This document shows positions 1 through 64,000 of a stretch of DNA of 64,000 nt, piece after piece. Under the pieces are notes generated by a model. It made no database searches. It was not told the DNA's origin and saw only the letters and a list, made by a program, of their open reading frames with translations. The stretch lies in the sequence record MK310183. One strand, given 5' to 3'. Numbering within the stretch: the stretch's first letter is position 1; the number at the start of each line of letters is the position of its first letter. The translations under genes and the position numbers were made by a program. This DNA comes from Phage NC-B.

Positions 1-1
1 T

Positions 2-283
2 ATTTATAAGGTTTCTGGTGTCTTAGGTTTTAACTCTGACCCTTCTTGGGGAGGGACTTCTGGTGGATTCTCAGTTCCTTACAACTCTAACGGATTGGCT
101 CTGCTCTGGGTCGACTATGAGATTGAAGAAACTGGTGATATTATCCTGAAAACCTACCATCGTGTCCATGCTGATGCTCCTGTTTTTGCTAGAAATGAAA
201 TAGATGGATTAGCGGATGGGGATCCTGTAGATATTCCAGAAGGTCGGTGGATTGATCTTCGTGTCGAAATGCCATCCAAGTAA
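2..283 (+). CDS. 3' end of a gene starting upstream of the window (virion structural protein, possibly major capsid)
   Basis: Frame open from position 2 to stop at 281-283; followed immediately by a strong hairpin terminator. Confidence 0.5.
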   Translation: MYKVSGVLGFNSDPSWGGTSGGFSVPYNSNGLALLWVDYEIEETGDIILKTYHRVHADAPVFARNEIDGLADGDPVDIPEGRWIDLRVEMPSK

Positions 284-293
284 ATTTAAGAAT

Positions 294-314
294 GCCCTCT
301 TCGGAGGGCTTTAT
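294..314 (+). terminator. Rho-independent terminator
   Basis: GCCCTC-TTCG-GAGGGC hairpin followed by TTTAT. Confidence 0.6.
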
Positions 315-326
315 GGAGGATTATAA

Positions 327-2558
327 ATGTCTAGAGAGTTAATGCCCAAATCTGGGATAATGATGCCTCACGTGGTAGTTACTAGAGATGCCGCAGTAGT
401 GGGTGTATCTACTGTAGATGGGGCCGCTGGTGCTATCAACTTAACAGAAAAATACCTTCAGAAGTCTGACGCTGAAGCAACCTATCAAACGAAAGCAGAA
501 GGGGCTACTAAGCAATATGTAACCGACGCTATCAACCCCATTATGACAAATGCTCTTTTTAAAGATGACCCCTTTGTTAATAATGACACACCTATTCGCT
601 CTGGCGGTGGTAATGGTGTTGAATCGGTAGATATGATTAAAGTCACCCCTGAGAACACCATCAAACTAGGGAGCTATGCTTCTTCTGTTCAGGGGGTTGA
701 GATTCATTCTGCTGGTCGTCTTCAGGTTGTTGATCAGAACGATTCTGGAGTCGAAACTAAATATCCGGTATACTCCAAAAGATATCGCCCAGAAGTTGAG
801 GATTTACCTTTCGCTTCAATTGGCTCCTATGTTAAAGACTCCAAAGGACGCACTATTGGTGTAACTCGTACTGGTATCAACTCTGATATCAAACAGCTCA
901 CACAGAAAGTTACTTTCACTCAACCAGTAACTGTCCCTGATGCAGTTGGTGATTATGATGCGGTTACTTTGAGACAGCTTCGAAACAGTGGTGGCGGTTC
1001 TGGTGGTCCTACCATGAGCGGTATCTCTAACTTCGGAATTGGCGACTTTCATTTACGTGACAGCCGTGCTTTCATCCCAGCTTTTGAGGTAGTGTCTGAT
1101 GGGCAGCTTTTGAATCGTGCTGACTACCCAGATTTATGGGCTTATGCACAACTGCTATCTCCAATCGAAGACTCTCTTTGGTTGAGCGATTGGTCGCAGC
1201 GAGGTAGATATTCCAAAGGAGACGGAACAACAACTTTCCGTGTTCCCGATAGGAACGGGGTTCAGAGTGGTTCTATTAAGTCTTTATTTGCTAGAGGTGA
1301 CGGTGGCAACTCAGCTAACAACGGAGAGGTTAGACAATCTTCCATTCCTAATATTACTGGTAAGATTGGTTTTCATGGAAGTGGTGGTGATAACTCGGGT
1401 ACAGTTTTGGCGAATGGTAGCGGTGCTTTTTCAGTGTCTCAGACAATACCTAGATATTTAAGCGGTGCAACAATAGTAGCCGCTGGGGCTAGTTCATACG
1501 GAGAAGCTAACCTTAATGCGTCTACTGTTAACCCTGTTTATGGTAGGTATCCTGAACTGGCTGATGAAGTCTTACCTCGCAATTTTACAGGTGTCTGGAC
1601 TATTCGAGCACACGGTGGATTTACTGCTGCTAACACTTCTTGGTCTGTTATTAACAGTGATGCTACAGTGACACCTGACGTGTATGCGAAAGGTGGTTTA
1701 ATATCATCTGAATATAAAGTATCAGGGGTTGTTAGAGGGTCTGCTACTTTCCAATCGTCATACAGGTTAATGAATGATGGAAAGTCTGAAGCATTTGGTG
1801 ATATCGATGTTAAGACTTCCGAAGGTGGTCTTGGTCATTACTCTTTTAATGAAAAAGGAAGGCTACAGATAACTAACAGTGGTCCTGATGCTGCTGGTAC
1901 TTCAGTTTCACTGAAGGGGGTTAATCGAGGCTGGAATGACATACAATTAGACCCCGGATACTCAAGAGAGACCACAGGAGGTGGGATTAACGTTATTAGT
2001 GATAATCAGGTTCGAGATAAAATCACAACTGGTATTAACATCTTCTCCTCAATAGACACCGGATATCCTACCAAGACTGGTTTTGGGGCATACTCTCCTG
2101 GTTCAGATGATTTCGCCAAAGGTTTAATTTATGTCAGTGGGGATGGTGGATTTTTCTCTCGTTACTTCTTCGACCACTTTGGACAGATTAATGGTACAAA
2201 TAGAGATGGTCAATTTAGTTATACGAAAAATGGACCATCAGACGAAAGAATAAAACGTGAGATTAGAGATATTTCCCCAGAGAAAGCCATTAGTGTTATT
2301 AAGGGTTTAAATTTCAAATCTTTTATATACACTAATGATGAACAAGAAAGAGTTCGCCGTGGGGTTATTGCCCAACAGGCAGAGAAAGTGGAACCTCTTT
2401 ATGTTAAAACTCGAAAATACCCAGGAATGAAGGAAGGTGATCCAGAGATCGAGCAGAAAGAGCTAGACACTACTCCAATGCTTTTAGATACCATGCAGGT
2501 TGTTCAAGATCTGCTGAAGCGTATTGAAGTTCTAGAAGCGAAGTTAGCAGAGAAGTGA
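327..2558 (+). CDS. Tail fiber/tailspike protein with C-terminal intramolecular chaperone (peptidase S74-like) domain
   Basis: ATG with GGAGG RBS; 743 aa, Gly/Ser-rich beta-type sequence; C-terminal GLNFKSFIYTNDEQERVRRGVIAQQAEKVEP plus coiled coil resembles endosialidase/T5 L-shaped-fiber chaperone domain. Confidence 0.6.
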   Translation: MSRELMPKSGIMMPHVVVTRDAAVVGVSTVDGAAGAINLTEKYLQKSDAEATYQTKAEGATKQYVTDAINPIMTNALFKDDPFVNNDTPIRSGGGNGVESVDMIKVTPENTIKLGSYASSVQGVEIHSAGRLQVVDQNDSGVETKYPVYSKRYRPEVEDLPFASIGSYVKDSKGRTIGVTRTGINSDIKQLTQKVTFTQPVTVPDAVGDYDAVTLRQLRNSGGGSGGPTMSGISNFGIGDFHLRDSRAFIPAFEVVSDGQLLNRADYPDLWAYAQLLSPIEDSLWLSDWSQRGRYSKGDGTTTFRVPDRNGVQSGSIKSLFARGDGGNSANNGEVRQSSIPNITGKIGFHGSGGDNSGTVLANGSGAFSVSQTIPRYLSGATIVAAGASSYGEANLNASTVNPVYGRYPELADEVLPRNFTGVWTIRAHGGFTAANTSWSVINSDATVTPDVYAKGGLISSEYKVSGVVRGSATFQSSYRLMNDGKSEAFGDIDVKTSEGGLGHYSFNEKGRLQITNSGPDAAGTSVSLKGVNRGWNDIQLDPGYSRETTGGGINVISDNQVRDKITTGINIFSSIDTGYPTKTGFGAYSPGSDDFAKGLIYVSGDGGFFSRYFFDHFGQINGTNRDGQFSYTKNGPSDERIKREIRDISPEKAISVIKGLNFKSFIYTNDEQERVRRGVIAQQAEKVEPLYVKTRKYPGMKEGDPEIEQKELDTTPMLLDTMQVVQDLLKRIEVLEAKLAEK

Positions 2559-2562
2559 GATA

Positions 2563-2583
2563 AGCCCCTTCGGGGGCTTTTAG
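2563..2583 (+). terminator. Rho-independent terminator
   Basis: AGCCCC-TTCG-GGGGCT hairpin followed by TTTTA. Confidence 0.6.
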
Positions 2584-2647
2584 GAGTGAAACTGGTGAAT
2601 AAGTAATGAAACTACTATATCCAAAAGGAAAATGAAAGGAGAAGAAA

Positions 2648-2866
2648 ATGAAAATGATGAAACAGGTAACTTATGGTCTAGCTTGCTTAGGGACAGGTTT
2701 TGTGATTTCCACAGCAGTACCTGTAAATGCAGTAGGCTCTCATTCTATTATAGAAGCTCCTGTAGAGAAGCTTAGTTCTCAATGTAAACAAAGGACCATT
2801 CAAAATAATTTGGTTGTTATTTGCCCAGACGCTCAATCTTCAGCTCTGAGAAAAATTCTTCCTTAA
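2648..2866 (+). CDS. Small membrane/secreted protein, possible lysis-associated (adjacent to lysozyme)
   Basis: AAAGGAG RBS; 72 aa with one N-terminal hydrophobic segment (YGLACLGTGFVISTAVPV). Confidence 0.35.
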   Translation: MKMMKQVTYGLACLGTGFVISTAVPVNAVGSHSIIEAPVEKLSSQCKQRTIQNNLVVICPDAQSSALRKILP

Positions 2867-2899
2867 TTGACCTAAAATAACAACAAAAGGAGGTCAAAG

Positions 2900-3391
2900 A
2901 TGGACGCTATCGCATTGCCGCCTGTACAGATGAGCCTAAGTCCGGCTGGTATGGAGTTTATCATGAAGCATGAAGGCATGAGAACTAAAGCCTATAAAGA
3001 CTCCGCTGGAATCTGGACTATATGTGTAGGGGCTACGCGCGATATGAATGGGTATCCAGTAAGACAAGGATTAACGTATTCTATAGAGGATTGTCTAGCT
3101 CTGCTAGATAGAGACACACAAGACTCTGTTCGTGCTACTCAGAAAAACATAAGAGTTCCTATGCTAGCTCATGAATTTGATGCTGTCACTTCTTTCAACT
3201 TTAATGTTGGTGGTGGTGCTTTGTCAACTTCAAAACTTAGGAAAGTGATCAACGGAGATGTGAAGGGTGATGTTTACTCAGAGTTCTTACGTTGGGATAA
3301 GATAACTGTTAAAGGTGTAAAACAGCAGAGTCCGGGGCTTCACAATCGTAGGGTTGCAGAAGCAGACCTATACACCACAGGAAAATATTAA
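2900..3391 (+). CDS. Lysozyme (glycoside hydrolase family 24, T4 e / lambda R-like muramidase)
   Basis: AAAGGAGG RBS; motif HEGMRTKAYKDSAGIWTICVGAT matches the EG...AY.D..G..TIG.G catalytic region of GH24 lysozymes. Confidence 0.7.
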   Translation: MDAIALPPVQMSLSPAGMEFIMKHEGMRTKAYKDSAGIWTICVGATRDMNGYPVRQGLTYSIEDCLALLDRDTQDSVRATQKNIRVPMLAHEFDAVTSFNFNVGGGALSTSKLRKVINGDVKGDVYSEFLRWDKITVKGVKQQSPGLHNRRVAEADLYTTGKY

Positions 3392-3403
3392 TGGAGGTGC
3401 CTT

Positions 3404-4207
3404 TTGGCTATCGAAACAACTGCGGTAGTAACTACCGACTTAAACCCTCTGTACCCACGGGACAGGGATTATCTTTATGAAGGGGCTGCCCAGATACGAC
3501 TGGTCAAACAAGTATTAATTAACACCTTTCCTAACATCACAGAGCCAGTTCAACTTGACTCAGATTCTTTCAACATTCTAGCAAACAAGGTCTCCTTTAC
3601 TGGAGATTCTATGGATGTTGGAGGTTTGATGATCAAAAACTTAACTCCGGGAACAGGAGACAAAGACGCTGTAACCAAAGGTCAGATGGAAGCTTTCATG
3701 TTGAATTGGATGCAGAATAAACTATACCGTATTGGTGCTTACTACATCACTGAAGAAGATATCAACCCCGGAGATTCTAGCTCTCTTGGTTTTGGTTCTT
3801 GGGCTAAAGTAACTGGTGTTATTATGGGTACTGGTGTTGTTAACCCTGATGGATCTGTTCCTAATGCTCAGCGTGTTGAATTCCAAGCAGGTGGCACAGG
3901 AGGTCGAGTATTCAACACAATCCGTGCTGACAATATGCCTCTTACTACAATCAATGGTTCCAGTTTTCAAGTTAGTTCTTATTCTCACTCACATAATATC
4001 ACGATGGGTCGTGGAGATGCTAGCGGTCACAACAGCAGTCCTAATTGGTATAGTCCGGGTGGTGGTTATACTCAGGTAACTGATACTAACACTCACTCTC
4101 ACTCGATTACAGGTTCTGTTAGTTTTGGACGTGATGATGTATCGAGACAACCTATCAACACTTTGCCGCCTTTCAGAGCAGCGCATATCTGGAGACGTAT
4201 TAGCTAA
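3404..4207 (+). CDS. Putative tail fiber / receptor-binding protein with HxH motifs
   Basis: TTG start 6 nt after GGAGG RBS; Gly/Ser/Thr-rich; repeated HxH motifs (SHSHNITMG, THSHSITG) as in metal-binding fibre tips. Confidence 0.4.
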   Translation: MAIETTAVVTTDLNPLYPRDRDYLYEGAAQIRLVKQVLINTFPNITEPVQLDSDSFNILANKVSFTGDSMDVGGLMIKNLTPGTGDKDAVTKGQMEAFMLNWMQNKLYRIGAYYITEEDINPGDSSSLGFGSWAKVTGVIMGTGVVNPDGSVPNAQRVEFQAGGTGGRVFNTIRADNMPLTTINGSSFQVSSYSHSHNITMGRGDASGHNSSPNWYSPGGGYTQVTDTNTHSHSITGSVSFGRDDVSRQPINTLPPFRAAHIWRRIS

Positions 4208-4216
4208 GGAGGAACT

Positions 4217-7200
4217 ATGGCGCTTTATCCAATAAAATCTTTAGGGGCTGTAGGGGTTATTGCTGACCAAGCTCCGACTGATTTAGCACCTAATGCTTTC
4301 ACTAATGCTATCAATGCCCGCTTTGTAGAGCAAAGAGTTTTTAAGACGGGGGGCAATGCCCCTCTTTCTTATGTAGAAGAAGATAAAGAGATTACACCAC
4401 TTTCTTTTATATCAATGCCTTTTGACTACTATAGTGCAGGTAATAGCTTTCTGATTGTTGGTACAGACAAAAAGCTATACAAGCTAACAGATGAAAGTTT
4501 GACAGATATTAGCCGAAAGGTTGCTACTGTCACAAAAAGAGCTTCCGCTTCTATTAAGATATATCCGGTTGTTTCTCAGATTGTTCCTAAAGAAACTTCT
4601 ATTTCAATGAATTTCAATCAAACTAAAGCCTTGGAAGTTTCTATTCTTCCTGAAGATGCTAATAACACAGCTTTAGTTTGGGAGGTTAGTAATTCTTCTT
4701 ATGGTAAAGTAGAAGCTGACACCGAGAACCCTAAAACTGCAACTTTGACGTCTTATGAAAAAGAAGGGAATTTAGTAGTTACTGTATCAACAGCTGATAA
4801 ATCTATTAGTGCTCAGATTGCAGTAAACATCATAGATGGTGATTCTGGTATCTTCTTAAGTCAGGATACAATAACTGTCCGCAAAGGTGGTAACACAACG
4901 CTAACTGCTGTTACTGGAAAAACTCCTGTAACTTGGGTCTCTAGTAATGCTTCTGTTGTGTCTGTAACACCTAATGCTAATACACTGACAGCTACTTTGT
5001 CTGCTAATGGTGAGGGTACTGTAACAATAACTGCTGATAACGGAACTAAGAGTGCTTCTTGTCAAGTTACTGTTATACCTCAGATAGACAGTATCACTCT
5101 GAGTCAGACAAGCGTTCAAATGAGCAGGGGTACTCAGTATGTTTTAACTGCTACGGTTAATCCTTCAGATGCTCCCAATAAAAGCATAACTTGGACTTCC
5201 TCTAATCCTACCATTGCCACAGTTTCTGGAAATAGTACAGAAGCGGTAATAACAGGGTTACTAGCTGGGTTTACTGAAATCACAGCTGTTACTCAAGAGG
5301 GTGATAGATCAGCAACCTGTACAGTGAGAGTTGATTTAGCTGGGAGAATGATGCGAACTTCTGCAATGGCTTTATCAGAACCTGTTGTAGATTCTATACA
5401 AGAAGAAGAAACCAATAATACTCCTATCGAATCAGAAGAGGTTTTATATTTTGTTAATGAGCCATCTGGAGTTGATACCTCAGGAATGTATGAAGGTAAC
5501 AACTTCTATGATTACTCAAACGTCAACGATATGGAAGGTTTTGCACGAGCTGCACTCATGTCCAGCGATACTCCGTTGCAATCTTTATCACTAGATATCA
5601 TCGATGCCTCTCTTGATGTTGGGGAAGATATTGTAATTACAGCCAATGCTTTGCCTGAGGGAGAGTATTTCTATCAGTGGACAGTGGACAAAGCAGGATA
5701 TGTTTCAACCACATCTACTACCGGGAAATCTCTAAAACTGACAGCTATTCGTAAAGGTGAGATCAAAGTTACTTGTACTGCTAGTCAAATGACTCAGAAA
5801 GATTATGATGCTTTTGACGACTATCCTTGGTATCACACCATAATCTCTAACTGTGCAGTGGCTACCACTCACTATGAAACACCACAGGTCAAAGAGTTTG
5901 AATCTGAGTATTTCGTAGATCTTCCGGGATGGGGTGAGCAAACAGTCGTTGATAATGATGGCAACCCTTCTGTTAAGAAATTTAACTGGAAGTGTGAGCG
6001 TATTCGTGCATTCAACAACAGACTTTTTGCTCTGAATATGAGGGAATCTAATGCATCTGGTGTAACTACTCACTACCCTCTAAGACTTCGGTGGTCGAAT
6101 TTCGCTAACGAAAACAAAGCTCCATCTCTTTGGGATGATTATGCTTATGATCGTTTAACAACTTCAGACCTATCAGCAAACATCGTTGGTCAAACTGAGG
6201 CTTTGGAAAATGGGTACGCTGGGTATATAGATTTAGCAGATTCTAACGGAAGCTTGATTGATGTACTTCCTCTGAAAGATTACCTTTTTGTTTACACGGA
6301 GTTCGAAACCTACATTGGCTCTCCAACCAATAACACATATCAGCCCCTTATGTTTAAGAAGCTGTTTAATGACTCTGGCATACTTGCTCCTGAGTGTGCA
6401 GTTGAAGTCGAAGGTGGACACTTCGTAGTAACTCAAAATGATGTGATCTTACATAATGGTGCATCTAAAAAATCTATAGCATCTAACCGAGTCAAGAATC
6501 TTCTCATTAATGAGATCTGTCTAGTAAACCCTCTAGCTACTAGAGTTCACCTACACCAAGACAAGAAAGAGGTTTGGGTTTTATATGTAGGTCCGGGAGA
6601 GCCTAAAGAGAGTTTTGCTTGTAATAAAGCCGCTGTTTGGAATTATGAGTTTGACACTTGGTCTTTCCGTACAATACCATATGCTCAGTGTATTGGGTTA
6701 GTCGATCCACCAGTTCTTGAGAGAGGTCCAATCTGGGCAGATTTTCAAGAGATCACTTGGGATGATCCCTCTATTAACCAATTAGTCTGGAGAAAGGATG
6801 CTAATAACTTCCGTCAAAGGATTACAATAGTTGGCTCTTTCCTGAAGGGATTCTATCAAGTGGATGTTGGTGCTCTGGACTACATCTATGATAGAACCAA
6901 TGATAGGATTATAGAAAAACCTTTAGAAATGAGGCTAGAAAGAACTGGTATTGATTTTGATAATGTCACTAATGAGTGGAATCAAAAACATATTAATAGA
7001 TTTAGACCTCAAGTTACTGGTACAGGTACTTATACTTTTGAAGTCGGTGGAAGTCAATTCTCAAACGAGTATGGACACAATCACTCAACTAAAGAGTTTA
7101 GGGTAGGCTCAGATCGTCATGTATCCGTGAGACTGAACCATCCATACCTATTCTATAATGTTATAGATAATGATGTTAACAGTAATGCTTCTATGAATGG

Positions 7201-7237
7201 TTTAACCATAGAGTTTAGTGTTGGCGGTCGAAGATAA
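4217..7237 (+). CDS. Large virion structural protein with three Big_2 (bacterial Ig-like) domains
   Basis: AAGGAGG RBS; 1006 aa; three consecutive ~90-aa Ig-like repeats in residues ~100-380. Confidence 0.5.
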   Translation: MALYPIKSLGAVGVIADQAPTDLAPNAFTNAINARFVEQRVFKTGGNAPLSYVEEDKEITPLSFISMPFDYYSAGNSFLIVGTDKKLYKLTDESLTDISRKVATVTKRASASIKIYPVVSQIVPKETSISMNFNQTKALEVSILPEDANNTALVWEVSNSSYGKVEADTENPKTATLTSYEKEGNLVVTVSTADKSISAQIAVNIIDGDSGIFLSQDTITVRKGGNTTLTAVTGKTPVTWVSSNASVVSVTPNANTLTATLSANGEGTVTITADNGTKSASCQVTVIPQIDSITLSQTSVQMSRGTQYVLTATVNPSDAPNKSITWTSSNPTIATVSGNSTEAVITGLLAGFTEITAVTQEGDRSATCTVRVDLAGRMMRTSAMALSEPVVDSIQEEETNNTPIESEEVLYFVNEPSGVDTSGMYEGNNFYDYSNVNDMEGFARAALMSSDTPLQSLSLDIIDASLDVGEDIVITANALPEGEYFYQWTVDKAGYVSTTSTTGKSLKLTAIRKGEIKVTCTASQMTQKDYDAFDDYPWYHTIISNCAVATTHYETPQVKEFESEYFVDLPGWGEQTVVDNDGNPSVKKFNWKCERIRAFNNRLFALNMRESNASGVTTHYPLRLRWSNFANENKAPSLWDDYAYDRLTTSDLSANIVGQTEALENGYAGYIDLADSNGSLIDVLPLKDYLFVYTEFETYIGSPTNNTYQPLMFKKLFNDSGILAPECAVEVEGGHFVVTQNDVILHNGASKKSIASNRVKNLLINEICLVNPLATRVHLHQDKKEVWVLYVGPGEPKESFACNKAAVWNYEFDTWSFRTIPYAQCIGLVDPPVLERGPIWADFQEITWDDPSINQLVWRKDANNFRQRITIVGSFLKGFYQVDVGALDYIYDRTNDRIIEKPLEMRLERTGIDFDNVTNEWNQKHINRFRPQVTGTGTYTFEVGGSQFSNEYGHNHSTKEFRVGSDRHVSVRLNHPYLFYNVIDNDVNSNASMNGLTIEFSVGGRR

Positions 7238-7243
7238 CAAATA

Positions 7244-7268
7244 GGGGCTTCGGCCCCTTTTATTGTTT
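7244..7268 (+). terminator. Rho-independent terminator
   Basis: GGGGC-TTCG-GCCCC hairpin followed by TTTTTATTGTTTTT. Confidence 0.6.
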
Positions 7269-7284
7269 TTAATTGGAGGTACTT

Positions 7285-8253
7285 ATGGGTGCTGGAGGTT
7301 TTCGAAAGAATACTGGTAGAAACAACACCACACTTCCGTACAATGTTGGTTTTCTAAACAATGTGCAGGATACAGAAACTTACAACGTTGCCGTCTATGA
7401 TGAACTACAAAAAGTTAGTACAGCAACTAATCAGATGTTTCAAGCTATTGATGAAATACATGAAGAAATTGATGTTAGGATTAAAGCTCTTAATGCAATG
7501 AATCTTCAATTTGATGAACTTGAAAACAGAATTACTACAGAGATCGAAACAGCTATTGCTGATATTCAAACACAGATGGGCAATCTGTCCACTGAAGATA
7601 TTTGGGATAATTCAGTACAACCGCCAGTTAAGCTAGAAAGTTCTATGGCAGGGTTTAAAACTTCTATAGAAGGTAATGAGGTTAAGATACAGTCTGTTGA
7701 GGGAATCGTAAACCAGCAGGGAGAGGAAATTGGCTTAGTTCAAACAGAGATCTCCAACATTAACAGCAGTCTATCTTCTTATATGAAGCTATCTGACTAC
7801 GAAGCTACGTGGGGAATTAACTCAAACGTCAACGGCAGGTATGCTGGTGTCAAACTAACTAACAACGGCACGAATAGTCAGTTCCAAGTTACAGCTGATA
7901 AGTTTGTTGTAGGTGATGGTAACTCAGGTAATACACCTTTTGTGTTTGAAGGAGGTCGAGCTAAGATAGAGTTTGCTGATATTAAGAATGTCAATATCAC
8001 AACTGCTCAGATTGCTAATGCTCGTATCCAGTTTGCTCAGATAGATAACGTGTGGATTACTGATGGTCAGATTGCCAATCTTACAGCTAACAAGATCACT
8101 GCTGGCTCTATGAGTGGTTCAAACTGGAGACTTACTGTTGGCGGGGATTTTGTGATGGGTGGTACAGGTGGAGCACAGCTCTGGATGAATGGGAATAGAA
8201 TCGATTTCTATGACGGGAGTGGTGCACTGAGAATCAGGATAGGGAGTTGGTAA
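7285..8253 (+). CDS. Virion structural protein (coiled-coil N-terminus, beta-rich C-terminus; tail fiber-associated?)
   Basis: ATG at 7285 with GGAGGT RBS (ORF track starts at upstream TTG 7273). Confidence 0.45.
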   Translation: MGAGGFRKNTGRNNTTLPYNVGFLNNVQDTETYNVAVYDELQKVSTATNQMFQAIDEIHEEIDVRIKALNAMNLQFDELENRITTEIETAIADIQTQMGNLSTEDIWDNSVQPPVKLESSMAGFKTSIEGNEVKIQSVEGIVNQQGEEIGLVQTEISNINSSLSSYMKLSDYEATWGINSNVNGRYAGVKLTNNGTNSQFQVTADKFVVGDGNSGNTPFVFEGGRAKIEFADIKNVNITTAQIANARIQFAQIDNVWITDGQIANLTANKITAGSMSGSNWRLTVGGDFVMGGTGGAQLWMNGNRIDFYDGSGALRIRIGSW

Positions 8254-8254
8254 T

Positions 8255-9286
8255 ATGGCTTATGGAATATGGTGTCAACCTGTAGGACCGGGACCAGCTT
8301 CCCCGGCTCCTCTCTTTATTGATAGCGGAAGTACTTTTCCTCAAATAAAAAATTCAATAAGTGGGAGTTTTAACTTTAATGGGGCTGGAAGGTCTTTTCC
8401 TATTAGCGGGTGGGATGGGAGTGGTCAGATAGTGATTGTACCAACAGGCTCTCTTTGTTGGCAATGGGAGGTTCCTCCTAACTTAATTCCTGATGTATAT
8501 TGTGTCAACAATATTTATGTAGAGAATAACACATCGTTCAGGGTTACATTAAATCAAAATCCGGGAAGCAACCCTTTGTTTGACTGTGGTTTCAATGTAT
8601 ATCAAATCTACCCAAGAGCTGATAGGAACTATGGAATAACCTTCTCTAATACAGCTGATTATTTCTCTATCTCAGATGCTGGGATTGTGGGTCAATGCAT
8701 CTGGGCTTGGCAAGGAACTATAAACAACGCTCTACAGATACCTGATATTGGTGGTTTCTATATGCCTAATGCTGTAGTTTTTGCTAACTGGTCTGATGGT
8801 GGTGTTGGTTTATCTTATACATCAGGAGATAGGGTGATTCGAGTTTATCAAAACAGGTCTTATAACAATGGCAACACTAATGAAGGTGGTTCTGTGTTTG
8901 CTAGGGTTGCTGTATTTTGTAATGGTGCTGGGGTTCCTGAACACAACGGCGGTTTAAATATATATTCTCCCGGAACTACTCAGTGCGTATTCTCTACTTA
9001 TAGGTCTCCTTTTACAGTAGACACTTTCGTAGGCTCAGCAGGTGGAAATACTGGCTTAGCTTATCCTATGATTCCTCTGTCTTCTGGAGTTGGAGCTATC
9101 AGAGGAAGTGGGAGTGGTTGGTATTATCAACAAATGCGTTCTCATACCATGTCAGGGTCTTCAATAGGAACTGGATATGGTAGATATATGTTCCAATGGT
9201 CTAACAGTTATGACTTAGGTTCTAATGCTGCTGTTAATATCTCCATCCCTGTAATCAACGCTGCTAAGATTTTTGCAGGTTTATGA
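8255..9286 (+). CDS. Virion structural protein (Gly/Asn-rich, probable tail component)
   Basis: AGGGAG RBS; 343 aa; 1-nt gap from upstream stop suggests translational coupling. Confidence 0.4.
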   Translation: MAYGIWCQPVGPGPASPAPLFIDSGSTFPQIKNSISGSFNFNGAGRSFPISGWDGSGQIVIVPTGSLCWQWEVPPNLIPDVYCVNNIYVENNTSFRVTLNQNPGSNPLFDCGFNVYQIYPRADRNYGITFSNTADYFSISDAGIVGQCIWAWQGTINNALQIPDIGGFYMPNAVVFANWSDGGVGLSYTSGDRVIRVYQNRSYNNGNTNEGGSVFARVAVFCNGAGVPEHNGGLNIYSPGTTQCVFSTYRSPFTVDTFVGSAGGNTGLAYPMIPLSSGVGAIRGSGSGWYYQQMRSHTMSGSSIGTGYGRYMFQWSNSYDLGSNAAVNISIPVINAAKIFAGL

Positions 9287-9298
9287 TAAGGAGTTTTT

Positions 9299-10096
9299 AT
9301 GACAAAAATAATGGGAGTGTCAGAGCTTGACCCTTTGGTCCAACAAGCTTCTAAGAAATATGGCATTCCTGCTGCTCTTATACATGCAGTGATTCAGAGA
9401 GAGTCTAATGGAAGACCTTCTGTTGAATCTGGTACAGGACCAGTAGGTTTAATGCAAATCAGTAAGGGGTTGGCTAAAGATTATGGATATAAACTTGAAG
9501 ATAGGTTAGACCCTGCAAAGAATATTGACATGGGTGCTAGATATTTAAGAGATAACCTGAAAGCTTTTGATGGTGATGTGAGGAAGGCTTTGGTGGGGTA
9601 TTCAGAAGGAACTGGTGGTGCTAAGCAAATGTTTGCTGGTAAGAGAGGGTTTACACCTCAAGCTTTAGATTCAATGAATAATAAGCTGTTCCTACCATTC
9701 TTTGATAAGAATACAGCAGCGGCACAAGTGGCTAATCCTGTAGGTGCTTTGAAAGCAGTTCAGCCTGTGGACCAGTTTGATTCTAATACACTGACTAGAG
9801 AAGGTGCTGCAAACGCTCCTACTCAAGCAGAGATAGCTGCAAGCAAGGCTGGAGCTTTAGGTGGTCGTCCTGTAGAGTTTTACTCTGATGAACAATCTAC
9901 TGGGGAAAATCAAAAACCTCAACAGAACTTTGGAAATGCTGTATTGGCAGCTGCTTCTATGCTTGCAGGAAAACAGCCTAACTCTCAAACCGTACAGAGA
10001 GCACATGCCCCTACTCAAGCAGGTTCTCGATACAGTCCACAAACACAAGCCGTGCTGAGACGTTTGTCTAGCATAGGTACTGATATTTACAGATAA
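9299..10096 (+). CDS. Lytic transglycosylase (SLT domain), probable virion-associated peptidoglycan hydrolase
   Basis: AAGGAG RBS; motif IQRESNGRPSVESGTGPVGLMQIS matches SLT catalytic ES...G..GLMQ signature. Confidence 0.65.
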   Translation: MTKIMGVSELDPLVQQASKKYGIPAALIHAVIQRESNGRPSVESGTGPVGLMQISKGLAKDYGYKLEDRLDPAKNIDMGARYLRDNLKAFDGDVRKALVGYSEGTGGAKQMFAGKRGFTPQALDSMNNKLFLPFFDKNTAAAQVANPVGALKAVQPVDQFDSNTLTREGAANAPTQAEIAASKAGALGGRPVEFYSDEQSTGENQKPQQNFGNAVLAAASMLAGKQPNSQTVQRAHAPTQAGSRYSPQTQAVLRRLSSIGTDIYR

Positions 10097-10105
10097 GGAG
10101 GACGT

Positions 10106-11158
10106 ATGTCTCTTTTCGGTTCTGCTCCTAAATCTAAGACTACGGTAGCTCCGTCTTCTCAGGTTGATGCTCTTCTGAAACAGATTGTAGCAAATGCTCA
10201 GGCTATGAATCAAAACGATCAAGGTTTTATTGGTCGTAACGTAGCGGGTTTTAATGAAAACCAAACAGCAGCTCTTTCTAATTTAGCAAATTCTAACACA
10301 CTCAACCAACTCAGTCAGATGTACACCCCTAGAACTCAACAAGGGTTGGACCAGATGAATGAGTTGGCTCAGAAATATCAAAACCTAGTTAATAAAGGTG
10401 GTATCACTGCTCAGGATGTTAATAATTTTAGCTCTGGATTGAATAGCTCTGCTTTAGCTAAGTCTACAGGTAAAGCTGCTGCTAATGTATCTCTTGGTAA
10501 TGGTTCTGATTCAGGTTCTCTTAGACGTGCTGCTGCTCAAGGTGCTGCTCTCTCTTCAGCGAATACAAACCTTTCTCGTTCTATTCAAGGTAAAAACATG
10601 GGTGTTAGCAATCTTATGAATAACAACTCCTATCAGCAAGGTTTGCTCAATGCTCAATCGGGTCTAGCAAATCAGAATCTGAATCTAGGAGCTGCTGGGG
10701 TACAAGCTGGTCAACAGGCAATACAGAATCAGCTCACTGCTGGGAATCTTCAACAACAGCAAGATCAACTCCAAGCTAACAACAATTGGGAGAATGCTAT
10801 TGGCAATCAGCAGTATGGTTGGAATCGGCTTAACAACCAGCTTAATGTATTAAACTCAGTAAGCCCAATGGCTGGGTACACCATTACTAACAAAGGTGCT
10901 GCCCCTAATGTTTCACAACAAATCCTTGGTGCTGGGGTTACTGGTCTTGGTATTGCTGGACGTCTAGGTGCTTTTACCCCTAATCAGCAAACTACTAATG
11001 CTTGGAACTCATACAATGCTTCTGGAGGTCAAGCTGGGATGGCTGGTCCTATGATTGGTGGCTCAAACCTGTCTCAACAGAATGGTCAGAGCAACTGGTT
11101 ATCTACCGCAGGAAGTAATATCTTAGGTGGTGTTCTAGGAGCCTTTGGAGCAAATTAA
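10106..11158 (+). CDS. Q/N/G-rich internal virion protein (paralog 1)
   Basis: AAGGAGG RBS; N-terminus MSLFGS..SKTT parallels the next gene. Confidence 0.45.
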   Translation: MSLFGSAPKSKTTVAPSSQVDALLKQIVANAQAMNQNDQGFIGRNVAGFNENQTAALSNLANSNTLNQLSQMYTPRTQQGLDQMNELAQKYQNLVNKGGITAQDVNNFSSGLNSSALAKSTGKAAANVSLGNGSDSGSLRRAAAQGAALSSANTNLSRSIQGKNMGVSNLMNNNSYQQGLLNAQSGLANQNLNLGAAGVQAGQQAIQNQLTAGNLQQQQDQLQANNNWENAIGNQQYGWNRLNNQLNVLNSVSPMAGYTITNKGAAPNVSQQILGAGVTGLGIAGRLGAFTPNQQTTNAWNSYNASGGQAGMAGPMIGGSNLSQQNGQSNWLSTAGSNILGGVLGAFGAN

Positions 11159-11167
11159 GGAGGAGCT

Positions 11168-12136
11168 ATGGCTTTATTTGGTGGTGGGAGTAGCAAGACT
11201 ACTTCTAAAATGACAAGACCTGACTACATTCAATCCTATATTGACCAGTTGGTCAATCAGGTTAATAACACTAGTTCAGGTGATTATGTGTATCGAGAAA
11301 ATGTTGGACTTAATCAAAACCAACAAGAAGCTCTGAACAATCTATCACAATCTGGTGCATTAGGTGCACTTTCTTCTCAATACATGGATGCTGCTCAATC
11401 TGGCTTAGGTTATCTAGATAACGCATACTCTGGATATAACAACCTATCTAACTCTGGTCAAATCACTGGGGAACAGATTGGTGCTCTTGCAGGCCAGCTC
11501 TATGACGATGAGGCTGTGCAAGCAGCTATTGCAGCGAATAATGAACAAACCCAACAGAGTTTGGCTAGGAATGCACTTCCTCAAATCTCTCAGCAGTTTG
11601 CTGGTCAGCAAGGTTCTGGTGCACGTATGGCTAAATCTTTTGCTCAAGGTGATGCTCTGAACCAGATGCAGAACACAGCAACCAATATTACTAATAGTGC
11701 TTATGACTCCGCTCTAACTCAAGCACAGAACATTCTTTCTGGTAATAGACAAACACAAGCATCTGCTTTGGGTGGTTTATCTAACATTGGCTCCAATCTT
11801 GCTAATCTAGGAAACCAAGCTGGTCAGTTATCACAACAGCAAATGATGAATCAGTGGAATGCAGGACTGCAACAGCAGCAACAACAGCAGTCTGATTTGA
11901 ACAATGCTTATGAGAATGCTCAGAATGCCGCTAATTGGGGTTGGCAGGATATTAACAATCAACTAGGTGCTGCCGGGGTTCTTAATGGAGCTTTAGGGAC
12001 AACCACAACTACTAAAACATCTGGTGGTAGTGGAGGCTTCCTAGGTGGTGCTGCTAGCGGTGCTGCTGCTGGCTCAGCTTTTGGCCCTTGGGGTGCTTTA
12101 GCTGGCGGTGTTATCGGTGGCTTAGCTAGCTCTTAA
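11168..12136 (+). CDS. Q/N/G-rich internal virion protein (paralog 2)
   Basis: AGGAG RBS; N-terminus MALFGGGSSKTT and Q/N-rich body paralogous to 10106-11158. Confidence 0.45.
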   Translation: MALFGGGSSKTTSKMTRPDYIQSYIDQLVNQVNNTSSGDYVYRENVGLNQNQQEALNNLSQSGALGALSSQYMDAAQSGLGYLDNAYSGYNNLSNSGQITGEQIGALAGQLYDDEAVQAAIAANNEQTQQSLARNALPQISQQFAGQQGSGARMAKSFAQGDALNQMQNTATNITNSAYDSALTQAQNILSGNRQTQASALGGLSNIGSNLANLGNQAGQLSQQQMMNQWNAGLQQQQQQQSDLNNAYENAQNAANWGWQDINNQLGAAGVLNGALGTTTTTKTSGGSGGFLGGAASGAAAGSAFGPWGALAGGVIGGLASS

Positions 12137-12150
12137 TTAGGAGAATAATT

Positions 12151-13818
12151 ATGCAACAAACTTCTTATGCGTATCTTCGCAGTCAAGACCCAAGAAATCA
12201 GATTTATGGTGTTAAACAAGGGGCCGCTTCGGCCTCTCCATACATGGCAAGACCTGCTTACCCAGCTGCTGATGTTTCAATGTATAGTCAGAGACCTCCT
12301 GCCTCTCCTGTAGGTTTATCCTCTCTTGTTGCTACTGCTCAAGAAGACCAAGAAGCTATGTTAAATCCGGGATTTAGGCAGCGCCTTATGGAAGCAGAGA
12401 ATCAAGGGACTCCTACAAGCCTTCAGGGTATTGATATTGGCGAACCAGCTCCTGCTATGAATAACCCAGATCTATCCTCTGATGAGGGTCTACAAGCTGC
12501 TGGGTTGATGCCTAGTGACCCACTTCCTGTTACTCCTCCTCGTAAACCTCTGGAAGAAACAGATAAAGAGTTCTCTCCAGTTCAGGTGGAACAGGCTCAG
12601 AATGTTATTAACACTTTAGCTAATAGTAATCCAGCTCCTGAAGGTATGGCTGGTGCAACTCGTGCTAAAGACCAAGAACGTATTAATAATGATATTATGG
12701 AAGTAGCTAAAGCTAAAGATCCAGCGCAAGCTTGGAATGAGCTTCAGAAGCAACCGTTCTACCAGAAGTCTAGTTTCTATACTGGCTTAATGGGTGTTGG
12801 TCTTTCTATCATGTCAGGTAAATCTCCTATTGAAGCTTTCCAGATTGGTTCTGGCTTAGCTGCTCAGGATGAAACTAAACAACAACTAGAAGCCAATCGC
12901 GATGCTCTGTTAGAACAAGGCTACTCTCAAGATTCAGTTGCTGCTGCAATTGCTTCGGGAGATCCTTCTCTTCTCAAGATGCGTCAGATGAGTCCTCAGG
13001 AGAAAATGGCTCTTGCTGCTCAGGATGAAGAACGTGCTAATCGTGAGTGGGATAGACGTCAACAGATTCAGGATCAATCAGTTCGTGAACGTGCTGCTGA
13101 GACTCGTCGTGCTGCTGAAGAACGTGCTGATGCACAATTTGCTAAACAGAAAGAGCTTATTGAATATCGTGATAAGGTTAAAGCAGACCGCGCTGAACAA
13201 GCTGCTCAGAGCTTCAACTTCAGTACGAAAGAGCTTCGTAACGTTCAGAATACTGCTGAAGGTTCTGTTGCTAAGCAGTGGGCAGAAAAAGCTGCTCTGT
13301 TTAAACAGTCTCATAAGGACTTGGATTTGGCAGATCAGGCTATTAAAGATAAAGACTACCAATCCGCTCGTACCGCTTACATGCAGGCTATTATGAACTC
13401 CGCAAGGGCAGAAATTGGTGCTAACCGTTCTCTCCAAGCTGATGACTTGGCCCACTTTGCAGAAGACCCATCAATCTTTGTTAAGGTTGGTAACACTTGG
13501 TCCCTTAAAGCAGGCTATCGTCCTTCTGATGCTGCTCTGTCATACGCTCGTAAGCAGGCAACTGTTGGTGCTTCTTCGGCTGACAAAGGTGTTCTGGAGT
13601 CTAAGAAATCAACTATTGATGCTTATGTGGGTTCTGGCATGAATAAGAAACGTGCAACAGCTTTGGTTAACCGTGGTATACCTTCTGGCGGTTTCTATGA
13701 CCCATACAAGACTTTTGATGCAGAAGCTGAAGAATCTGTTGGTGGAGATGCAACCAATCCTCGCTTAACAGGTGCTCTTTCTTCTTCAGCGGCAGATACG
13801 AGTTGGATGTTCCAGTAA
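12151..13818 (+). CDS. Internal virion protein (Pro/Ala-rich N-terminus, charged coiled-coil centre)
   Basis: AGGAGA RBS; 555 aa. Confidence 0.4.
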   Translation: MQQTSYAYLRSQDPRNQIYGVKQGAASASPYMARPAYPAADVSMYSQRPPASPVGLSSLVATAQEDQEAMLNPGFRQRLMEAENQGTPTSLQGIDIGEPAPAMNNPDLSSDEGLQAAGLMPSDPLPVTPPRKPLEETDKEFSPVQVEQAQNVINTLANSNPAPEGMAGATRAKDQERINNDIMEVAKAKDPAQAWNELQKQPFYQKSSFYTGLMGVGLSIMSGKSPIEAFQIGSGLAAQDETKQQLEANRDALLEQGYSQDSVAAAIASGDPSLLKMRQMSPQEKMALAAQDEERANREWDRRQQIQDQSVRERAAETRRAAEERADAQFAKQKELIEYRDKVKADRAEQAAQSFNFSTKELRNVQNTAEGSVAKQWAEKAALFKQSHKDLDLADQAIKDKDYQSARTAYMQAIMNSARAEIGANRSLQADDLAHFAEDPSIFVKVGNTWSLKAGYRPSDAALSYARKQATVGASSADKGVLESKKSTIDAYVGSGMNKKRATALVNRGIPSGGFYDPYKTFDAEAEESVGGDATNPRLTGALSSSAADTSWMFQ

Positions 13819-13843
13819 TCTAAGACCTAAGTCCTATCTCTTA

Positions 13844-13852
13844 TAATGTATA
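13844..13852 (+). promoter_or_regulatory. Candidate phage-sigma promoter element TAATGTATA
   Basis: Motif 36 nt upstream of ATG 13889; same motif recurs upstream of several minus-strand genes. Confidence 0.4.
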
Positions 13853-13888
13853 TAGGAGGTAGGACATTTTTATTTATAAGGAGACGTT

Positions 13889-16800
13889 ATGGCTAATTTA
13901 AAATCGTGGGAAGAAGCTTCCAAAGCTCCTGCGTATCTGAACGCCTCTCCAGAGCAACAGGCTCAAATGAGAGAACAATACAAGGCAGCAGGGGGCACTA
14001 TTCCTGAGACTCAACCACAAGAGCAACCACAACAAGAAGAACGAGGTGCTATTGGGGAGTTTGCTCAAGGTGTGTCTAACGCTCTTCAATCAGGTGGTGC
14101 TAACATTGCAGCTAGTGCTGCTAAAGGTTTAGGTGGGCTGGTAGAGATTGGTGAAAACTTAACTGGTTCAGAAACAAGCTATGGTAAGCGCATTCAAGAG
14201 AACTCTAAGCAATTGCTGGAAGAACGCTTATCCAAGATAGAAGACGGTTTTGGTAAAACAGCTGGTCAGTATGCTGGTGTTGCTGCTGATATTGGTTTGA
14301 CAGTTGCAAACCCTGCTGTTGCTGCTGCTGTTATCGCAGCTCGTGAAACAGGTCGTGCTTATGCTGATCAAACTCCTAAAGAAGATGAAGATAAGTCAGT
14401 CTTAGATGCTGCTCTTGTTGGTGGTGCTAACTACGCTGCTCAGAAGATACTTCCGGGCATGACTGGTACAGCTTCTACTACTCTTGGTCGTGTAGGACAA
14501 AGCGTAGCCTCTAACGCAGTTGCTGGTGCTAAGGGTGGTGCTATTGTTGGTGCTGCTGAAGCTCAGAACAAATATGGGGATGACACTACTCTAGCTAACG
14601 TATTAGAAGGGGCTATTGAAGAGGGTGCACTCGGTGCTGCTTATGGTGGGGCGATTGGTGGGGTTCATGGGTTAATAAGCCGTCCTAGCCCTCAAGTGTT
14701 TGATCGTACTCCTGAGCATGTTAAGACTGACATTGCTGCTGAAGATGAGGCTATTCGTAAAGCTGCTAACGCTGATGAACTTCGTGAAGCCTATGCTAAA
14801 GCTGAGAACGCTAATGCTGCCTCTGCTTTAAACCTTCTGGATGAAAATGGTTTCCGAATCACAGATGCAGTTGCTATGGACTCTCCTGCTGTTCAGCGTA
14901 TTTTAAATACAGACCAAAGCCGCGCTGAGAAGGCTGCTACGGTTCAGAAAGATAGCTCTAATGTTCCCGGTCTTAATCCTCTCGCTTCTCCTAAGAAGAC
15001 TCAAGGTAAAGCTTTTGCTGACAATGAGTACAACCAGAAACAAGCTGTGGCAATGAAAGATGCAATGGCTGACTACACTAAAGATAACACCAAAGCCCTT
15101 ACTGATGTTCTAGACAATCTAGACCGAGAGTTAGTAGCTCTGAGAGCAAGTGGTGATTTTACTGGTAGTACTATTGACATTAAAAACCGTACTCAAGCTG
15201 ATCGTGATTTTATTGATGCTTATAAAACTTTCTACAGCGAAGCTAATCGTTTCAAAGCTCGTGATGGTGAAGATCTAAACAACTTCATTGATAAAGCTAC
15301 TCAGTTGCAGAAGCTATCTGAGAATGTTTCTCCAGAGATGAAGAAGGCCATTGGTGGATTAAAGAAACTGAAAGGTATGCCTGAAGGTTTTAACCCTATT
15401 CAAGATGCTTTCACTCTGAATAATACAGCTAAGTTCATGAGTAACCAAGACCGTGGTTGGACCTCTCTGACTGATGATGGTTTTCGTGAAGCTCCGGCTC
15501 CTGTGCTAGTTAAGAACCCTCTCGGTGCAGCCAAGTATGTGCTTAATCGCTTTACTTCTGACCGTGCTCGTGCTCAACGTGAGAAGCAACAGTCAGCTAA
15601 TAGTGAAGCTATCCGCTCTTTGGCTAGGGCTGATTTAGAAGTACAACGAGCTAGGACTCAGGCTGAAGAAGCAAGAGCAAAAATGGAAGAAGAACCAACC
15701 ACAGAAGACATCAAATTCCGTACTCAAAATGATGCACCTTCCGAACCGGTTCGTGAGGAGCCTTCTGCTACTACTGTGACGGAAGAAATTCCTTCCTCTC
15801 CAGCTCCAACTGAAACACCTCTTACTGCGAGGGATTTAGTTGCTCAAAGACGTGCTATCCAACAAGCAGAGCTTAGACGTCAAGAAGCTGAAGCTGCTCA
15901 GGCTCAAGAAAGTGCTACACCAGAACCTGAACCACAGCAAGAAGCTCTTACAGCTAGAGAATTAGTAGCTCAGCGTAGGGCTGTAGCAGAGGCTAAGAAA
16001 CGTCAAGAGGCAGAGGAAGCAGAACGTGCTAAAGAAGCTCCTGAGGAAGCCGTAGAAGAGCCTAAAGAGAAACCTGAGCCATTACCTGCTCGTGCTCCTA
16101 AAGCTCCTGAGAAGGCTCCTGAGCCTGTTAAACCGTCCCTTGGTGTAGAACGTCTAGCTTCTATGTCAACTGCTGCTCGTCAAGCAACAAAAGACCGTGC
16201 TGATCGATTTGCTCGTTCTTTGTATTCGGCTGCTGCTAAAGCTAAAGCCACTGCGGAAAACTTCCTTTCTTACAAGGGAGATCCTAAAGAGCTTATGCGT
16301 CGTATCCGTCAGGAAGACCAAGCAAACAACACACAGCGTCATGAAGAGATGGCTAGAAACCAACTAGCTTCCCAGCAAGGCATTGCTTCTGCTAAATCTC
16401 AACATGTTCGTGCTTCTTTTGCTGATTGGGTGAAAGAACGTGGGTTGCCTTCTGATATTGCTACTAAGGCTTTACGGGCTGAAGAGAAAGGTTTAGGTGG
16501 GAACGTCACAAGTCTAGATTCACTGAAGCGAAGAGCTGAGCGTTTATATCAGAAACAAAGAGATGATGAGTTTGACCGTCTCTATCGAGAGGCTCTGGAA
16601 GAGAATAAAGCTTTTGATAAGAGAGATGCTCCTAAACTGGTAGACCAGAAGAAAGAGCTTCAGGATGAAATTGGTGCGTTGCTTGATGCTGAACCGTTAC
16701 GTCCTGCTCAGAAAGATGCTATGCGTAGGATTATGGAAGACTTCGTGGAGAGTAAGTTTAAATCTTCAGAGAAAGCTGGAAGGGTTGAGGCTTTGGAAGT

Positions 16801-18334
16801 TGGTCAGATGAAGGATGTGTGGGATGGGTTTATTAATACCTATAACCGAGAAGTTAACATGTTCAACAAGGCTAACAAGAATTCTCAATACGAAGCAGCA
16901 GCTAAACACTTGCAAGCACGTCAAGAACGTCTTGAGACGCTCCGTAACAGAGCTAAGGCTCGCAGTGATGCTAAGGCAGCCATGGAGGCTGAGAAGCAGT
17001 CCTTGGAGGCTATAGCGGCTCAGAAATCAGAGATAGAGAAGATGTTCAAAGAATTGCCTGAAAGTGTCAGAGAGGCTCAGGAAGGGCGTACTTTGAAACA
17101 GCTTGCTGCTCACCATGATAAGAACTCTCCAGTACCACCAGAGCGTTTCCGTAGTATCATTGAACGTATTCACAACGCTGAGAGTGATTACCTCGATCGA
17201 AAACGCCGTTTGACCGAAGCAGAGGAAGATGCTCGTGAAGCTAAGTGGAATAGGATGTATGAACAGGCTGAGGAAATGAACCGTAAGTTTGATATCGATG
17301 CTAGAGTGAAGAGAGATAAAGCTCTAAAGGAAGCTCAAGAACGAGAGAATGACTTAATGGCAGTTCAACGTCAGCGTGATGACATTCATAAGCGTTTAGT
17401 CAATACTCTGGAAGAGAAGGGAGTTTCTAGGGAAGATGCTGAAGCGTATGCTGGGTCTTACATGGATAATCGGTATGCTTTGTTAGAGAAACCAATGACT
17501 CCAGTGGAACATCAGAATGCTCGTGCTCGTATCGAATCTGACGTAGAGAAGTTTGTTAAGAAATACGAAACAGCTACTCCAATCGAAAGAGAGATTGCTA
17601 AGGCAACTGGTGATGCAGATGGGAAGGCTTCTGATCTGGATGCAGAAACAGCAAAAGCTATTGAAGATGCTCGTAAAGTGGATTCTGACTTTAAGAAACT
17701 TTTAGATGAAGAGAAGGAAATGGAGAAGATTCGTTCGGCTCTACCTGAAGATGAAAGATCTCAGGCGAACTCTGATATTCTGGAAAGTATCAAGAAACAG
17801 GAAGATGATTTTGCTAGCAAAGCAGAGAAAGCTTTTATTGAAGGGAAGGACTTGCAGGAGTTAGCGAGTGTTGCAGAAGTTCTAGATAGGGTTCATGGTG
17901 CAGACAAGGCTGGTAACAACCGTCGATTTGTACGTGCTCTACAGACTGCTGCCGAGAACAAGAAACGTTATGGGGATAATCCAGTGGCTTGGTTTAGTGC
18001 TGATGATTATTCTGCTATTGCGAAACTTGGTGCTGCTTCGGCAGGTGGTAACAAATCTCGAGCACTTGAGAAGATCTTTGGTTCTACAGCAGAACAAGCT
18101 AAAGGGAAACTTTTAGGGCGGGATGATGTAGCTAAGATTAGGCGTGTGATTGAAGCGAATCCTAATGTTAAGATTCCTTCTTACAAGACAACTACTAGAC
18201 AAGAGTACATGCAGTTCTTGGAGAAGTATAATGACGAGGGAGAGTTGAAAGTCAAACGTGGTTCTCTGTCTGACAAGTTGGAGAGAGGTAAGCGTCAAGC
18301 CAAACTCCGTGTTAGAGTTCGAGCTAAGGAGTAA
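13889..18334 (+). CDS. Large Ala/Glu/Lys-rich virion protein (internal core/ejection or tape-measure-like)
   Basis: AAGGAG RBS; 1481 aa, helical/charged with internal tandem repeat; last gene of the + strand block. Confidence 0.45.
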   Translation: MANLKSWEEASKAPAYLNASPEQQAQMREQYKAAGGTIPETQPQEQPQQEERGAIGEFAQGVSNALQSGGANIAASAAKGLGGLVEIGENLTGSETSYGKRIQENSKQLLEERLSKIEDGFGKTAGQYAGVAADIGLTVANPAVAAAVIAARETGRAYADQTPKEDEDKSVLDAALVGGANYAAQKILPGMTGTASTTLGRVGQSVASNAVAGAKGGAIVGAAEAQNKYGDDTTLANVLEGAIEEGALGAAYGGAIGGVHGLISRPSPQVFDRTPEHVKTDIAAEDEAIRKAANADELREAYAKAENANAASALNLLDENGFRITDAVAMDSPAVQRILNTDQSRAEKAATVQKDSSNVPGLNPLASPKKTQGKAFADNEYNQKQAVAMKDAMADYTKDNTKALTDVLDNLDRELVALRASGDFTGSTIDIKNRTQADRDFIDAYKTFYSEANRFKARDGEDLNNFIDKATQLQKLSENVSPEMKKAIGGLKKLKGMPEGFNPIQDAFTLNNTAKFMSNQDRGWTSLTDDGFREAPAPVLVKNPLGAAKYVLNRFTSDRARAQREKQQSANSEAIRSLARADLEVQRARTQAEEARAKMEEEPTTEDIKFRTQNDAPSEPVREEPSATTVTEEIPSSPAPTETPLTARDLVAQRRAIQQAELRRQEAEAAQAQESATPEPEPQQEALTARELVAQRRAVAEAKKRQEAEEAERAKEAPEEAVEEPKEKPEPLPARAPKAPEKAPEPVKPSLGVERLASMSTAARQATKDRADRFARSLYSAAAKAKATAENFLSYKGDPKELMRRIRQEDQANNTQRHEEMARNQLASQQGIASAKSQHVRASFADWVKERGLPSDIATKALRAEEKGLGGNVTSLDSLKRRAERLYQKQRDDEFDRLYREALEENKAFDKRDAPKLVDQKKELQDEIGALLDAEPLRPAQKDAMRRIMEDFVESKFKSSEKAGRVEALEVGQMKDVWDGFINTYNREVNMFNKANKNSQYEAAAKHLQARQERLETLRNRAKARSDAKAAMEAEKQSLEAIAAQKSEIEKMFKELPESVREAQEGRTLKQLAAHHDKNSPVPPERFRSIIERIHNAESDYLDRKRRLTEAEEDAREAKWNRMYEQAEEMNRKFDIDARVKRDKALKEAQERENDLMAVQRQRDDIHKRLVNTLEEKGVSREDAEAYAGSYMDNRYALLEKPMTPVEHQNARARIESDVEKFVKKYETATPIEREIAKATGDADGKASDLDAETAKAIEDARKVDSDFKKLLDEEKEMEKIRSALPEDERSQANSDILESIKKQEDDFASKAEKAFIEGKDLQELASVAEVLDRVHGADKAGNNRRFVRALQTAAENKKRYGDNPVAWFSADDYSAIAKLGAASAGGNKSRALEKIFGSTAEQAKGKLLGRDDVAKIRRVIEANPNVKIPSYKTTTRQEYMQFLEKYNDEGELKVKRGSLSDKLERGKRQAKLRVRVRAKE

Positions 18335-18341
18335 ACAAGAA

Positions 18342-18380
18342 AAGCCCCCAACCTGTAAAAAGGAAGGGGGCTTCTTTATT
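18342..18380. terminator. Hairpin terminator between convergent transcription units
   Basis: AAGCCCCC...GGGGGCTT 8-bp stem followed by CTTTATTT; lies between + gene ending 18334 and - gene ending 18440. Confidence 0.5.
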
Positions 18381-18439
18381 TCTAGATGTTAGAATCCATC
18401 AAATTCATCATACATCCCAATTTTCTTCTTCAAAGTCAA

Positions 18440-18706
18440 TCATAAAACCTCCCAATCATCTGCAAATAGATCACCTTGAGATGGAACCCATCCGGGCTGT
18501 ACAATACCTTGAGCATTCTTTAAAACCAGATGAGGGGCAATATAGAACTGACCTACAATATCAGCTTTTTCGTAAAGAGAACCCGGTAGAGCTTCTTCTA
18601 CTTCATAACCACCTGCTTTAAAGACAAACTGGTTTGCACCATTCCAACCAGAGCGAGTGACCTTTTTCCCTTCTTTTACTTTAATAAGCGCTGAACTAAA
18701 ATCCAT
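18440..18706 (-). CDS. DUF2829-family protein (Tad2-like candidate anti-Thoeris sponge)
   Basis: AGGAGA RBS; 88 aa; pattern F..AL...KEGKKV.R.GWNG ... GW.PSQ.DL.A.DWE.L matches DUF2829 as recalled. Confidence 0.5.
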   Translation of the reverse strand: MDFSSALIKVKEGKKVTRSGWNGANQFVFKAGGYEVEEALPGSLYEKADIVGQFYIAPHLVLKNAQGIVQPGWVPSQGDLFADDWEVL

Positions 18707-18714
18707 TTGTTCTC

Positions 18715-19014
18715 CTAGATTAAATCATAATACTTAATAATATCGGAGAGCTTAAACTCTCGAATGTCATTCTTGTCGTTGTCCCAAGCGGTCATTATCC
18801 AACAAGGTTTGCCCCCATTATGATAACGGGAAGAAGCAACTGAGGTTCGTAAAGGAATAACGGAGCGGTCTGCAATTTCACCTCTCCAATTACGATAGCT
18901 AAAACGAAGAGTTTGTGTCGTAGATACTTGATCATTTGTGCTTTCCTTGTTCATGGATTCAAAGACTTCCTTTTCTTCAGGAGTCTCTAGATTTTTTAAA
19001 TTCACGTCTTGCAT
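18715..19014 (-). CDS. Hypothetical protein
   Basis: ATG with AAAGAGGA RBS; 99 aa. Confidence 0.45.
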   Translation of the reverse strand: MQDVNLKNLETPEEKEVFESMNKESTNDQVSTTQTLRFSYRNWRGEIADRSVIPLRTSVASSRYHNGGKPCWIMTAWDNDKNDIREFKLSDIIKYYDLI

Positions 19015-19381
19015 CGTTTTCCTCTTTAGTTTTTATCTTATGGCAAGGCTCTTTGCATAAGACTTGAAAACCATCTTTCTCAACTAAAGCCCTCTCGATG
19101 ATTTCATCCCAAGTAGCTTCATGGTCCACTGGAACAATAGGCTTTATATGGTCTACTGCTACGTCTTTAAGAGGAGAATCATTACCACACATGGCGCACT
19201 TGTAATGCATTGCCAGTTTGCCAGTTTTAGGGTTGATTTTACGTTCTGTCTGAGCCTCTTTGAGAGAATCAAACATAGGTTTCCATTTCCTAGTCAGAGA
19301 ACGAATCCCTGACTTAATGAAGGAGTTATAACGTGCTTCAGTCCACTGACCAGAGCATCTTGTCTTCTCAGCTTTCGCCAT
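18977..19381 (-). CDS. HNH endonuclease
   Basis: Cys pairs flanking VDHIKP...H...H motif typical of HNH nucleases; 134 aa. Confidence 0.5.
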   Translation of the reverse strand: MAKAEKTRCSGQWTEARYNSFIKSGIRSLTRKWKPMFDSLKEAQTERKINPKTGKLAMHYKCAMCGNDSPLKDVAVDHIKPIVPVDHEATWDEIIERALVEKDGFQVLCKEPCHKIKTKEENDARREFKKSRDS

Positions 19382-19559
19382 AACCTACATCCATATCAGC
19401 ATCTTCCCAAATGCGTTTATTGACTCGGTGTGATTCTTTATCAGCACGAGGGATACGACCTGTGCGACGATCAAATGCTTGGTGCTTAATCTTTTGATCT
19501 TTACGAGATTCACGAGTAGAGAAGTTTTCATCATACGAACGATAGTCAAATTTACCCAT
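19368..19559 (-). CDS. Hypothetical small basic protein
   Basis: ATG start; 63 aa, Arg/Lys-rich. Confidence 0.35.
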   Translation of the reverse strand: MGKFDYRSYDENFSTRESRKDQKIKHQAFDRRTGRIPRADKESHRVNKRIWEDADMDVGYGES

Positions 19560-19569
19560 TATAATATCC

Positions 19570-20391
19570 TTATTCCCAAGTTTTATCTAACCATGACCAA
19601 TCAAAGAGGTCACCTTCAGCTTGTCCAACGAAGAGCAATCGAGCGTTTTCTAACATCTTATCTTCTGCTTCTTCCTCGAACCTCTTATAGTATTCCATTC
19701 GTATAATATGATAAAGAGTCCACTTATCGAATACCTTCTCAATAAGTTTGATTGCAGCCTTGCTACCAATGCCTTTACGACGCATTACTAGATTGCCACC
19801 CCATATCATTTCAACCTTCTCACCACATCCGGGAATGTTATCTGTGCTATCCCCGATCAGCATCTGGTAGAAGAAGTTCTGCCATGCTACTTCCTCTGGT
19901 ACATAGTGAGGAGGTACTTCTTTCTGTCTCTCCCCGCAAGCCCAACGGTAATGCCATCCGGGGGTGATTAACAAATCTTTATCACGGGTGCAAATGATAG
20001 TGTTCTTATCACGTCTCTGTCTTTCAGCTAAGGCATCATCTGCCTCTCTCCCAAAAACTTCAACGAATTCATAATTCTCTTTAATGTAATCGCTGACATT
20101 TTGCCAGTGGTGAGGTCTTTCTCCCGGTGGTCGATTAGCTTTATAACCTTGCTGCTTAGCAATATCAAACCGAAAATTACCACCTTCGCTGAAGTAAAAG
20201 ATTGTTTTCTCGCAACCAGACCTTGCAATGATTACATCTATTTTATGTTGAAGTCGTTCAATCAAGAATCCATAATCAACTGGAACACGACCTGTGTCTA
20301 GAAAAGGATGCTCTTGTGTAAGAGCACCGACTTCATATCGCAGAACATCTGCATCTACAATTGCTACTTCCGGATAGATTACATCAGACAT
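19570..20391 (-). CDS. 5'-3' exonuclease / flap endonuclease (FEN, T7 gp6 / T5 D15-like)
   Basis: ATG at 20391 with GGAGAGG RBS and ATGTCTGA overlap with upstream stop; motifs GYKANR, DDALA, IPGCGEK. Confidence 0.6.
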   Translation of the reverse strand: MSDVIYPEVAIVDADVLRYEVGALTQEHPFLDTGRVPVDYGFLIERLQHKIDVIIARSGCEKTIFYFSEGGNFRFDIAKQQGYKANRPPGERPHHWQNVSDYIKENYEFVEVFGREADDALAERQRRDKNTIICTRDKDLLITPGWHYRWACGERQKEVPPHYVPEEVAWQNFFYQMLIGDSTDNIPGCGEKVEMIWGGNLVMRRKGIGSKAAIKLIEKVFDKWTLYHIIRMEYYKRFEEEAEDKMLENARLLFVGQAEGDLFDWSWLDKTWE

Positions 20392-20980
20392 AGAGACCTC
20401 TCCGTGTCCCTTCAATAATCCACTCCAAATCCTCCACTGCCTCTTCTACAGAACGGTCGTTAAAGAGGAGATAGGTTGGTAGATTTGTTCCTTCAATATA
20501 AGAACGAGAGTCCCCTTCAAAGGAGCAGCCATCTCGGAGAATCTGAACTACTCGAACATGGAAGTGTTTCTCTAGTTCTTCAACTTCTGCTTTAAATCCA
20601 CCATCAGAGAAGACGATAACATCATTCTGTGATGGGATACGTTGTTGAATATTGCTAACAGCAAGTTTACCCATGCAGGTCTCACCAAACATGGGCTTCA
20701 GATAGTTCTCACTAGTTGCAATCATCAAGTCTCGAACTGACTTACCGTCCCATTCAGGACGGCTATGTTCTTTCCACTCACGATCGTTGTACAGCTCCAT
20801 GAACTCATAAAGAGGTAGACCTAATGCAGCAGCAGCCACTCGATACATAGGCTCCTTAAAAGCCTTTACATGCGGCCTAAACTCGGTGTTACCAAGTGTT
20901 TTCTCTAACCAAGAATTAGCGATTGTGTCTTTACCACAACCCGGTGGTCCATTCAGAATTACTACTAATGGTTTACTCAT
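20384..20980 (-). CDS. P-loop nucleotide kinase (dNMP kinase-like)
   Basis: Walker A GPPGCGKDT near N-terminus; 198 aa; TAATG coupling with upstream gene. Confidence 0.5.
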   Translation of the reverse strand: MSKPLVVILNGPPGCGKDTIANSWLEKTLGNTEFRPHVKAFKEPMYRVAAAALGLPLYEFMELYNDREWKEHSRPEWDGKSVRDLMIATSENYLKPMFGETCMGKLAVSNIQQRIPSQNDVIVFSDGGFKAEVEELEKHFHVRVVQILRDGCSFEGDSRSYIEGTNLPTYLLFNDRSVEEAVEDLEWIIEGTRRGLYV

Positions 20981-21630
20981 TATTGAATCATCCCTTGAAG
21001 ATCTTCTTTATCAAAGTGCTTCTCTACTACCGCTTCATACAGATCACGATTCTCTGAATAACGACGATAGAAGGTTCCGTGTGAAATTCCCAACTCTTGC
21101 TGGATGTGATCATGTGGGATGCCGAGAAAGAGCATTGAGAACATGCTTGCCATCTTACGGTTTTCCATAATGTCACTCAGGTCTTGGAAGAAGAAAAAGA
21201 TTCTAGATTCCAAGAACGGATCTCCAGTAGAATCATGCTTATCCATCGCAATCTCTAAAGGACTTTCCCATGAATTCATCTCAGGAGGTCTAAACATATC
21301 AGCCTCTGGAATAGAGTAGATACGTCGGTCTCCAACTGTCTGACGATTAGAACGAATCGACCAGATGATATTCTTGACACGATAAGTCATGTGCTCAATA
21401 TCTTTTTCATCAGTGAGCAGAAGTTCTTCTTGCTTTGCAAACACAAAACGCCAAGCGTTCAGTAATACTTCCTGAGCAACATCCTCTGCCTCGTGATAGT
21501 CTTTAATGTCATACATAAAATACTTATGCACAACTTTCCAGTTCTCTCGATAAAATTCATCGAAGGTTGGATAATATTTAATAGGTATGCCATGAATACG
21601 ATAGCGTGTGGGTGTTGTCTTTTTCTTCAT
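20980..21630 (-). CDS. Sigma-70 family (ECF-like) RNA polymerase sigma factor
   Basis: AAGGA RBS; region-2-like [12 protein letters not shown] and region-4-like [20 protein letters not shown]. Confidence 0.5.
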
Positions 21631-21654
21631 AAGTCGTCCTTAACTTACTTTACA

Positions 21655-21879
21655 TTAAACTACACAGAATAAATACATTGCTGTATCAGGACAAGGGATG
21701 GCTGTCTGAATGCCACTTACTTTAATCCACATATCCTCTTCAGAGTCATAATAAGCCCAATAGGACTGATCTCCATCTACAAAGAATTTAAAGGTTCGTC
21801 CCCAAACCTGATTATTGTATTCCCATACTGCATGAAGCTGAGTAACACCTTCTGGTATTGTAAGTTCCGCTCTGATCAT
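21655..21879 (-). CDS. Hypothetical protein
   Basis: ATGA overlap with upstream stop; 74 aa. Confidence 0.4.
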   Translation of the reverse strand: MIRAELTIPEGVTQLHAVWEYNNQVWGRTFKFFVDGDQSYWAYYDSEEDMWIKVSGIQTAIPCPDTAMYLFCVV

Positions 21880-22136
21880 TGTATTCCTCTCTCCTTGAGA
21901 GCTTTAAGCAAACCGTTGTGGTTAGCGGCACAGGTTGTATAATTGTCCTGATACCACTCGAGTGTTGTTGCAAGTGCTACTCCCTGTCCACTCTGAAGTA
22001 AAGGGAGGTCTACATCACATTCAGCTTTTAGGTTTGTTGGTAAGGGCATTAGCTGCCTGCTGTTGTCGCTCGTTGAACAAGCTGACATACTCATCACTAG
22101 CACACACATTGTAAAAAACTGGCTTAGTCTTTTCAT
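21876..22136 (-). CDS. Outer-membrane spanin (Rz1-like lipoprotein)
   Basis: Signal peptide with MSAC lipobox, Pro-rich mature region; 5' end overlaps the i-spanin gene in another frame. Confidence 0.5.
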   Translation of the reverse strand: MKRLSQFFTMCVLVMSMSACSTSDNSRQLMPLPTNLKAECDVDLPLLQSGQGVALATTLEWYQDNYTTCAANHNGLLKALKERGIQ

Positions 22137-22368
22137 AATGCATCTCTTTGTAAATAGTTTCCGTGTTCTTCTTCCAGTTTGATAAACCAGTCAGAACTTT
22201 CTGAGCCACTTCATCAGCAGCCTTAGCTCTCTCAATCTCAATCTCTTGCTGTTTCTTCTCTTGGTCAAGAGCATTGCTGTCATTTCGATATTGCTCAAAC
22301 TTGACACCACCAAAGAAAATCAGAGCTGTGAAGATTAAAAAACCTATATTGTTTTGAAGCTTTTCCAT
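22021..22368 (-). CDS. Inner-membrane spanin (Rz-like)
   Basis: ATG at 22368 with GGAG RBS (track start is GTG inside the terminator); N-terminal TM helix then charged coiled coil. Confidence 0.5.
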   Translation of the reverse strand: MEKLQNNIGFLIFTALIFFGGVKFEQYRNDSNALDQEKKQQEIEIERAKAADEVAQKVLTGLSNWKKNTETIYKEMHYEKTKPVFYNVCASDEYVSLFNERQQQAANALTNKPKS

Positions 22369-22384
22369 TTTAACTCCAACGAAA

Positions 22385-22408
22385 AAAGCCACCCGAAGGT
22401 GGCTAAGC
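22385..22408 (-). terminator. Rho-independent terminator
   Basis: Minus-strand AGCCACC-TTCG-GGTGGCT hairpin followed by TTTTTT. Confidence 0.6.
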
Positions 22409-22426
22409 TATTACAAGGAGAGATTC

Positions 22427-23167
22427 TTAGAATGGAGAGTCATCCTCTTCAAAGGTTGATTGCGGCTCTTCATTAATGGTAGGGATGCTTGGAGTAGCAT
22501 CTTTCTGTTCAGTGTCAGAAGCTTTAGTAACTTCACGACCAGCCAGAGGGATATTCTTAGCATCGTTAGCTTGAGTCAAGAGGTTACGTTGGAATGGGAA
22601 GATTGCTTGATAAGCAGCTAAGTTAGCGTCAGTCTCAGCATACGGTTCGAAGAAGATCAACTCACTACGAGGAGCACCTACCGCGTCACGATATTTAGTC
22701 GGGATTGGAGTGATGCTTTTAATGGAGTTTTTCTTCTCACCAGCTTTGTTTACATAGGAATTAACCAGAATGTTAACAGGCTGACCTAACAGCATATCTT
22801 TAAACCAACCCAAATCACCTTTCAGTGCTTGAACACTTGGGTCGATCATTTTAATCAGATTTAGAATACCAGAGTTCTTAGCTCGTGGATTTACATCGAA
22901 AGATTTAAACTGGCAAGCAGGACGAGGGTCCAGAGGTTTGCCTTCATTATCAGTCCCTGTTGCATCTACGCCAATCAGCTCAAAAGCTAAGTCCATACGG
23001 AAAGCTGGATTCTTAGGAGTAACTGCTTTGGTTTTAGGGTCAATCCAAGGGTCACGATTGTGAACACCCAAACCTACAACACGAACAATACGTGCTTCGT
23101 ACTCACCATCAGGGATTACATTGTAGTTGGATTTACGGGATACAGACAGTTCAGGGATCATAGACAT
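22427..23167 (-). CDS. ssDNA-binding protein (T7 gp2.5-like)
   Basis: 246 aa; acidic C-terminal tail ending EEDDSPF as in SSB C-termini. Confidence 0.45.
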   Translation of the reverse strand: MSMIPELSVSRKSNYNVIPDGEYEARIVRVVGLGVHNRDPWIDPKTKAVTPKNPAFRMDLAFELIGVDATGTDNEGKPLDPRPACQFKSFDVNPRAKNSGILNLIKMIDPSVQALKGDLGWFKDMLLGQPVNILVNSYVNKAGEKKNSIKSITPIPTKYRDAVGAPRSELIFFEPYAETDANLAAYQAIFPFQRNLLTQANDAKNIPLAGREVTKASDTEQKDATPSIPTINEEPQSTFEEDDSPF

Positions 23168-23226
23168 ATTAATATTTCCTTATATAGATTTAAGATTGTT
23201 GCTCTCTTTGAGCGGTTTGTATACTA

Positions 23227-23235
23227 TATACATTA
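23227..23235 (-). promoter_or_regulatory. Candidate phage-sigma promoter element TAATGTATA
   Basis: Minus-strand motif ~60 nt upstream of SSB start. Confidence 0.35.
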
Positions 23236-23297
23236 CACTTATACAGATAAGGTTCTATTATACTATAACCTTTTTGGTAGTAGATAATGACAAGTAG

Positions 23298-23306
23298 TAA
23301 TGTATA
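23298..23306 (+). promoter_or_regulatory. TAATGTATA motif on + strand with no + strand gene downstream
   Basis: Exact motif, divergent from the minus copy 70 bp away. Confidence 0.25.
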
Positions 23307-23500
23307 TATGGTATAGCTAGTAAAGCTATTGCAGGCTTGTATATTGGGCAATCATTGTAACCCTTGCAAGTACCGAAGGGCAGGAGACACCTGCGAGATA
23401 AAAATAGAGAATTAAGGAAATCCTTGATTTAGGTTGAGGACTCCTAGGACTTTGATTCTCTATTAAAATCAAAAGAAAACTTAACTTAAAACAATAACTT

Positions 23501-24121
23501 CTACCATTCTAAAAGACCTTTAAAACTAGTTTGTTCTACTGTTCTCTGATAAGGTAAGTTAGATTCTGCTTGTTTGCTTAACATCTCTTGTACTTTATCA
23601 GTAATTGGATAATCTTTTTGTAATAAAGAAGCTATCCACTCTTTCCTACTTTCCAGTTCTTTTCTAATCTCTTGCAGAGACACAGCTTTGTAATCAATTT
23701 GTTCCATAGAGGTACAAAAATATCTCCAATCTTTGATAGTAGAGTTATGAGTATGAGCATAGATATTATACTTTCCTCTCATTTCATCAGAGTGAATAGG
23801 AATATGAGTTACCCAAAATTCTTTGTATTTATAATCACCACTGATGTGTCTAAAGACTTTCATCATATCAGGGAGAAGTTCTAATCTGTCATGATTTCCT
23901 AAGACAAGATGTTTCTCTCCCTTTACTTCAGCGATAATATCAAGTGCATATTTCTCAAACACCCAATCACCTGTAAAGAAAGTTTTATCACGTTTAGTAA
24001 CATGGTCGAACGCTGCTAAGATAGCTTTGTCATGTTCTTCAATACTACTAAACTTCTTTCTAAAATTACAGATGTTACGATGGCCTAGGTGACCATCACC
24101 TGCAAAATAAACTTCAGCCAT
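23501..24121 (-). CDS. Metallophosphoesterase (calcineurin-like phosphatase)
   Basis: ATG at 24121 coupled by ATGGCTGA overlap; motifs GDGHLGH, GDWVF, GNHD. Confidence 0.55.
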   Translation of the reverse strand: MAEVYFAGDGHLGHRNICNFRKKFSSIEEHDKAILAAFDHVTKRDKTFFTGDWVFEKYALDIIAEVKGEKHLVLGNHDRLELLPDMMKVFRHISGDYKYKEFWVTHIPIHSDEMRGKYNIYAHTHNSTIKDWRYFCTSMEQIDYKAVSLQEIRKELESRKEWIASLLQKDYPITDKVQEMLSKQAESNLPYQRTVEQTSFKGLLEW

Positions 24122-24281
24122 TCTCGTATGTGTCCTCATAATATGAGTAGTTGAAGGATTCAGCTTTCGTTTCAGCCTCCTCCATATCGTCTGTTTCCAG
24201 AATCACTTTCCAGCCAGAACCTTCAGGATACTCAGCCCCTTCGTCTAGCCAGACTTTATACCGTTTAGATAGTGCAACCAT
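24114..24281 (-). CDS. Hypothetical small acidic protein (paralog of 24849-25028)
   Basis: Shares motif K.Y.VW..E......GW.VIL.TD..EEAE with 24849-25028. Confidence 0.35.
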   Translation of the reverse strand: MVALSKRYKVWLDEGAEYPEGSGWKVILETDDMEEAETKAESFNYSYYEDTYENG

Positions 24282-24468
24282 CGCAGATATAATCTCCACT
24301 CAAGGATTCTTGTAAGAGACGAGATTGCTCATCGGCATACAAAGCATCAATTTCTTCCTTGAGCTTTGCAAGCTCTACAAAGTTGATAAGTTGCCCATAA
24401 TCTGTCGCATCTGTGATAAATTGAAACAAACCTGTCGCATCATTTTTAATAATATATTCATTAGACAT
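24265..24468 (-). CDS. Hypothetical protein
   Basis: ATG start; 67 aa. Confidence 0.35.
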   Translation of the reverse strand: MSNEYIIKNDATGLFQFITDATDYGQLINFVELAKLKEEIDALYADEQSRLLQESLSGDYICDGCTI

Positions 24469-24692
24469 TATAGCAACTCCCTTTGTTTACTGTTGATAAC
24501 AGTCATCGCTGTTACTGGGTTGTTTGTTCCAAGATATTCTAGAACAGAGACACCCTTAGTCGGTTTATCAGCCTCTATGTAATTCTTAACCTTGCCACCA
24601 AGAACCGCTAGAGAAGCCTGAGCTTCTGCTTCATCAGTATGAACTCGGTCAACTGTTTTCTTTCCAATCGTGTAAGTGTGAACGTAAATCAT
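24468..24692 (-). CDS. Hypothetical protein
   Basis: ATG start; TAATG coupling; 74 aa. Confidence 0.4.
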   Translation of the reverse strand: MIYVHTYTIGKKTVDRVHTDEAEAQASLAVLGGKVKNYIEADKPTKGVSVLEYLGTNNPVTAMTVINSKQRELL

Positions 24693-24874
24693 TTAACTTC
24701 CTCAATATCGACTAATTCAAAACTTCCTATTTCTTCAAGTTTGATAATCTCTTTAACCTTCTCAACAGCTTTAATAGGGTTTTCTTCTTCTACAACTTTA
24801 CACCCTGACACTTCAAGACTTCCTGTTCCACGAAGGTATAAATTTAACTTATAAACTACTTTGTAGTATTTCAT
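24689..24874 (-). CDS. Hypothetical protein
   Basis: ATG at 24874 with GGGAG RBS (track start 24895 lacks RBS). Confidence 0.35.
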   Translation of the reverse strand: MKYYKVVYKLNLYLRGTGSLEVSGCKVVEEENPIKAVEKVKEIIKLEEIGSFELVDIEEVK

Positions 24875-25028
24875 CGTGCTCCCAATTTCTTTCATAATAT
24901 CCAGAGTTGTAGTTTAGGGCGCATTTCTCGGCCTCTTCTATGTTGTCTGTGTTTAGGATATTAACCCAACCACCAACTTCATCAAAACCCTCTTCTTCTT
25001 CATTAAACCATACGCTGTATTTCTTCAT
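24849..25028 (-). CDS. Hypothetical small acidic protein (paralog of 24114-24281)
   Basis: ATG at 25028; track start is TTG at 25049. Confidence 0.35.
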   Translation of the reverse strand: MKKYSVWFNEEEEGFDEVGGWVNILNTDNIEEAEKCALNYNSGYYERNWEHDEILQSSL

Positions 25029-25200
25029 CTTGATAAGACTCTCCCCCAATCCTTGATGTAACAGCGACCGTCAACCCACTTGGTCTCTGATTTAAACTCT
25101 TTTGAGATTCGAGTCTCGCAATCTTCTTTACTGTAATCTCCAAGAGCATCCATCGCCCAAAGAAACAGAGCAATTACAATAGACCAGATTAGAAACTTCT

Positions 25201-25593
25201 TCATCGTATCACCAGAGGCTCTTCAGAGTATACAGGAGAGGCTATTTCTACCGGAGGTGCTGCTCTAAGGTCATTAAGCCTTACGCCCTTCAGCATACCA
25301 TCTAGGTGGTCCATTTTAGGGATACCTACAGGGAAGTCATCAATCCAAACATCCACAAAGAAACCCAAGCTCTGGGTGACGGAATCCTTCTGAACACCGT
25401 TGCAAAAGATAACAGGAATATCTAGACTTGCTGCATCTGCTAGAAGCTCCTCATTTGAATACCCATTGGGTTGAGCAAAACGATAGGTGACAATACGTAC
25501 ATCATGTCCACGAGATTTCATAAGACCTACAATGTGGGTCCACATCTCTTTGTCCACTGTAAAAGTATCATCATAATCTAAACCAATATTCAT
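25201..25593 (-). CDS. HAD-superfamily phosphatase/nucleotidase-like protein
   Basis: AAGAGG RBS; N-terminal GLDYDDT (DxDxT-like) and later VWIDDF motifs. Confidence 0.4.
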   Translation of the reverse strand: MNIGLDYDDTFTVDKEMWTHIVGLMKSRGHDVRIVTYRFAQPNGYSNEELLADAASLDIPVIFCNGVQKDSVTQSLGFFVDVWIDDFPVGIPKMDHLDGMLKGVRLNDLRAAPPVEIASPVYSEEPLVIR

Positions 25594-25609
25594 ATTAGCC
25601 TCTTAGACA

Positions 25610-25632
25610 AGAAAAGCCACCCGAAGGTAGCT
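25610..25632 (-). terminator. Rho-independent terminator/attenuator
   Basis: Minus-strand AAGCTACC-TTCG-GGTGGCTT hairpin followed by T-rich tract. Confidence 0.5.
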
Positions 25633-25877
25633 TATTTATTCTGTGTTTCCAGTTCGCTGATACGAACTTTCAAACCGTTAATCTCAGCCTGAGCAGCTTC
25701 TAGTTTAATTAGAGCTTCTTCAGCGTCAGCTTCTGTTTGAAGAACCGCAGTGGTTAGTTCGTATAAAGCTTGGCGGAGAGAGTCTTTGCCCATAGCATGA
25801 ATCTGTGCAACAAAGAATTGCTTACCTTCCGTGGTTTCCAAAGTCTCTTTTAATTCTTTAGATGTTAAAGTCATCAT
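25632..25877 (-). CDS. Hypothetical coiled-coil protein
   Basis: AAAGGGAG RBS; 81 aa, helical heptad-like sequence. Confidence 0.45.
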   Translation of the reverse strand: MMTLTSKELKETLETTEGKQFFVAQIHAMGKDSLRQALYELTTAVLQTEADAEEALIKLEAAQAEINGLKVRISELETQNK

Positions 25878-26044
25878 TACTCCCTTTCATAAATTTTAAG
25901 AACTGTACCGCCATCTGCTTCAATCTGAGCAACTACTTCATCGCGCTCTTCATCAGAATAAACCAGTTGGTTGTGAAATTTGCCTGTACTATCTTGGAAA
26001 TATACATTCCATTTTGGAGCAGGTTTACGAATCAAATCCATCAT
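25877..26044 (-). CDS. Small ORF (55 aa) absent from the ORF track
   Basis: GAGGAG RBS; stop overlaps downstream start (TAATG). Confidence 0.3.
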   Translation of the reverse strand: MMDLIRKPAPKWNVYFQDSTGKFHNQLVYSDEERDEVVAQIEADGGTVLKIYERE

Positions 26045-26232
26045 TGATCTTTCTCCTCTCGTTCAACCCATGTACGGAAAAGCTCCCCATACACTTTGGC
26101 ATCATCAAAACGTCCTTCTTCCTGTGCGAGTTTTTGTTGCTTCAAGCACCATTCAGAACTTTTTACTTCTTCCACTTCCTTGTCTCCTTAAAAAGAACTA
26201 ATCAATAAGACTAGTTCATTTCGTAATACGAT

Positions 26233-26424
26233 TCAGCTCTTCCACGGGAGGTTGATGGTTAAATTCTTAATGGAGAAATCTTTATCAGGAAACTCTTCCA
26301 TTAACTCAGCCGCTTCTTGAATAGCTTTTCTTTCTGTGTTATAGATGCAGAAATGTCCATTACAGCAAACAATTGCATCTTTTGCTCCCGTAATGGCCCA
26401 TGTTTCATGTACATGTCTAGTCAC
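26233..26424 (-). CDS. Hypothetical Cys-containing small protein
   Basis: GTG start 4 nt after GGAGGA RBS; 63 aa. Confidence 0.35.
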   Translation of the reverse strand: MTRHVHETWAITGAKDAIVCCNGHFCIYNTERKAIQEAAELMEEFPDKDFSIKNLTINLPWKS

Positions 26425-26441
26425 TATTCCTCCACTACAAA

Positions 26442-28286
26442 TTAGTGAGTGTGATTCCAGTTTAACCCAATCTTACAGTCAGATGCCAGAGGGCATTCCA
26501 TTTTGAGATACTCACCTGCTTTACGAACACACTCTTCAGTGAGGGTACGAAGTTTGTTAACATCGTCACGATGTACAGTGAACTGGCCTTCATCATGCAT
26601 GTCAATAACCTTCGCACAACGAACACCATCACGCTCAATCCATTTATTAAGGAATAGCATTGCATACTTCATAACAATCGCCCCAGCGCTCTGTAAGAGA
26701 GTATTTAAGGCTTTATGAACCATAACCTTTCCAGTTGCATCTCTTCTCATTGTAATACGACGTCCATCCACACCGTAGATGTATCCACTTTGTGCTTTCT
26801 CTGTCATACGTTCAATAAGAATTGCAATACAAGGATTCTCTGCTAAGAATCTTGCCCTCATGACAGCTCCTTCATCAGAGCCACCGCCTACGATGCTTCC
26901 TAACTTAGCGTCACCAGCTCCGTAGTTGAATGCGTAGATAAATGTTTTAGCATTATCACGAGTAGGAAGGCCAGCAAGTTTTTGGTTATGTGAGTGAATA
27001 TCTCCTTCTAAAAGAATATCTCTGTACATAACAGCAGAAGCTAGACCGCGTTCAGCTTCTCGTTTCTTAGCCGGGTTGTTTTCTCGCTCTGCTTCAGCGA
27101 GCATCTCACGACATTCTTTAATAAGGTAGTGAGCTAGCATCCTCAGCTCAAGACCAGAGCCATCGTAACCTAAGAAGATTTCACGACCAGCAGGAACATA
27201 GAACTTATAGGCACCTACAGGTTTGTCTTTCTTGCCCGGTTTTCCCACTTCGTAGATAATGTTAGTACCCTTTCGTACGTAACACCCATCAGGGATATGG
27301 TTGGTAATGATGAAAGGATGGTTATGACTATCGTCTGAGGAATAGTCAGATTGAAAAAGACTGCGGCACTCGTGACCAAACAAACCGCGAGAAGGAATAT
27401 TAACAACAATGCGATGTTTAAAACGAAATGTCGGAGTAGCGCAGCTATTAGCTTCGGCGGACAACTTACCATCTTTACGTTCCTTGTCGATAAGCCCGCT
27501 AATCAAACCTAGCCTGTGAGCCGCTACAACGCGTCTCTTAAGCAAACTTCCTACACCCCCTAGCTCACCCCCAAGCCCTTCTTCAAGAGTCTCCTCAAGG
27601 TTTGTAGGGGCTGTAGGCCACTTGTTTGATGTAGCCAAAGCTTTTTTGATTTCATCAAAGGTTACAGGCTTCTTCCTATTAGGGTTAAGACCTAAACCGC
27701 TGACATAAGCTTTCATATAATTGACAGTGTGATAACGGAAGTGCTTATCCAAAAACCTTCGGATATCAGCATCTATCATCTCTGCTGTCTGTTTCTCTTT
27801 AGCGTTACCTCGAATCCAAGCAGAATACCATGCAGAGTATGTACCATACTTCTTCATAGCTTTACGAATTTCAAAAGTATTCCAAGGTTTCTTAGAATAA
27901 TTCCACTCTGGAGGTATAAAACCTTCATCCATCAAGGCTTCTTTAATACGTGCATCTTTTGATGGGTCAAAATCTACATACTCAACGCAAGTAAACGCCC
28001 CACCGATATCTTCTCTTTTAAGACCAACCCTATCGCAATAGAGCTGAGGCCACTTCTGTAAAGCACCTGACTTCTTAAAAGGCTTAGCATAAGTTGAACC
28101 ATCCACCCGCATTTTAGGGAGGAGAGGAATCAGTTCTTTATCAATATTGACAATAATCTCTTTGAGAAGGTGAACAAACCACCGAGCGTTTCTTCTGTTG
28201 AAGTTGACTCCATGCTTCGCTTGTTTTGAGATTATATCAGCGACTGTCATCTCCGTTATGAAAGGTAACTTATCAGGGTTATCCAT
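26442..28286 (-). CDS. DNA polymerase, family A (T7 gp5-like polymerase domain, no exonuclease domain)
   Basis: ATG at 28286 with AAGGAG RBS; motif A GYDGSGLELRMLAHY, motif B PTRDNAKTFIYAFNYGAG, motif C VIDMHDE. Confidence 0.8.
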   Translation of the reverse strand: MDNPDKLPFITEMTVADIISKQAKHGVNFNRRNARWFVHLLKEIIVNIDKELIPLLPKMRVDGSTYAKPFKKSGALQKWPQLYCDRVGLKREDIGGAFTCVEYVDFDPSKDARIKEALMDEGFIPPEWNYSKKPWNTFEIRKAMKKYGTYSAWYSAWIRGNAKEKQTAEMIDADIRRFLDKHFRYHTVNYMKAYVSGLGLNPNRKKPVTFDEIKKALATSNKWPTAPTNLEETLEEGLGGELGGVGSLLKRRVVAAHRLGLISGLIDKERKDGKLSAEANSCATPTFRFKHRIVVNIPSRGLFGHECRSLFQSDYSSDDSHNHPFIITNHIPDGCYVRKGTNIIYEVGKPGKKDKPVGAYKFYVPAGREIFLGYDGSGLELRMLAHYLIKECREMLAEAERENNPAKKREAERGLASAVMYRDILLEGDIHSHNQKLAGLPTRDNAKTFIYAFNYGAGDAKLGSIVGGGSDEGAVMRARFLAENPCIAILIERMTEKAQSGYIYGVDGRRITMRRDATGKVMVHKALNTLLQSAGAIVMKYAMLFLNKWIERDGVRCAKVIDMHDEGQFTVHRDDVNKLRTLTEECVRKAGEYLKMECPLASDCKIGLNWNHTH

Positions 28287-28302
28287 CACCCACTCCTTAT
28301 AG

Positions 28303-28656
28303 TTATTGGTATATTAAATCTGTGAATGCTTGGTTGTCTTCAACAATATCTAAAGCTTCATATGAATCAGCCAATTCATCCACATAAAAGACTGCTGGAA
28401 TATCTTCTGCTCGTTGTCTACGAGCTTCTCTCTGTTCGTTGCTGTTTCTCTGAACCTGTGCAAGTTTCATACCCCACACCTGCTCATATAACTCTGGATA
28501 CTTGTCACTAACCACTACATAGTTTCGAGCTGATTGGTTTCTATTAATCTTCGCTGTCAACTCAATAAACTGGCGAAACTCTTGAATAGAGAGGTTGTCA
28601 TGAATATTATCCCACTTGAGAACGCAGTGACGTTCTAGGCGTTGAGGTACTGGCAT
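28303..28656 (-). CDS. Hypothetical protein
   Basis: GGAG RBS, ATG; 117 aa. Confidence 0.45.
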   Translation of the reverse strand: MPVPQRLERHCVLKWDNIHDNLSIQEFRQFIELTAKINRNQSARNYVVVSDKYPELYEQVWGMKLAQVQRNSNEQREARRQRAEDIPAVFYVDELADSYEALDIVEDNQAFTDLIYQ

Positions 28657-28659
28657 AAC

Positions 28660-28917
28660 TTACTCCACTGTAGGGAATGGTTTTAGGTTGTTCATGGCTG
28701 TACGAACATCAGCACAGATTTCAGGGTCACGATAAGAGAGGAATTTACCATCCTTACCACGAATCATTACATTAGTCCGTGCTGTTTTATTAGGCAATAA
28801 AGAAATCCCTTCAATAAGATGGTTGGTAGGGTGTTGTCCTTGATTAACCTTGTAGTCATGAGTCTGAGCGTCACCATTAAAGAGATGATCACGAATTTGG
28901 ATTAAGCTAATCTTCAT
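28660..28917 (-). CDS. Hypothetical protein (tandem paralog)
   Basis: ATG at 28917 coupled (TAATATG); shares KTARTNV.IRG.DGKF.S.RD....LKPFP with the next gene. Confidence 0.4.
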   Translation of the reverse strand: MKISLIQIRDHLFNGDAQTHDYKVNQGQHPTNHLIEGISLLPNKTARTNVMIRGKDGKFLSYRDPEICADVRTAMNNLKPFPTVE

Positions 28918-28918
28918 A

Positions 28919-29170
28919 TTATGCACCAAAGTTAGGGAAAGGTTTCAGATTTTCAATAGACTTAGCAATACGCTTAGGAACATCCTTATCACGGAAGGAG
29001 ATGAACTTTCCATCAGGACCACGAAGGGCTACATTAGTACGAGCTGTTGTTTTGTTAAACTGAATCATCTCAACAGAGCTTGTAACATTTTCTACAGGAA
29101 AAGTATAGCTCTCAGTTGTGTTCAGAGAAGGGAGGAAATCAGTTACAGTGATGTAAGTTACTTTAGACAT
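28919..29170 (-). CDS. Hypothetical protein (tandem paralog)
   Basis: ATG at 29170 with AAGGT RBS (track GTG start lies in the terminator hairpin). Confidence 0.4.
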   Translation of the reverse strand: MSKVTYITVTDFLPSLNTTESYTFPVENVTSSVEMIQFNKTTARTNVALRGPDGKFISFRDKDVPKRIAKSIENLKPFPNFGA

Positions 29171-29196
29171 ATTTATTACCTTAGGTTCTATAAAAG

Positions 29197-29222
29197 AAAA
29201 GGCCACCCGAAATGGGTAGCCT
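29197..29222 (-). terminator. Rho-independent terminator
   Basis: Minus-strand GGCTACCC-ATTTC-GGGTGGCC hairpin followed by TTTTCTTTT. Confidence 0.5.
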
Positions 29223-29226
29223 TATA

Positions 29227-29541
29227 TCAACTTGAGCTTAAAGCTCCTTTGCGACCGCCTGCTGATTTTCCAGCACGATCTCCACTTTTGCCGCCGTTCG
29301 AGCGATTTCGAGAGACTGATTCAACACGTAAGTTACTTGACGCATTAGAACCTCCCGACTTGATTGATCGTTTGTGTCCAACATCTTTACCTCGGACAGC
29401 AGCTTTTCCATCGCGCTTTTCAACGATGCGACGTGCACGGTGGCGCTGAGCATCTCCGCTCTTGCTACCAACGCCGGTCTCACCCCTTGCGATTGCAGTT
29501 CTTCGTTCTTGTGCATAATCACGTTTCGCCTTATCGGTCAT
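29227..29541 (-). CDS. Highly basic Gly/Ser/Arg/Lys-rich protein (possible nucleic-acid binding)
   Basis: AAGGAG RBS before ATGATG; 104-105 aa; an alternative overlapping frame 29238-29522 also exists. Confidence 0.4.
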   Translation of the reverse strand: MTDKAKRDYAQERRTAIARGETGVGSKSGDAQRHRARRIVEKRDGKAAVRGKDVGHKRSIKSGGSNASSNLRVESVSRNRSNGGKSGDRAGKSAGGRKGALSSS

Positions 29542-29576
29542 CATAACTCCTTAATATATCAGTGTACACTAAGGAG

Positions 29577-29585
29577 TATACATTA
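29577..29585 (-). promoter_or_regulatory. Candidate phage-sigma promoter element TAATGTATA
   Basis: Minus-strand motif ~33 nt upstream of start at 29541-29544. Confidence 0.35.
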
Positions 29586-29588
29586 TGT

Positions 29589-30326
29589 TTATGATTTTTC
29601 AGATTCCATTGCTTTAACAATAGCTTTACAGAAACCTGAACGAACAATATCATCCGATTCGCCATCTACTAGAGCGGCAAATTCAAATAACTGGTGACGG
29701 TAGATGAAATCAGTAGCCCAATCAAGACCGCTCTCACCACGCATGTCGTGCTGGTTAGTGTCCCCCATACAGAACATCTGAGAGGTTTCACCAAGACGTG
29801 TCATGATTGAATATGCTTCATCAGGAGTAGTGTTCTGGAACTCATCAACAATCACGATAGCATCGTTGAACGAGCGACCACGTAGATATTCCAGAGGTAC
29901 GAACTCAATATTACCATTACCTACTTGACATTCGTAGAAACCTTTACCGTAGCGCTGAGTAATAACATCAACGATTGGCATTAGGTATGGTTCAAACTTC
30001 TCACGAAGCCCACCGGGAAGTAATCCAAGACTATTACCCATACCAACAGCAGGTCGGCTTAGGATAATCTTCTCAATCTTCCCACTCTTCAGAGCATCAA
30101 TCACTGTAGAAGTGATTACGAAGGTCTTACCACAACCAGCAGGAGCATCTGTGAATACAACCTGTTTGGTTTTAATTGCATCAAGCAGCTCACTCTGGAA
30201 TTGGTTCTGAGGTACTACCGGCTTAGCAAGAACTACTTCTTCAAATTCCCGCTTTCCTTTCTTGGTGACGAGAGCTTCACGACGTAATTCTCTCCGTGAT
30301 GCTTTCCGAGATTCTCTACGACTCAT
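29589..30326 (-). CDS. phoH: PhoH-like ATPase
   Basis: GGAGGT RBS; Walker A DAPAGCGKT, Walker B IVIVDEFQN, CMGDTNQ motif. Confidence 0.7.
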   Translation of the reverse strand: MSRRESRKASRRELRREALVTKKGKREFEEVVLAKPVVPQNQFQSELLDAIKTKQVVFTDAPAGCGKTFVITSTVIDALKSGKIEKIILSRPAVGMGNSLGLLPGGLREKFEPYLMPIVDVITQRYGKGFYECQVGNGNIEFVPLEYLRGRSFNDAIVIVDEFQNTTPDEAYSIMTRLGETSQMFCMGDTNQHDMRGESGLDWATDFIYRHQLFEFAALVDGESDDIVRSGFCKAIVKAMESEKS

Positions 30327-30504
30327 TTCCTACCTCCGTGTTCTTCATATAAGAAGCTACAGGATTTACACTCTGAGCAATGGATACCTATAACCTTAAT
30401 TTCGACAAACTTCTTATTCTTCCCTTTAGTCGGGGAGCCTTTGGCAAGCTCCCGTATTACTTTCGAGTCCAAATGGAGAAGAGTTGATTCACATTTAAAA
30501 CATT

Positions 30505-30825
30505 TCAGATTGATTTGTCCTTATGTAAACGGTATACTTCAGTAGCCATACAAGCTATACGCTCGTCATGAGGAAGATGCATACCAGTGGAGCCATTCCA
30601 TCCATTGAACTCTGAATCAAAGAATCCGATAGGCTCAGGATACATCTCTTGCAAAGTGGTTAAGTCATCGGCCACTTGTTGCCATTTGTCATCAGACCAG
30701 ATTGGGTCATCCAACCAATAATACAAATAGGAGTGGATAAGCATCTGTGTTCTGTATCGTTTAATCACTTCAGCAGGACTAATCTCGTTTCCGTTACCAG
30801 TCCTAAATGTATTATCGTTGATCAT
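30505..30825 (-). CDS. Small protein resembling NAD-dependent DNA ligase adenylation subdomain Ia
   Basis: HSYLYYWLDDPIWSDDKWQQVADDLTTLQEMYPE parallels LigA N-terminal H.YLY...D.P...D..YD.L...L..LE...PE. Confidence 0.35.
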   Translation of the reverse strand: MINDNTFRTGNGNEISPAEVIKRYRTQMLIHSYLYYWLDDPIWSDDKWQQVADDLTTLQEMYPEPIGFFDSEFNGWNGSTGMHLPHDERIACMATEVYRLHKDKSI

Positions 30826-31020
30826 TTAGATAACCTTGTGCTCGTAGATGCTGGGGTTGAAATAATGCAACCAGTTTATATATTGTTTCTGTTCAAGGTA
30901 GTGTCTGCAATCATGACAAAAAGCATGACCCAAACCTGTTTCCTCGTTCAGCTTGAAGTTGATAAGAAGCTTCTGCTTTTGACAGAAGCTACATGCTTTA
31001 GTGGGCTTCACGTAGTGCAT
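30826..31020 (-). CDS. Putative zinc-ribbon protein
   Basis: Two CxxC pairs (CSFC, CHDC); start ambiguous, track ORF extends to 31134 overlapping thyX. Confidence 0.25.
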   Translation of the reverse strand: MHYVKPTKACSFCQKQKLLINFKLNEETGLGHAFCHDCRHYLEQKQYINWLHYFNPSIYEHKVI

Positions 31021-31648
31021 CCCATGAGATTGGGAAAAGTTTACGAAGCTCTTCATCAACAGTTGATGCGAACACTCGTACTTCATACTGAGCATGGTCT
31101 GACAGCCGCTGACGACATAACTCTGACCAACCATACAAAGAGCCTGTCCACACCCATTCAGTGATCATGCCCTGAGGCAATACAAATCGAGCTTGCTCTG
31201 GAGCAATAAACTTAATTAATTCATCATACGACTCAAGAGCTGTTTCATATGCCCGATTAATCAGAACTAGTGCAGAGTTTTGTGCTCCTGTGGTGAGGAG
31301 ATTCCCCGCACCTGCATGGAGGTCCGAAGGTCTTTCAAAAATCTCTTTAGGGATGAAGAGTTCAACTGCTCCATCTTTATACCGCCGGGACATTTCGTTC
31401 CACGAGAATCCAACTTGATGCTTGCCCAGCTGTCTCGCAATTGCGATTGGCGCTTTGCATCGGAAGCTAATTGTCGGATGACGGAATGGTGTGACATGCT
31501 TTTCTCTGGCAAGGAACTTGATAAGGCGTTCATCTCGTTCATTTAACTCTCCTTCACGAGTAACCCCAAAAGAAACTCGAGCTGCATTAACAACAGATTT
31601 ATCAGAACCCATTGCTTCGATTAGTGTTGCTTGTAATTGTTCATTCAT
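30998..31648 (-). CDS. thyX: Flavin-dependent thymidylate synthase (ThyX-like)
   Basis: AAGGAAGAG RBS; ThyX-type motif RQLGKHQVGFSWNEMSRRY. Confidence 0.6.
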   Translation of the reverse strand: MNEQLQATLIEAMGSDKSVVNAARVSFGVTREGELNERDERLIKFLAREKHVTPFRHPTISFRCKAPIAIARQLGKHQVGFSWNEMSRRYKDGAVELFIPKEIFERPSDLHAGAGNLLTTGAQNSALVLINRAYETALESYDELIKFIAPEQARFVLPQGMITEWVWTGSLYGWSELCRQRLSDHAQYEVRVFASTVDEELRKLFPISWDALREAH

Positions 31649-31662
31649 CCTTGAACTCTTCC

Positions 31663-31878
31663 TTAATAATGAATCTTTTTATAAACCATATTGCTTCCGC
31701 CTTCTGTTTCAATCCCTTTCTGAATTGTAATCTTAGAAGCGCCAGTGTTAGCAATTTTCAAAGCTCGCTTAAATCTGCGAGCCTCTTTCCGTGTGGAGTA
31801 TGTTGAGAAGCTAGGGATTGTACTATCAAAATTAAACCACTTAACTACCCAAAAAGTAATCCAAGGTTTCTTTGCCAT
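31663..31878 (-). CDS. Hypothetical small basic protein (paralog family with 33745-33957 and 33957-34157)
   Basis: 71 aa; shares TRKEARRFK...G and C-terminal ..HY with the two paralogs. Confidence 0.4.
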   Translation of the reverse strand: MAKKPWITFWVVKWFNFDSTIPSFSTYSTRKEARRFKRALKIANTGASKITIQKGIETEGGSNMVYKKIHY

Positions 31879-31879
31879 A

Positions 31880-32155
31880 TTACTTACCTTTCAGAGCCGT
31901 GTCTAAAAATGCACGGAGATTAGATTCAGTTTGCATACCTGACAAGCTGTAGTGAGCACCACTATTCTTATCAGGGACTACAAAGGCTGGGATACTGCGA
32001 ACACCGTATTCAATAGCTCGCTCTCGACCATCACCTTCAGAGATGTTTACCTCTTCAACTTCAACGTTGTAATCAGCCACAACCTTCTTAAACACAGGAG
32101 CCATAGCTGCACACGGAGCACATGAATTACTATAAAACTTAATTACTTTACTCAT
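31880..32155 (-). CDS. Thioredoxin-fold redoxin
   Basis: ATG at 32155 with AAGGA RBS; CAPC active-site motif in FYSNSCAPCAAMAP; 91 aa. Confidence 0.55.
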   Translation of the reverse strand: MSKVIKFYSNSCAPCAAMAPVFKKVVADYNVEVEEVNISEGDGRERAIEYGVRSIPAFVVPDKNSGAHYSLSGMQTESNLRAFLDTALKGK

Positions 32156-32345
32156 TCTATTCCTTGTTAATAAACAGGTTGATATGACGCTGGGTAGCAG
32201 GAACAACAATAAAAGATTTATACTGACCTTTTGCTAAGTCATGAGCAATCTTCTTTGTCTGACCAAGACCCATCACACAGCCACTAACGATAATGGCATG
32301 TGCTTGTAATTCTTCAGGTAGGTTTAGTTTCACTCTTTGGATTCC

Positions 32346-32531
32346 TTATAGCATACAAAGAATAATAACAAGAGGTAGTGTTATAGCAAAATGTACCAGA
32401 ACAACACTACCTAGCTTGATAGCTTTAACATCCTCTTCTGCTGGGTTTTCTTTAATTGCTAAATTTCGAGCTTTATATATAACAGTACCAACTATTAACG
32501 ACCACACGGCCCACACAATCAGTGAAATCAT
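32346..32531 (-). CDS. Small two-TM membrane protein (tandem paralog)
   Basis: 61 aa, two hydrophobic helices; paralogous to 32541-32762. Confidence 0.4.
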   Translation of the reverse strand: MISLIVWAVWSLIVGTVIYKARNLAIKENPAEEDVKAIKLGSVVLVHFAITLPLVIILCML

Positions 32532-32540
32532 GTCAAACCC

Positions 32541-32762
32541 TTATGCAGTCAACAGGTGGAGAAGGAAAGGAATGACAACAGAGAAAACTACCAGAGCAAT
32601 GCTACCATGTTTAATAGGTTTGGCATCATTTGGATTTTCTTTAAGCATCTGTTTCTGAGCCAGATAAACGATACCACCAACAAGAATTGCCCATACAGAC
32701 CACACGATTGCTGAAAACATATTCATATCCTTATAAAGAAGTTCGCCCCACCTCTTAAACAA
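32541..32762 (-). CDS. Small two-TM membrane protein (tandem paralog)
   Basis: 73 aa; shares IVW.VW.L.VG..IY.A......KENP......IK.GS..LV with 32346-32531. Confidence 0.4.
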   Translation of the reverse strand: MFKRWGELLYKDMNMFSAIVWSVWAILVGGIVYLAQKQMLKENPNDAKPIKHGSIALVVFSVVIPFLLHLLTA

Positions 32763-32783
32763 AGAGACAGGGCGGAGGTTTGA

Positions 32784-33359
32784 TTAGTAAGACACGTCAC
32801 CACTGGAGTGGGACATGTTGCTCTTGACGAAGTAACAGAACTTGCCAAGACCTTCATTAATTTCTTGAAGCATACTCTGATCAACTGGATAGGTGCACAA
32901 GTCTGAATCAAACTCGTCCATCTTCTCAATGATACACATAAGAGTCATGCACATGTCGGAAAGCATACCGTCCATGTCGAGATCAGCGTTACCTTCTCGG
33001 AACCAAGCATGACCTAAATAGTTACTAGCAGTAGCATCCACTTTAACACAGTGAAAGCGCATACGCTCTGCTATTCGGTCGCCTGCCTCACGAGCATAAT
33101 CTTCTAGTTCATCGAACATACCATGAACACCTTGGAAACCAGCTCCAGAGACGTTCCAGTGGTAGTTCTTTGCTTTGATGTGTAGAAGTTCAAGGTTAGC
33201 TTGCACACCACACAAGATGTGTTCTAAGCTGTTACCACTAATCAGTTTATTCATTCCCTCAAGACGAGAAATAGAAGAGTCAGTAGTAGAGAATGGGTTG
33301 CTAGGACCCACTCTTGTTAGCTCTGGTAAATCGAAGACATTATTATGCATTAGGTGCAT
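32784..33359 (-). CDS. dps: Dps/ferritin-like protein
   Basis: Motif KNYHWNVSGAGFQGVHGMFDELEDYAREAGDRIAERM matches Dps ferroxidase-site region; start may be ATG at 33350. Confidence 0.5.
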   Translation of the reverse strand: MHLMHNNVFDLPELTRVGPSNPFSTTDSSISRLEGMNKLISGNSLEHILCGVQANLELLHIKAKNYHWNVSGAGFQGVHGMFDELEDYAREAGDRIAERMRFHCVKVDATASNYLGHAWFREGNADLDMDGMLSDMCMTLMCIIEKMDEFDSDLCTYPVDQSMLQEINEGLGKFCYFVKSNMSHSSGDVSY

Positions 33360-33672
33360 CCCCTTCTAAGTTAGTTGAATTAGCTACATTACGAGCAATG
33401 TTATCCATGACCTGCTGTGTGATAACAATGCAATTCTGAGGGTCTACTGATTTAGAACGCCCCATTTCAGGGTCATAGACTTTGACTCGCTTGGCTGTTG
33501 AGCCAGTAACTTGCAACACTTTGAGAAGATAACCTTGATTTCCAATAGACCATGCAACAACATCACGATTCTTGATATAACGACCAAGCATATCCCGATG
33601 ATAGAACTGCTGCATAACTTTAGCTTTGCTAATCTCTTCAGATGGCGGAGCCACTTTACTCAAATCTAACAT
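33343..33672 (-). CDS. Hypothetical protein
   Basis: AGGAGAG RBS; 109 aa. Confidence 0.45.
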   Translation of the reverse strand: MLDLSKVAPPSEEISKAKVMQQFYHRDMLGRYIKNRDVVAWSIGNQGYLLKVLQVTGSTAKRVKVYDPEMGRSKSVDPQNCIVITQQVMDNIARNVANSTNLEGDAPNA

Positions 33673-33711
33673 TTCACTCTCTCCTGTTTAACACAATATT
33701 CTTATACTGTA

Positions 33712-33720
33712 TATACATTT
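33712..33720 (-). promoter_or_regulatory. Candidate promoter element (variant AAATGTATA)
   Basis: Minus-strand motif ~40 nt upstream of start 33672. Confidence 0.3.
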
Positions 33721-33744
33721 GAGAGTGATCATATCTACTACCAA

Positions 33745-33957
33745 TCAGTAGTAAACATATCCAGAGATATATGAGCCTTTATCCCCACTAAACTCAAACC
33801 ATCGATGCATGTCAGCACGTTTAACCGTACCGACTAGAGCTTTCATATTCTTCTTAGCAATACGAGCCTCTTTACGAGTGTTAAACAGTTTGATACTATC
33901 TTTACCTAGATGGACACCATCTTCCCAAACAACACGAACAGCCCACATCTTTTTCAT
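33745..33957 (-). CDS. Hypothetical small basic protein (paralog family)
   Basis: 70 aa; MKKMWAVRVVW...RKEARIAKK...GYVYY. Confidence 0.4.
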   Translation of the reverse strand: MKKMWAVRVVWEDGVHLGKDSIKLFNTRKEARIAKKNMKALVGTVKRADMHRWFEFSGDKGSYISGYVYY

Positions 33958-34157
33958 TAGTAATGTACCTTTCCGCTGATATAAATACGGCCTGAGGTAT
34001 ACTCATAGCCCTTGAGAATCTTAACAGAGATAAGATATCCAGTGTGTAATTCACTGAATGATTTCTTAAGCCTACGTGCATCTTCTCGTGTTTTCTGGTA
34101 GGTCATGGTCACACCCCCACTTGTCCACTCTGTCTTAACTAACCAAATTCTTTTCAT
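33957..34157 (-). CDS. Hypothetical small basic protein (paralog family)
   Basis: ATG at 34157 chosen by alignment with paralogs; track start 34172. Confidence 0.4.
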   Translation of the reverse strand: MKRIWLVKTEWTSGGVTMTYQKTREDARRLKKSFSELHTGYLISVKILKGYEYTSGRIYISGKVHY

Positions 34158-34172
34158 AAGACCTGCTCTCAT

Positions 34173-34706
34173 TTAGACACCCTTAGAAGCAACTACACCT
34201 TCGCTACCATTATAGCGACCCTTAACTGCATAGGAATGTTCACCAGCATGTGAATGCTCAAACATCACCATCTGACCAACACGCATACCAGCACGAACTC
34301 GTAAGCTGTGGTGCTTGGTTACGTTATGAAATTCGAATGTCAGCTTGCTGTTGTTAAACCCAGCGTCTGCCCAACCAGCATGTAAATGGTTCAGGCCACA
34401 ACGAGCCATCGAAGATCGCAAAACAAACAAACTGGAGATGTTATCTGGAAGGTTGAACTCTTCCATTGAGTGAGCCAAGAAGAATTGTCCCGGAGTGATG
34501 ATAATACCATCTTCAGGGATTTTTACTTCTTTCCACTTGAGGTTTTCTTTAGCATCAATGTCAACAATACCATCAGCCTGTTCTTCAACAAGGATAGTAT
34601 CACCAATGCGGATATCCACGCTAGCAGCGTTAACATATTTATGCTCCGCATCTAAAAAGCCATTATCAATAACGCTGTGTAATTCTTGAGAACCTAAAAG
34701 ACTCAT
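34173..34706 (-). CDS. dcd: dCTP deaminase / dUTPase-family enzyme
   Basis: Motifs ASVDIRIGD and GWADAGF consistent with dCTP deaminase family; ATGA overlap with upstream gene. Confidence 0.55.
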   Translation of the reverse strand: MSLLGSQELHSVIDNGFLDAEHKYVNAASVDIRIGDTILVEEQADGIVDIDAKENLKWKEVKIPEDGIIITPGQFFLAHSMEEFNLPDNISSLFVLRSSMARCGLNHLHAGWADAGFNNSKLTFEFHNVTKHHSLRVRAGMRVGQMVMFEHSHAGEHSYAVKGRYNGSEGVVASKGV

Positions 34707-36148
34707 GAGTTTCTGTTTCCTTGTACGGATGATGCCAAATTATTAATCATGTTGCGAGCTGTTTCACGAGATAGTGTAACACCTGCTAAGTTGTTACGAA
34801 GCTCACCAGATAGTTCACGAGCAGTAGCTCGAAGTTCTGCACCAAGTGCAGTGTCAGAGTGAGCCAGACCGTTACGACGACCAACAGGTCGAGGAGCTTC
34901 GTTAGCGTCATTAGCTAATGATGCAAAACCAATATGAGCAGCTTCACGAGCCGCTATAGCTGATACTCGATCTTCTGTAGGGGTTGGTAAATCACCAACG
35001 TCTACACGTTCGATATCACTAGCACGAATTCCACCAACAACAGATCTTACTGTTTCCCATGAACGACGAGAACGCTGCAAATCATCCATTGATGGAGAAG
35101 AAACAGGACGAGCAGTTCCCCCTGAGACATGCCATGTATGGTTGTGGGTGTCCGTCCCGGAAGAGCGTGAACTAACACGTAAGTCACCGGTAAAAGTTTC
35201 ACGAGGTGCCACTGTAGAAGGAGCTGCGAATCTTGCCTGTTGCCAAGAATCACGTCTGTTGGTTCCCGGAGTCCAAGGCTGCGTGATTGCTTCAGCACCT
35301 ATAGTGGTTAATCCGCTAGACCATTCTGTCTGTAGATTAACTTCCTCGTCCAGATAACTACGACCCCTTTCCTGAGGAATGTTTAATATAGTTTCCATCA
35401 TCTTCAGGGTATAATGACGACGCTGATTCTGATATAAATTTACACCAGCCATAGGTCCAACTAAATCACTAATCAGGTGAACTTCTGGCTCACCGAAAGC
35501 TCCCATTGCAAGGTGCATATATTCAGTAGAACTGCTATAAACTGCAACAGTTGCTTCAGGCCACTTCTTGTGAACATACTTCATTTCACGACTAGATACC
35601 ACAGGAATGTCACGAGTGTATGACATTGCAAACAAACCTTCGTTTGACACATACAGATTACCAAGAGTCATAAACCCTTGACAGATCATAGGGAAGCGAC
35701 GGCTTAAAGTGTCCATATCCAAAGGTAGATTAATCATCATCTGGATTTTAACTTGATCAATCTCAATTTCCAGAATCTCTTGGAAAGTGAAAAGCGCTTC
35801 AGCATAAGTTGTCCCGTTAACAGGTTGAACTAGTCGAGATGTTACTTGAAGTCCCTTACTCTCTGTCCAAGACAAGAAGTTGTCGAGGAACAGTGCAGCA
35901 TTGCCTACGTTAGCAGGGCTATTTTCCTGACGAGTGTTCCAACGAAGACCGCCTTGAACTAGGAAGATATCAACATCATTCGGAGTTCTATTTTGGAAGA
36001 ACGTATCACGGATAGCACCACCTGCAATAACAGGATAGATGCCATCAGGGACTACGTTATCTCTGATCAAATTACGAATCAGGTCAAGCCCTACACTGAG
36101 GGCTTCTCCTTCTTGAAGGTTCAATTCAGACAATGGAATCTTAATCAT
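34703..36148 (-). CDS. Pol-beta-superfamily nucleotidyltransferase (CCA-adding enzyme/poly(A) polymerase-like head) with Arg/Ser-rich low-complexity C-terminal half
   Basis: N-terminal VIAGGAIRD...PNDVDIF matches GG.VRD...D.DI head motif of class II tRNA nucleotidyltransferases; 481 aa. Confidence 0.45.
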   Translation of the reverse strand: MIKIPLSELNLQEGEALSVGLDLIRNLIRDNVVPDGIYPVIAGGAIRDTFFQNRTPNDVDIFLVQGGLRWNTRQENSPANVGNAALFLDNFLSWTESKGLQVTSRLVQPVNGTTYAEALFTFQEILEIEIDQVKIQMMINLPLDMDTLSRRFPMICQGFMTLGNLYVSNEGLFAMSYTRDIPVVSSREMKYVHKKWPEATVAVYSSSTEYMHLAMGAFGEPEVHLISDLVGPMAGVNLYQNQRRHYTLKMMETILNIPQERGRSYLDEEVNLQTEWSSGLTTIGAEAITQPWTPGTNRRDSWQQARFAAPSTVAPRETFTGDLRVSSRSSGTDTHNHTWHVSGGTARPVSSPSMDDLQRSRRSWETVRSVVGGIRASDIERVDVGDLPTPTEDRVSAIAAREAAHIGFASLANDANEAPRPVGRRNGLAHSDTALGAELRATARELSGELRNNLAGVTLSRETARNMINNLASSVQGNRNS

Positions 36149-36150
36149 TT

Positions 36151-36699
36151 CTACATTTTCCAGTTGAGAGATGGGGGATTTCTATAATCAAATCCTGCCA
36201 TTTGGCAAAGACACATGTAAACCTTAACTGTTAAGTTAACGTCTTGCTCACAATACGTGAACATGTCTTCAGTGAAAGCATCCCATGCTTCTTCCTGTTC
36301 ACCATAGTCACCCTTCAGCTCTCCCAGAAATTCGCCCCATTGCTTGAGGCCATGACCGCGAGGGCCATGTCTAGGGTCGCCTTTGGGGTATTCTGGACTG
36401 TCACCAATACGGTCAGGCTTGAGGTATCGACTCAGGCACAGGGTATCAAAGACATTAAAACGAAAAGGTATCACATGAGAGTAGAATTTAAAGAGAGCAC
36501 ATAAATCATAATCAATGATGTTATGTCCAATCACAACATCAGCCTCTTTGAGTTTATAAAGAGCATCCTCAATCTCATGTGGTCTAAACCCCCAACGCTC
36601 TCCTGAGAGAACATCAAAAATCCAAACACACCAGATATCAGAGACTTCTTCATACAACCCGTTGGCTTCTATGTCAAAAGCGTAAAGTTTCTTATCCAT
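36151..36699 (-). CDS. 3'-5' proofreading exonuclease, T7 DNA polymerase N-terminal domain-like, as a separate gene
   Basis: ATG at 36699 coupled (ATGGATAA) to EndoVII stop; Exo motifs [32 protein letters not shown] parallel T7 gp5 residues 1-190. Confidence 0.7.
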
Positions 36700-37135
36700 A
36701 AGATTTTTCCAGATACCGCAAGGCGGAGCGTATAATCTCAAGGTCATCTTTTAAATAACCTATCCCTGAATTGCACGATCTGCATAGGATTCCTCTAACA
36801 ACACCTGTTTCGTGACAATGGTCCACACAAGCAATTTTACTTATGTTTTTCATTTCATCCGAGATGCTTAACTCTTTGCCGCAAATAGCACAAGAGTTAT
36901 CCTGAGAACCCAATAGAGCTTTGACGTCATCAAGACTTAAACCATATTGCTTCAGTGAGTTTTTCCTAGAAGCTTTTCGGTGAATCTCTTTAACACCCTC
37001 TATATTGTGATATCTGAACATAGTCCTGTCATTCATGCAGACTTTACAAGAAGACCTATACCTGCCAGACTCAGACCTCTTATAGAAAGCGTCTAGGGGT
37101 TTTTCAACCCCACACTTACTACAGGTTTTTACCAA
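36692..37135 (-). CDS. Endonuclease VII-type (His-Me finger) junction-resolving nuclease
   Basis: CSKCG...C..C...CAICG...[17 protein letters not shown] motif pattern as in T4 gp49. Confidence 0.6.
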
Positions 37136-38919
37136 GGCCGTGCCTCCCCATCTTGTGTTAGAAGGGAAGCTGCATCTTCTCCGTTGGTGACTGTAAACGG
37201 ATTATCTTCATCAACTTCATGATCTTCTCGTTCCACAAGACGACCTGTTTCGTTGATGTATTTGGTATAGCAAACCCCTGTCTGTCCATAGTTACGCTCT
37301 TTGAGCAGACGTATGATTGACAAGTTTTTACCTAACCCATCCGCTTGCTTATTACGTTCGAAACCGATAATACATTGACACCAGCGCATTAATGAACGTG
37401 AGCCAGTAAACTGTACTTCTTTAACCTGACCACCTTCTTCGTGAGGGGCACCGCCCGCCGGAGCATTCAAGTGAGATAACACAAAAGCAGTGAAGTCTAA
37501 TTCCTTACACATACCAGCAAGCTCTGAAGCAATCTTACTGATTTCTGTATTCACTTCGGATGGAGTTAAGTGAGATACCAATGCAGTGATGTTATCAAGG
37601 ATGATAAACTTACACTGATTCTCAACTACCCAAAAGCGAATACACTGCTTAATGTCTTCCCACTCATTCTGTCCAAAGTTGTCGTATAAGAAAAACTTAT
37701 CAGCGTATCGAAGTGCTTCATCTCGTAGCTGACTTTCTTCATACTCAACATCTGGTCGGTGAAATGGAACAGATGCAGACTTACCAGCAATGTTCTTAAC
37801 AGACATGCCTACCTTCTCTTCCAAGAAGAAGCCACCACCATTAAAACCATGCTCAAGGCAAAGCCATGCTACCAGTTCGTGTGCGATTAAGGTTTTACCT
37901 GAACCAACACCACCTCCGATTGCAACCATCTCTCCCCAACGAATACCAAAGGTCATGTCATTGAGAGTTTTCCACGGATAAGGGATACCCCATTCCGCTT
38001 TCTTCAGAGCGTCTTCAAGGCAGTCAAAAACTGTAACAGCTCCAGCAGGAGATTCCCGCTTAGCTGAATACTTCAGATTATTGAAAAGCTCTTGACCTCT
38101 CCCTGCCAGTAACATGTCGTTTGCATCTTTGATTTCCTTTTCCTGTCCGTTGTAAGTAAACGTACCTTTTGGAATTCTTGCAAACTTGACATGTGGGTAC
38201 AGAGAACGACCTTTAGTCAATGCAATCTCACCTGCATCATCATTGTCCATGCAGAGTACAATCTCCTCGAAACCGTTAATAAAATCACGATTTCTTGATA
38301 ACACAGAAGAGATTGAACCTGCACCGAACGGAAGAGAGACACAAGCAGGTTTGATATTAGTTGCGTTTGTGAACGCAGTAAGTACGTGGAATCCAGACAT
38401 ACAAGAGAGTGGGTCTTCAAAGATGAAGAGCTTCTTATTGTAAACATCGCCACGTTGTGCTTGAGCCATACCAAATAAGTCGGCTTCTTTCACATTACCT
38501 ACATAATAGAACTTCTTGCTGTCTAGAAGTTTTACTTCATATCCAACAATATTCCCATCACGTTCACGAGGGAAGAAGTAGCTGTCAGGAGTTTGACCGT
38601 CTGTTTGACTTAAACCAATACGGCATCCATAACGTTCAGATACAGCTTTAGGAATTAAGCGACGAGTCAATTCTCCCTGAGGAAGCTCTAAGCAATCGTC
38701 TAAGACTTCTCGGAGTTCTTCAGGGGACAGCTCTTTCTTTTCATTAGGAGTGGGCGTCGTTCCTTTCTCGAAGATTTCATACGCACCACATCTGTTACAT
38801 GAACCCCACTCCTCACCGGACTCTTCATTTCGGAAGAGAATCATGTGATTGCGGGTCTTATCACGACCATGAGAGATACACTCTTTACAGCCCGTGTCTC
38901 CCAAAATGATCTTTGACAT
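37129..38919 (-). CDS. Primase-helicase (T7 gp4-like: zinc finger, TOPRIM primase, DnaB-family helicase)
   Basis: AAGGAGG RBS; N-terminal Cys4 zinc motif, Walker A GGGVGSGKT, 596 aa. Confidence 0.8.
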   Translation of the reverse strand: MSKIILGDTGCKECISHGRDKTRNHMILFRNEESGEEWGSCNRCGAYEIFEKGTTPTPNEKKELSPEELREVLDDCLELPQGELTRRLIPKAVSERYGCRIGLSQTDGQTPDSYFFPRERDGNIVGYEVKLLDSKKFYYVGNVKEADLFGMAQAQRGDVYNKKLFIFEDPLSCMSGFHVLTAFTNATNIKPACVSLPFGAGSISSVLSRNRDFINGFEEIVLCMDNDDAGEIALTKGRSLYPHVKFARIPKGTFTYNGQEKEIKDANDMLLAGRGQELFNNLKYSAKRESPAGAVTVFDCLEDALKKAEWGIPYPWKTLNDMTFGIRWGEMVAIGGGVGSGKTLIAHELVAWLCLEHGFNGGGFFLEEKVGMSVKNIAGKSASVPFHRPDVEYEESQLRDEALRYADKFFLYDNFGQNEWEDIKQCIRFWVVENQCKFIILDNITALVSHLTPSEVNTEISKIASELAGMCKELDFTAFVLSHLNAPAGGAPHEEGGQVKEVQFTGSRSLMRWCQCIIGFERNKQADGLGKNLSIIRLLKERNYGQTGVCYTKYINETGRLVEREDHEVDEDNPFTVTNGEDAASLLTQDGEARPW

Positions 38920-38954
38920 GCTCTATCCTCCTTGGAATTCCTTGAGCAATCTTC

Positions 38955-39161
38955 TTAGTAAAACGATCGTATTTCTTCCCACACATCATCTTGCAAGTTT
39001 CTAAAACCCTGCAAGGTTTGCTTTGTTCTGTGAATAAATTCTTCAGAGTGCTTATCAGGTGTGAGCATACTGACAAACTTTTCATAGCGATTAATCTTCC
39101 ACCGCATCTTCAAGTAGTCAGATTCCAGCTTTCTTAACTTCTGCCTGTCAGTTACTGTCAT
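38955..39161 (-). CDS. Hypothetical basic protein
   Basis: Internal ATG at 39161 chosen to limit overlap with upstream gene; start uncertain (track 39257). Confidence 0.3.
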   Translation of the reverse strand: MTVTDRQKLRKLESDYLKMRWKINRYEKFVSMLTPDKHSEEFIHRTKQTLQGFRNLQDDVWEEIRSFY

Positions 39162-39579
39162 CCTTCTCACCTGCCAGATATGCTGTCCAGTCACCAGATT
39201 CAACCAGAACATCTTGTTCTTCGTCGATGTGATAAATCCACGCTTCCACAGTTTCACCGCTGTCCAATAATACTGGAATCAGCGTACGCTTGTAAAAGGT
39301 GTATGGGTTATCATTACCACGATGACCTTCCAGACCGTCATACGGACCTTCCAGACCAGCTTGGGTTGTTTCAAAGACCTCTACACGAACAGGCTTACCG
39401 TTGCTGTCATGCTCCAGAGATACACTTGGGAAGTATGCTGTGCAATACTGATACAGGTTACAGTTGTTTACTGTCCACCCTTCACCAATAGACACACCAC
39501 CTGCGCGAGCATTGATAGCGTGGTTGTGTTGACCTTTACGAAGAGAACCATACGTTGCAACTAATACTTTATCAGACAT
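39148..39579 (-). CDS. Gamma-glutamyl cyclotransferase-like (AIG2/GGCT family) protein
   Basis: AAAGGT RBS; N-terminal VATYGSLRKG (YGSL motif); 143 aa. Confidence 0.55.
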   Translation of the reverse strand: MSDKVLVATYGSLRKGQHNHAINARAGGVSIGEGWTVNNCNLYQYCTAYFPSVSLEHDSNGKPVRVEVFETTQAGLEGPYDGLEGHRGNDNPYTFYKRTLIPVLLDSGETVEAWIYHIDEEQDVLVESGDWTAYLAGEKDDSN

Positions 39580-39583
39580 TACA

Positions 39584-39781
39584 TTACCTTTTGTTTAAAA
39601 TTTCTTTTGTACAAGAAGTCCCGTTACACACGAGAACTGTTTGAGTTATAGAATCGACAACTGTTACATGGCTGCCGCATTGAGTTATGATTTGACCTCT
39701 CCCTGAATCTTTAGAGATGCATTCATCAGCGGCGATTGCTGACACACTGAATAAGGAGAGGAAAAATAGAATCTTTTTCAT
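39584..39781 (-). CDS. Small secreted Cys-rich protein
   Basis: Signal peptide MKKILFFLSLFSVSAIA then 6 Cys in 45 residues. Confidence 0.4.
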   Translation of the reverse strand: MKKILFFLSLFSVSAIAADECISKDSGRGQIITQCGSHVTVVDSITQTVLVCNGTSCTKEILNKR

Positions 39782-39787
39782 TGCTGC

Positions 39788-40204
39788 TTACCAATCATGT
39801 TGGAAACCAGAATATCCAGAGAAGATGATTGATCGGATTGGCTTTTCAGGGAATTCTTCAAAACATCCCTTAATGGCTTTCTTGGTTTCATCAGACATTG
39901 ACTCTTTTTCGCCAAACCAGTATTCTTCAAAAATATCAGAGAAGATATAAGTTCGGTATCTTTCCAAGTCATAAAAACCTTCCACTGCACCTGTAACAGC
40001 TCGACTGATCGTACTAGAAGCTACAGGAAATAAATCACTGTGCTCCATAAATAAACACCAACGATCAAAGAGTGGAATCTCTTCATCTTTCAGAAGACTC
40101 TCTAATTCTTCCTTTGCCTCTTTCTTATTCTTCTCAAAGAGGTTTTTGGAATATTCTACATCTAAGATACGACTCTTAAACATATCCAGTTTATTGTCAA
40201 CCAT
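39788..40204 (-). CDS. Hypothetical protein
   Basis: GGAGG RBS, ATG; 138 aa. Confidence 0.5.
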   Translation of the reverse strand: MVDNKLDMFKSRILDVEYSKNLFEKNKKEAKEELESLLKDEEIPLFDRWCLFMEHSDLFPVASSTISRAVTGAVEGFYDLERYRTYIFSDIFEEYWFGEKESMSDETKKAIKGCFEEFPEKPIRSIIFSGYSGFQHDW

Positions 40205-40260
40205 TTACAACCTCCAGTTAAATTCGAACTAGCCTCCTCTTTCGAAGAGGCTAAAGCAAA

Positions 40261-40446
40261 TTATTCTACTTCGAAGTGTTTGATCACACCAGTTAGTACA
40301 TCAGATTGGAATGTACCCACTAGCTCTGCGCCTCGGAAGAAATTGACATTTGTTCCTAGTGTTTCAAAGCGCTCTGCTTGAATGTCCAGAGATTGAATAT
40401 TCCCTTCTGATGTTACTGTACGAAACATGATTGTATATTTATTCAT
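40261..40446 (-). CDS. Hypothetical protein
   Basis: ATGA overlap with upstream stop; 61 aa. Confidence 0.35.
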   Translation of the reverse strand: MNKYTIMFRTVTSEGNIQSLDIQAERFETLGTNVNFFRGAELVGTFQSDVLTGVIKHFEVE

Positions 40447-40685
40447 AGACTTGTTACTCCCTTATCTGCTTGTGCAATAGCAAAAATTCGCTCTACACAT
40501 TCCATTGAGTCTTTATCACCACGCTTTAAGAAGGTGACGATAGCAGAGAATTGATTACCAATCATTCTCTTATTGGTGATACCAAACTCTTCACAGAGTT
40601 GGTTAATCATTTTACGAGAGCCTACAATCAGAGGCTCTTTTTCTTCAGTCATTCCACGGCTGATCAAATCTTCGATAGACAACAT
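40443..40685 (-). CDS. Hypothetical protein
   Basis: AAGGA RBS, ATG; 80 aa. Confidence 0.4.
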   Translation of the reverse strand: MLSIEDLISRGMTEEKEPLIVGSRKMINQLCEEFGITNKRMIGNQFSAIVTFLKRGDKDSMECVERIFAIAQADKGVTSL

Positions 40686-40711
40686 TACAAATTCCTTTTT
40701 GTTTAATTTAA

Positions 40712-41947
40712 TTATAGAGTTACTGCTACTTCGCTACCTTCAACATTGACAGACTCTAACTTGCGAGGGTTATGAATCTGGACTGGATTGACCGGAACGT
40801 TCCAACCACTGCGGTAGAAGTTACGACCATCACAGAACAGGATGACATTGGCAGACATTGCATTCGGTTGCAGGTTGTTGTGGACATGACGGATATTTGC
40901 AATCCAGTAGCCACGAGACAAAGTGTAGCCAGTAGGTGCATTACGAATAGTTTGAGTATTCATCTGACCTTCCAGTTGCATTTCTTCAGGAACCATATCA
41001 ACTGAATCAATCGGCTGTGCTACTTGTCCTTCCAGTGCAAAGTTTTCATCATCAGCACTTTCACTGTCATCAACCAACTCACCATCTCCGTCTTCAATCG
41101 GAGTCTGGTAAACCACTTTATACTGAGGAGTATAGAGAGGGTTCTGAGCTTTAACAAACTCAAGAATGTTATGACGGTAGGTATCCAGAGTTGTACCAGT
41201 CAGGCCCGGTGCTGTATTAACTTCCAGTACCCACGCTTCTTGACCTTTGGTGATAATATCAACTGCACCGAAATCCAGACCCATTGATTCAACAGCTTTC
41301 ACTGCATTGATCAGAGAGGCGTCATTCGGAGCATCTGTGAAGGAGCTTGAGTAAACCCAGCCAGTGTGGTGATTACGAATATCTTCACGATAGTTAGGGT
41401 CTTCGCGATAACCATTGCGACGAATCTTCTTCTGAACATAGGTGATTACACCTTTGAACACATGGACACGCCACTCACGACGTGGGCCTTGAATGCCTTT
41501 AGTGTACAGTTCAGCTCGACCAAGACCATCACCCGGTTCTACAACAACAATGCCCGAACCAGAGTGACCAGTCAGCTCATGGCGCTCATACACAATATTA
41601 CCAGTGTTTGACCACTCTTGAGCAGTCTCTTGAGCATCTGTGTATTCCACAGTTTTAACACCTGCTTGGTCCATCACGCTGAAAGCACGACGTTTGTTCG
41701 CTGCCATATGTAAGGCTGCGGTACGGTTAAGGACGGTTGAAGAACCAAAGAATGATTCAGGATAGCGACGGTTCCCGTAGTTAACAACCACATCACCTTC
41801 ACGAGAACGCCAGCGGCTATTCTCTGAAAGAAGACCCATCACGTTAGCATTGATGCGTTCATCACGGATAGTATCACTGATAGCAGATACTAGAGCGTTA
41901 ACAGAATCAGACGGGCCATACGGAAGAACACGGATACGAGTAGTCAT
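40712..41947 (-). CDS. ATP-grasp fold ligase
   Basis: Motifs EWRVHVFKGVITYV and AWVLEVNTAPGL match ATP-grasp (RimK/glutathione-synthetase-like) signatures; 411 aa. Confidence 0.5.
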   Translation of the reverse strand: MTTRIRVLPYGPSDSVNALVSAISDTIRDERINANVMGLLSENSRWRSREGDVVVNYGNRRYPESFFGSSTVLNRTAALHMAANKRRAFSVMDQAGVKTVEYTDAQETAQEWSNTGNIVYERHELTGHSGSGIVVVEPGDGLGRAELYTKGIQGPRREWRVHVFKGVITYVQKKIRRNGYREDPNYREDIRNHHTGWVYSSSFTDAPNDASLINAVKAVESMGLDFGAVDIITKGQEAWVLEVNTAPGLTGTTLDTYRHNILEFVKAQNPLYTPQYKVVYQTPIEDGDGELVDDSESADDENFALEGQVAQPIDSVDMVPEEMQLEGQMNTQTIRNAPTGYTLSRGYWIANIRHVHNNLQPNAMSANVILFCDGRNFYRSGWNVPVNPVQIHNPRKLESVNVEGSEVAVTL

Positions 41948-41950
41948 TTT

Positions 41951-42172
41951 TTAGATACCTTTTAGTTTAAGAATTTCGTTACGACAGGATTGAATTTTAG
42001 CTTCGATTGCCCAATACTCAGCGAACATTTCGTCTTCTTGGGCATCGCTTGGAGAGTCGATTAAGTTAAAAGCAAACGGATACAGCTTTCGCTGCTCCGT
42101 TACCAGTTGTTGAAGTCGGAGTTGTTGATACTCCAGCATTGTCAGGTGAGGCTTAGCTCCCCTGTTTGACAT
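41951..42172 (-). CDS. Hypothetical protein
   Basis: ATG at 42172 (track start is TTG at 42181); 73 aa. Confidence 0.35.
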   Translation of the reverse strand: MSNRGAKPHLTMLEYQQLRLQQLVTEQRKLYPFAFNLIDSPSDAQEDEMFAEYWAIEAKIQSCRNEILKLKGI

Positions 42173-42386
42173 GAGGCTCAACTTTAATCCCCTTCATTTT
42201 AACATAGTCAGCCAACACGTTATTAATAACGGTTGGAAAAGGGATTTCTACTGGAGAGTCAACCAGCTTCCCAATACCTTCTTGCATCCACTTCTGGATT
42301 GCTCGGAGGTTATCACATCCTGTGCTTGTCATCGGAATACGGCGGGTAGTTACCACGTTATCCAACATCAGTTTACGAACTTCCAT
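42153..42386 (-). CDS. Hypothetical protein
   Basis: AAGAGG RBS, ATG; 77 aa. Confidence 0.4.
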   Translation of the reverse strand: MEVRKLMLDNVVTTRRIPMTSTGCDNLRAIQKWMQEGIGKLVDSPVEIPFPTVINNVLADYVKMKGIKVEPHVKQGS

Positions 42387-42397
42387 AACTATACCTC

Positions 42398-44401
42398 TTA
42401 GTGTTTACCTTTACAGTAATCTGAATTACAGATCACCCTGTTTTCTTTGTTCAGTGAGCAAGTTTCTGCATCACGCCACGGAATTTGTTTATAACAGACT
42501 GCACAAAACCCAATTGAAGTCCAGAGGGCTTTTGTAAACTCAGCTGTTCGTTGTCCATCGTAACTGACAACTGTTTTTCGGAGAGAGGTTGACTTTTCTG
42601 GAAATGTCTCCGCTTTCTCAGCGGGTACCTCCTTTGGGGCATTCTTTGGACCATAAACAGAGATGGCATAGGTATCACCACCACGTTTTTCCAAATACGA
42701 ATTAGGAACATCTGCAAGTGTGATATCCCCTGAACGTTTTGCTGAGCTAACCATTACAATCATACGGCTAAGCATACGTTCATCAACACGAACAGCTACT
42801 TCAGGACGACGTGGGTTGGTTGTGTCCACTGCTTTAGTCCAAATATAACCCTCAGACAGCGTAACATTCTTTACTTTGTCTTTGATTTCTTTGGAGCAGA
42901 TATAACAAACGTCTTCACCACGAAGTTTACTCATTTCGTTGTCAAACTCGAAATCAGTCTTGACTTCACCACAGATAGCACATACACCCAAAGGCACATC
43001 TTCTTCCTCTTCAGAGGTTTTAGATAACGCTTCGAAGCATTCTGGATGCCAGTATGCCTGATAAGCAAACACAGCCTTACGAGCATCTTTCCAGTCAATG
43101 TGCTTATCACAACCACCACAGTCACCATGAGAGTGAGACTCCCAGAACTTACGAGTGACTTCTACACCATTCTTAGTGATGAAGGAGTCCTCTGCATCAA
43201 AAGGGATATCATCATCAAAATCAGCAGTAGTGCTTTGAGGCTCCTTATCTGTAGCATCAACAAACAGCCCTGAAGTTAGTACGAGGCGAATCATACTGTC
43301 CACTTCGGAGATACAAGCAATCGTCCCGCGATATACTACCTTTGGGTTTTCAAGAGCCTTAAGATATTCATCTTTGGCTACGTTGTGAACATCCCCTTCG
43401 ACATACTCTTGGGCTTTATCATCGTAGATGTAACCAACCATCTTACCACGATCTGTGTTGTTATAAGCATGGAACTCGTGAGGAATAATATCCACACGAC
43501 CATCACGACGATAAGGAAGACCACGATCGGCAGCCAGTTTGTTCTGGTCTTCAATCGCTTTACGACGACGAATGTCTCCGCTTGTCACGCCGGGCTTGTC
43601 GTCTTTGTTTCCGTAAATGTCGCTTGTGCTGCTGCTTGATTTGTTTGTCTGTTGGTTCTGATATAGAGAGGAGTTCGAGTAATAGCCGCCCCAGCGACTC
43701 GTTATCGTAAAAACCGGAAGCTTGTGCTCCACCTCTTGAACCAGAGTCATACGACTGTTAGACACATCAAAGATATACTCAGTTCCCACTTTACACTCGA
43801 AGTGGTCATTGATACGGTTCTTATGGGACTTAGAACGCTCTAAAATCCACATAAGCATAGCTTCTTCAGAAGCCCCAAACCAATCTAAACCACAACGGGC
43901 TAGGTGGAAAGGACGCTCATCATTACGGATAATGTGAAGCGTGTTGTCTTTAGCATCATGCCAAATCAAAGTGAATGCACCATCCAGTTTTTGGATAGTC
44001 TCTGCTGCTCCAATGGTGTTAATTGAGTGGCAGATGTTTTCACTATCAACTTCGAAACGTTTACTGTCAGGAAGGAGATCTTGATCTAACAGGGTTCCAT
44101 TATGAACCAGAGTGATATCACCGTGAGTAAATGGGTGAGCGTTTCGAGCATTGACAGCCCCACGAGTGGCATGTCGGCTATGACCAACAATCCACGAAGG
44201 AGGAACTACGTAGTTCGTAAGTCCTTTGGTAATATTCTTATATTCTGTCTGGAGCATAAAAGCGTAAGAAGGAAGAGCTTCTTTGTAAGAGAAGACTTGC
44301 TTTTCACCTTTACGCTGACCAAACACACCAGTTGAGTGCTGTCCACGGAAAACACCAGCATACAGAAGTTGGTTGAAAATATCCAAATCTGTTGAGGTCA
44401 T
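42398..44401 (-). CDS. Ntn-hydrolase / class-II glutamine amidotransferase-like protein with C-terminal Cys-rich zinc-ribbon region
   Basis: N-terminal region has GAT-II-like HSRHATRG...NAHPF...LVHNGTL but begins MTST (no Cys2); C-terminal half has several CxxC pairs; 667 aa. Confidence 0.45.
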   Translation of the reverse strand: MTSTDLDIFNQLLYAGVFRGQHSTGVFGQRKGEKQVFSYKEALPSYAFMLQTEYKNITKGLTNYVVPPSWIVGHSRHATRGAVNARNAHPFTHGDITLVHNGTLLDQDLLPDSKRFEVDSENICHSINTIGAAETIQKLDGAFTLIWHDAKDNTLHIIRNDERPFHLARCGLDWFGASEEAMLMWILERSKSHKNRINDHFECKVGTEYIFDVSNSRMTLVQEVEHKLPVFTITSRWGGYYSNSSLYQNQQTNKSSSSTSDIYGNKDDKPGVTSGDIRRRKAIEDQNKLAADRGLPYRRDGRVDIIPHEFHAYNNTDRGKMVGYIYDDKAQEYVEGDVHNVAKDEYLKALENPKVVYRGTIACISEVDSMIRLVLTSGLFVDATDKEPQSTTADFDDDIPFDAEDSFITKNGVEVTRKFWESHSHGDCGGCDKHIDWKDARKAVFAYQAYWHPECFEALSKTSEEEEDVPLGVCAICGEVKTDFEFDNEMSKLRGEDVCYICSKEIKDKVKNVTLSEGYIWTKAVDTTNPRRPEVAVRVDERMLSRMIVMVSSAKRSGDITLADVPNSYLEKRGGDTYAISVYGPKNAPKEVPAEKAETFPEKSTSLRKTVVSYDGQRTAEFTKALWTSIGFCAVCYKQIPWRDAETCSLNKENRVICNSDYCKGKH

Positions 44402-44508
44402 GTTGCCGCCAGCTAATACGATACCACAAATTTTCTAATCCACCTGAAGGGTAAACCCTTTCATCTAATTAACCTTTAAATGCGCCCTTTATCAGAGCGC
44501 CCATTGTG

Positions 44509-45609
44509 TTACAGCAGTCGTTCTAACTGCATTTCCAGATGATCTGGAATATAACCAGTGACATTATCATCACTACTGCCTGATTCACGCATCAATGCAA
44601 ACATGTGACGAATCTCACCAACCGTTGCGGTTCGTGTATTCTCAATCTGGTTAGAGTAATGAGATAAGATTTCTTCATAGACACGGTTAGCATTACCACG
44701 AACATATCCCAAGAAACCATAGAAGTCATTCATGTCACGAAGATTAATCAAGATTTCTCCATCAGAACCTGTCTGATGTACACGAACTCGACCGACCAAA
44801 GTTACAGATCGCTCACGACAGAACAGAATATCTCGAGCAAGACGATACCCTTCAGTGAGATCACTATCTCTTGGGGTGTAGTCTAGAGGTAGATGTTGAA
44901 TCATAGGAGCGAAGCGCAGCTCATTCAACTTCTCAACATAAGCTTCATTGTCTAAATCTGCATATTCAACAGCCAGTTTCTTGAGAACCAAGAAACGATT
45001 GACCAGATTTAGCAGCTGACTCTTTTTCCACTTCGGCTCTGAGATACGGAACTCAACAGAACCAAACTGAGAGAGAGGTAACAGATTAAGGGAGGTGTAC
45101 TTGTCCCAGCTATTAACAAGAGTACGGAAGAAATCTTCCCCATCTCGGTTGAACGCTGATGAAGCATTCATAACTTGAGCTTGAACAACAGCAAAAGCTG
45201 GGCAGAAGTTACTACGGTAACGATGATATCCAGAACATTTGAACATCATCTTTTCATAGAACGTCCACCCAAGAATAACTTTCTTAAGGATATTACTATC
45301 AGCGTCCCGCATATCCATATGAACGTGAGTGGAGCAGCGCCAAGTTCCCTCGGCTCCAGAATCCTGTACCGCTTCACTCAGATTGTTAATAGCACGAAGT
45401 AATTCTTCACCGTTGTAAGGTCGTGAACAAACTAACTCACAACCATCACGAAGAGAGCCGTCTTCAGTACAAACCCACATATCGACGTCAATGTCAGTCG
45501 TACCTTCAACCTCTAACTCAATACCAACACCACACTGAAAGGCAATACTTGGATGCGGTTCAGATAAGCGAGGGTTACGGTATCCAAAAACTTGTGCTAC
45601 GGTTGTCAT
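44509..45609 (-). CDS. Amidoligase-family (glutamine synthetase-like carboxylate-amine ligase) protein
   Basis: GGTGGA RBS; motifs GIELEVEG and RCSTHVHMD fit the amidoligase pattern; 366 aa. Confidence 0.45.
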   Translation of the reverse strand: MTTVAQVFGYRNPRLSEPHPSIAFQCGVGIELEVEGTTDIDVDMWVCTEDGSLRDGCELVCSRPYNGEELLRAINNLSEAVQDSGAEGTWRCSTHVHMDMRDADSNILKKVILGWTFYEKMMFKCSGYHRYRSNFCPAFAVVQAQVMNASSAFNRDGEDFFRTLVNSWDKYTSLNLLPLSQFGSVEFRISEPKWKKSQLLNLVNRFLVLKKLAVEYADLDNEAYVEKLNELRFAPMIQHLPLDYTPRDSDLTEGYRLARDILFCRERSVTLVGRVRVHQTGSDGEILINLRDMNDFYGFLGYVRGNANRVYEEILSHYSNQIENTRTATVGEIRHMFALMRESGSSDDNVTGYIPDHLEMQLERLL

Positions 45610-46232
45610 AATGATTCCACCAACTCTACATTATATGATGACAGGTCTGAAGAAATATGCTTGAACTTCTCCAGAAGGTTTAAAGATTGACGACCATTGT
45701 CGCCATAACCAGCTTCAAGAAGCACGTTTCCAACGTAAGCCCCTTTGTAATAAACTTTTCCATCGACAGGATTGATATAGATGAAACGAGTAACCAACCC
45801 TTCAAACTCTGGATTAAACAGGTTGTACACCAAATCACCCGGAATCGAACGTCCGAGAGAAGGTGGAGCACCACGAAGTTTATTCCCCATCAAGCCTTTA
45901 GCTCGCTGACGAACAGGGTTAATATGGGTCCAGCTCACCATGTTATTACCATGCTGAAGGTATCCTACATCTGGAGACTCCAGAATGAGGTTGTGATCAA
46001 ACACTGGGATATTACTAACAATCTGACGTTCAAACTGACCTTCAGAGTTTTTAGTCCAGCGTTCCGCCTCAAACACTAAAGACATTTCAGCGTCGTGTGA
46101 GTAGTCGTCGATATCAAAGTTACCTTGCTGACGAACATCAAGCACATATAGAGGGAGGTTTTTACCATCAGGTGATCGCTGAGCAATCCATGTTCCACAA
46201 TAATAGTGTTGAAAATCTCTTAACAGGCTCAC
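45606..46232 (-). CDS. Hypothetical protein in amidoligase cluster
   Basis: GTG start 5 nt after AAGGTGA RBS; ATGA coupling to downstream gene; 208 aa. Confidence 0.45.
   Translation of the reverse strand: MSLLRDFQHYYCGTWIAQRSPDGKNLPLYVLDVRQQGNFDIDDYSHDAEMSLVFEAERWTKNSEGQFERQIVSNIPVFDHNLILESPDVGYLQHGNNMVSWTHINPVRQRAKGLMGNKLRGAPPSLGRSIPGDLVYNLFNPEFEGLVTRFIYINPVDGKVYYKGAYVGNVLLEAGYGDNGRQSLNLLEKFKHISSDLSSYNVELVESL
45625..45633 (-). promoter_or_regulatory. Candidate promoter element (variant TAATGTAGA)
   Basis: Minus-strand TATAATGTAGA ~20 nt upstream of amidoligase ATG. Confidence 0.25.
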
Positions 46233-46241
46233 AATATCACC

Positions 46242-47048
46242 TTATACAATCTGGAGTTTAGAGGAGAATTTATCCGCTTCTTTAACATCGTTACTGTTGA
46301 TGATGTTGTGAAGCTTTTCAATTGGAAGGCGAGAGTGAAGTGACATCAATACTTCTATATCACAACCCTGAACAACCTTATCCACTTGCTCATAAACAAA
46401 CTTGCGAGTGGACTTATCACCAATCCAGAAGTTAGAAAGAGAACGATATTCAATACCGTAATCTTTGTAGCGAATGGCAGAAGCCTTTCCGTACAACTCT
46501 TTACGACGAGTGTCTTTATCCATGATCACAGCTGGCAAGGACAGGAAGTAATCACACAACACACCCAACATCATTTGAGTTTGTCGAGTAATCTCTAAAG
46601 TCCCGGAGACACCAAGGTGCACATGACCCCCAGCAGTACGCAAACCTTTATCAGTTGCGACCGGTGAAGGGTTCTTTTGTCCAGTGAAGGCATTGAAATC
46701 AGGAGTACAACCAAATACAAAGGCTGACGGATGGAAAGATTCAAGCTCTTCTGAAGTGAACACATGAGAGCTAATCCCAAGTGCTGCCTCCATGCCACGT
46801 TCATTGAGAACTTTGTTAGTCAGATCAATACCGCGCTGAATGTTATCATCAAACGCTTCAAACCCTTTCTGTGGGTTAATATCAAACTCGGCCAGAACGT
46901 TGTCTTCTTGAAGACGAACATCAGGAGCCAGATCAATTTTATTATCTTTAGAACAGCCCAGCTTACCAGCCACAGAGGTGATAATACCGGAAGCAGTACG
47001 AACAAACATTTCAGGGTCAGAGCCAATAAGGAAAGCGCGCTTAGTCAT
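46242..47048 (-). CDS. Second amidoligase-like protein
   Basis: ATG at 47048 coupled (ATGACTAA); motifs GSDPEMFV and GGHVHLGV; 268 aa. Confidence 0.4.
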   Translation of the reverse strand: MTKRAFLIGSDPEMFVRTASGIITSVAGKLGCSKDNKIDLAPDVRLQEDNVLAEFDINPQKGFEAFDDNIQRGIDLTNKVLNERGMEAALGISSHVFTSEELESFHPSAFVFGCTPDFNAFTGQKNPSPVATDKGLRTAGGHVHLGVSGTLEITRQTQMMLGVLCDYFLSLPAVIMDKDTRRKELYGKASAIRYKDYGIEYRSLSNFWIGDKSTRKFVYEQVDKVVQGCDIEVLMSLHSRLPIEKLHNIINSNDVKEADKFSSKLQIV

Positions 47049-47991
47049 TGTAATACTCCACGAGTTCATCAAAAAGGGAAACAACACGAGCACCAGCTTC
47101 TTCTGGTGTCATTGAGGAAGGTACTGCTTGCATCAGACGTTCGATAAAACTTCGAACAGTAATTCTGTCCATACGCTGATCTAATACTTCTCGCTTGTGA
47201 CCTGCACAAGTTGACCAGAGACGTAACCACTCACTCATACTCTCATAATGGTCAGGGTCTTGGTCACGACGACGTGCCATACGACGGAGAACTCCATCAT
47301 TATGGTTTCGTACATAACCATCTCGGTTGTCATCAACACCGAATACATTCTGAACCCATACGTTTTCAGAAAATTCATCAGTGGTGCAAATTAATGGCAG
47401 AAATGCAATTGCACTCATGTCGCCATCAAAATAAGTCGCTGCTGACTCATCGGTTGAGTCTACGTCATTACTATAACACCAGCGACCAAAGAAGTTACGA
47501 CTTAAACCAGCTAAGCGTAGAGCTAAACCGATTCGTTGTCGCTTAAGCAACTCTTCCTTGTCTTGTACGCCTTCCTGAAGGAACTCCATTCCATTAAAAT
47601 CACCATCCAAATAGCTACGGATGGTCATTAGTCCAGTAAACACCTTGTCTGCTGGATGGTTTCGAAGGTTCACGGCAATGGAGTTCACCGAAGTGACAGA
47701 GAACATATCTTTATAGCAAGACATTGAGTTAAAAATATCTGTTGCTTCAACTAAAGCTCTTTCGATATCTTTAGCTGGCACGCCATAAAAATTGTGAGGC
47801 CAGAAGTTAATAACTTCAATTTCTGAAGTTCTATCACGAAGGCTTGTTCGGTTACGACTTTCACCGTTAATGTCTGTAACAGAATACATGTGCATGCAGT
47901 TAAAAGTACCAAAGCAAGCTCTTCCTTTGAACACTGACTCACCGAAATCCTCTGCCGGTGTTACCGGAGCAATCGATGCGGAGATTGACAT
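47041..47991 (-). CDS. Hypothetical protein in amidoligase cluster
   Basis: AGAGG RBS, ATG; 316 aa. Confidence 0.5.
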   Translation of the reverse strand: MSISASIAPVTPAEDFGESVFKGRACFGTFNCMHMYSVTDINGESRNRTSLRDRTSEIEVINFWPHNFYGVPAKDIERALVEATDIFNSMSCYKDMFSVTSVNSIAVNLRNHPADKVFTGLMTIRSYLDGDFNGMEFLQEGVQDKEELLKRQRIGLALRLAGLSRNFFGRWCYSNDVDSTDESAATYFDGDMSAIAFLPLICTTDEFSENVWVQNVFGVDDNRDGYVRNHNDGVLRRMARRRDQDPDHYESMSEWLRLWSTCAGHKREVLDQRMDRITVRSFIERLMQAVPSSMTPEEAGARVVSLFDELVEYYND

Positions 47992-47999
47992 ATTCGCCT

Positions 48000-49217
48000 C
48001 TATTTATTAAAGAATAGTTTTTCCATAATGGTTTCCCACTCTTCTGAGGGGAGGGTTGAGAACCCGTTTCCGTGAAGCCTGTTTGTCATGCAACTAATAA
48101 TATTGTACATGTTGTAGCTTCGGGTGGATTCTGTTCCATTGTTCCAGTTATAACCGAAAACAATTTTATCGAAGGAGGTTTTATCCGTAGTTACTTCTCG
48201 GATAAACTCAACCAAGAGCGATTTCTCTGTGATGACCGCACGTTCACCATCTGGCAGATTGCAATACTGAGGAAGAAGGATTGGTAAGAACATCGAATTG
48301 TTCACTCGACAATCACGAACACCTTCACTGCGATAGATTAGGCTTGAGAAGTCTTCATCACGCAGGTGTCCTTCACCTTCAGTGTATTCACACTGTCGCC
48401 ACTTGGTCTGGCGAGGCTCAATCATTGTACTACCAACGCCTACTGTATACAGAGACGCTTGGAAAATACATGAATCGTAATCATTCCCCGTTAAAGCAAC
48501 TTGCTCGTTGCCGAACACATCCACTGAAGAGTTAATCAGTCGGCTGAATGCAAGAGAGGCTAAAGGGGACCAGCCTTTCTTATACATCTTGTTCAGCATT
48601 TCATACACAGCAGATTTTTCATCATCTGTATAGAATGTACGATTCAGCATCAGATAGAACAGAGCGCGATCAGCAGGACAACCATCAGTACAAACACCCA
48701 TGAATCCTACTTCATGCCATACCAGACATGAGTCAGAATCTTTATCCATGAATGCTTCAAAGGCTTCCATTACAGCCCTGTCAGTAACATCAGGACGGTT
48801 GTTTTCTTCTGCCCATGTTTCTACATGAGAAGGAGGACGAGGGTCTCCATTCTCCACCCCTTCGCGGAAATATTGAGTGGTAATAGGCTTTTTATCACCA
48901 TAACGTTTTACACCATAAGCGGGAAGGTGTGTACCAGAGTTCCAGATGTACTTAATTTCGGACATAGGCATCATGTTTTCGAGAACGTTCTCTTCAGCAG
49001 TGCCTTGACGAACCATCATATTTTCACTCCACACCTTAATGCGGATATTCCAGCCGTAGTTGCTGTCGTATGTGCAGTAGTAGTCAGGATCACCGTCTTC
49101 ATCTTCACCATAATCACCACCCTGATAGTAACCCGCTTTCAGGAAACCATAACAAGGAGGCCAAACAGTTACAACGTCTTCTGATTCTTTCCAGCTTTGA
49201 AGTGTTACAGGGAACAT
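48000..49217 (-). CDS. Hypothetical protein in amidoligase cluster
   Basis: ATG at 49217 with AAAGAGG RBS (track start 49316 overlaps upstream gene); 405 aa. Confidence 0.5.
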   Translation of the reverse strand: MFPVTLQSWKESEDVVTVWPPCYGFLKAGYYQGGDYGEDEDGDPDYYCTYDSNYGWNIRIKVWSENMMVRQGTAEENVLENMMPMSEIKYIWNSGTHLPAYGVKRYGDKKPITTQYFREGVENGDPRPPSHVETWAEENNRPDVTDRAVMEAFEAFMDKDSDSCLVWHEVGFMGVCTDGCPADRALFYLMLNRTFYTDDEKSAVYEMLNKMYKKGWSPLASLAFSRLINSSVDVFGNEQVALTGNDYDSCIFQASLYTVGVGSTMIEPRQTKWRQCEYTEGEGHLRDEDFSSLIYRSEGVRDCRVNNSMFLPILLPQYCNLPDGERAVITEKSLLVEFIREVTTDKTSFDKIVFGYNWNNGTESTRSYNMYNIISCMTNRLHGNGFSTLPSEEWETIMEKLFFNK

Positions 49218-49227
49218 TTTTACCTCT

Positions 49228-49590
49228 TTACTCTGATACCAGAAGGCCCAGAGATTTGCGAATGTAGTCAATACTACGGAAGTTTCGATAGTTCTCTTGG
49301 AAGCGCATCTTTTCAAACTCTGCTTCCTGAAGCTCTACCTCTGCTGCTTTATATCCCGATAAAGCTAAACTCACCACATCCTGAGGCAAGACATTACGAC
49401 GACGAATAAGATATTTATTCGCTTTTAATTTACCTTGTGCACGAGCCATTTTGGCCTTTGCCGCCTTGATTCCATGAGAAATCCAAAGCAGTTGCTGCTT
49501 CAGGTCTTCCTCGTCCATACCACCTAAATCGTTTGCTACTTTATGCAGCGTAGACAGGTTTACATGGCCTTTAATGGGGCGTAGGTTCAT
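49228..49590 (-). CDS. Hypothetical protein
   Basis: ATG start; 120 aa basic helical protein. Confidence 0.45.
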   Translation of the reverse strand: MNLRPIKGHVNLSTLHKVANDLGGMDEEDLKQQLLWISHGIKAAKAKMARAQGKLKANKYLIRRRNVLPQDVVSLALSGYKAAEVELQEAEFEKMRFQENYRNFRSIDYIRKSLGLLVSE

Positions 49591-49754
49591 AACTTCTCCT
49601 GTTTGTCACATTGATTGGTTAGCCAGTTGTAAGACCCTCTGTTATTCTTGCTTAACTCACAAGATACAAAGGAAGTCACACGGGCAAACCCCACAGTGGC
49701 TAAGCAAATAAAGATTGCTGCCAATAAGAATTTAGCTTTCAACTTATTATCCAT
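49587..49754 (-). CDS. Small secreted/membrane protein (55 aa) absent from the ORF track
   Basis: AGAAGAGG RBS; signal-like KFLLAAIFICLATVGFA; stop overlaps next start (ATGA). Confidence 0.35.
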   Translation of the reverse strand: MDNKLKAKFLLAAIFICLATVGFARVTSFVSCELSKNNRGSYNWLTNQCDKQEKL

Positions 49755-49867
49755 ACAACCTCTTCTTTGAACTTAAAAAAGGACTCTCCTAAGAGAGCCA
49801 AGCTTTAAGGCCAATTAAATAGATATCACCCAATATCTGTGGATAACCTGCTCTTAAAATATTCTAT

Positions 49868-49999
49868 CCGACGGATGTTCGAGGATTACTCCTCTCCCTA
49901 GCATCGGCCCCATACGGGTAAGATTAAATTAAGTTTAGGTTAGTTGAGCCAGAATAGCTCACATAGCCCTCTGATACTCACAAGGGCTATAGATGTTAC
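49868..49999. repeat. ~130-bp intergenic repeat element, copy A, with 8-bp-stem hairpin
   Basis: Near-identical to 55319-55439; hairpin ATAGCCCT(12 nt)AGGGCTAT at 49963-49990. Confidence 0.6.
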
Positions 50000-50247
50000 T
50001 CTGTGGCTCCGTCGAATCGGAGGATTGCTGTTGGAACAGGAATCACCACCATGTCAATCTCTAAACGGAAGAGATGACCTGTACTTAGCTGAACTGCTGT
50101 TACAGGTTTAGCGATACCCCCAACAGAAGCTGAGGGGATTCGAATAAAGAACTCCCCCGGATATTCAGTTGCACGGAATACATCTCCCGGTGTCATGTCC
50201 TTTACTTGGACAACCAATTCAGGAGGTTGTTTATTAGCAATTTGCAT
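49996..50247 (-). CDS. Hypothetical small protein, PGDVF paralog family
   Basis: 83 aa; motif VKDMTPGDVFRATEYPGEFFIR and C-terminal VIPVP. Confidence 0.45.
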   Translation of the reverse strand: MQIANKQPPELVVQVKDMTPGDVFRATEYPGEFFIRIPSASVGGIAKPVTAVQLSTGHLFRLEIDMVVIPVPTAILRFDGATE

Positions 50248-50480
50248 TACAGACCTTTCTTAGCACGATCTTTGGCAGTTTTGCCGGTGCGAATACGGTG
50301 GGAAACATTAACCAATTCGCCGCCTTCGACGATGGTTACGCTTTTGTTTTTCGCAATATCGAATACAGTCTTCTCTGTACCGCCCAGACGAATCTGTTTA
50401 GGTTCGCTGTGGGTCTGAGTTGATTTAGACCGGAACTGGAACGGCTGACGGATGGCATCAATTGCGCTAACTTTAGACAT
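50247..50480 (-). CDS. Hypothetical basic protein
   Basis: AAGGT RBS, ATG; 77 aa. Confidence 0.4.
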   Translation of the reverse strand: MSKVSAIDAIRQPFQFRSKSTQTHSEPKQIRLGGTEKTVFDIAKNKSVTIVEGGELVNVSHRIRTGKTAKDRAKKGL

Positions 50481-50507
50481 GTTTTATTACCTTACATTAA
50501 AGAGAGA

Positions 50508-50921
50508 TTAAACAACAAATTGGAACGCTTTGTATCCAAACTTGTAAGAGAAGTCGTGCTTGAATTTCACTACACGACCACGATCACGGAAAGATTTCAG
50601 ACGGCTAATAAAGCCAGCCATCGGCTCAGGGTCAATAGGGCTACGAATCTTCATAGCTACAGAGTGCAGCTTGAAGCGTTTACCAGTGCTACAGGCCATC
50701 ATCACATACTCCATACGAGTAGTCCAGATGTTGAGCACCATGCTTGTTTTCTCCGCTGACCAACCAGTCTTGCGGGCGATTTCCTTGTGGACATTAAGCT
50801 CCAAAGGAAGAGGGAATTGCTTGTTGAATGAAGCCGGATATAGCTTGACCAGAAGGTCAATGTTTTCTTTATACGTTAAATAAGCCAATTTCTTGCTTAC
50901 GTTGGGGAATTTCCCAGCCAT
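50508..50921 (-). CDS. Possible ProQ/FinO-domain RNA-binding protein
   Basis: ATG at 50921 (track start is TTG at 50936); weak resemblance to ProQ N-terminal domain. Confidence 0.3.
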   Translation of the reverse strand: MAGKFPNVSKKLAYLTYKENIDLLVKLYPASFNKQFPLPLELNVHKEIARKTGWSAEKTSMVLNIWTTRMEYVMMACSTGKRFKLHSVAMKIRSPIDPEPMAGFISRLKSFRDRGRVVKFKHDFSYKFGYKAFQFVV

Positions 50922-51120
50922 TTTTTGAAGCTCCAAAACAGCGCCGAAAAGAGAGGCGTCATAGTAGCTAAAGGGAGGAGAGAAGAGGGCTTATTTACTT
51001 GCCTTTTTCTGTCCGTTAATGTACCAGATAACTGAGCCATCAGGCTGTCGCTGACCAAAGCCTTTCAGGTTAACCATTTCTTCTTCAGAGTAGGCACGTT
51101 TTCTCACTGAGTTTCTCCTG

Positions 51121-51378
51121 TCAATAGAAGGTGTGTGTAGAGTCATCGTTCATACATAACCAAACGAAGAAGACAATCACACAGAAAGCAATAACACCGA
51201 GAATTGCAAGGATTATAGTGTTAGCTAATGTGATATCTAACACGCTTTGCAGATACATAAAGAACTGTACGACACCACATATCATTAGCACGACACCAAC
51301 AACAATGAGGAGCCAATATGTGCAGAGAAGGGCTGCATCCAATAGTGACACATATTTTGGATGATCTTTACGTTTCAT
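51121..51378 (-). CDS. Small membrane protein (2-3 TM; holin-like candidate)
   Basis: 85 aa, highly hydrophobic with charged N-terminus. Confidence 0.4.
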   Translation of the reverse strand: MKRKDHPKYVSLLDAALLCTYWLLIVVGVVLMICGVVQFFMYLQSVLDITLANTIILAILGVIAFCVIVFFVWLCMNDDSTHTFY

Positions 51379-51634
51379 TAACCTTCTCCACTAAATCCAG
51401 AGTTGCTGATTCAAATACAACACCAACTGGCATATTAGGTGCCATATTACGAACGTACCCACTTTGCATAGACACGGCTCGAGAGTATTCAGAACCGTTA
51501 GAGCTTTTGTTTACCTTCATGTAAAGGGTTTGTTCTTTATCTTCTTTAAGGGTAAAGAAAGAGCCGGGAAGAATCCCCTGAACAGTCAGAGGGATATCTG
51601 CAACATGAGTCTTATTGATAGTAAGAACTGTCAT
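51368..51634 (-). CDS. Hypothetical small protein, PGDVF-family-like
   Basis: AAGGA RBS; motif GILPGSFFTLKEDKEQTLYMKV. Confidence 0.4.
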   Translation of the reverse strand: MTVLTINKTHVADIPLTVQGILPGSFFTLKEDKEQTLYMKVNKSSNGSEYSRAVSMQSGYVRNMAPNMPVGVVFESATLDLVEKVNET

Positions 51635-51637
51635 TGC

Positions 51638-51892
51638 TTATTCCTTAATAATTGCTTCAGCTTTAATAGGAATAACAGCAACATCTTTACGAGGCGCTGT
51701 CGCTCGACCTGTGTTAAGACAGGCTACAAGTCTATGCTCGTCCGCACCCTTAATGCACAAGCGAGTTGAGAACTCGGTAGACAGTAAGATGTACAAATCA
51801 TCATCTTCACTGTTAGAGTACATGAAGCAATCCCCAAGACGCAGAGCGCTGAGTGGTATTGCGTTCTTACTGGCTGGTTTGTTAACTTTCAT
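51638..51892 (-). CDS. Hypothetical small protein, PGDVF paralog family
   Basis: ATG at 51892 with AGGTGG RBS; motif LSALRLGDCFMYSNSEDDDLYIL, C-terminal AVIPIK. Confidence 0.4.
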   Translation of the reverse strand: MKVNKPASKNAIPLSALRLGDCFMYSNSEDDDLYILLSTEFSTRLCIKGADEHRLVACLNTGRATAPRKDVAVIPIKAEAIIKE

Positions 51893-52233
51893 TTTACCAC
51901 CTTTAATTATAGACCAAATAAAAACTATCGGGGAGTGCACTAGCTCTGGGCCACGTTGTGAACATCGGCCTACCTTTCACAACTAATTAGCTAATACACT
52001 CTCCGATAGTTTATAAATAGGGGGGAGGGGACGAATCCTCCCATATCCTATTAATTAATATTGCATGTAAGACCTAACAATCCGATGCTGTAGTGGATAG
52101 CGTAAAACGCTTACCGGCATTAAACCCAGCCCATGAGGGGCTTATGTGAATAAAATGCTCAACATTGAGCGGTTAGTTGATAGGAGATCTGAAGTCCTAT
52201 CTCAAAGGACTCTCGTAAGAATCCTTCACGATA

Positions 52234-52488
52234 TTACTTAGTAATAAAGACTGTCATCTTGTCCAACACCCACCCTAACAGGAGCATGAAAGGGATGAGT
52301 AAGAGGAATAATAACAAAATAGGCCAGAAGAATATTGCTATCCAGATAGAACATTCATCAGGCTTACCACTCCACGGGTTGTGGAAGAAGTTATAGAACG
52401 TATTGGTTTTGAAGCACCACTTAACTACGATGGCTGCTAACCACCAACCAATAACATAAATCAGGAAGACATACGATGCTGTAACCAT
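52234..52488 (-). CDS. Small membrane protein (2-3 TM)
   Basis: ATG at 52488 (track start is GTG at 52500); hydrophobic. Confidence 0.4.
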   Translation of the reverse strand: MVTASYVFLIYVIGWWLAAIVVKWCFKTNTFYNFFHNPWSGKPDECSIWIAIFFWPILLLFLLLIPFMLLLGWVLDKMTVFITK

Positions 52489-52715
52489 TGACCATTCCAC
52501 TGATAGTTGCGAGTGACCACGTTTCCGTGGATAAGGAAGTGCTGTCGGCGAAGTATATCTTTAACGTTGTAATAAGCAGCGTTTCCAAGATGATCTTCTT
52601 TTACAAGCCAACGCAGGTTTTGAATATCAACCAACAACATTTTTACTTGCTGTTGGCATGAAGTCTTAGCCGCTGTTTCAAGTAAAGCTTTTGTATCAGA
52701 ATAATGACCAGACAT
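52461..52715 (-). CDS. Hypothetical protein
   Basis: AAGGAG RBS, ATG; 84 aa. Confidence 0.4.
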   Translation of the reverse strand: MSGHYSDTKALLETAAKTSCQQQVKMLLVDIQNLRWLVKEDHLGNAAYYNVKDILRRQHFLIHGNVVTRNYQWNGQWLQHRMSS

Positions 52716-52716
52716 A

Positions 52717-53043
52717 TCACCACTCCTTACCCTTTGTTGTCACAGAGCCACTACACTGTACACCACGGGAGATAAAGTCATAGCGTGACCAATCACCTTG
52801 TGTTTCCATGTCGCGTTTTGCATAAGCTTTCTCGTCAACAGCACCGCCATTAGAACAAGAAGCGCCAGCATAACGCATATCAATTTCACCGCTAGGAACC
52901 TTCTCCCCGCTATGCCAACGGGAAACACAGACACCTTCTACAGATAATGCACACCACCCATCAGGACGATGCTGTACACAGCCTGTAAGAGCTACACAGG
53001 CGATAAAGATACAGGTTAAGGTAATTACACCACCCCAGCTCAT
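52717..53043 (-). CDS. Predicted lipoprotein (possible superinfection exclusion or spanin-like)
   Basis: AGGAGG RBS; signal peptide with LTGC lipobox; Cys-rich mature region. Confidence 0.45.
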   Translation of the reverse strand: MSWGGVITLTCIFIACVALTGCVQHRPDGWCALSVEGVCVSRWHSGEKVPSGEIDMRYAGASCSNGGAVDEKAYAKRDMETQGDWSRYDFISRGVQCSGSVTTKGKEW

Positions 53044-53061
53044 GATCCCTCCTACGTTGAT

Positions 53062-53137
53062 TGGTGCACCCTACAGGACTCGAACCTGTAACCAACGACT
53101 TAGAAGGTCGCTGCTCTGTCCATTGAGCTAAGGGTGC
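53062..53137 (-). tRNA. tRNA-Arg (anticodon UCU)
   Basis: 76-nt cloverleaf on minus strand: acceptor GCACCCT/AGGGTGC, D-stem GCTC/GAGC, anticodon loop CTTCTAA, T-arm ACAGG-TTCGAGT-CCTGT, 3' CCA encoded. Confidence 0.8.
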
Positions 53138-53146
53138 TAGATTTAT

Positions 53147-53356
53147 TTAACTAAAGATACGAATGGCTACATCGTGACCAATATGACCGGGAACTTTATG
53201 CTGCTCTATTTTCAGACAGCGCTTACAGATACGAGATACACGAGACTCTTTTCTCTCGACTGGAGTGTCTTTAGCGTGAGTGATTTGAAGGTTTTCAGTG
53301 ATCACCCACTCATGTTTACACTCAGAATCTTCGGGCTTTTTCTTACGAAAGAACAT
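53147..53356 (-). CDS. Hypothetical small Cys-containing protein
   Basis: ATG at 53356 with AAGAGG RBS (track start is GTG at 53398). Confidence 0.35.
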   Translation of the reverse strand: MFFRKKKPEDSECKHEWVITENLQITHAKDTPVERKESRVSRICKRCLKIEQHKVPGHIGHDVAIRIFS

Positions 53357-53364
53357 AACACCTC

Positions 53365-53529
53365 TTAGATCAGATCTGTTTTCTTGTGCAGACCACACAC
53401 TTTACAGCGAGAGTAGATACGCAACCCTTGTCGCTCTCTGTCAGTAAGTTTATTTGTGATCGTCAGTTCATAAGTAGAAAGATCTTCCCACTCATGGAAA
53501 TGAAATAGACGTTTGAACCATTTGATCAT
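53365..53529 (-). CDS. Small putative zinc-binding protein (54 aa; tandem paralog) absent from ORF track
   Basis: AAGGA RBS; MIKWFKRLFHFHEW...CKVCG parallels 53539-53685. Confidence 0.35.
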   Translation of the reverse strand: MIKWFKRLFHFHEWEDLSTYELTITNKLTDRERQGLRIYSRCKVCGLHKKTDLI

Positions 53530-53538
53530 AATGATTCC

Positions 53539-53685
53539 TTAGATTATGTCACGACGACTAACTTCACCACACACCTTACACTGGATAACGTAACGTACGC
53601 CCCTTGCATCTCCACAGATCAGCGGACGGGTGTCGATAATCTTCCAATCATGACAATGGAAGACACGCTTTAGCCACTTAATCAT
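53539..53685 (-). CDS. Small putative zinc-binding protein (48 aa; tandem paralog) absent from ORF track
   Basis: MIKWLKRVFHCHDW...CKVCG; TAATATG coupling to upstream gene. Confidence 0.35.
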   Translation of the reverse strand: MIKWLKRVFHCHDWKIIDTRPLICGDARGVRYVIQCKVCGEVSRRDII

Positions 53686-53686
53686 A

Positions 53687-53944
53687 TTAAGCACACGCCG
53701 GTAGTTCAATTAACTGAGGAGTACGACAAGGACCACCTTCATACACACCTACCAATGTTGGCATGTAAGGCCCAGCGCACTGGTATTCATCGAACAGTTC
53801 ATTGTAAGTAGGCTTCCACTTCCAAGCCCACACATAACCCATTCGATCAATGGCAATGTAACGAGTGTTCAGCGGAACCTGCATCATCACATCACCAACT
53901 GCTATTACTTTCGTAATAACTGCTGCTCGGAAGTTTGTCTTCAT
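53687..53944 (-). CDS. Hypothetical protein
   Basis: ATGA overlap; 85 aa. Confidence 0.4.
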   Translation of the reverse strand: MKTNFRAAVITKVIAVGDVMMQVPLNTRYIAIDRMGYVWAWKWKPTYNELFDEYQCAGPYMPTLVGVYEGGPCRTPQLIELPACA

Positions 53945-54249
53945 GACTTTGCAGCCTCCATCATTTTATTCATTTTAGCCACACCTTTACAGATAAGAGG
54001 CATGAATTCATCAGCCAGTTCAGTGGATAAAAGTTCAAGTCCACCTGACTTAATACCATTCACCGCATTCTCAACGTCATCCGACAACAACATCATTGTT
54101 AACCATGGGGATTTTATTCCCACAGTAAAGCCCGGTTCGTACCGTGAGTGACTATAGGTGAAATCTAAATGGGTCACACCGGGCATTTTAGACATTTGAG
54201 CACGGATGACTACCTTAGGATTGCAGCGAGTTGAAGATGAAATTGTCAT
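53941..54249 (-). CDS. Hypothetical protein
   Basis: ATGA overlap; 102 aa. Confidence 0.4.
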   Translation of the reverse strand: MTISSSTRCNPKVVIRAQMSKMPGVTHLDFTYSHSRYEPGFTVGIKSPWLTMMLLSDDVENAVNGIKSGGLELLSTELADEFMPLICKGVAKMNKMMEAAKS

Positions 54250-54497
54250 GGCTTTTTAATCTCAATCTGAACGTTGACGACGAATACAGTATGGTTTGCA
54301 CTGTAAACTGAAGTGCCTATGATTGGCTTATCATCACTGAGGATTTCAACAGCGTGCTCAAGGTTAATCTTCAGATGAAGACGCCCTGATTCCATGAAGA
54401 AATCACCAGCACGTATCTCACCGAACTTAGCTGGCACACCGATAGAGGGTATCAGTATGTCAGTGCGACCTTTACGGTCAAATAAACGATTGAACAT
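54246..54497 (-). CDS. Hypothetical small protein, PGDVF-family-like
   Basis: AGGGG RBS; motif GEIRAGDFFMESGRLHLKI. Confidence 0.4.
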   Translation of the reverse strand: MFNRLFDRKGRTDILIPSIGVPAKFGEIRAGDFFMESGRLHLKINLEHAVEILSDDKPIIGTSVYSANHTVFVVNVQIEIKKP

Positions 54498-54506
54498 ATC
54501 AACCCC

Positions 54507-54716
54507 TTATGTAATATCAACCTCAAACCAACAGGTAAGAGCTTTTTCATTGTTGCGTTTTGGCTCAAAGGATTTAACAACCGATAATACTCGGCGCTGT
54601 TCTCCATCAAACCAGATAGTTTCATCTTTTTCAGGGAGTAGGTTGTGTGCAGCACAAACGATTTCACCTAGCACAACCTGTCTGCCATCTTGCTTACGAA
54701 CTAAACGAATGTTCAT
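54507..54716 (-). CDS. Hypothetical protein
   Basis: AGAGAGG RBS, ATG; 69 aa. Confidence 0.4.
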   Translation of the reverse strand: MNIRLVRKQDGRQVVLGEIVCAAHNLLPEKDETIWFDGEQRRVLSVVKSFEPKRNNEKALTCWFEVDIT

Positions 54717-54765
54717 AACAACCTCTCTTGTTAGTTTAAGTAAGAGTTATCCCTTAATTAAAACA

Positions 54766-54790
54766 ACAAAGGCCACCCCTAAGGGCAGCC
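54766..54790 (-). terminator. Rho-independent terminator
   Basis: Minus-strand GGCTGCCC-TTAG-GGGTGGCC hairpin followed by TTTGTTGTTTT. Confidence 0.5.
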
Positions 54791-54796
54791 TCTTAT

Positions 54797-55000
54797 TTAA
54801 GCGCAAGCACTACGCAGTTTGTTATTCAAGAAGCGATCTTCTGCATTATACAGGAATGCATAGAACAACTCTTTAGCTACATCCCGATCGCAATTGAGAC
54901 ATTTAGAGATCTGTAACAACAAACCATCACGACTATTAGGATGGTCAATTATCGCAAGACGAATAATCTCACGAATACCAATGTCATGCTCAGCCGCCAT
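54797..55000 (-). CDS. Hypothetical protein
   Basis: ATG at 55000 (track start is GTG at 55012); 67 aa. Confidence 0.35.
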   Translation of the reverse strand: MAAEHDIGIREIIRLAIIDHPNSRDGLLLQISKCLNCDRDVAKELFYAFLYNAEDRFLNNKLRSACA

Positions 55001-55130
55001 AGAACCAATCACCCTGACGTTTACGAATGTTAGTTGTCAGACGAAGCATGGCAGACTCAATCTTCAGAGCACCATTTGCTACTGCATCCATACGTTCAGG
55101 ACGGTTCATACGTTTGGTTGTCTTTTTCAT
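54990..55130 (-). CDS. Small basic ORF (46 aa) absent from ORF track
   Basis: AGAGAGAG RBS; overlaps downstream start by 11 nt. Confidence 0.25.
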   Translation of the reverse strand: MKKTTKRMNRPERMDAVANGALKIESAMLRLTTNIRKRQGDWFYGG

Positions 55131-55318
55131 AACGTTCTCTCTCTTTATTGATGGAGGCAGGATTGCCAGTTAATATAAAGGGAAGCCCTACACGTTAAGG
55201 CTTCCGCTTGTACAAACTGTCGAGAACTCTCTACCCCTAGATTGTTCTCTATCCCAAACCGATACATACCCCTACATATCGGAATGCCATTCGAAAATTA
55301 ACAGGTTTTAGTCTATCA

Positions 55319-55439
55319 CCGGATGTTTGAGACAAGTCTCTCCCTAGCGGTGAGCCATATGGCGTTGAGATTATATTTAATTGAGGAACATCCTCACATA
55401 GCCCTCTGATAAACACAAGGGCTATAAGTCGATGTTACT
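55319..55439. repeat. ~130-bp intergenic repeat element, copy B, with hairpin
   Basis: Near-identical to 49868-49999 (shared GGATGTT.GAG, TCTCCCTAGC, CCATA.GG, CTCACATAGCCCTCTGATA..CACAAGGGCTATA, GATGTTACT). Confidence 0.6.
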
Positions 55440-55659
55440 TGTTGGTTAGTCGTGCGTTAGGTACAGGTCTGACTACAGTCGATTTACACTCAGAATCACG
55501 CTTACCTGTATAAAGGTTAACAAAATAACTTTTGTTTTCACCATAACACGCAGTACGCATGTAATATTGAGTTTCGTTATAGTTAAACTGGAAGACTTCA
55601 CCCGGATTTAGATCACCGAGAGTTACAACCTCTGGTGTATTATCAATATCAATTTTCAT
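55435..55659 (-). CDS. Hypothetical small protein, PGDVF paralog family
   Basis: GGTGG RBS; motif LGDLNPGEVFQFNYNETQYYMR, C-terminal VVRPVP. Confidence 0.45.
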   Translation of the reverse strand: MKIDIDNTPEVVTLGDLNPGEVFQFNYNETQYYMRTACYGENKSYFVNLYTGKRDSECKSTVVRPVPNARLTNK

Positions 55660-55890
55660 TTAACCACCAATATTAGTCACTTGAACATCAAATACAGGGA
55701 TAACTTCATGATGTTCCTGTAACTGGAATAGTGTTCCCTGACGAAGACCAACCACACGATGCATATCATTCAGGCAGGTGTCTGTCTTTAGATAGAGGTG
55801 TTCAGAGTTAGTTGGTAGACGGAATACATCACCCGGACGTAGATCGCTGAGTTTTTTAGTAACAACTAAAGATGGGAGATTAATTTTCAT
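55660..55890 (-). CDS. Hypothetical small protein, PGDVF paralog family
   Basis: Motif LSDLRPGDVFRLPTNSEHLYLK, C-terminal VIPVFDV; TAATG coupling. Confidence 0.45.
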   Translation of the reverse strand: MKINLPSLVVTKKLSDLRPGDVFRLPTNSEHLYLKTDTCLNDMHRVVGLRQGTLFQLQEHHEVIPVFDVQVTNIGG

Positions 55891-56078
55891 TTGATTAACA
55901 CCAAATCAGTACGACGTTCGAAGGAAGGGGAGGATTCACCATTCCACTGAACAAGATAACAGAGAACACCATCAATCGTTGTTCTCCGACGGATAACACC
56001 TGTAACAGTTCCACCAACAAGGCGAACGGTGTCGCCAACGGTAAATTTAACTTTTGAGCGCATCTCCTGTTTCCTCAT
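55887..56078 (-). CDS. Hypothetical small protein
   Basis: Internal ATG chosen; start uncertain (track 56216 overlaps upstream gene). Confidence 0.25.
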   Translation of the reverse strand: MRKQEMRSKVKFTVGDTVRLVGGTVTGVIRRRTTIDGVLCYLVQWNGESSPSFERRTDLVLIK

Positions 56079-56352
56079 TCTGGCGTTTAATTTCTTCAGT
56101 GAGTTGCTTATTAAGATCTTGAATACGCTTAATCTCCCAACCCAAAGAAGCCAAACGATCGTTACGTGCTTCGATTTGTTCCTGCATTTTAAGTAATTTG
56201 GAACGAACATCAGCATTAAAAACTTCTTCTTGCTTAAGAAGGAACTCGTAACGACGCTTCCAGCTTGCTGATTTATTTCTTAAAATAATAAATCCTAGAG
56301 TAGAAACAGTTACAGTGAGTACGAAAAGGAACTTATAAACCTCTAAAGACAT
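56047..56352 (-). CDS. Membrane-anchored coiled-coil protein
   Basis: AAGAGGA RBS; N-terminal TM helix then charged coiled coil; 101 aa. Confidence 0.45.
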   Translation of the reverse strand: MSLEVYKFLFVLTVTVSTLGFIILRNKSASWKRRYEFLLKQEEVFNADVRSKLLKMQEQIEARNDRLASLGWEIKRIQDLNKQLTEEIKRQNEETGDALKS

Positions 56353-56553
56353 ATCTTTATCCTCTTAAAGTAAGATATTATAAGAAATATTATTTAGAAT
56401 TTATTATTTCTAAACTTAATTCCTATCAATAATTTTCAGAGGTCTATATACAGTCATTACCTCTGGTCCCAAATCACTTCCACTTTTTACAGAGAAAATC
56501 ATAAGTGTGTGATTTATAAGGGAATTTAGTTTGTCAATCTTGGCACCTATGAA

Positions 56554-56940
56554 TCAGTCACGGGCACTATTATTGAACACTAAATCACCACAATACATTG
56601 GATTGGTATACCACTTTGGCACCCCTTCGCTCTTACTTTGAAAGTATGTACCACTGTACAAAGGCACATAATCTTTCTTCAGTGCACGTCTTGCAAGCCG
56701 CTCGCTCTCTCTGATTGACTTCTTCGTCAGAGGGTTATCATCACGAATTAGCTTTACATAACGCTTAAAAGGTTTCTCCTTCTTTAATAAGACGGGTATC
56801 CACTCGAACTGGTTTCGTTGTTTTATAACCTGCTCGGCAGTCAGTTTTCGTTGTGACATTCTGTTTATTACGGTATCCGCTACTAATGCTTTGCAAGCGG
56901 TTGGCTGATTCCCTGCCTCATAATAAATAGTCAATGTCAA
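56554..56940 (-). CDS. Cell-wall hydrolase, SleB/CwlJ (Hydrolase_2)-like
   Basis: Motif IYYEAGNQPTACKALVADTVINRMS...QFEW resembles Hydrolase_2 N-terminal signature; only TTG start available upstream of motif. Confidence 0.4.
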   Translation of the reverse strand: MTLTIYYEAGNQPTACKALVADTVINRMSQRKLTAEQVIKQRNQFEWIPVLLKKEKPFKRYVKLIRDDNPLTKKSIRESERLARRALKKDYVPLYSGTYFQSKSEGVPKWYTNPMYCGDLVFNNSARD

Positions 56941-56990
56941 AAGTAGCTGTGCTGTCGTTATCAGAACTTACTACCCCCTGTTTTACGGGC

Positions 56991-57018
56991 ATAAAAAAGC
57001 CCCATCCGAAGACGGGGC
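56991..57018 (-). terminator. Terminator-like hairpin 1 of 3
   Basis: Minus-strand GC-rich hairpin followed by TTTTTTAT. Confidence 0.4.
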
Positions 57019-57071
57019 GACCTGAAAGAGTGAACATGACCTCACTCATTTAAGAATCCTCGTAAAGACTC

Positions 57072-57098
57072 TTAAAAAAGAGGCCTCGTTAAAGGCCC
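57072..57098 (-). terminator. Terminator-like hairpin 2 of 3
   Basis: GGCCT...AGGCC hairpin followed on minus strand by TTTTTT. Confidence 0.35.
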
Positions 57099-57175
57099 GG
57101 TCAAATGACCATCCAATAGGGATTGAACCATGCCAATGATTCACAAAGGGAGTTCCCTTTAGGCATCACTAGCTA

Positions 57176-57200
57176 CGCAAAAAGCCGCACAAAGGCGGCA
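57176..57200 (-). terminator. Terminator-like hairpin 3 of 3
   Basis: GCCGC-ACAAAG-GCGGC hairpin followed on minus strand by TTTTTG. Confidence 0.4.
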
Positions 57201-57255
57201 GACAAAGACGCTCAAGAAGAGCGTCATAGTAGTTGACCACTGGTACAGAAGGGGC

Positions 57256-57699
57256 TTACTTAACTCTTGCTGTTTTGATTGGGTCAATATATTTTTCAAC
57301 TCCCCACTTGTGTTTGCTATCAGCGTAGAAAACATCAGGTGCACATTGGCTAGTAGTAGGGAATGCTTTCGGCGGCTTAGTGCTACCTTTATTCTTCTGC
57401 TTACCTTTAGTGCGACCGTTGCAGAAGATTTCTAAACGCTTTTCTTGTTCCGTTTTCGCCGCCCCGTTGGTTAACAGAGAACGCTTGTGATCAGCAAGAA
57501 GAAGCGCATCAGCACGATGAACACGACGACCTAACACCTTCGCTACGGTAGAAGGTTTATGTTCTTGAGCGGCTTGTTTGATAGCTCTTCGTTTAAGGCT
57601 ACGTTTGCTAATATGGTTAACAGCGGCTGGCTTTTCTTTTTCTAGCTCACTCATAGAGAACACTCGTCCACCTTTCATGCTGATTTTAGATTTAGCCAT
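57256..57699 (-). CDS. Hypothetical basic protein
   Basis: AAAGGA RBS, ATG; 147 aa, Lys/Arg-rich. Confidence 0.45.
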   Translation of the reverse strand: MAKSKISMKGGRVFSMSELEKEKPAAVNHISKRSLKRRAIKQAAQEHKPSTVAKVLGRRVHRADALLLADHKRSLLTNGAAKTEQEKRLEIFCNGRTKGKQKNKGSTKPPKAFPTTSQCAPDVFYADSKHKWGVEKYIDPIKTARVK

Positions 57700-57769
57700 T
57701 TCTTTATTCCTTTCGCTGATAAATTATATCGTGCAAGCCTTACCACACAGCAAGGCTTAACCAAATAAC

Positions 57770-57979
57770 TCAATCAATTAAACTAAATGACTTCCAACTA
57801 CGTGTAATTGCTACACGTTCGCCATCAAAGAGAACACTTACAGAGATCAGTTTACCGCGACAACTGGATACCGTGGTAATTCGTCCGGTTAATGCCTTAC
57901 CTTTATTCAGGTAGTGATAGCGGACACGACGTCCTAACAAACGAGTAGCTTTCTTCTCTAACGTGCTTAAGCTGGTCAT
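57770..57979 (-). CDS. Hypothetical protein
   Basis: ATG; TAATG coupling; 69 aa. Confidence 0.4.
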   Translation of the reverse strand: MTSLSTLEKKATRLLGRRVRYHYLNKGKALTGRITTVSSCRGKLISVSVLFDGERVAITRSWKSFSLID

Positions 57980-58200
57980 TAAATAGCCCCTTTATATTGG
58001 AGTGATCTTACACGACGATACATAACAGTTGATGCACTAATCGCCGCTTGTTTTCTTTCGTGCTCATGCTGATTCTTTTTAATCTTATCCATCTCGGCAT
58101 CATTACGACGACGCTGTAGTATTCTGCTACATTTGCGATGGTTGTTATTAGCACGTGCTTTCTTACAGATAGGGCACAAATGGGATTGAGTTAAGATCAT
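57979..58200 (-). CDS. Hypothetical basic protein with CxxC motif
   Basis: ATG; CPICKK motif; 73 aa. Confidence 0.4.
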   Translation of the reverse strand: MILTQSHLCPICKKARANNNHRKCSRILQRRRNDAEMDKIKKNQHEHERKQAAISASTVMYRRVRSLQYKGAI

Positions 58201-58421
58201 TTGCGTAACCCCAGCTTACGAAGGAATCGGCCTAGCTTAGTTTCCTGCGTGATAGTGTAAGTAACAGAGTTTTCAATCAATGCTTGTTCTTGAATCGGCG
58301 ACGGATACCACTCGCCAGTAAGAATGCATTTGCATTCGATTCCGTATTTATCGGTTTTACGATAGGTCATGTTGTTGAGAATGTTACGATACATCTTAAC
58401 TTCTGTTTTCAGTTTTGGCAT
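58197..58421 (-). CDS. Hypothetical protein
   Basis: ATG; 74 aa. Confidence 0.4.
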   Translation of the reverse strand: MPKLKTEVKMYRNILNNMTYRKTDKYGIECKCILTGEWYPSPIQEQALIENSVTYTITQETKLGRFLRKLGLRK

Positions 58422-58528
58422 GGTGTTTATCTCTTTTTAGTTTCTTTGATTAGCACACTGAATCAATGCACTAGTAAAAGAAAAAGGCGCTACCCTTTCG
58501 AATAGCGCCTCATGTGTTTTATTGTTGG

Positions 58529-59431
58529 TTATGCTGCCAGTTGACGCGCTGCCATAATCTCAGCGGCTTTGCGCAATATTTCTTCTTCTTCCTGCGCAGC
58601 TTTCTCATTAGCTTTGACAGTTGAAGCATTTGAGATACGACCGCGAAGGTTAGACAATTTTTCAGTCATTTCATTGATCGCCTTTTCCATTTCATCGGCG
58701 TATGAGTCCAGAGATTCAAGCTCTTTAGTCGAGGCATTAATCAGGTAGTCATCACTGATAGATACAGTTGATGCGGTCACTTTCTTAAGGAGTGAATCAA
58801 AAGTTTTCTTAACTTTGCCTACTTCTTCACTCAATGCGATAGTGTTATCAGAAGATGCGCCATTGCGTTCATCTGCTAGTAATGCCGCTTCAATACGGAT
58901 TGCAGCCAGACGGTCAACCAGTGCATAAATATCCTGATTAAAGTTTTCGTTAACCTTCTGGTTGATCTGGTTTGCTACCGGAACGTTGTCGTTGCAACCT
59001 TTGTAGAATGCTGGGTTATCAACCTGCACGTCTTCACCTTTCGCAAAGCGTTCGAAGGAGTTAGACCAGCGGGCGCGGTTTTGTTCCATTTTGGCCTTAA
59101 CTTGTTCCGGTTTAGCATCTTCTTTAGCTTTCGCTTCACCTTCCAGATTAATCCATTTCTTCTTACCGTTCGCCCCGTCGCTGTTGTACTTGATAGGAGT
59201 GAGGAAAGAGATTGCAACTGCAATCACATCTAAATCACGGTAACGCTCAGTTAACAAGAAATCAACCGCCGCCTGCAATACATCCAGTTTCTTACCGTTG
59301 GTGCGGAAGTGCTGCAAATGGCCTAACAGGAAGTTAGAAACATCTTGTTTGATTGCCGCGTTGTTGCTACGAATGTTGTTAGCCAGTGCATTAAAGCCGG
59401 ATTCGTTAACCAGATTAAAAACTTTAGCCAT
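58529..59431 (-). CDS. Hypothetical coiled-coil protein
   Basis: ATG at 59431 with AAGGTG RBS (track start is GTG at 59440); 300 aa. Confidence 0.5.
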   Translation of the reverse strand: MAKVFNLVNESGFNALANNIRSNNAAIKQDVSNFLLGHLQHFRTNGKKLDVLQAAVDFLLTERYRDLDVIAVAISFLTPIKYNSDGANGKKKWINLEGEAKAKEDAKPEQVKAKMEQNRARWSNSFERFAKGEDVQVDNPAFYKGCNDNVPVANQINQKVNENFNQDIYALVDRLAAIRIEAALLADERNGASSDNTIALSEEVGKVKKTFDSLLKKVTASTVSISDDYLINASTKELESLDSYADEMEKAINEMTEKLSNLRGRISNASTVKANEKAAQEEEEILRKAAEIMAARQLAA

Positions 59432-60344
59432 GATATTCACCTTTCAATTGTAAACGCACTATGCGCCGCTCTCTATGAGCTATTCAAGTCACAATGACTT
59501 AACACTAATCACTAACTGCTAGTAACCAGTGGTAAATCAGGCGGTCTTATCAGGAGTTAACCTTGCCGCCTAACTTGCCGTGATGTTTCATCTGGTGGAT
59601 TCAACTAATCGCTATAAACAAAGCCGATTTGCCAGCGATGATCAATCATCACAATAAGGCAAGCGCGTCCATCTCTAATTAGCTAAATTTCTAGCCGATG
59701 GCATTACTATTTACTTTGCTTTCGCTTCGTGATACCCTTTTATATCAACTCTCTAAACCTGCTTATCGCCTACTAAGGGAAAGCATATGGTAAAGAGTCA
59801 TTGACCGCCTAACACTTTGGCGTTTGATTATCTCTCTCACGATTTACTACACTACATGTTTATGTACTCACATCGCTATTGATGTGTATCAAAACACTCA
59901 CTTAGTAAATACTCACGCTTAAACCTTATTGTTAAATAGCAATTTGCTACTCTTTAACCCCCTCCCGCCGCTCGCTATTGAGCGTTAATTCGTCGGATTT
60001 GACTACCCCGATAAACGTCTATTATTGTAGCACTTTACTAGCACCGCCGCCGCTACCCTTTAACCGTAGGCGATTAGCTTAAGCCTTGCATGTACTCAAT
60101 AACTTCATTTATCAGTGGTGTCGTTTCCAGTAAGGGATTGTAAAGCGGTTTCCTCTGATACTCTAGAGCGCCTTACATCGTTTTATCTGGCATAGCTTGC
60201 AATGGTTATTATTGCTCACCATGTTCAACCGATATAGGAAGAAGTTTAAATTGTTAAAGAGCGGTAAATCTATCGAAGTGCTTTCTCACTTCCCGCCACC
60301 GTTCGCCGTGGTTTCACGTTTCACTAGTTGCCTAGTGAGTGCTC

Positions 60345-60373
60345 ATTATGAATCATCCTGTTTAGCGTGTCAA
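60345..60373 (-). promoter_or_regulatory. Sigma70-like promoter P-A (-35 TTGACA, 17-bp spacer, -10 CATAAT)
   Basis: Read on minus strand; A-tract upstream of -35. Confidence 0.5.
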
Positions 60374-60512
60374 CCACTTTTTAAATCTTTTTCTCGTCTA
60401 TTCTTTCGAATGACCAGTTAATCGCGTATTGGATTAACAAGATTGTAAGCGGTTGCGCTTAACTTTCTGATTCGTATTTTTAAAGAGCGGTGTTTCTTAC
60501 TGCTTAGTGAAC

Positions 60513-60540
60513 ATTCTATCAGAACGTTTCACCTTGTCAA
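60513..60540 (-). promoter_or_regulatory. Sigma70-like promoter P-B (-35 TTGACA, 16-bp spacer, -10 TAGAAT)
   Basis: Read on minus strand; A-tract upstream of -35. Confidence 0.5.
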
Positions 60541-60672
60541 CTCTTTTTATCGTCTTCTTTTTATTCTCTTCCCTTATCTCGCGTGAATCTTTGCGAAAGG
60601 GCTAGACGATAAATTGTTAAAGAGCGGGGCACTAAGTGCCGGATGTTTTAGGTCATCGCTGACCATGTGCAC

Positions 60673-60700
60673 ATCTTATCATAGTGATTCGACGTGTCAA
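60673..60700 (-). promoter_or_regulatory. Sigma70-like promoter P-C (-35 TTGACA, 16-bp spacer, -10 TAAGAT)
   Basis: Read on minus strand; A-tract upstream of -35. Confidence 0.45.
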
Positions 60701-60761
60701 CAACTATTTTTCGATTAATGCATCTTGATAAACTAGCGACCATTAAGGCCGCTAACATACC

Positions 60762-60962
60762 TTAGTTCATACGTTTAAAGGTTAAATCTTTATCCGTACT
60801 TACCAGCGATAACACTGCAATAGCTTTGCCTTTATCGGCATCGGCTACCATCTCTTTTGCCTGCTGTAATGTACTACCGACTATTCTCATAATCATGTTA
60901 GTAACGTTAATGCTAGTGCAAGTGATTTGCGTGTCTTTGCTTGAGAAGGTGTAAATATTCAT
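60762..60962 (-). CDS. Hypothetical protein
   Basis: ATG at 60962 with GAGGA RBS (track start is TTG at 61001); 66 aa. Confidence 0.4.
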   Translation of the reverse strand: MNIYTFSSKDTQITCTSINVTNMIMRIVGSTLQQAKEMVADADKGKAIAVLSLVSTDKDLTFKRMN

Positions 60963-61322
60963 TGATAAATCCTCATTATGGCATGGTTGGGAGTTTATCA
61001 AGATACACTAATCAGATTCTTAAAGAGCAAGGCTAAACATCTAGCCTATCAGGAGGTAATTTACTGCGTCACGTCCTGACAAGATTCAATATACACTATC
61101 CTAAAACCGTTGCAAGCCTTTTTCTAAAATAATTTCACTTTCTTTTGTGTACAGAGGAACGCGCACACGAATAACATCAGGGGAGGAAGAAAACAAGCCC
61201 TATAATCGAAATCTAGGCACGTAGGAAGCATCCTAGCGAGCTAAACAGGGGCAAGATGTGCAATCACCTTAGAAATGAAAAAAGCGCCTCAAAAGGGCGC
61301 TTAGGGAAGTTTTACGGATTGT

Positions 61323-61649
61323 TTACGGATTAGTGCATGTGCCGTTACCGGATGATATTTCGTTCATCGACTCATCGAACAACGTCATGCTAGACCGCAT
61401 CATGTGATCAATAGTAATTTGTTTGCCTGTAGTTTCGTTAACAAGCATCGCATACTTGCCATCAACGACCTTGTTGTCGTAATCATTCAGGTCAATCAAT
61501 ACTACCTTGCTGGACTTCTTGCCAGTGTCGTAATTTTCCATAAGATAGGTGCATTGTAGGCCATCGAGATTAGCCTCATTGAACACGGCAGCATGAGATA
61601 CGGAAGAAATAGCGAACAAGGCAGCACATACAGCTAACTTAATTTTCAT
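61323..61649 (-). CDS. Secreted protein (signal peptide)
   Basis: ATG at 61649; N-terminus MKIKLAVCAALFAISSVSHA; 108 aa. Confidence 0.45.
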   Translation of the reverse strand: MKIKLAVCAALFAISSVSHAAVFNEANLDGLQCTYLMENYDTGKKSSKVVLIDLNDYDNKVVDGKYAMLVNETTGKQITIDHMMRSSMTLFDESMNEISSGNGTCTNP

Positions 61650-61741
61650 AATCCAACCCTCATAAGGAACGTGCAACAAAGAAAAACATGTCATAGATAA
61701 ATAACATGATACAGAAAGCAATAAGGCAATGCAAAAAGTAT

Positions 61742-62014
61742 TTATGAATCACCACTTACAACCTTATCTAGATAGTCATCAAAGGTTTCACAAATGGCTT
61801 GCACCTCGTCAACGTCCAATAGTAGGCCATTACGGGCAAAGAATTTGGCTAGCTCAAGATAATCCGCACCAATAAGCATAATACCAGTGAAGGCAATAAT
61901 TTTCATATCGCTAGGGGTGATCAATAACAAATTACCAACGTCAGCCATAGCGTCATAATTCAGCGTAACGCCTACACCGTAATTGTGTGTTTCAATAATG
62001 GCAATAGTTTCCAT
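61742..62014 (-). CDS. Hypothetical protein
   Basis: ATG; 90 aa acidic. Confidence 0.45.
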   Translation of the reverse strand: METIAIIETHNYGVGVTLNYDAMADVGNLLLITPSDMKIIAFTGIMLIGADYLELAKFFARNGLLLDVDEVQAICETFDDYLDKVVSGDS

Positions 62015-62016
62015 CG

Positions 62017-62265
62017 TTAATTATCCTCGACGGTTAATAGTTCTTCTAGTGACAAACCGGATTTAACCAGCAAATCACGATATTCGTTAGCATCCATCGG
62101 ATCGAGGCCGGACAATTGAGCGATGGTCATGCGTGCACGTAATGAAGATAAGGAAGCTAAAGCACGGATAGGAATCAATACAAGGCCATATTTACCACTG
62201 ATAACTAAATCACCATGCTGAATGCACATATAGGAATTTACTACGGTTGCGAATGATTCATTCAT
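62017..62265 (-). CDS. Hypothetical protein
   Basis: ATG; ATGA coupling with upstream gene; 82 aa. Confidence 0.45.
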   Translation of the reverse strand: MNESFATVVNSYMCIQHGDLVISGKYGLVLIPIRALASLSSLRARMTIAQLSGLDPMDANEYRDLLVKSGLSLEELLTVEDN

Positions 62266-63122
62266 TGGATAGCCTCACAATTAGCAAAGTTAATAAAGGT
62301 TGTATAAACTGCTACACCGTCATTGTAGGCAGTGGTAGCGAGTACAGTTTCACTCACATCACCATAACTAACGAGATTAGTCACGAACTGTAATTTCTCT
62401 TTCTCAACCTTCTGATACAGAGAATAAGTAACCATGTCATGATCACTATCAGCACGCTTTAAATTAATAACCGACTGAATGCCTGATTTCTCACCTAACG
62501 GGGTAAGAGTGACACGCACATCTTTTACGGTTACAGAGTTAAAATGCACCTTCCAGAATGAATCATTACCATCACTGCCAACGTCACGGCAAGCCATATC
62601 AGGAGCATTCTTAAACGTGCTAACAAAGGATTGCAGACCTGTAGAAAGAGAGTCTTTTGCCTGCACATTGGTAGCGATAGCACTAACACCGATAGCTGCA
62701 ACCAGTGCATAACTTGCAAGGTTGACAGACTTCATAATCTTACTTGCAATAGAAGGCTTGCTATCTTTCTTCTTGTTCTGAATAGCTTCAACCATAGCAG
62801 ACAAGCGGGCTAATACTGCGTTAACATCGCGGCAAGATTCAGGCCAATCCTTTTGAGTCCAACTATCTAAATTAGCCTGAATGTAACAGTTGATAGCATC
62901 TTGCATATCGGTAAAACCATTCTCTTTCATCGACTCTTTATCTTCACACTGTAAGGCGTTCGCGGTGGAATCAATGATAAGGCAAGCCAGAATGACAGAG
63001 TTTTTGAAGCTGGTACGAGCTTGCTGATTATCCATCCATTGAGAAGGCACACCAACGGAAAGACCTAACGAAGAAAGTACATCATTTGCTTGATTCAAGT
63101 ATTTAATTGCTAACTTTGACAT
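62262..63122 (-). CDS. Hypothetical protein (first gene of minus-strand block)
   Basis: AAAGGA RBS, ATG; 286 aa with internal hydrophobic segment. Confidence 0.5.
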   Translation of the reverse strand: MSKLAIKYLNQANDVLSSLGLSVGVPSQWMDNQQARTSFKNSVILACLIIDSTANALQCEDKESMKENGFTDMQDAINCYIQANLDSWTQKDWPESCRDVNAVLARLSAMVEAIQNKKKDSKPSIASKIMKSVNLASYALVAAIGVSAIATNVQAKDSLSTGLQSFVSTFKNAPDMACRDVGSDGNDSFWKVHFNSVTVKDVRVTLTPLGEKSGIQSVINLKRADSDHDMVTYSLYQKVEKEKLQFVTNLVSYGDVSETVLATTAYNDGVAVYTTFINFANCEAIQ

Positions 63123-63309
63123 TTCATTAATCCTTTCGGTTGATGTGAACTACAAACTACGATTGCAACTATATATTAAAGGAAAAACCTGTCAACTACT
63201 TATTTTCAAACTATTTCATAACTCACTGAATATAAAAGGAATTTAATTTACTAAACTTACTTGTTCAGAGATACAGCTTACCAAATAGATGTTATTTTAT
63301 AACACTTAC

Positions 63310-63410
63310 AGAACGGGTAGCAGACCAACGGGATAGATAGATGGGTAAGACGTGCCGCATAGGTTAGCCAATGGGTAAGAAGCCTAACGGGGAACGGGAA
63401 ACGGGTAGGG
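63310..63410. repeat. Iteron-like direct repeats, cluster 1 (5 copies of (A/C)(C/T)GGGTA(G/A)G)
   Basis: ACGGGTAGC, ACGGGATAG, ATGGGTAAG, ATGGGTAAG, ACGGGTAGG within 100 bp. Confidence 0.5.
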
Positions 63411-63413
63411 TAT

Positions 63414-63422
63414 AATGTAAGT
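63414..63422 (+). promoter_or_regulatory. Candidate promoter element (variant TAATGTAAG) pointing rightward out of the window
   Basis: TATAATGTAAG next to iteron cluster; divergent from minus-strand early genes. Confidence 0.3.
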
Positions 63423-63779
63423 TAGTTACAGGTAACAGGTCAGACCATGCGGTAATAAATTACCAGTCAAATTCCTACTCATCAAAAGAAAAAAGAAACG
63501 CTGAAAAAGAAAAAGATTAAAAGAATAAACATAATCATTATTAAAATAATAACTTAAGTAAACTAAATCCAGTCTAATGATACATACATCAATAATCCAC
63601 TCATGAAACATTAACATAGGTTATCACTATTAAACTTGGGGTAGTGTGAGGATTGATATAATTGCATAGTGTTACCATATGGTGATCGTTAATTACGTTA
63701 GGTTATTGTTAGCTAGATCATAGTGCCTTAACTAGATTGTTATCAGTGCTAGCCTTTCATCCCTTCTCAACATGAGTAA

Positions 63780-63900
63780 GAGAAATACGGGTAGGAAATC
63801 ACTGGTTAGATATACATGGGTAGATAATCAATGTCTAATATTAATGGGTAGGGTATTTATGGGTAGGCGTACCACTGAACGCAGGTAGGGCAGGGCTTAG
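63780..63900. repeat. Iteron-like direct repeats, cluster 2
   Basis: ACGGGTAGG, ATGGGTAGA, ATGGGTAGGG, ATGGGTAGG, CAGGTAGGG; AT-rich tract 63480-63600 separates the two clusters. Confidence 0.5.
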
Positions 63901-64000
63901 GGCTTAAAGGCTGATTGATTTCCTAAAGGCAATTGCATTGGTAATAACCCTTTTTTAAATGAGGACTCCCCCCCTTTTAGGAAACGCGCTCGGAGAGGCT

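Follow-up and report, generated by a model that had tools for sequence, protein, structure and literature searches.

A predicted nucleotidyltransferase conserved in phiEco32-like phages pairs a class II-like head with a lysine-free disordered tail

Within the 64,000-nucleotide stretch of DNA analysed here (the window), which comes from a phage of the Suseptimavirus/ECBP2-like type in the Gordonclarkvirinae, one gene encodes what is, judged from its sequence, a conserved enzyme of the phiEco32-like Escherichia coli phages, unusual in its detail and not a canonical CCA-adding enzyme. By structural modelling and profile comparison, residues 1 to ~235 of its product form a Pol-beta-type nucleotidyltransferase domain closest to the class II enzymes, which include E. 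coli poly(A) polymerase I and the CCA-adding enzymes. The function we put forward, tentatively and as the reading to which we incline, is that of an active template-independent 3'-end nucleotidyltransferase whose long C-terminal tail serves as a tether. If active, it would represent a class II-derived nucleotidyltransferase without the motifs and domains usually credited with governing substrate choice in that family, in which a disordered tail has replaced structured RNA-binding domains. The gene already bears the annotation 'nucleotidyltransferase' in public phage genomes, and it has been discussed in the literature. It belongs to the core gene set of an entire phage subfamily, one that features in therapy studies and is markedly resistant to restriction, and its wider clade takes in small putative 'tRNA nucleotidyltransferases' carried by roughly a fifth of T7-like phages. 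The identity of its substrate would settle the role of a widespread phage gene and could explain that resistance.

The gene (Table 1) is read from an ATG start through 481 codons to a TGA stop in the program-made list of open reading frames. The junction between its stop codon and the start of the dCTP deaminase gene reads ...CTC ATGA GTC..., and 2 nt separate the end of the exonuclease subunit gene from the nucleotidyltransferase start codon; the true start of the exonuclease subunit is probably an internal Met (MDKKLYAF...). The preliminary description of this DNA had reported the reading frame, the motifs GGAIRD and DVDIF, both neighbours and the ATGA coupling, all of which the sequence bears out; GGAIRD stands at residues 43-48 and DVDIF at residues 58-62. 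The existing annotation and literature had escaped that description.

Table 1. The nucleotidyltransferase gene, its parts and its neighbours, with positions counted along the window.
Feature	Position	Strand	Basis
Complete nucleotidyltransferase coding sequence, homologue of phiEco32 gp73	34703..36148	-	ORF list, PHROG 12715
Folded N-terminal catalytic domain (predicted), residues 1-~235	35444..36148	-	Pol-beta-type head, first neck helix and small alpha/beta extension
Motif A, GGAIRD...DVDIF, residues 43-62; class II nucleotide- and metal-binding signature	35963..36022	-	Conservation, alignment to CCA-adding enzymes
Gln136 on strand KIQMM, putatively at the class II third-acid position	35741..35743	-	Profile alignment and secondary-structure order
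Degenerate motif B, F152-P153-M-I-C156 (class II: RRD-F-T-I-N)	35681..35695	-	Chained hhalign, conservation
Neck helix S186-REMKYVHKKWP-197, counterpart of the class II LRxxRFxxRY helix	35558..35593	-	Residue conservation
Low-confidence linker, residues 236-285, ending in conserved W276-S-x-G-L	35294..35443	-	pLDDT 25-53
Disordered, lysine-free Arg/Ser/Ala/Thr-rich tail, residues 286-481	34706..35293	-	pLDDT ~25, composition, dN/dS
Conserved C-terminal tail module, residues 434-481	34706..34849	-	9 relatives; predicted helices 434-454 and 461-479
ATGA overlap of nucleotidyltransferase TGA and dCTP deaminase ATG	34703..34706	-	Sequence read directly
dCTP deaminase gene, downstream neighbour	34173..34706	-	Pfam DCD 6.5e-35
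DNA polymerase A 3'-5' exonuclease subunit gene, upstream neighbour	36151..36747	-	PHROG 38876/403 'DNA polymerase exonuclease subunit'

Residues 1-474 match PHROG 12715 ('nucleotidyltransferase') over profile positions 1-456 of 457 with an E-value of 1.8e-166. A word-indexed protein search reached only the same genus, and a multi-genus profile followed by an exhaustive search was used to go beyond it; the full-length protein occurs in 22 Suseptimavirus-type phage records at 85-93% identity and the N-domain is conserved in about 97 phage records, a degree of conservation that makes the feature more than a product of chance. The gene's surroundings are strictly conserved. Its downstream neighbour is a dCTP deaminase gene in every family-bearing phage examined, and its placement between that gene and the exonuclease subunit gene is common to phiEco32, Bas87, KBNP1711, Bas93 and distant metagenomic members. 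The order primase/helicase, polymerase exonuclease subunit, nucleotidyltransferase, dCTP deaminase is kept down to ~27% identity, with junctions that overlap or nearly abut, and in distant relatives the exonuclease subunit gene runs 4 nt past the start of the nucleotidyltransferase gene. Kuravirus homologues carry the precomputed Pfam label PF26128, which was not reproduced with the local Pfam copy. The homologue in phage SU10 has been seen as a protein by mass spectrometry, as one peptide in a crude concentrate. The lysine-poor composition of ejection proteins prompted the idea that the protein might be a virion or ejection component; this was rejected, since the SU10 ejection proteins are gp20-24 and the single nucleotidyltransferase peptide came from that crude material.

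The window protein has the alpha/beta head fold and the hG[GS] and [DE]x[DE] motifs of the Pol-beta superfamily. When its structure model was compared with the PDB by Foldseek, class II CCA-, CC- or A-adding enzymes took the top 30 places and accounted for 36 of the 38 matches at E<=1e-3 (best E 6e-5). Aligned directly to class II enzymes with hhalign, the N-domain family gave a probability of 93%; as such global alignments proved unreliable past motif A, a chain through small phage nucleotidyltransferases was used instead, linking the family to the small proteins at 99.6% (E 5.7e-24) and these in turn to the class II enzymes at 97.9% (E 6e-13). Conventional profile searches returned little. 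The window protein had no Pfam match at E<=1, PolyA_pol (PF01743) included, a search that the preliminary description had suggested as a check; the phiEco32-type protein reached 19.1 bits against PF01743, below the cut-off of 23. The NCBIfam CCA equivalog and PcnB models did not match the window protein, nor were the marks of poly(A) polymerase I found in it (TIGR01942/NF008634, PolyA_pol_RNAbd and the Arg-rich C-terminus domain), and a phmmer search of the PDB yielded nothing beyond a 21-residue match over motif A. With Pfam, NCBIfam and phmmer near-empty, it is therefore structure and profile-profile comparison that establish the homology, and the earlier proposal that the N-domain is related to the head of class II tRNA nucleotidyltransferases and poly(A) polymerases stands on Foldseek, hhalign and the invariant motif A. 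The domain evolves under strong constraint (dN/dS 0.076 across 9 relatives). Class II enzymes bind tRNA with all-helical neck, body and tail domains; in their stead the window protein has a short alpha/beta extension and the disordered tail.

Residue conservation was assessed over 28 family representatives at <=50% identity and 17 small (fringe) relatives. G43, G44, R47, D48, D58 and D60 are invariant in all 28 family sequences and in the small relatives bar one D48A, and the motif A segment aligns to GGAVRD...DVD of CCA-adding enzymes. In the neck helix Y191 and K195 are invariant and K/R194 nearly so. Position 136, by contrast, is Gln in 28/28 family and 16/17 fringe sequences, where chained hhalign places a D/E in class II enzymes; from the profile alignment and the order of secondary-structure elements we infer that Gln136 occupies the class II third-acid position. 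An invariant Gln at that position would mean that catalysis may be altered or lost, although D/E124, a residue peculiar to the family and located on the adjacent strand, might make up for it. Position 153, aligned to the Asp of the class II RRD, is Pro in 28 of 28 family members versus Asp in 17 of 17 small relatives, and no Arg pair is conserved in motif B of the family. Motif D (EDxxR, the C/A template) is absent, residues 180-184 reading DIPVV here in place of EDPLR and varying across the family without a templating Arg.

The tail is composed of A 12.2%, R 12.2%, S 11.2%, T 8.7% and G 7.7% (residues 286-481), and AlphaFold2 assigns a pLDDT of ~25 from residue 268 to the C-terminus. It had been described as a low-complexity, R/S/A/T-rich disordered region; the composition and the disorder agree with that account, but complexity is only mildly reduced (entropy 3.82 versus 4.12 bits), and no tandem repeats were found in it. 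It is a polyampholyte with a net charge of +2, not a basic segment. It contains no lysine, with 0 Lys against 24 Arg (P~4e-6 given the 6.1% K of the phage). Avoidance of lysine is family-wide (0.5% K versus 6.1% in the proteome) and also family-specific: over the whole protein lysine stands at 1.5% here, while the small relatives have 6.6% and the proteome 6.1%. A link to the upstream amidoligase/ATP-grasp/GGACT cluster, proposed elsewhere as cell-wall-modifying, was considered and found unsupported, the rest of the proteome having normal lysine.

Comparison with known relatives sets the family apart on several counts. The class II tRNA nucleotidyltransferases and poly(A) polymerase I (PF01743 head; PDB 3AQL, 3H37, 1OU5, 1MIV), which are the top structural matches, have in common with the window protein the Pol-beta-type head, the GGxxRD...DxD signature and a basic helix of the LRxxRFxxRY kind, and E. 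coli PAP I likewise ends in an Arg-rich disordered segment. The window protein differs from them in lacking the Arg-Arg-Asp of motif B, motif D and the helical neck, body and tail domains, in its Gln at the putative third-acid position, in falling under every Pfam and NCBIfam threshold, and in a C-terminal half that is a lysine-free polyampholyte of ~200 aa and no short basic tail. Members of the gp73 family in other genera have an orthologous N-domain (33-42% identity) in the identical gene position, and, as in the window protein, a long disordered C-terminal region and avoidance of lysine. Beyond this family, the nearest relatives are the head-only 'putative tRNA nucleotidyltransferases' of ~170-290 aa typified by PHROG 1614 (match to the window protein 5.4e-6), known from T7-like Autographiviridae, Bruynoghevirus and ICP1 (DU_RP_I, PP47, phiAS7, LKD16). 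Like the window gene, they are encoded in podophage DNA-metabolism regions; both proteins have motif A, the Gln and the neck helix, and both are without motif D and the body and tail domains. The PHROG 1614 type nevertheless keeps the motif B Asp (17/17; F-D-[WFI]-x-[IV]-C) where the window protein has Pro153, lacks D/E124, and is compact (~200 aa, 6.6% lysine), without a long disordered tail and patchy in occurrence, whereas the window protein has 481 aa and is the product of a core gene. The stand-alone CCA-adding head-domain protein of Streptococcus pneumoniae (PDB 2LA3; 191 aa) also lacks a disordered tail, and the window protein resembles it less closely than it does the full-length class II enzymes.

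On the reading we favour, the GG-x-RD and DxD residues, with the basic neck helix (Y191, K194, K195), would bind NTP-Mg, and the nucleotide would be added to a nucleic-acid 3'-OH, most probably that of an RNA if the precedents in the family are a guide. With neither motif D nor the motif B Arg-Arg-Asp, and lacking the body and tail domains, the enzyme would be unable to make CCA by the protein-templated, tRNA-measuring route. The disordered tail of ~200 residues, lysine-free and dotted with Arg and Trp, may stand in for the lost domains as a tether, holding on to its substrate or to a protein partner from the replication and nucleotide-metabolism machinery, with whose genes the nucleotidyltransferase gene is tightly coupled and probably co-transcribed. 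The net charge of +2 is weak for a tail that simply bound nucleic acid. Of the roles listed in the preliminary description (tRNA repair, RNA tailing or another nucleotidyl transfer), none has been singled out by decisive evidence, and the missing motif B Asp and a gene location inside a DNA-replication operon fit DNA or dNTPs as substrate just as well.

One alternative is an enzyme that acts on DNA alongside the T7-type replisome, whether as a terminal transferase using dNTPs or as a nucleotidyltransferase that modifies DNA, and that may aid the marked restriction resistance of the Gordonclarkvirinae; we regard this as unlikely. Motif B of class II enzymes is the sensor of the ribose 2'-OH, and its Asp has become Pro in the gp73 family only. 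The gene always lies in the replication module between the genes for the polymerase exonuclease subunit and dCTP deaminase. In Ralstonia T7-like phages the small homologues are flanked by primase/helicase and DNA polymerase genes, and the Bruynogheviruses have theirs among polymerase, SSB and exonuclease genes. The authors of the BASEL collection, moreover, report strong restriction resistance without a known modification pathway and point to this gene pair. Position alone is nevertheless weak evidence, since the gene 4-5 region of T7 also holds accessory and anti-defence genes (e.g. a toxin-antitoxin inhibitor). The phage encodes ThyX (30998-31648) and a dNMP kinase, so the dCTP deaminase is explained by ordinary dTTP supply; DNA containing dU, as suggested in PMC11990801, is likewise improbable in a phage that encodes ThyX. 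The genomes have been sequenced routinely, and a literature search found no report of modified bases. We know of no class II enzyme that acts on DNA. A stronger version, in which loss of the ribose-sensing Asp marks a switch from RNA to DNA and an enzyme tethered by its tail to the T7-type replisome uses dNTPs to tail or modify phage DNA, or to create or repair ...CCA-type primer ends, and so supplies the missing factor in restriction resistance, is very unlikely.

One must also consider that the protein may not be a polynucleotide polymerase at all, and may instead attach nucleotides to a protein or small molecule, produce or bind a nucleotide signal, or persist as a nucleotide-binding pseudoenzyme, for example in counter-defence. 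The invariant Gln at the putative third-acid position would suit such a role, and avoidance of lysine throughout the protein, peculiar to this family, could reflect avoided self-modification. Against this, the GGxxRD signature, like the neck helix, is peculiar to class II polynucleotide enzymes, and the gene is a core, strictly syntenic member of a replication operon rather than part of a variable accessory island, so that we consider a non-polymerase improbable.

A true tRNA 3'-end repair enzyme, restoring CCA or the terminal A and so keeping tRNAs chargeable during infection or countering host toxins that attack the acceptor end, is what the names of the relatives suggest: the nearest solved structures are tRNA nucleotidyltransferases, and several databases and papers label homologues accordingly. 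The small relatives are patchy and accessory-gene-like in T7-like phages (about 97/550), and host Cca is reported to have a bearing on phage yield in a passage of PMC7693777 that cites Morse and Deutscher 1976. The protein itself argues otherwise. It has neither motif D, the C/A template, nor the motif B Arg-Arg-Asp (P153 in 28/28), nor the body and tail domains through which class II enzymes grip the tRNA elbow, and it matches neither the NCBIfam CCA equivalogs nor Pfam PolyA_pol. The phage's single tRNA gene (tRNA-Arg) already encodes its own CCA, and a cca gene is present in the E. coli host. Taken with Gln136, these observations lead us to abandon the earlier label 'CCA-adding-enzyme-like' in its functional sense, and tRNA repair is unlikely.

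That the tail is an artefact of a mis-joined or frameshifted reading frame, a separate gene or untranslated sequence is scarcely credible: despite its very low pLDDT, its unusual composition and a predicted terminator annotated inside the gene in the deposited 4E8 genome, the single reading frame is intact in 9/9 relatives with only in-frame indels, the tail has a dN/dS of 0.31, a mark of purifying selection, and a GC3 of 0.245, a value usual for the coding sequence of this phage, the match to PHROG 12715 spans the full length, other genera also carry long C-terminal extensions (proteins of 426-456 aa in total), and the gene region has no Rfam match and no significant excess of promoters or terminators. 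By these coding signals the tail is translated in the frame of the gene. It evolves fast compared with the N-domain, and within the genus its final ~50 residues hardly vary; the two helices there are low-confidence predictions.

At E<=1 the tail matches only the 22 Suseptimavirus-type records; it has no detectable similarity to, and cannot be aligned with, the tails of Kuravirus and Nieuwekanaalvirus, which are homologous to each other (E 8e-31). The lysine-free, Arg-rich composition nonetheless persists from genus to genus where the tail sequences do not align, and offers a clean case in which selection acting on the composition of a disordered viral segment could be tested. Ahead of the tail, W276, S277 and L280 of the linker are nearly invariant across genera.

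The nucleotidyltransferase (NTase) gene lies where the preliminary description had placed it, as an ORF of 481 codons with an ATG start, and the head motif was likewise correctly read (GGAIRD at residues 43-48, DVDIF at residues 58-62). Its TGA stop overlaps the ATG of dcd, the downstream dCTP deaminase gene (Pfam DCD, 6.5e-35), and its start codon follows by 2 nt the end of the gene for a 3'-5' exonuclease subunit that belongs to a split family-A DNA polymerase, an arrangement that also agrees with the earlier account. In phiEco32 its homologue is gp73, and PHROG 12715 ("nucleotidyltransferase") covers the whole length of the protein (1.8e-166). The DNA of the region is 88-92% identical to that of ECBP2, Bas86-88, IME267, SU7 and related podophages of E. 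coli, which belong to the subfamily Gordonclarkvirinae. An identical protein (P0001) also stands in the databases as a 'Shigella sonnei hypothetical protein'; the contig that carries it, 76,497 bp long, is evidently an entire phage genome placed in a bacterial assembly.

Standard profile searches, proposed earlier as a check, gave nothing: neither Pfam (at E<=1) nor NCBIfam returned any match, and a search of PDB sequences matched CCA-adding enzymes only over 21 residues, the GGAVRD...DVD segment, with E~0.3. Many of the Kuravirus homologues (P0023-P0063) carry a precomputed Pfam label, PF26128.2, which the local Pfam copy did not yield for them; the cluster containing the NTase itself is without this label. 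An AlphaFold2 model from an alignment of 37 sequences had pLDDT values of 70-93 over most of residues 1-235 and of ~25 over residues 268-481, with a pTM of 0.70 once trimmed. Foldseek placed class II CCA-, CC- or A-adding enzymes in the top 30 positions against the PDB, and in 36 of the 38 matches at E<=1e-3 (best E 6e-5). The fold of the N-terminal domain is certain, and its assignment to class II (the CCA-adding enzymes together with poly(A) polymerase I, PAP I) rests on the best structural match combined with the GGxxRD motif, which is specific to class II.

The family of orthologues is small: 1.84 billion cluster representatives, searched exhaustively with a profile, yielded only 31 proteins at E<1e-10, and IMG/VR six loci. 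Beyond it lies a fringe of proteins of ~200 aa in T7-like Autographiviridae (phages of Ralstonia, Pectobacterium, Aeromonas and Vibrio, and phiKMV-like Pseudomonas phages), Bruynogheviruses and Vibrio phage ICP1. The literature names these small proteins putative tRNA nucleotidyltransferases and places their genes between those for primase/helicase and DNA polymerase in some 97 of ~550 Autographiviridae. In profile-profile comparison the family is linked to the fringe with a probability of 99.6% (E 6e-24), and the fringe in turn to class II enzymes with one of 97.9% (E 6e-13). The C-terminal tips of fringe proteins P0112, P0115 and P0116 are acidic or aromatic (...EDLLPF, ...KTEEVF, ...YIQVPF). 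Such tips resemble the partner-docking C-terminal tails of SSB, T7 gp2.5 and gp4, unlike the C-terminus of the NTase (...VQGNRNS). In Bruynogheviruses the NTase domain makes up the N-terminus of a longer ORF of 326 aa (4905-5885 in Pseudomonas phage PhiCHU), which overlaps the next gene, an endonuclease; the PhiCHU record also annotates a 'putative nickase recognition site' nearby.

The active site was compared with that of class II enzymes through chained alignments and through one that combined 28 representatives of the family with 17 of the fringe. Motif A is invariant (G43, G44, R47, D48, D58, D60), save for a single D48A in the fringe. Where class II enzymes have their third acidic residue, the profile alignments place Gln136, on the corresponding strand, in 28/28 family and 16/17 fringe members. 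The Asp of motif B (RRD) is present throughout the fringe (17/17) and is Pro153 throughout the family (28/28); the Arg pair of this motif is kept in neither. An acidic residue at 124 occurs in all 28 family representatives and not in the fringe, and together with the D-to-P exchange at 153 suggests that the active site has been remodelled. The neck helix (R187..Y191..K194-K195-W196) is the counterpart of the class II LRxxRFxxRY helix; motif D (EDxxR) has become D-I-P-V-V just before it, and the helical body and tail domains of class II enzymes are missing. With motif A kept and motifs B and D and these domains gone, the protein has a class II core without the hallmarks of a CCA-adding enzyme or PAP I. 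The initial description of it as CCA-adding-enzyme-like thus stands for ancestry and nucleotide-binding core, and fails for the features that define either enzyme.

The tail, previously called low-complexity, is indeed rich in Ala, Arg, Ser, Thr and Gly over its last ~196 residues, but its entropy is only mildly reduced (3.82 vs 4.12 bits) and no tandem repeats were found in it. Residues ~268-481 are predicted to be disordered. The tail is nonetheless translated and under constraint: its GC3 is 0.245, indels among nine relatives are in-frame only, dN/dS is 0.31 (residues 1-205 have 0.076 and residues 206-285 have 0.094), and the last ~50 residues are near-invariant in the genus. It holds 24 Arg and no Lys, an absence with a chance of ~4e-6 given the phage's own proteome (6.1% K), and as its net charge is only +2 it is a polyampholyte rather than a basic tail. 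No match at E<=1 was found outside 22 Suseptimavirus-type records, and the tails of Kuravirus and Nieuwekanaalvirus, homologous to each other (E 8e-31), cannot be aligned with it. Lysine is nevertheless avoided in all of these tails (0.52% K and 8.7% R in C-terminal regions of 23 representatives, whose N-domains have 2.6% K), while the small relatives have a normal 6.6%. Avoidance of lysine is thus a derived family trait, selected on composition.

To our knowledge, every characterised class II enzyme works on RNA ends, which makes RNA the default acceptor. The best-supported reading, held tentatively and at somewhat under even chances, is of an active nucleotidyltransferase with a minimal class II core, which would work on 3' ends without a template; its disordered tail would stand in for the absent RNA-binding domains and tether the enzyme to its substrate or a partner. 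A DNA-directed role is unlikely: it would suit the lost motif B Asp, the position in a replication operon and the recurrence of homologues in T7-type DNA-metabolism regions, but position is weaker evidence than it appears, as the same T7-like region houses accessory and anti-defence genes. The 3'-ACCA end of tRNA reportedly matches a T7 primase product. A possible link is that host tRNA is reported to serve as primer in T7-type replication (Zhu et al. 2012, as cited by later papers). Gln136 would suit a non-polymerase or pseudoenzyme role, which we nevertheless hold improbable, and the motifs make genuine CCA repair unlikely. That the annotation is an artefact is all but excluded.

Both the gene and its annotation were known before, and its oddity has been remarked in print. 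The BASEL paper (PMC11990801) notes that Gordonclarkvirinae resist restriction remarkably well although no modification pathway is known for them, and offers the dCTP deaminase and NTase pair as a possible cause, via dU-containing DNA. As ThyX is encoded in the window, dTTP supply is a simpler account of the deaminase, and the gene argues against the published dU-for-dT suggestion. What is new here is the explicit finding that the NTase lacks the defining features of CCA-adding enzymes, the D153P / D/E124 / Q136 pattern, the connection with the small enzymes of T7-like phages, the analysis of selection on the tail and the family-wide avoidance of lysine.

Features of the NTase locus and of the wider window
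Feature	Position	Strand	Remarks
'Membrane protein' (phrog_1265)	8255-9286	+	0.6% K
'DNA ejection protein' (phrog_4287)	10106-11158	+	paralogue pair; 2.6% K
'DNA ejection protein' (phrog_4287)	11168-12136	+	paralogue pair; 1.2% K
Family-A polymerase domain	26442-28289	-	split polymerase
ThyX, flavin-dependent thymidylate synthase	30998-31648	-	Pfam Thy1, 1e-42
NTase	34703-36148	-	481 aa
Pol exonuclease subunit	36151-36747	-	split polymerase
Endonuclease VII/HNH-type	36692-37135	-	Pfam Endonuclease_7, 7e-21
GGACT	39148-39579	-	upstream cluster
DUF7020	39788-40204	-	upstream cluster
RimK-like ATP-grasp	40712-41947	-	upstream cluster; 2.7% K
Class II glutamine amidotransferase	42398-44401	-	upstream cluster
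Amidoligase_2	44509-45609	-	upstream cluster
phiEco32-type COOH-NH2 ligase	46242-47093	-	upstream cluster
phrog_13102 protein	47041-47991	-	cluster region 39148-47991; 2.2% K
tRNA-Arg(UCU)	53062-53137	-	only tRNA gene; 3' CCA genome-encoded

Gene order at the locus (GGACT, primase/helicase, Pol exonuclease subunit, NTase, dCTP deaminase, small ORFs, Dps-like protein, thioredoxin, ThyX) is common to phiEco32, Bas87, KBNP1711, Bas93 and metagenomic members at 27-33% identity, with a 4-nt exonuclease/NTase overlap in some. The polymerase halves stand ~8 kb apart, with the NTase, dCTP deaminase, Dps-like, thioredoxin, ThyX and PhoH genes between them. In the window this order is interrupted by an endonuclease VII gene inserted between those for primase/helicase and exonuclease subunit, as the BASEL authors also remarked, and its ORF overlaps the start that is listed for the exonuclease; since the endonuclease gene is missing from the matching position in phiEco32, Bas87, KBNP1711 and Bas93, it is probably a homing endonuclease. 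Rfam and promoter/terminator scans of the NTase region found nothing notable. Among the Arg codons of the NTase gene, CGT accounts for 25 of 39 and AGA for six.

Just upstream of the replication genes stands a six-gene cluster that is found together with the NTase family down to distant relatives; one cited proposal for it is modification of the cell wall. Its ATP-grasp and the phrog_13102 protein are lysine-poor, as are three structural-module proteins, set against 6.1% K for the proteome.

Follow-up and report, generated by a model that had tools for sequence, protein, structure and literature searches.

Gene organization of the cassette

The window analyzed here, a 64,000-nucleotide stretch of Phage NC-B (record MK310183), is from a Kuravirus (phiEco32-like) E. 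coli podophage and shows 95-97% identity to many Kuravirus genomes that also carry the cassette described below. The cassette occupies the minus strand immediately 5' of the primase/helicase gene, among replication genes and close to nucleotide-metabolism genes, with all its genes co-oriented. Every ORF that an earlier note on this DNA had listed for the cluster is present on this strand at the same coordinates. From upstream to downstream, the genes are:

49228-49590, minus strand: conserved basic protein, 120 aa; adjoins the cassette upstream; L005 equivalent at 32% (E 1e-11)
48000-49217, minus strand: P10, 405 aa; cassette proper begins here; soluble
47041-47991, minus strand: P9, 316 aa; second member of a tandem pair, upstream of the ligase gene
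46242-47048, minus strand: COOH-NH2 ligase type 2 (GCS/GS-like carboxylate-amine ligase), 268 aa; PF14395, PHROG 3815
45606-46232, minus strand: P7, 208 aa; sixth universal core gene
44509-45609, minus strand: Amidoligase_2 (GS-like amidoligase), 366 aa; PF12224, PHROG 7469
42398-44431, minus strand: class-II (Ntn) GAT with a C-terminal region of about 440 aa, 677 aa in total; GATase_6; ATT start
42153-42386, minus strand: small conserved gene, 77 aa, DUF7195-like; 57% identical to an L005 gene with PF23825 (DUF7195)
41951-42181, minus strand: small conserved gene, about 73-76 aa; L005 positional equivalent 40% identical; annotated in Bas86
40712-41947, minus strand: RimK-like ATP-grasp ligase, 411 aa; PHROG 2599, NCBIfam MptN and RimK
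40443-40685, minus strand: small conserved gene, 80 aa; L005 positional equivalent 39% identical
40261-40446, minus strand: small ORF, 61 aa, C-terminus ...FEVE; also in Bas86
39788-40204, minus strand: DUF7020 protein, 138 aa, accessory; Pfam DUF7020 5.8e-21
39584-39781, minus strand: 65-aa peptide, accessory; signal-like hydrophobic N-terminal segment and four Cys
39148-39579, minus strand: GGACT/AIG2-like gamma-glutamyl(amine) cyclotransferase, 143 aa; last cassette enzyme; PF06094
37129-38919, minus strand: DNA primase/helicase (Bas86 annotation); conserved downstream neighbor, outside the cassette

The cassette genes are in part translationally coupled and encode soluble proteins of the cytoplasm. 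The ATGA overlaps reported earlier were located at four positions (45606-45609, 40443-40446, 49587-49590 and 34703-34706), and the P9 and COOH-NH2 ligase genes additionally share an 8-nt overlap (47041-47048). A membrane-grade hydrophobic segment was found in none of the eight cassette proteins, being limited to the 65-aa peptide (39584-39781) and a 55-aa gene (49587-49754). Upstream of this 55-aa ORF, which precedes the 120-aa gene, lies a terminator-like hairpin (49799-49782); the 120-aa gene possibly shares the cassette transcription unit. For the 61-aa gene no homologue was detected in L003-L005. Because the 65-aa peptide and DUF7020 genes are both missing from Bas86-type relatives, they were classified as accessory. 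DUF7020 is present in L005, and the 65-aa ORF at the equivalent L005 position shows no similarity to the peptide. The secreted Cys-rich peptide of the earlier note keeps its hydrophobic segment and four Cys but not its place as a cassette member.

Enzymes of the cassette

Profile searches recovered both proposed amidoligase-family genes. The product of 46242-47048 matches PF14395 (COOH-NH2_lig; Pfam, 2.7e-8) and PHROG 3815 (4.9e-112, with the alignment beginning at ATG 47048), and tblastn returned matches in 309 phage records. This gene holds an HNH-carrying intron in Bas86 whereas it is uninterrupted in the window. The product of 44509-45609 matches PF12224 (Amidoligase_2; Pfam, 1e-8) and PHROG 7469 (2.3e-139) and is detectable by BLAST in Ab22, CW02 and L005; no solved relative could be detected by sequence. 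The proposed ATP-grasp ligase at 40712-41947 was likewise recovered, matching PHROG 2599 (1.4e-170) and the NCBIfam models MptN (3.6e-9) and RimK family (9e-7), with PHROG 20552 covering residues 336-402 and a weak Pfam RimK match (7e-4, 19.6 bits) below the gathering cut-off of 21. RimK, the ribosomal protein S6 L-glutamate ligase, is its best solved-structure match (PDB 5zct/4iwx, 2e-3) and among its best NCBIfam matches, but the alignment is limited to the C-terminal ATP-grasp subdomain (residues ~193-253) and scores are far under the family cut-offs (28.5 vs 143 bits). Unlike RimK, the phage protein follows its core (residues ~1-260), which is common to Ab22 ORF26 and CW02 gp12, with an acidic linker and a C-terminal domain of about 70 aa. 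The partial nature of this match counts against the small-molecule pathway proposed below.

For the Ntn/GAT-II-like protein placed at 42398-44401, the family assignment holds (GATase_6; Pfam, 2.6e-14) but the start had to be moved. Translation begins at the rare ATT codon 44431, giving (f)Met-Cys-Gly-Ile-Val; a Shine-Dalgarno sequence, AGGTGGA (44445-44439), lies upstream, separated by a 7-nt spacer. A start at ATG 44401 would lose the Ntn nucleophile Cys, while ATT 44431 restores it. Orthologues from three other lineages start with ATG and read MCG(I/L)(V/I), and the Bas86 annotation uses the same ATT. The motifs HSRHATRG, NAHPF, VHNG and DSE fall within the alignment with the glutaminase domain of GlmS (1xff), and the glutamine-binding residues match GlmS positions. 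EgtC is among the weak NCBIfam matches. The C-terminal ~440 aa match no known family and contain three Cys-rich Zn-ribbon-like motifs, with CxxC motifs at 438, 484, 509 and 643. Further, the GGCT-like protein at 39148-39579 is supported by GGACT (PF06094; Pfam, 8.9e-16) and PHROG 2520 (4e-41), and its motifs YGSLRKG and VEVFE align with YGTLRKG and VEVYE of PH0828. It is common to Ab22, CW02 and L005.

P7, P9 and P10

The three large proteins previously described as motif-free indeed match no Pfam or NCBIfam family (45606-46232, 47041-47991 and 48000-49217; for P9, none above threshold). All three belong to the conserved cassette and are not unrelated filler. P9 and P10 form a fast-evolving tandem pair. 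P9 matches PHROG 13102; only 17 homologues of it were found (all at least 41% identical), and its positional orthologue in L005 is at 27% identity. HMMs of P9 and P10 hit 3H10_20 gp089 (4.4e-5) and gp090 (2.7e-4), respectively. P10 models confidently, and its predicted structure matched none of the solved folds. P7 is universally found between the two ligase genes in lineages carrying the cassette and is predicted to contain two SH3/Tudor-like barrels and a basic loop, PVRQRxKGLxGNK, which is invariant yet disordered. Its role is probably that of an adaptor, scaffold or substrate and not a catalytic one. The barrels and loop of P7, as well as the Zn-ribbon-like motifs of the GAT, resemble macromolecule recognition and not small-molecule metabolism, an observation we count against the pathway outlined below.

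These proteins bear on an alternative in which glutamyl or peptide adducts are built on a protein and the GAT and GGACT enzymes process or remove the tag. The target would be the invariant Lys/Gln-containing P7 loop, serving as carrier or scaffold, or a host protein, for example the RimK substrate ribosomal protein S6. The universal retention of P7 between both ligase genes, the predicted protein/peptide-binding type of its barrels and the invariance of its loop, as well as the proximity of RimK-type glutamate ligases to the ATP-grasp protein, are all consistent with protein tagging. Epsilon-(gamma-glutamyl)-lysine is a substrate of GGACT enzymes, and the Pup ligase PafA belongs to the carboxylate-amine ligase superfamily. 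However, GGACT acts on the free isodipeptide and is not known to act on the protein-bound form, the small cassette ORFs carry neither a Pup-like GGQ/GGE end nor a LysW-like EDWGE end, and the 61-aa protein with its ...EVE end is not conserved beyond close relatives. Overall, we consider protein tagging unlikely.

Distribution and genomic context

The five enzymes and P7 are kept in order in Kuravirus, Bruynoghevirus, Privateer-like phages, Zobellviridae and a Rhizobium phage, and relatives with protein identity as low as 27% preserve the gene order. Together with the 95-97% identity among Kuravirus genomes, this indicates that the cassette genes are not chance ORFs. Marine and soil versions (CW02 and RHph_N3_19) add a Peptidase_C26 enzyme. 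This family includes gamma-glutamyl hydrolases, and a would-be third kind of gamma-glutamyl-cleaving enzyme strengthens the gamma-glutamyl reading.

The same addition parallels the PuuA/PuuD putrescine pathway and can be counted for a catabolic or salvage role. In this reading, host pools of glutamine, glutamate, glutathione or polyamines would be redirected by the cassette, for instance through gamma-glutamylation of amines followed by their cleavage. Here, the aim would be nucleotide synthesis supply or DNA counter-ion adjustment with no specific end product. All cassette enzyme families handle glutamine or gamma-glutamyl compounds, the cassette lies with replication genes near nucleotide-metabolism genes, and one paper treats its genes as 'host material recycling genes'. 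On the other hand, three ATP-consuming ligases would be a costly route for degradation, and a defined product made in several steps is suggested by how strictly P7 and gene order are conserved. A catabolic or salvage role is rather improbable in our assessment.

DNA-base modification, the first option listed in the earlier note, would have the ligases couple amino acids or peptides to bases or nucleotides. It would explain the unusual restriction-modification resistance of Gordonclarkvirinae, which have no known modification pathway; since EcoRI (9), EcoRV (24), EcoKI (8) and EcoP1 (111) sites are present in the window, site avoidance alone is insufficient for this resistance. Resistance and sites together also weigh against the pathway proposed below. 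To our knowledge, DNA is not an established substrate of any GS-like amidoligase. The cassette always adjoins the primase/helicase gene (also in Ab22, CW02, L005 and RHph_N3_19), but the replication module, e.g. the split polymerase/exonuclease, is likewise common to lineages with the cassette, so that this adjacency is probably inherited and not independent evidence. In metagenomic contigs, some phage thymidine hypermodification clusters include genes with amidoligase and amidotransferase Pfam matches (Lee et al., PMC8989533). Like these clusters, the cassette is phage-borne and close to replication genes. In contrast to them, the window proteins scanned include no 5-hmdU source, 5-HMUDK or aGPT-Pplase, and neither a ThyA-type hydroxymethylase nor a TET/JBP family member was found among them, while ThyX and Dcd (dCTP deaminase) are consistent with ordinary dTTP supply. 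Further, the LUZ24-like phage U17 carries the module, and 11 of 16 restriction enzymes cut its DNA. A DNA hypermodification role is disfavored by these results and appears very unlikely.

Proposed pathway and earlier descriptions

The combination of genes is not new. It is an already described phiEco32/LUZ24-type cassette of many podophages; LUZ24-like and Privateer-like phages, CW02/Zobellviridae and Rhizobium phages have the same syntenic set, and PF14395 ('Phage phiEco32-like COOH.NH2 ligase-type 2') takes its name from a phage carrying it. Passages in PMC5498523, PMC4819975, PMC6256558 and PMC11945000 that quote Iyer et al. 2009 and Hardies et al. 2013 describe it as a gamma-glutamyl/unusual-peptide-bond or putative peptidoglycan modification module, the latter a cell-wall hypothesis overlooked in the earlier note, and name phiEco32, LUZ24, PaP3, tf, PA11, 7-11, CW02 and phiRIO-1 as carriers. 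The comparative-genomic descriptions, as quoted there, arrive at the same chemistry as proposed here. We found no experiment on function in the literature on the cassette. Compared with the phiEco32/LUZ24/phiRIO-1/CW02 cassette, the window copy has the same five enzyme families, gene order and site upstream of the primase/helicase gene, and no essential difference; its own traits are the ATT start, the intron-free ligase gene and the insertion of the 65-aa peptide and DUF7020 genes relative to Bas86. Added here are the GAT start, P7 as sixth core gene, the P9/P10 tandem pair and the accessory status of the 65-aa peptide and DUF7020.

Based on sequence, we give about an even chance to the reading that this phiEco32/LUZ24/phiRIO-1-type cassette encodes a cytoplasmic pathway installing and trimming amide bonds on a small amine or peptide. 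Amide-forming and trimming chemistry in several steps, as suggested earlier, is backed by the family matches and the GlmS-aligned glutamine-binding residues, with every step assigned through family membership. The COOH-NH2 ligase type 2, Amidoligase_2 and RimK-like proteins would act as ATP-dependent carboxylate-amine ligases forming one amide bond each, most likely of glutamyl type; a short peptide or a small host compound with an amine or carboxylate group would serve as substrate. Cys1 of the Ntn GAT would cleave glutamine or a gamma-glutamyl amide, either handing ammonia to a ligase-activated carboxylate or trimming the product, and GGACT would release an exposed gamma-glutamyl group as 5-oxoproline. 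P7 would probably hold both GS-like ligases together or present the substrate, while P9 and P10 may provide a lineage-specific extra step, possibly a catalytic one.

The closest parallels to this install-then-trim logic are BtrJ/BtrG (butirosin), EgtA/EgtC (ergothioneine) and PuuA/PuuD (putrescine use). In butirosin biosynthesis, a gamma-glutamyl protecting group involving BtrJ (ATP-grasp) is later removed by the GGCT-like BtrG; the cassette likewise pairs an ATP-grasp ligase with a GGCT-fold enzyme, and both genes abut in LUZ24-like phages. Unlike the butirosin system, it lacks an acyl carrier protein, a PLP decarboxylase and an acyltransferase and contains two extra GS-like ligases and the Ntn-GAT. 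As with GshA/GshB (glutathione), GCS/GS-like ligases are accompanied by an ATP-grasp ligase, and the Ntn-type enzyme, or the C26-type one in CW02 and RHph_N3_19, recalls the gamma-glutamyl amidohydrolases EgtC and PuuD. The likeness to the glutathione, ergothioneine and Puu pathways is at superfamily level only, with no NCBIfam equivalog model reaching its cut-off for cassette proteins and P7, P9 and P10 having no counterpart in them.

The literature points to the peptidoglycan stem peptide, or cytoplasmic precursors of it, as the leading substrate candidate, a guess by association; the proposed purpose would then be superinfection exclusion or lysis priming. A study of the related phage SU10 classed cassette-type proteins as early gene products and detected the ATP-grasp protein, the GAT, the GGACT-like protein (YtfP/UPF0131) and other 'early gene products' by mass spectrometry.

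Results and discussion

A known cassette with modest additions

The block at 39148-49217 is a rediscovery of the known phiEco32/LUZ24-type gamma-glutamyl/peptide-bond cassette. Our own additions are modest, small and testable: a corrected start for the class-II (Ntn) glutamine amidotransferase (GAT), the addition of the protein P7 to the core as its sixth gene, and P9/P10, a pair whose fold is unmatched. All genes of the finding are encoded on the minus strand:

39148-39579, minus: GGACT cyclotransferase (Pfam 8.9e-16)
40712-41947, minus: predicted ATP-grasp ligase (PHROG 2599, 1.4e-170; NCBIfam MptN, 3.6e-9)
42398-44431, minus: GAT, with a GATase_6 domain (Pfam 2.6e-14)
44509-45609, minus: Amidoligase_2 (PF12224), the second GS-like ligase (Pfam 1e-8, 35.8 bits; cut-off 22)
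45606-46232, minus: P7
46242-47048, minus: COOH-NH2 ligase type 2 (PF14395; Pfam 2.7e-8, 33.8 bits, cut-off 25; PHROG 3815, 4.9e-112)
47041-47991, minus: P9
48000-49217, minus: P10

Searches of Pfam, PHROGs and NCBIfam upheld the domain calls of the earlier note (an amidoligase pair, ATP-grasp, GAT and GGCT), and the ATGA overlaps it described are real on inspection of the ORFs. The three large proteins it called motif-less (P7, P9 and P10) indeed have no Pfam or NCBIfam family. In the ATP-grasp protein, the MptN model spans residues 71-251 (3.6e-9) and the RimK family scores 9e-7 in NCBIfam, while the Pfam RimK match is weak (7e-4, 19.6 bits, under the cut-off of 21). The RimK alignment is limited to residues ~215-253 in both databases, and no full-length match to a RimK family alpha-L-glutamate ligase above cut-off was found (TIGR00768, 28.5 bits against a cut-off of 143.4). 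The closest solved relatives of this protein are RimK structures; a search for solved relatives of the two GS-like ligases found none. Membrane-grade hydrophobic segments are absent from all eight cassette proteins. A 65-aa signal-peptide-like protein, which the earlier note had counted in the cluster, is present but is missing from relatives of the type of Bas86, an annotated Kuravirus phage. The same is true of DUF7020, and both are therefore accessory genes.

The Bas86 gene for the COOH-NH2 ligase (12479-13787 in Bas86, corresponding to 46242-47048 here) is annotated as two joined pieces with an HNH endonuclease gene between them, an arrangement suggestive of an intron that carries a homing endonuclease. 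The copy in the window is uninterrupted. In UFV-P2, an HNH gene sits between the amidoligase and GAT genes.

Distribution of the cassette

Along its whole length, the block shares 95-97% identity with many E. coli podophages classed as Kuravirus, Gordonclarkvirinae, phiEco32-like, HC-25922, IME267 and 4E8 among them; identity to ECBP2 is about 88%. It is flanked by small early genes and by genes for primase/helicase, exonuclease, a 'nucleotidyltransferase' and dCTP deaminase, names transferred from the curated Bas86 annotation. Using the COOH-NH2 ligase as a tblastn query, 309 phage records were recovered, mainly from Pseudomonas (121) and Escherichia (94) and additionally from Vibrio, Aeromonas, Proteus, Salmonella, Cronobacter, Salinivibrio, Pseudoalteromonas, Rhizobium and a planctomycete phage. 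In the LUZ24-like Pseudomonas phage Ab22, the order is two ~320-aa proteins without assignment, COOH-NH2 ligase, a 189-aa protein without assignment, amidoligase, GAT, ATP-grasp, GGCT and primase/helicase. The same gene set is found in Salinivibrio phage CW02, in a metagenomic relative with 27% identity, in Rhizobium phage RHph_N3_19 and in Proteus phage 3H10_20, with a Peptidase_C26 enzyme added in CW02 and RHph_N3_19. The five enzymes are linked across lineages by BLAST; ATP-grasp, GAT and AIG2/GGACT lie in one block and have BLAST orthologues in Ab22 (ORF24/26/27) and CW02 (gp3/12/16). Gene order and the position 5' of primase/helicase are conserved, as in phiEco32/LUZ24-type cassettes.

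The earlier note thus overrated the novelty of the cluster, since the cassette is already known: its ligase family carries the name of phiEco32 in Pfam (PF14395, 'Phage phiEco32-like COOH.NH2 ligase-type 2'), and the set is described in papers that refer to Iyer et al. 2009 and Hardies et al. 2013. More than 15 years after the first comparative-genomic description, we found in the literature no experiment on the function of the cassette or on its product. This is of consequence because the cassette occupies some 10 kb (about 13%) of a genome of ~76 kb, keeps its order across very distant podophage lineages including abundant marine phages, and is carried by groups used in phage therapy, namely Kuravirus (E. 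coli) and Bruynoghevirus (P. aeruginosa). Once solved, its function would represent a widespread phage way to rework host chemistry and might account as well for the resistance of Gordonclarkvirinae to restriction. Genetics has become practical with those BASEL isolates, Bas86 and its relatives, that can be plated on a derivative of E. coli K-12.

One record, Vibrio phage V07 (MT135025.1, 349 kb), bears an UNVERIFIED_ORG flag and is placed in the T4-like Schizotequatrovirus, yet it has a podophage cassette resembling that of VPp1, adjoining a terminase gene near the record end. It is probably a chimeric assembly.

Start codon and active site of the amidotransferase

The earlier note placed the GAT start at ATG 44401, and the ORF so read lacks the catalytic Cys that Ntn amidotransferases have at their N terminus. 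Following a TAG stop, and ten codons 5' of this ATG, the sequence ATT-TGT-GGT-ATC-GTA encodes I/fMet-C-G-I-V. The ATT codon (44429-44431, minus strand) is preceded by a strong Shine-Dalgarno (SD) sequence, AGGTGGA, with a 7-nt spacer. Orthologues in three other lineages start from ATG with MCGIV, MCGLV or MCGII, and the Bas86 annotation likewise places the start at ATT. Because ATG 44401 drops the catalytic Cys, an SD precedes ATT, orthologues begin with MCG and Bas86 agrees, we assign the predicted gene to 42398-44431, with a rare ATT start. Only with this start does the catalytic Cys directly follow the initiator Met. In several deposited relatives, 4E8 among them, the gene is annotated in a shorter version from ATG, at the cost of the catalytic Cys. 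Use of ATT may point to low or regulated translation.

The GAT motifs HSRHATRG, NAHPF, VHNG and DSE align with HTRWATHG, NAHPH, VHNG and DTE of the E. coli GlmS glutaminase domain (1xff). We take these to be the glutamine-binding and oxyanion positions Arg73, Thr76, Asn98-Gly99 and Asp123 of GlmS. No acceptor (synthase) domain of known type was found in GAT: residues ~240-677 have no Pfam, NCBIfam or PDB family, with the sole exception of a weak LIM-like Zn motif.

P7, P9 and P10

The profile of P7 (208 aa) weakly matches precisely its positional equivalents in other lineages, and a profile-profile comparison gave a probability of 94.95% (E 4e-8, 165 columns). On the strength of these matches, the ligase-P7-ligase triad is universal. 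The best-conserved stretch of P7, PVRQRxKGLxGNK (106-118), is predicted to be disordered, a combination that would be expected of a loop ordering in a partner's active site. We read P7 as an adaptor, a scaffold or possibly a substrate.

Many polar residues of P10 (405 aa) are invariant, and a search of 1.84 billion proteins gave only 24 cluster-level relatives. Foldseek searches of viral models with P10 matched proteins of ~290-320 aa from related phages, with a pair of such proteins in GAP52 and another in LAh_8, and weak HMM matches link P10 to gp090 and P9 (316 aa) to gp089 of 3H10_20. Based on these paired matches, P9 and P10 seem to form a tandem pair that evolves fast and stands at the cassette head. 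Their fold has no representative among solved structures. Mutual paralogy of P7, P9 and P10 had no hhalign support; the Foldseek matches alone hint at a fold shared by P9-like and P10-like proteins.

Proposed chemistry and substrate

The earlier note's proposal of a multi-step chemistry that forms and trims peptide bonds was broadly right, as ligase, Ntn and cyclotransferase families are all present. The cassette holds three ATP-dependent carboxylate-amine ligase families, an Ntn domain for glutamine/gamma-glutamyl-amide cleavage whose active site is intact by sequence, and a gamma-glutamyl cyclotransferase. Its proteins are soluble, co-oriented and conserved as one unit. The enzymes may act in sequence, first installing and then trimming glutamyl-type amide bonds, and the substrate would be a cytoplasmic small molecule or short peptide. 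We infer such a pathway with about even confidence. Parallels are BtrJ/BtrG, GshA/GshB, EgtA/EgtC and PuuA/PuuD. The literature puts forward peptidoglycan modification as a hypothesis, with the stem peptide or its precursors as candidate substrate.

We consider it unlikely that the cassette serves protein tagging or carrier chemistry built around P7 or ribosomal protein S6, the RimK substrate: among all small ORFs of the block, none encodes a small partner whose C-terminus is a conserved tail of the GGQ/GGE (Pup) or EDWGE (LysW) type. The sole small ORF product ending in Glu, a 61-aa protein, is not conserved in the other lineages compared (L003-L005). Pup-like or LysW-like tags were accordingly rejected from these C-termini. 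We regard a salvage or catabolic role as quite improbable. A link to defence or anti-defence was also considered, and PADLOC models gave zero matches.

DNA modification and restriction sites

Gordonclarkvirinae show strong restriction-modification resistance, and amidoligase and amidotransferase genes adjoin thymidine-hypermodification genes in metagenomes (Lee et al., PMC8989533). Both would fit a cassette that modifies DNA or nucleotides, which we nevertheless hold to be very unlikely. ThyX and Dcd in the window fit ordinary dTTP supply, ThyX being the sole thymidylate synthase (PF02511, 1.1e-42), and known hypermodification entry enzymes are absent from the window proteins scanned. A 5-hmdU source (ThyA-type dUMP hydroxymethylase, TET/JBP) was not found in the window scan and none is annotated in Bas86. 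For 5-HMUDK and aGPT-Pplase, there is no Bas86 annotation and no Pfam match in the 20 larger window proteins, a result that bears neither on the small ORFs nor on two unassigned proteins of 481 and 246 aa. Further, of 16 restriction enzymes, 11 digest the DNA of a LUZ24-like phage that also carries the module. Adjacency to replication genes was probably inherited along with the shared replication module and is therefore not independent evidence. The specific proposal that the Kuravirus cassette puts an amino-acid or peptide adduct on phage DNA or on a pre-incorporation nucleotide, causing the resistance, has in our view only a slim chance of being correct; if true, it would be a DNA-hypermodification route built on GS-like amidoligases, without precedent.

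Site avoidance as the full cause of resistance is only partly true. Across the whole window, CCWGG (Dcm/EcoRII) is strongly depleted (4 against about 145 expected); GATC (129 against 237-291 expected) and 6-bp palindromes overall (626 against 809-1076 expected) also fall short. PstI and SmaI sites number 0, and BamHI, SalI, KpnI and SphI 1 each. EcoRV, HindIII, HpaI and XbaI sites are not depleted, and sites for EcoRI (9), EcoRV (24), EcoKI (8) and EcoP1 (111) remain.

The 481-aa protein (34703-36148, minus; 'nucleotidyltransferase' in relatives) had no Pfam or PADLOC match, and its gene overlaps that of dCTP deaminase by ATGA. Its counterpart in SU10 has been called a class II CCA-adding enzyme domain, and the BASEL authors suspect that the 'nucleotidyltransferase' and dCTP deaminase pair underlies a DNA modification.

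Small proteins and neighbouring signals

In CW02 (2-7801), eight small proteins scattered in the cassette, several of them clear paralogues, end in P-x-(L/I)-L-E-(E/D)-N-(V/I/L/A). We considered this repeated 'LLEENV' terminus as a ligase substrate and rejected it, as it overlaps the conserved TTGGAGGAGAATGTATGA, an SD with overlapping start and stop (ATGA). Because of this coincidence, the motif is at least partly a by-product of translational coupling. The SD does not account for the conserved Pro and Leu of the motif, which fall outside it.

A terminator-like hairpin at 49782-49799 (minus), GGCTCTCTTAGGAGAGTC with a T run behind it, is found immediately 5' of the two genes, for proteins of 55 and 120 aa, that precede the cassette. 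Its position points to the start of a transcription unit near 49780. The smaller of the two proteins (55 aa) contains a hydrophobic segment of membrane grade. Finally, the product of 32784-33359 (minus), annotated as 'DNA binding protein' in Bas86, matches a ferritin-like domain (PF00210, 7.3e-8) at residues 59-102.

Follow-up and report, generated by a model that had tools for sequence, protein, structure and literature searches.

Two copies of a non-coding repeat in the early region

The window, i.e., the complete stretch of 64,000 nucleotides that was analyzed, derives from a phiEco32-like (Kuravirus/Suseptimavirus) podophage of E. coli. Phages of this type are a model for the takeover of host transcription by means of a phage-encoded sigma factor (gp36) and a protein that binds the polymerase (gp79), and they are present in phage therapy collections. 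The region of interest is 90–94% identical to E. coli podophages of the phiEco32 group, e.g., ECBP2, SU7 and Bas86-88, and was identified by comparison with annotated relatives as the leftward early region of phiEco32-group genomes. Since every real gene between 46 and 60 kb of the window is located on the minus strand, the repeats were read on this strand.

A reading based on the sequence only had reported two related non-coding stretches at 49868–49999 and 55319–55439. Both were found to be present, and matches of a covariance model place the core of copy A at 49864–49994 (−) and that of copy B at 55312–55429 (−). The similarity proposed earlier was confirmed by a global pairwise alignment of the cores with 95 identical positions (85% of 112 ungapped columns, 72% of the longer copy), the score of which (47.5) is far above the values obtained for 500 shuffles (−6.7 ± 4.4, maximum 10). 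The homology persists in a weaker form on the 3′ side through hairpin P6, and the upstream flank differs between the copy types and is not conserved.

The two elements begin 4 to 8 nt past the stop codons of small genes of the PGDVF family, located at 49996–50247 (copy A) and 55435–55659 (copy B). The following features, all on the minus strand, were determined for copy A:

49775–49994 (−): whole element with structured core, 3′ hairpin, A-tract, intrinsic terminator and U6 (covariance model 118.8 bits; MFE z = −2.8; terminator scan)
Stop codon 49996–49998 to next start codon 49754 (−): limits of the untranslated spacer
49962–49991 (−): helix P1, 10 bp, bulge, 3 bp (98.4% paired; double changes in 7 of 10 pairs)
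49945–49961 (−): helix P2, directly abutting P1 (read from alignments)
49844–49942 (−): three-way-junction domain closed by the long-range helix P3 and enclosing P3a and P4–P5 (RNAalifold)
49937–49942 with 49844–49849 (−): helix P3, UAACCU with AGGUUA, plus an inner A/U-rich part (RNAalifold)
49909–49918 (−): hairpin P3a, CCC-GUAU-GGG with the conserved RUAU tetraloop (100% paired)
49868–49907 (−): P4 (CCGAUG/CGUCGG), internal loop (CUAGGGA at 49895–49901 opposite GAACAUC at 49874–49880) and P5 (49881–49894)
49821–49838 (−): hairpin P6, AGAUAU-UGGGUG-AUAUCU, with a G-rich loop
49775–49808 (−): intrinsic terminator with A-tract UUAAAG (49803–49808), G+C-rich stem of 7–8 bp (49781–49799) and U6 (49775–49780)

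The corresponding features of copy B are:

55172–55429 (−): whole element with core, P6, P7 and terminal hairpin (covariance model 116.9 bits; MFE z = −4.1)
Stop codon 55435–55437 to next gene (−): untranslated spacer
55312–55429 (−): core with P1 (55397–55426), P2 (55382–55396), P3a (55354–55363) and P4/internal loop/P5 (55316–55353)
55259–55282 (−): hairpin P6, 10-bp stem, GGGG loop within GUAGGGGUA (98.3% paired)
55222–55249 (−): hairpin P7, 11-bp stem, loop carrying CUAGGGGUAG (97.0% paired; double changes in 4 of 11 pairs)
55172–55205 (−): terminal hairpin, GGAAGCC...GGGCUUCC followed by CUUUAUAUU, a weak terminator-like site

The shared core has a length of 118–131 nt and consists of five helices, a 7×7 internal loop (CUAGGGN/N′AACAUC) and the RUAU tetraloop. 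The hairpin ATAGCCCT...AGGGCTAT, which had been reported with an 8-bp stem, is real and corresponds to helix P1, the actual length of which is 10 + 3 bp. From the conserved blocks noted at the same time, TCTCCCTAGC is the complement of the invariant 5′ strand of the internal loop (GCUAGGGAGA) and CCATAYGG is the small hairpin P3a. The object is thus larger than first described: the one hairpin and three blocks that had been seen are parts of a multi-helix minus-strand RNA of about 220–270 nt that ends at a terminator.

The 3′ parts are less uniform than the core. The distance between core and terminator varies from about 50 to 150 nt, and the weak terminal hairpin of copy B is variable, with a different form in phiEco32-type copies. 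In copy A, the A-tract UUAAAG pairs with the U-tract in both the MFE and the consensus folds. P6 and P7 of copy B show an identical hairpin loop, UAGGGGUA, while the internal loop carries CUAGGGA. The motif UAGGG is found four times within about 160 nt of copy B, among only 18 occurrences on the whole minus strand. The TAGGG pentamer is generally rare on this transcribed strand in comparison to the plus strand (18 vs. 47).

Covariation analysis of the predicted RNA fold

For the analysis of the fold, 33 distinct copies were gathered with the exact internal-loop pattern and model R1; the sources were phage records, IMG/VR, metagenomes and genomes. Standard base pairs are formed in 95.5% of the cells of these 33 sequences, compared to 83.2% for column shuffles and 34–49% when the pairing partners were slid. 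Compensatory double changes were found in 16 of 28 pairs, a number that was reached in none of 500 shuffles. Fitting to the model biases alignment A4 towards the structure; raw MAFFT alignments give the same substitutions. Folding with covariation in related phages, named in the sequence-only reading as a way to check the element, therefore speaks for a conserved structure.

Pairing is maintained by different sequences in the individual copies. Depending on the copy type, P2 is formed by GAGCUA/UGGCUC, GAGGA/UCCUC or GAGUUA/UAACUC. In P3a (variants CCC/GGG, GCC/GGC and GGC/GCC), two of the three pairs are exchanged with frequencies of GC:18/CG:15 and CG:25/GC:8, and P4 shows double changes in four of its six pairs (variants CCGAUG/CGUCGG, UCACCG/CGGUGA and UCGGUG/CGCCGA). 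The outer part of P3 is invariant and is thus neither supported nor contradicted by covariation; the inner part carries double changes between the kuravirus and the Grimontviridae copies. P6 and P7 together are paired to 97.6%. G-U, G-C and A-U alternate at two pairs of P6 in copy B, and P6 of the copy A type is shortened or missing in some Grimontviridae copies.

The 14 letters of the internal loop are invariant in all 33 sequences except for one position per strand next to P5. In the individual lineages, these two positions (N/N′) were observed as A.G, C.A or A.A, never as C.G, and thus behave as a covarying non-Watson-Crick pair. Small ribozymes, many of them known from phage contexts, typically combine invariant loops with covarying stems. 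With its invariant loop and junction nucleotides and its freely covarying stems, the element could accordingly be a self-cleaving ribozyme, or else an RNA-processing site as considered in the sequence-only reading, which would cut the polycistronic early transcript between gene blocks. This transcript must be processed anyway, because the gene of a tRNA-Arg is located between the two copies. However, no ribozyme match was obtained in Rfam 15 even at E ≤ 10, and core motifs of the hammerhead, twister or HDV-like type could not be identified. The longest uninterrupted helices comprise 10–11 bp, which is too short for a classical RNase III substrate, and nothing in the element specifically favours an RNase III site. 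Cleavage is thus quite improbable as the function. The tRNA-Arg (anticodon TCT) is encoded at 53062–53137 (−) in the same early transcription unit as the two RNA copies.

U-G pairs are frequent in the alignment (e.g., UG:26, UG:19 and UG:17). Read on the opposite strand, these pairs would turn into A-C mismatches, which assigns the fold to the transcribed minus strand. The UNCG tetraloops (UUCG, UACG or UCCG) that replace the tip of P1 in relatives likewise fit only the transcribed strand. A protein-coding reading was not supported, as no minus-strand ORF of at least 25 amino acids is present in 49775–49995. A smaller ORF was considered and rejected: it has 19 codons in copy A and only 4 in copy B, and the substitutions follow the paired helices.

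The two repeats are very probably paralogous copies of an undescribed structured RNA domain, located in minus-strand spacers that are transcribed by the host RNA polymerase within the sigma-70 early unit of a phiEco32-like phage. There is good support for their being functional RNAs with a defined structure on the early transcript.

Distribution and conservation of the element

The element was found in about 100 kuravirus/suseptimavirus records, with both paralogs in all records inspected. In phiEco32, the copies are located between genes 91/90 and 113/112. The Salmonella phages 7-11, SE131 and pSal-SNUABM-01 of the Grimontviridae carry a single copy that is syntenic with copy A. Conservation in related genomes, on which the sequence-only reading had made its proposal depend, was therefore observed beyond the phage group of the window.

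A further match was obtained in a phage contig binned with a Flavobacterium MAG (L042 = JBOFGJ010000684.1, 3023–3140, 37% G+C), which scored 65.7 bits with a model built without that sequence. In 8 kb of this contig, no protein shared with the kuravirus or Grimontviridae early regions could be found using tblastx, BLASTP and Pfam. The Flavobacterium copy ends in a hairpin and a U-rich tail without a strong U-tract, and its similarity to the 3′ part of copy B consists of a single 13-nt block, AUAUGUAGGNGUA, which is no more than suggestive (p ~0.03). The presence of the same fold without a shared protein suggests an ancient, mobile RNA module, whose partner would either exist in widely different bacteria or be brought along by the phages.

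The RNA copy of this contig is surrounded at 1978–5668 by an array of small proteins (62–91 aa), many of them combining a GD(I/V)V motif at the N-terminus with an (E)EENE tail at the C-terminus; homology of these proteins to the PGDVF family could not be shown. Other candidates from the searches were discarded. The exact-pattern matches L006, L007/L016/L029, L015, L018 and L024 were treated as chance, those scored (L018, L024 and L029) reaching 12–17 bits. A looser pattern scan of IMG/VR (TATGG...CTAGGG...AACATCC) resulted in 52 loci, of which the new ones have no flanking helices and were also judged to be chance matches.

The RNAs appear as islands of conservation in the sequence comparisons. 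The identity to phiEco32 is 92% for core A with its 3′ part, whereas it is 62–71% for those flanking genes that have not been replaced. For SU7, the RNA is 99–100% identical and the upstream gene 69%. The flanking genes have been exchanged between phages with the element retained. The earlier view that the repeat is functional and not a mere remnant of a duplication can thus be maintained: compensatory changes keep at least seven helices, the conservation exceeds that of the flanking genes, and the fold recurs in a second phage family and in the Flavobacterium contig.

The retention of an element between swapped genes would also fit a role at the DNA level, either as a DnaA-dependent origin or roadblock or as a conserved linker for recombination between early-gene cassettes, similar to T4-type mobile regulatory cassettes. 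The only perfect DnaA box (TTATCCACA) of the 64-kb window is located in copy A at 49838–49846 (−), and it is invariant in the kuravirus A and Grimontviridae copies. However, this box overlaps the 3′ strand of P3 and is missing from copy B and from the Flavobacterium copy. A cluster of boxes was not found: the number of boxes with at most one mismatch (24) is at chance level (17.7 ± 4.1), and the cumulative skew shows no turn. Unlike the T4 PeSL cassettes, the element has no promoter, and a site in duplex DNA would not be expected to show compensatory changes that include G-U pairs on one strand. A DNA-level role is for these reasons highly improbable.

Transcriptional context and terminators

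Strong sigma-70 promoters on the minus strand were identified at 63195, 60700, 60540 and 60373, and the next phage-sigma motif in a promoter-like context is located at 33719. This layout agrees with the map of phage SU10, in which CDS69-125 are classed as early (PMC4281155). Within the early unit, the distance from the promoters at 60373–60700 is 5 kb for copy B and 10.4 kb for copy A, both of which are located downstream. Neither a sigma-70-like promoter inside or beside the copies nor a phage-sigma AATGTA motif near them was found.

In the first 10 kb of the early unit, terminator-like hairpins were detected at 58511, at four sites in 57018–57225, and at 55205, 54793, 52042 and 49799. The following 16 kb of larger genes contain no convincing terminator. 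This series closes with the strong terminator of copy A, and the next start codon follows about 20 nt behind its U-tract. All 14 A/G sequences, which come from two phage families, have retained this terminator, including the A-tract and U6 and with a double change at the top pair, and the site is annotated as a terminator in SU7 and phage 7-11. Since the terminator is conserved and no promoter is present there, the genes beyond it must be expressed by read-through. Copy A is positioned at the boundary between the small early genes and larger enzyme and replication genes, the block beyond it extending from gp90 through the amidoligase, glutamine amidotransferase, primase and polymerase genes.

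The four hairpins in 57018–57225 (−) are arranged in tandem within about 210 bp (57225, 57199, 57098 and 57018), each with a T-run, and the next gene follows about 50 nt further on.

In the early promoter region, five copies of the rrn/lambda-type boxA sequence GCTCTTTAACAA were found at 59929–61028 (−), of which two are perfect (60251–60262 and 60614–60625) and three carry one mismatch. One boxA is located about 75–110 nt downstream of each of three tandem sigma-70 promoters, and the cluster is also present in phage Bas87. The motif suggests that early transcripts may recruit the Nus-factor antitermination complex of the host. No mention of boxA together with phiEco32 was found in the literature searched. 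The sequence between the last early promoter and the first early gene (59441–60340, −) is an ORF-free leader of about 900 nt with a folding z of −7.2 compared to shuffled sequences, and additional structured RNA may be present in it.

A conserved multi-helix domain with an invariant loop, followed by a terminator, a ribosome binding site and an ORF, as found for copy A and the Grimontviridae copies, is also the arrangement of a riboswitch. The core would then be the aptamer for a widespread small molecule and the terminator the expression platform; a universal ligand would fit the occurrence in phages of two bacterial phyla. On manual inspection of the copy sequences, however, an antiterminator pairing that is mutually exclusive with the terminator was not seen to be conserved. 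Some copies have complementary segments, GAGAG/CUCUC, in P5 and in the terminator's 5′ arm, which other copies do not retain. In addition, the spacer between domain and terminator is variable (50–150 nt) and holds an extra hairpin, the downstream genes differ by copy and lineage, and the UAGGG loop motif with its three repeats is more reminiscent of protein sites. A riboswitch is therefore very unlikely.

Neighbouring proteins and a possible stable RNA

It had been proposed that each element directly follows a PGDVF gene. This holds for both copies of the window; in phiEco32, a gene of another family is located upstream of copy A. A PGDVF member precedes copy B in the kuraviruses, the Grimontviridae copy and copy A of the window. 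The two PGDVF proteins next to the copies share 33% identity (BLASTP E = 4e-7) and have diverged much more than the RNA. PGDVF-like paralogs are encoded by five or more small early genes on the minus strand (49996–50247, 51368–51634, 51638–51892, 55435–55659 and 55660–55890; perhaps also 54246–54497). Their motif is (P/A/S)G(D/E)(V/F)F, and the predicted fold is an SH3/KOW/Tudor-like beta-barrel. Proteins with this fold often bind RNA or RNA polymerase, and the match here is a generic one.

Three genes upstream of copy A, a putative FinO/ProQ-domain protein is encoded at 50508–50936 (−), with a PF04352 match of E = 1e-5 and 25.9 bits (cutoff 27). Its homolog in the Grimontviridae reaches 30.6 bits. 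Homologs are found in the SU7-like clade, the Grimontviridae and in Erwinia and Aeromonas phages, and not in the phiEco32-type kuraviruses.

This gene is of relevance for the main rival explanation, according to which the element is a stable non-coding RNA of about 220–270 nt derived from the 3′ UTR of the upstream early message. Transcripts that end at the terminator, possibly trimmed at the 5′ end, would leave a discrete structured RNA that binds a FinO/ProQ-type chaperone or sequesters a protein via its UAGGG loops, and that acts in trans or stabilises the upstream mRNA. The ligands of the ProQ FinO domain include many mRNA 3′ UTRs and are characterized by an intrinsic terminator with at least four U and an A-rich motif (PMC7367173). 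Copy A has such a terminator, a U tail (U6) and an A-rich motif, and the putative FinO/ProQ-domain protein is encoded nearby; a FinO-domain protein is also encoded by the Grimontviridae phages. The four UAGGG motifs of copy B and its two identical UAGGGGUA loops furthermore resemble protein-sponge RNAs.

Several observations argue against a stable RNA. The tail of copy B is only weakly U-rich, and a strong U-tract is missing in this copy as well as in the Flavobacterium copy. A promoter of its own was not found for the element, and, as described above, the upstream flank is not conserved between the copy types. The FinO-domain gene was identified in only about 21 of roughly 100 kuravirus records, whereas both RNAs are present in all of them. 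No target complementary to the G-rich loops was found in the phage; for the UAGGGGUA loops, the sole other site (10975) is located within a coding region and was treated as chance. As an explanation, a stable RNA is less likely than not.

A candidate element for the control of termination

The explanation favoured here, with a probability of roughly 0.4, is a factor-binding cis element that controls elongation and termination and gates read-through of the copy A terminator. P1 and the abutting P2, P3a and P4–P5, closed into a three-way junction by the long-range helix in copy A and followed by hairpins with G-rich loops and by a hairpin with a U-tract, would form a binding platform, with the invariant internal loop and the repeated UAGGG loops as the probable contacts. 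The partner could be the elongating polymerase itself or a small protein of phage or host origin. The bound state would set the share of early transcription that stops at the downstream terminator and the share that enters the next gene block, in the case of copy A the block described above that begins with gp90. Observed directly were the structure with its strand, position and conservation, the terminators and the lack of promoters; the binding partner and the effect on termination are inferred.

The endings of copy B and of the Flavobacterium copy, each with a hairpin and a U-rich tail, are consistent with such a cis element. The varying distance between core and terminator argues against it, as do the weak and variable terminal hairpin of copy B and the five terminator-like hairpins upstream of this copy (58511 and 57018–57225), which are not preceded by an element. 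Manual inspection of the copies also revealed no conserved pairing as an alternative to the terminator, the rrn-type boxA sequences of the early leaders may already provide for antitermination, and the model detects no relative in the put region of HK022. Compared to control of termination and the stable RNA, the readings as a ribozyme or processing site, a riboswitch or a DNA-level site are less likely.

To our knowledge, no RNA element appears in the published transcription maps of phiEco32-like phages, which show promoters and a few terminators. The position of an RNA under such strong constraint, where the small early genes are followed by those for enzymes and replication, suggests that a control point of the early programme has been overlooked. 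The element is compact, with clear invariant nucleotides and a simple terminator adjacent to it, and its function is therefore directly testable.

Comparison with known RNA elements

At the gathering score, Rfam 15, which includes the hammerhead, twister, twister-sister, pistol, hatchet, HDV-like, riboswitch and EAR families, identified only the tRNA-Arg in the window. In permissive searches (E ≤ 10; E ≤ 5 in one run), copies of the types A, B, G and Flavobacterium had no matches beyond weak ones attributable to chance, of which TarB and STnc100 in copy A were driven by the terminator. In the literature, no paper on an RNA element in phiEco32-like phages and no RNA-end data for kuraviruses were found. 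The element thus is an orphan RNA family, previously undescribed but of a familiar kind, namely a conserved structured motif in a phage early operon. Like other orphan motifs from phages and metagenomes, such as Rfam-type candidates, it is known from covariation, conserved loops and genomic context alone; unlike these, it is not contained in Rfam 15. The promoter-early stem-loop cassettes of the T4 type differ from it, as neither copy has a sigma-70-like promoter in or next to it.

With 3′-UTR RNAs bound by ProQ or FinO (cspE-3′, malM-3′ and FinP), the element shares the position right after a stop codon (PMC7367173), and a putative FinO-domain gene is nearby in the phage studied here. Those ligands are recognised mainly via their terminator, whereas here a large invariant upstream domain is the most conserved part, and most kuraviruses that carry the RNA have no FinO-domain gene of their own.

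The bipartite antitermination system conAn of Gram-positive conjugative plasmids includes a structured RNA just downstream of a small protein gene in a terminator-rich operon (PMC8191782). The element described here has a similar location, directly 3′ of the gene of a small protein within an extended operon rich in intrinsic terminators. In contrast, conAn is located at the start of the operon and comprises an RNA of 260–600 nt, and the link to the PGDVF gene is broken in phiEco32.

In phage HK022, the put elements (putL and putR) are about 70 nt long, form two stem-loops near the early promoters and act on terminators at least 10 kb away (PMC9378689). As in the phage studied here, there are two similar copies per genome, which are transcribed by the host polymerase in early operons with terminators and fold into RNAs with non-canonical pairs; put acts in cis on the β′ zinc-binding domain of RNA polymerase without a protein and suppresses terminators (PMC9378689), and the polymerase is considered as a possible partner here as well. 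The core of the present element is larger (118–131 nt), with five helices and additional 3′ hairpins, and the distance to the promoters is 5 and 10 kb. A search of HK022 27000–31000 with model R1 and filters off gave a best match of 10 bits (E = 0.07), with no similarity to put. A put-like role would also be less necessary, because the boxA leaders and Nus-factor antitermination may already serve the early unit. That the element founds a new class of phage RNAs acting directly on the host transcription machinery or with an intrinsic activity, be it a put-like but unrelated RNA by which the polymerase is made to pass terminators or a new ribozyme or riboswitch class, is unlikely; if true, a universally conserved target would explain its occurrence in phages of both Proteobacteria and Bacteroidota. 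For the control of termination proposed above, HK022 put and conAn2 are precedents, which show that RNA elements in the terminator-rich operons of mobile elements can act as modules in cis.
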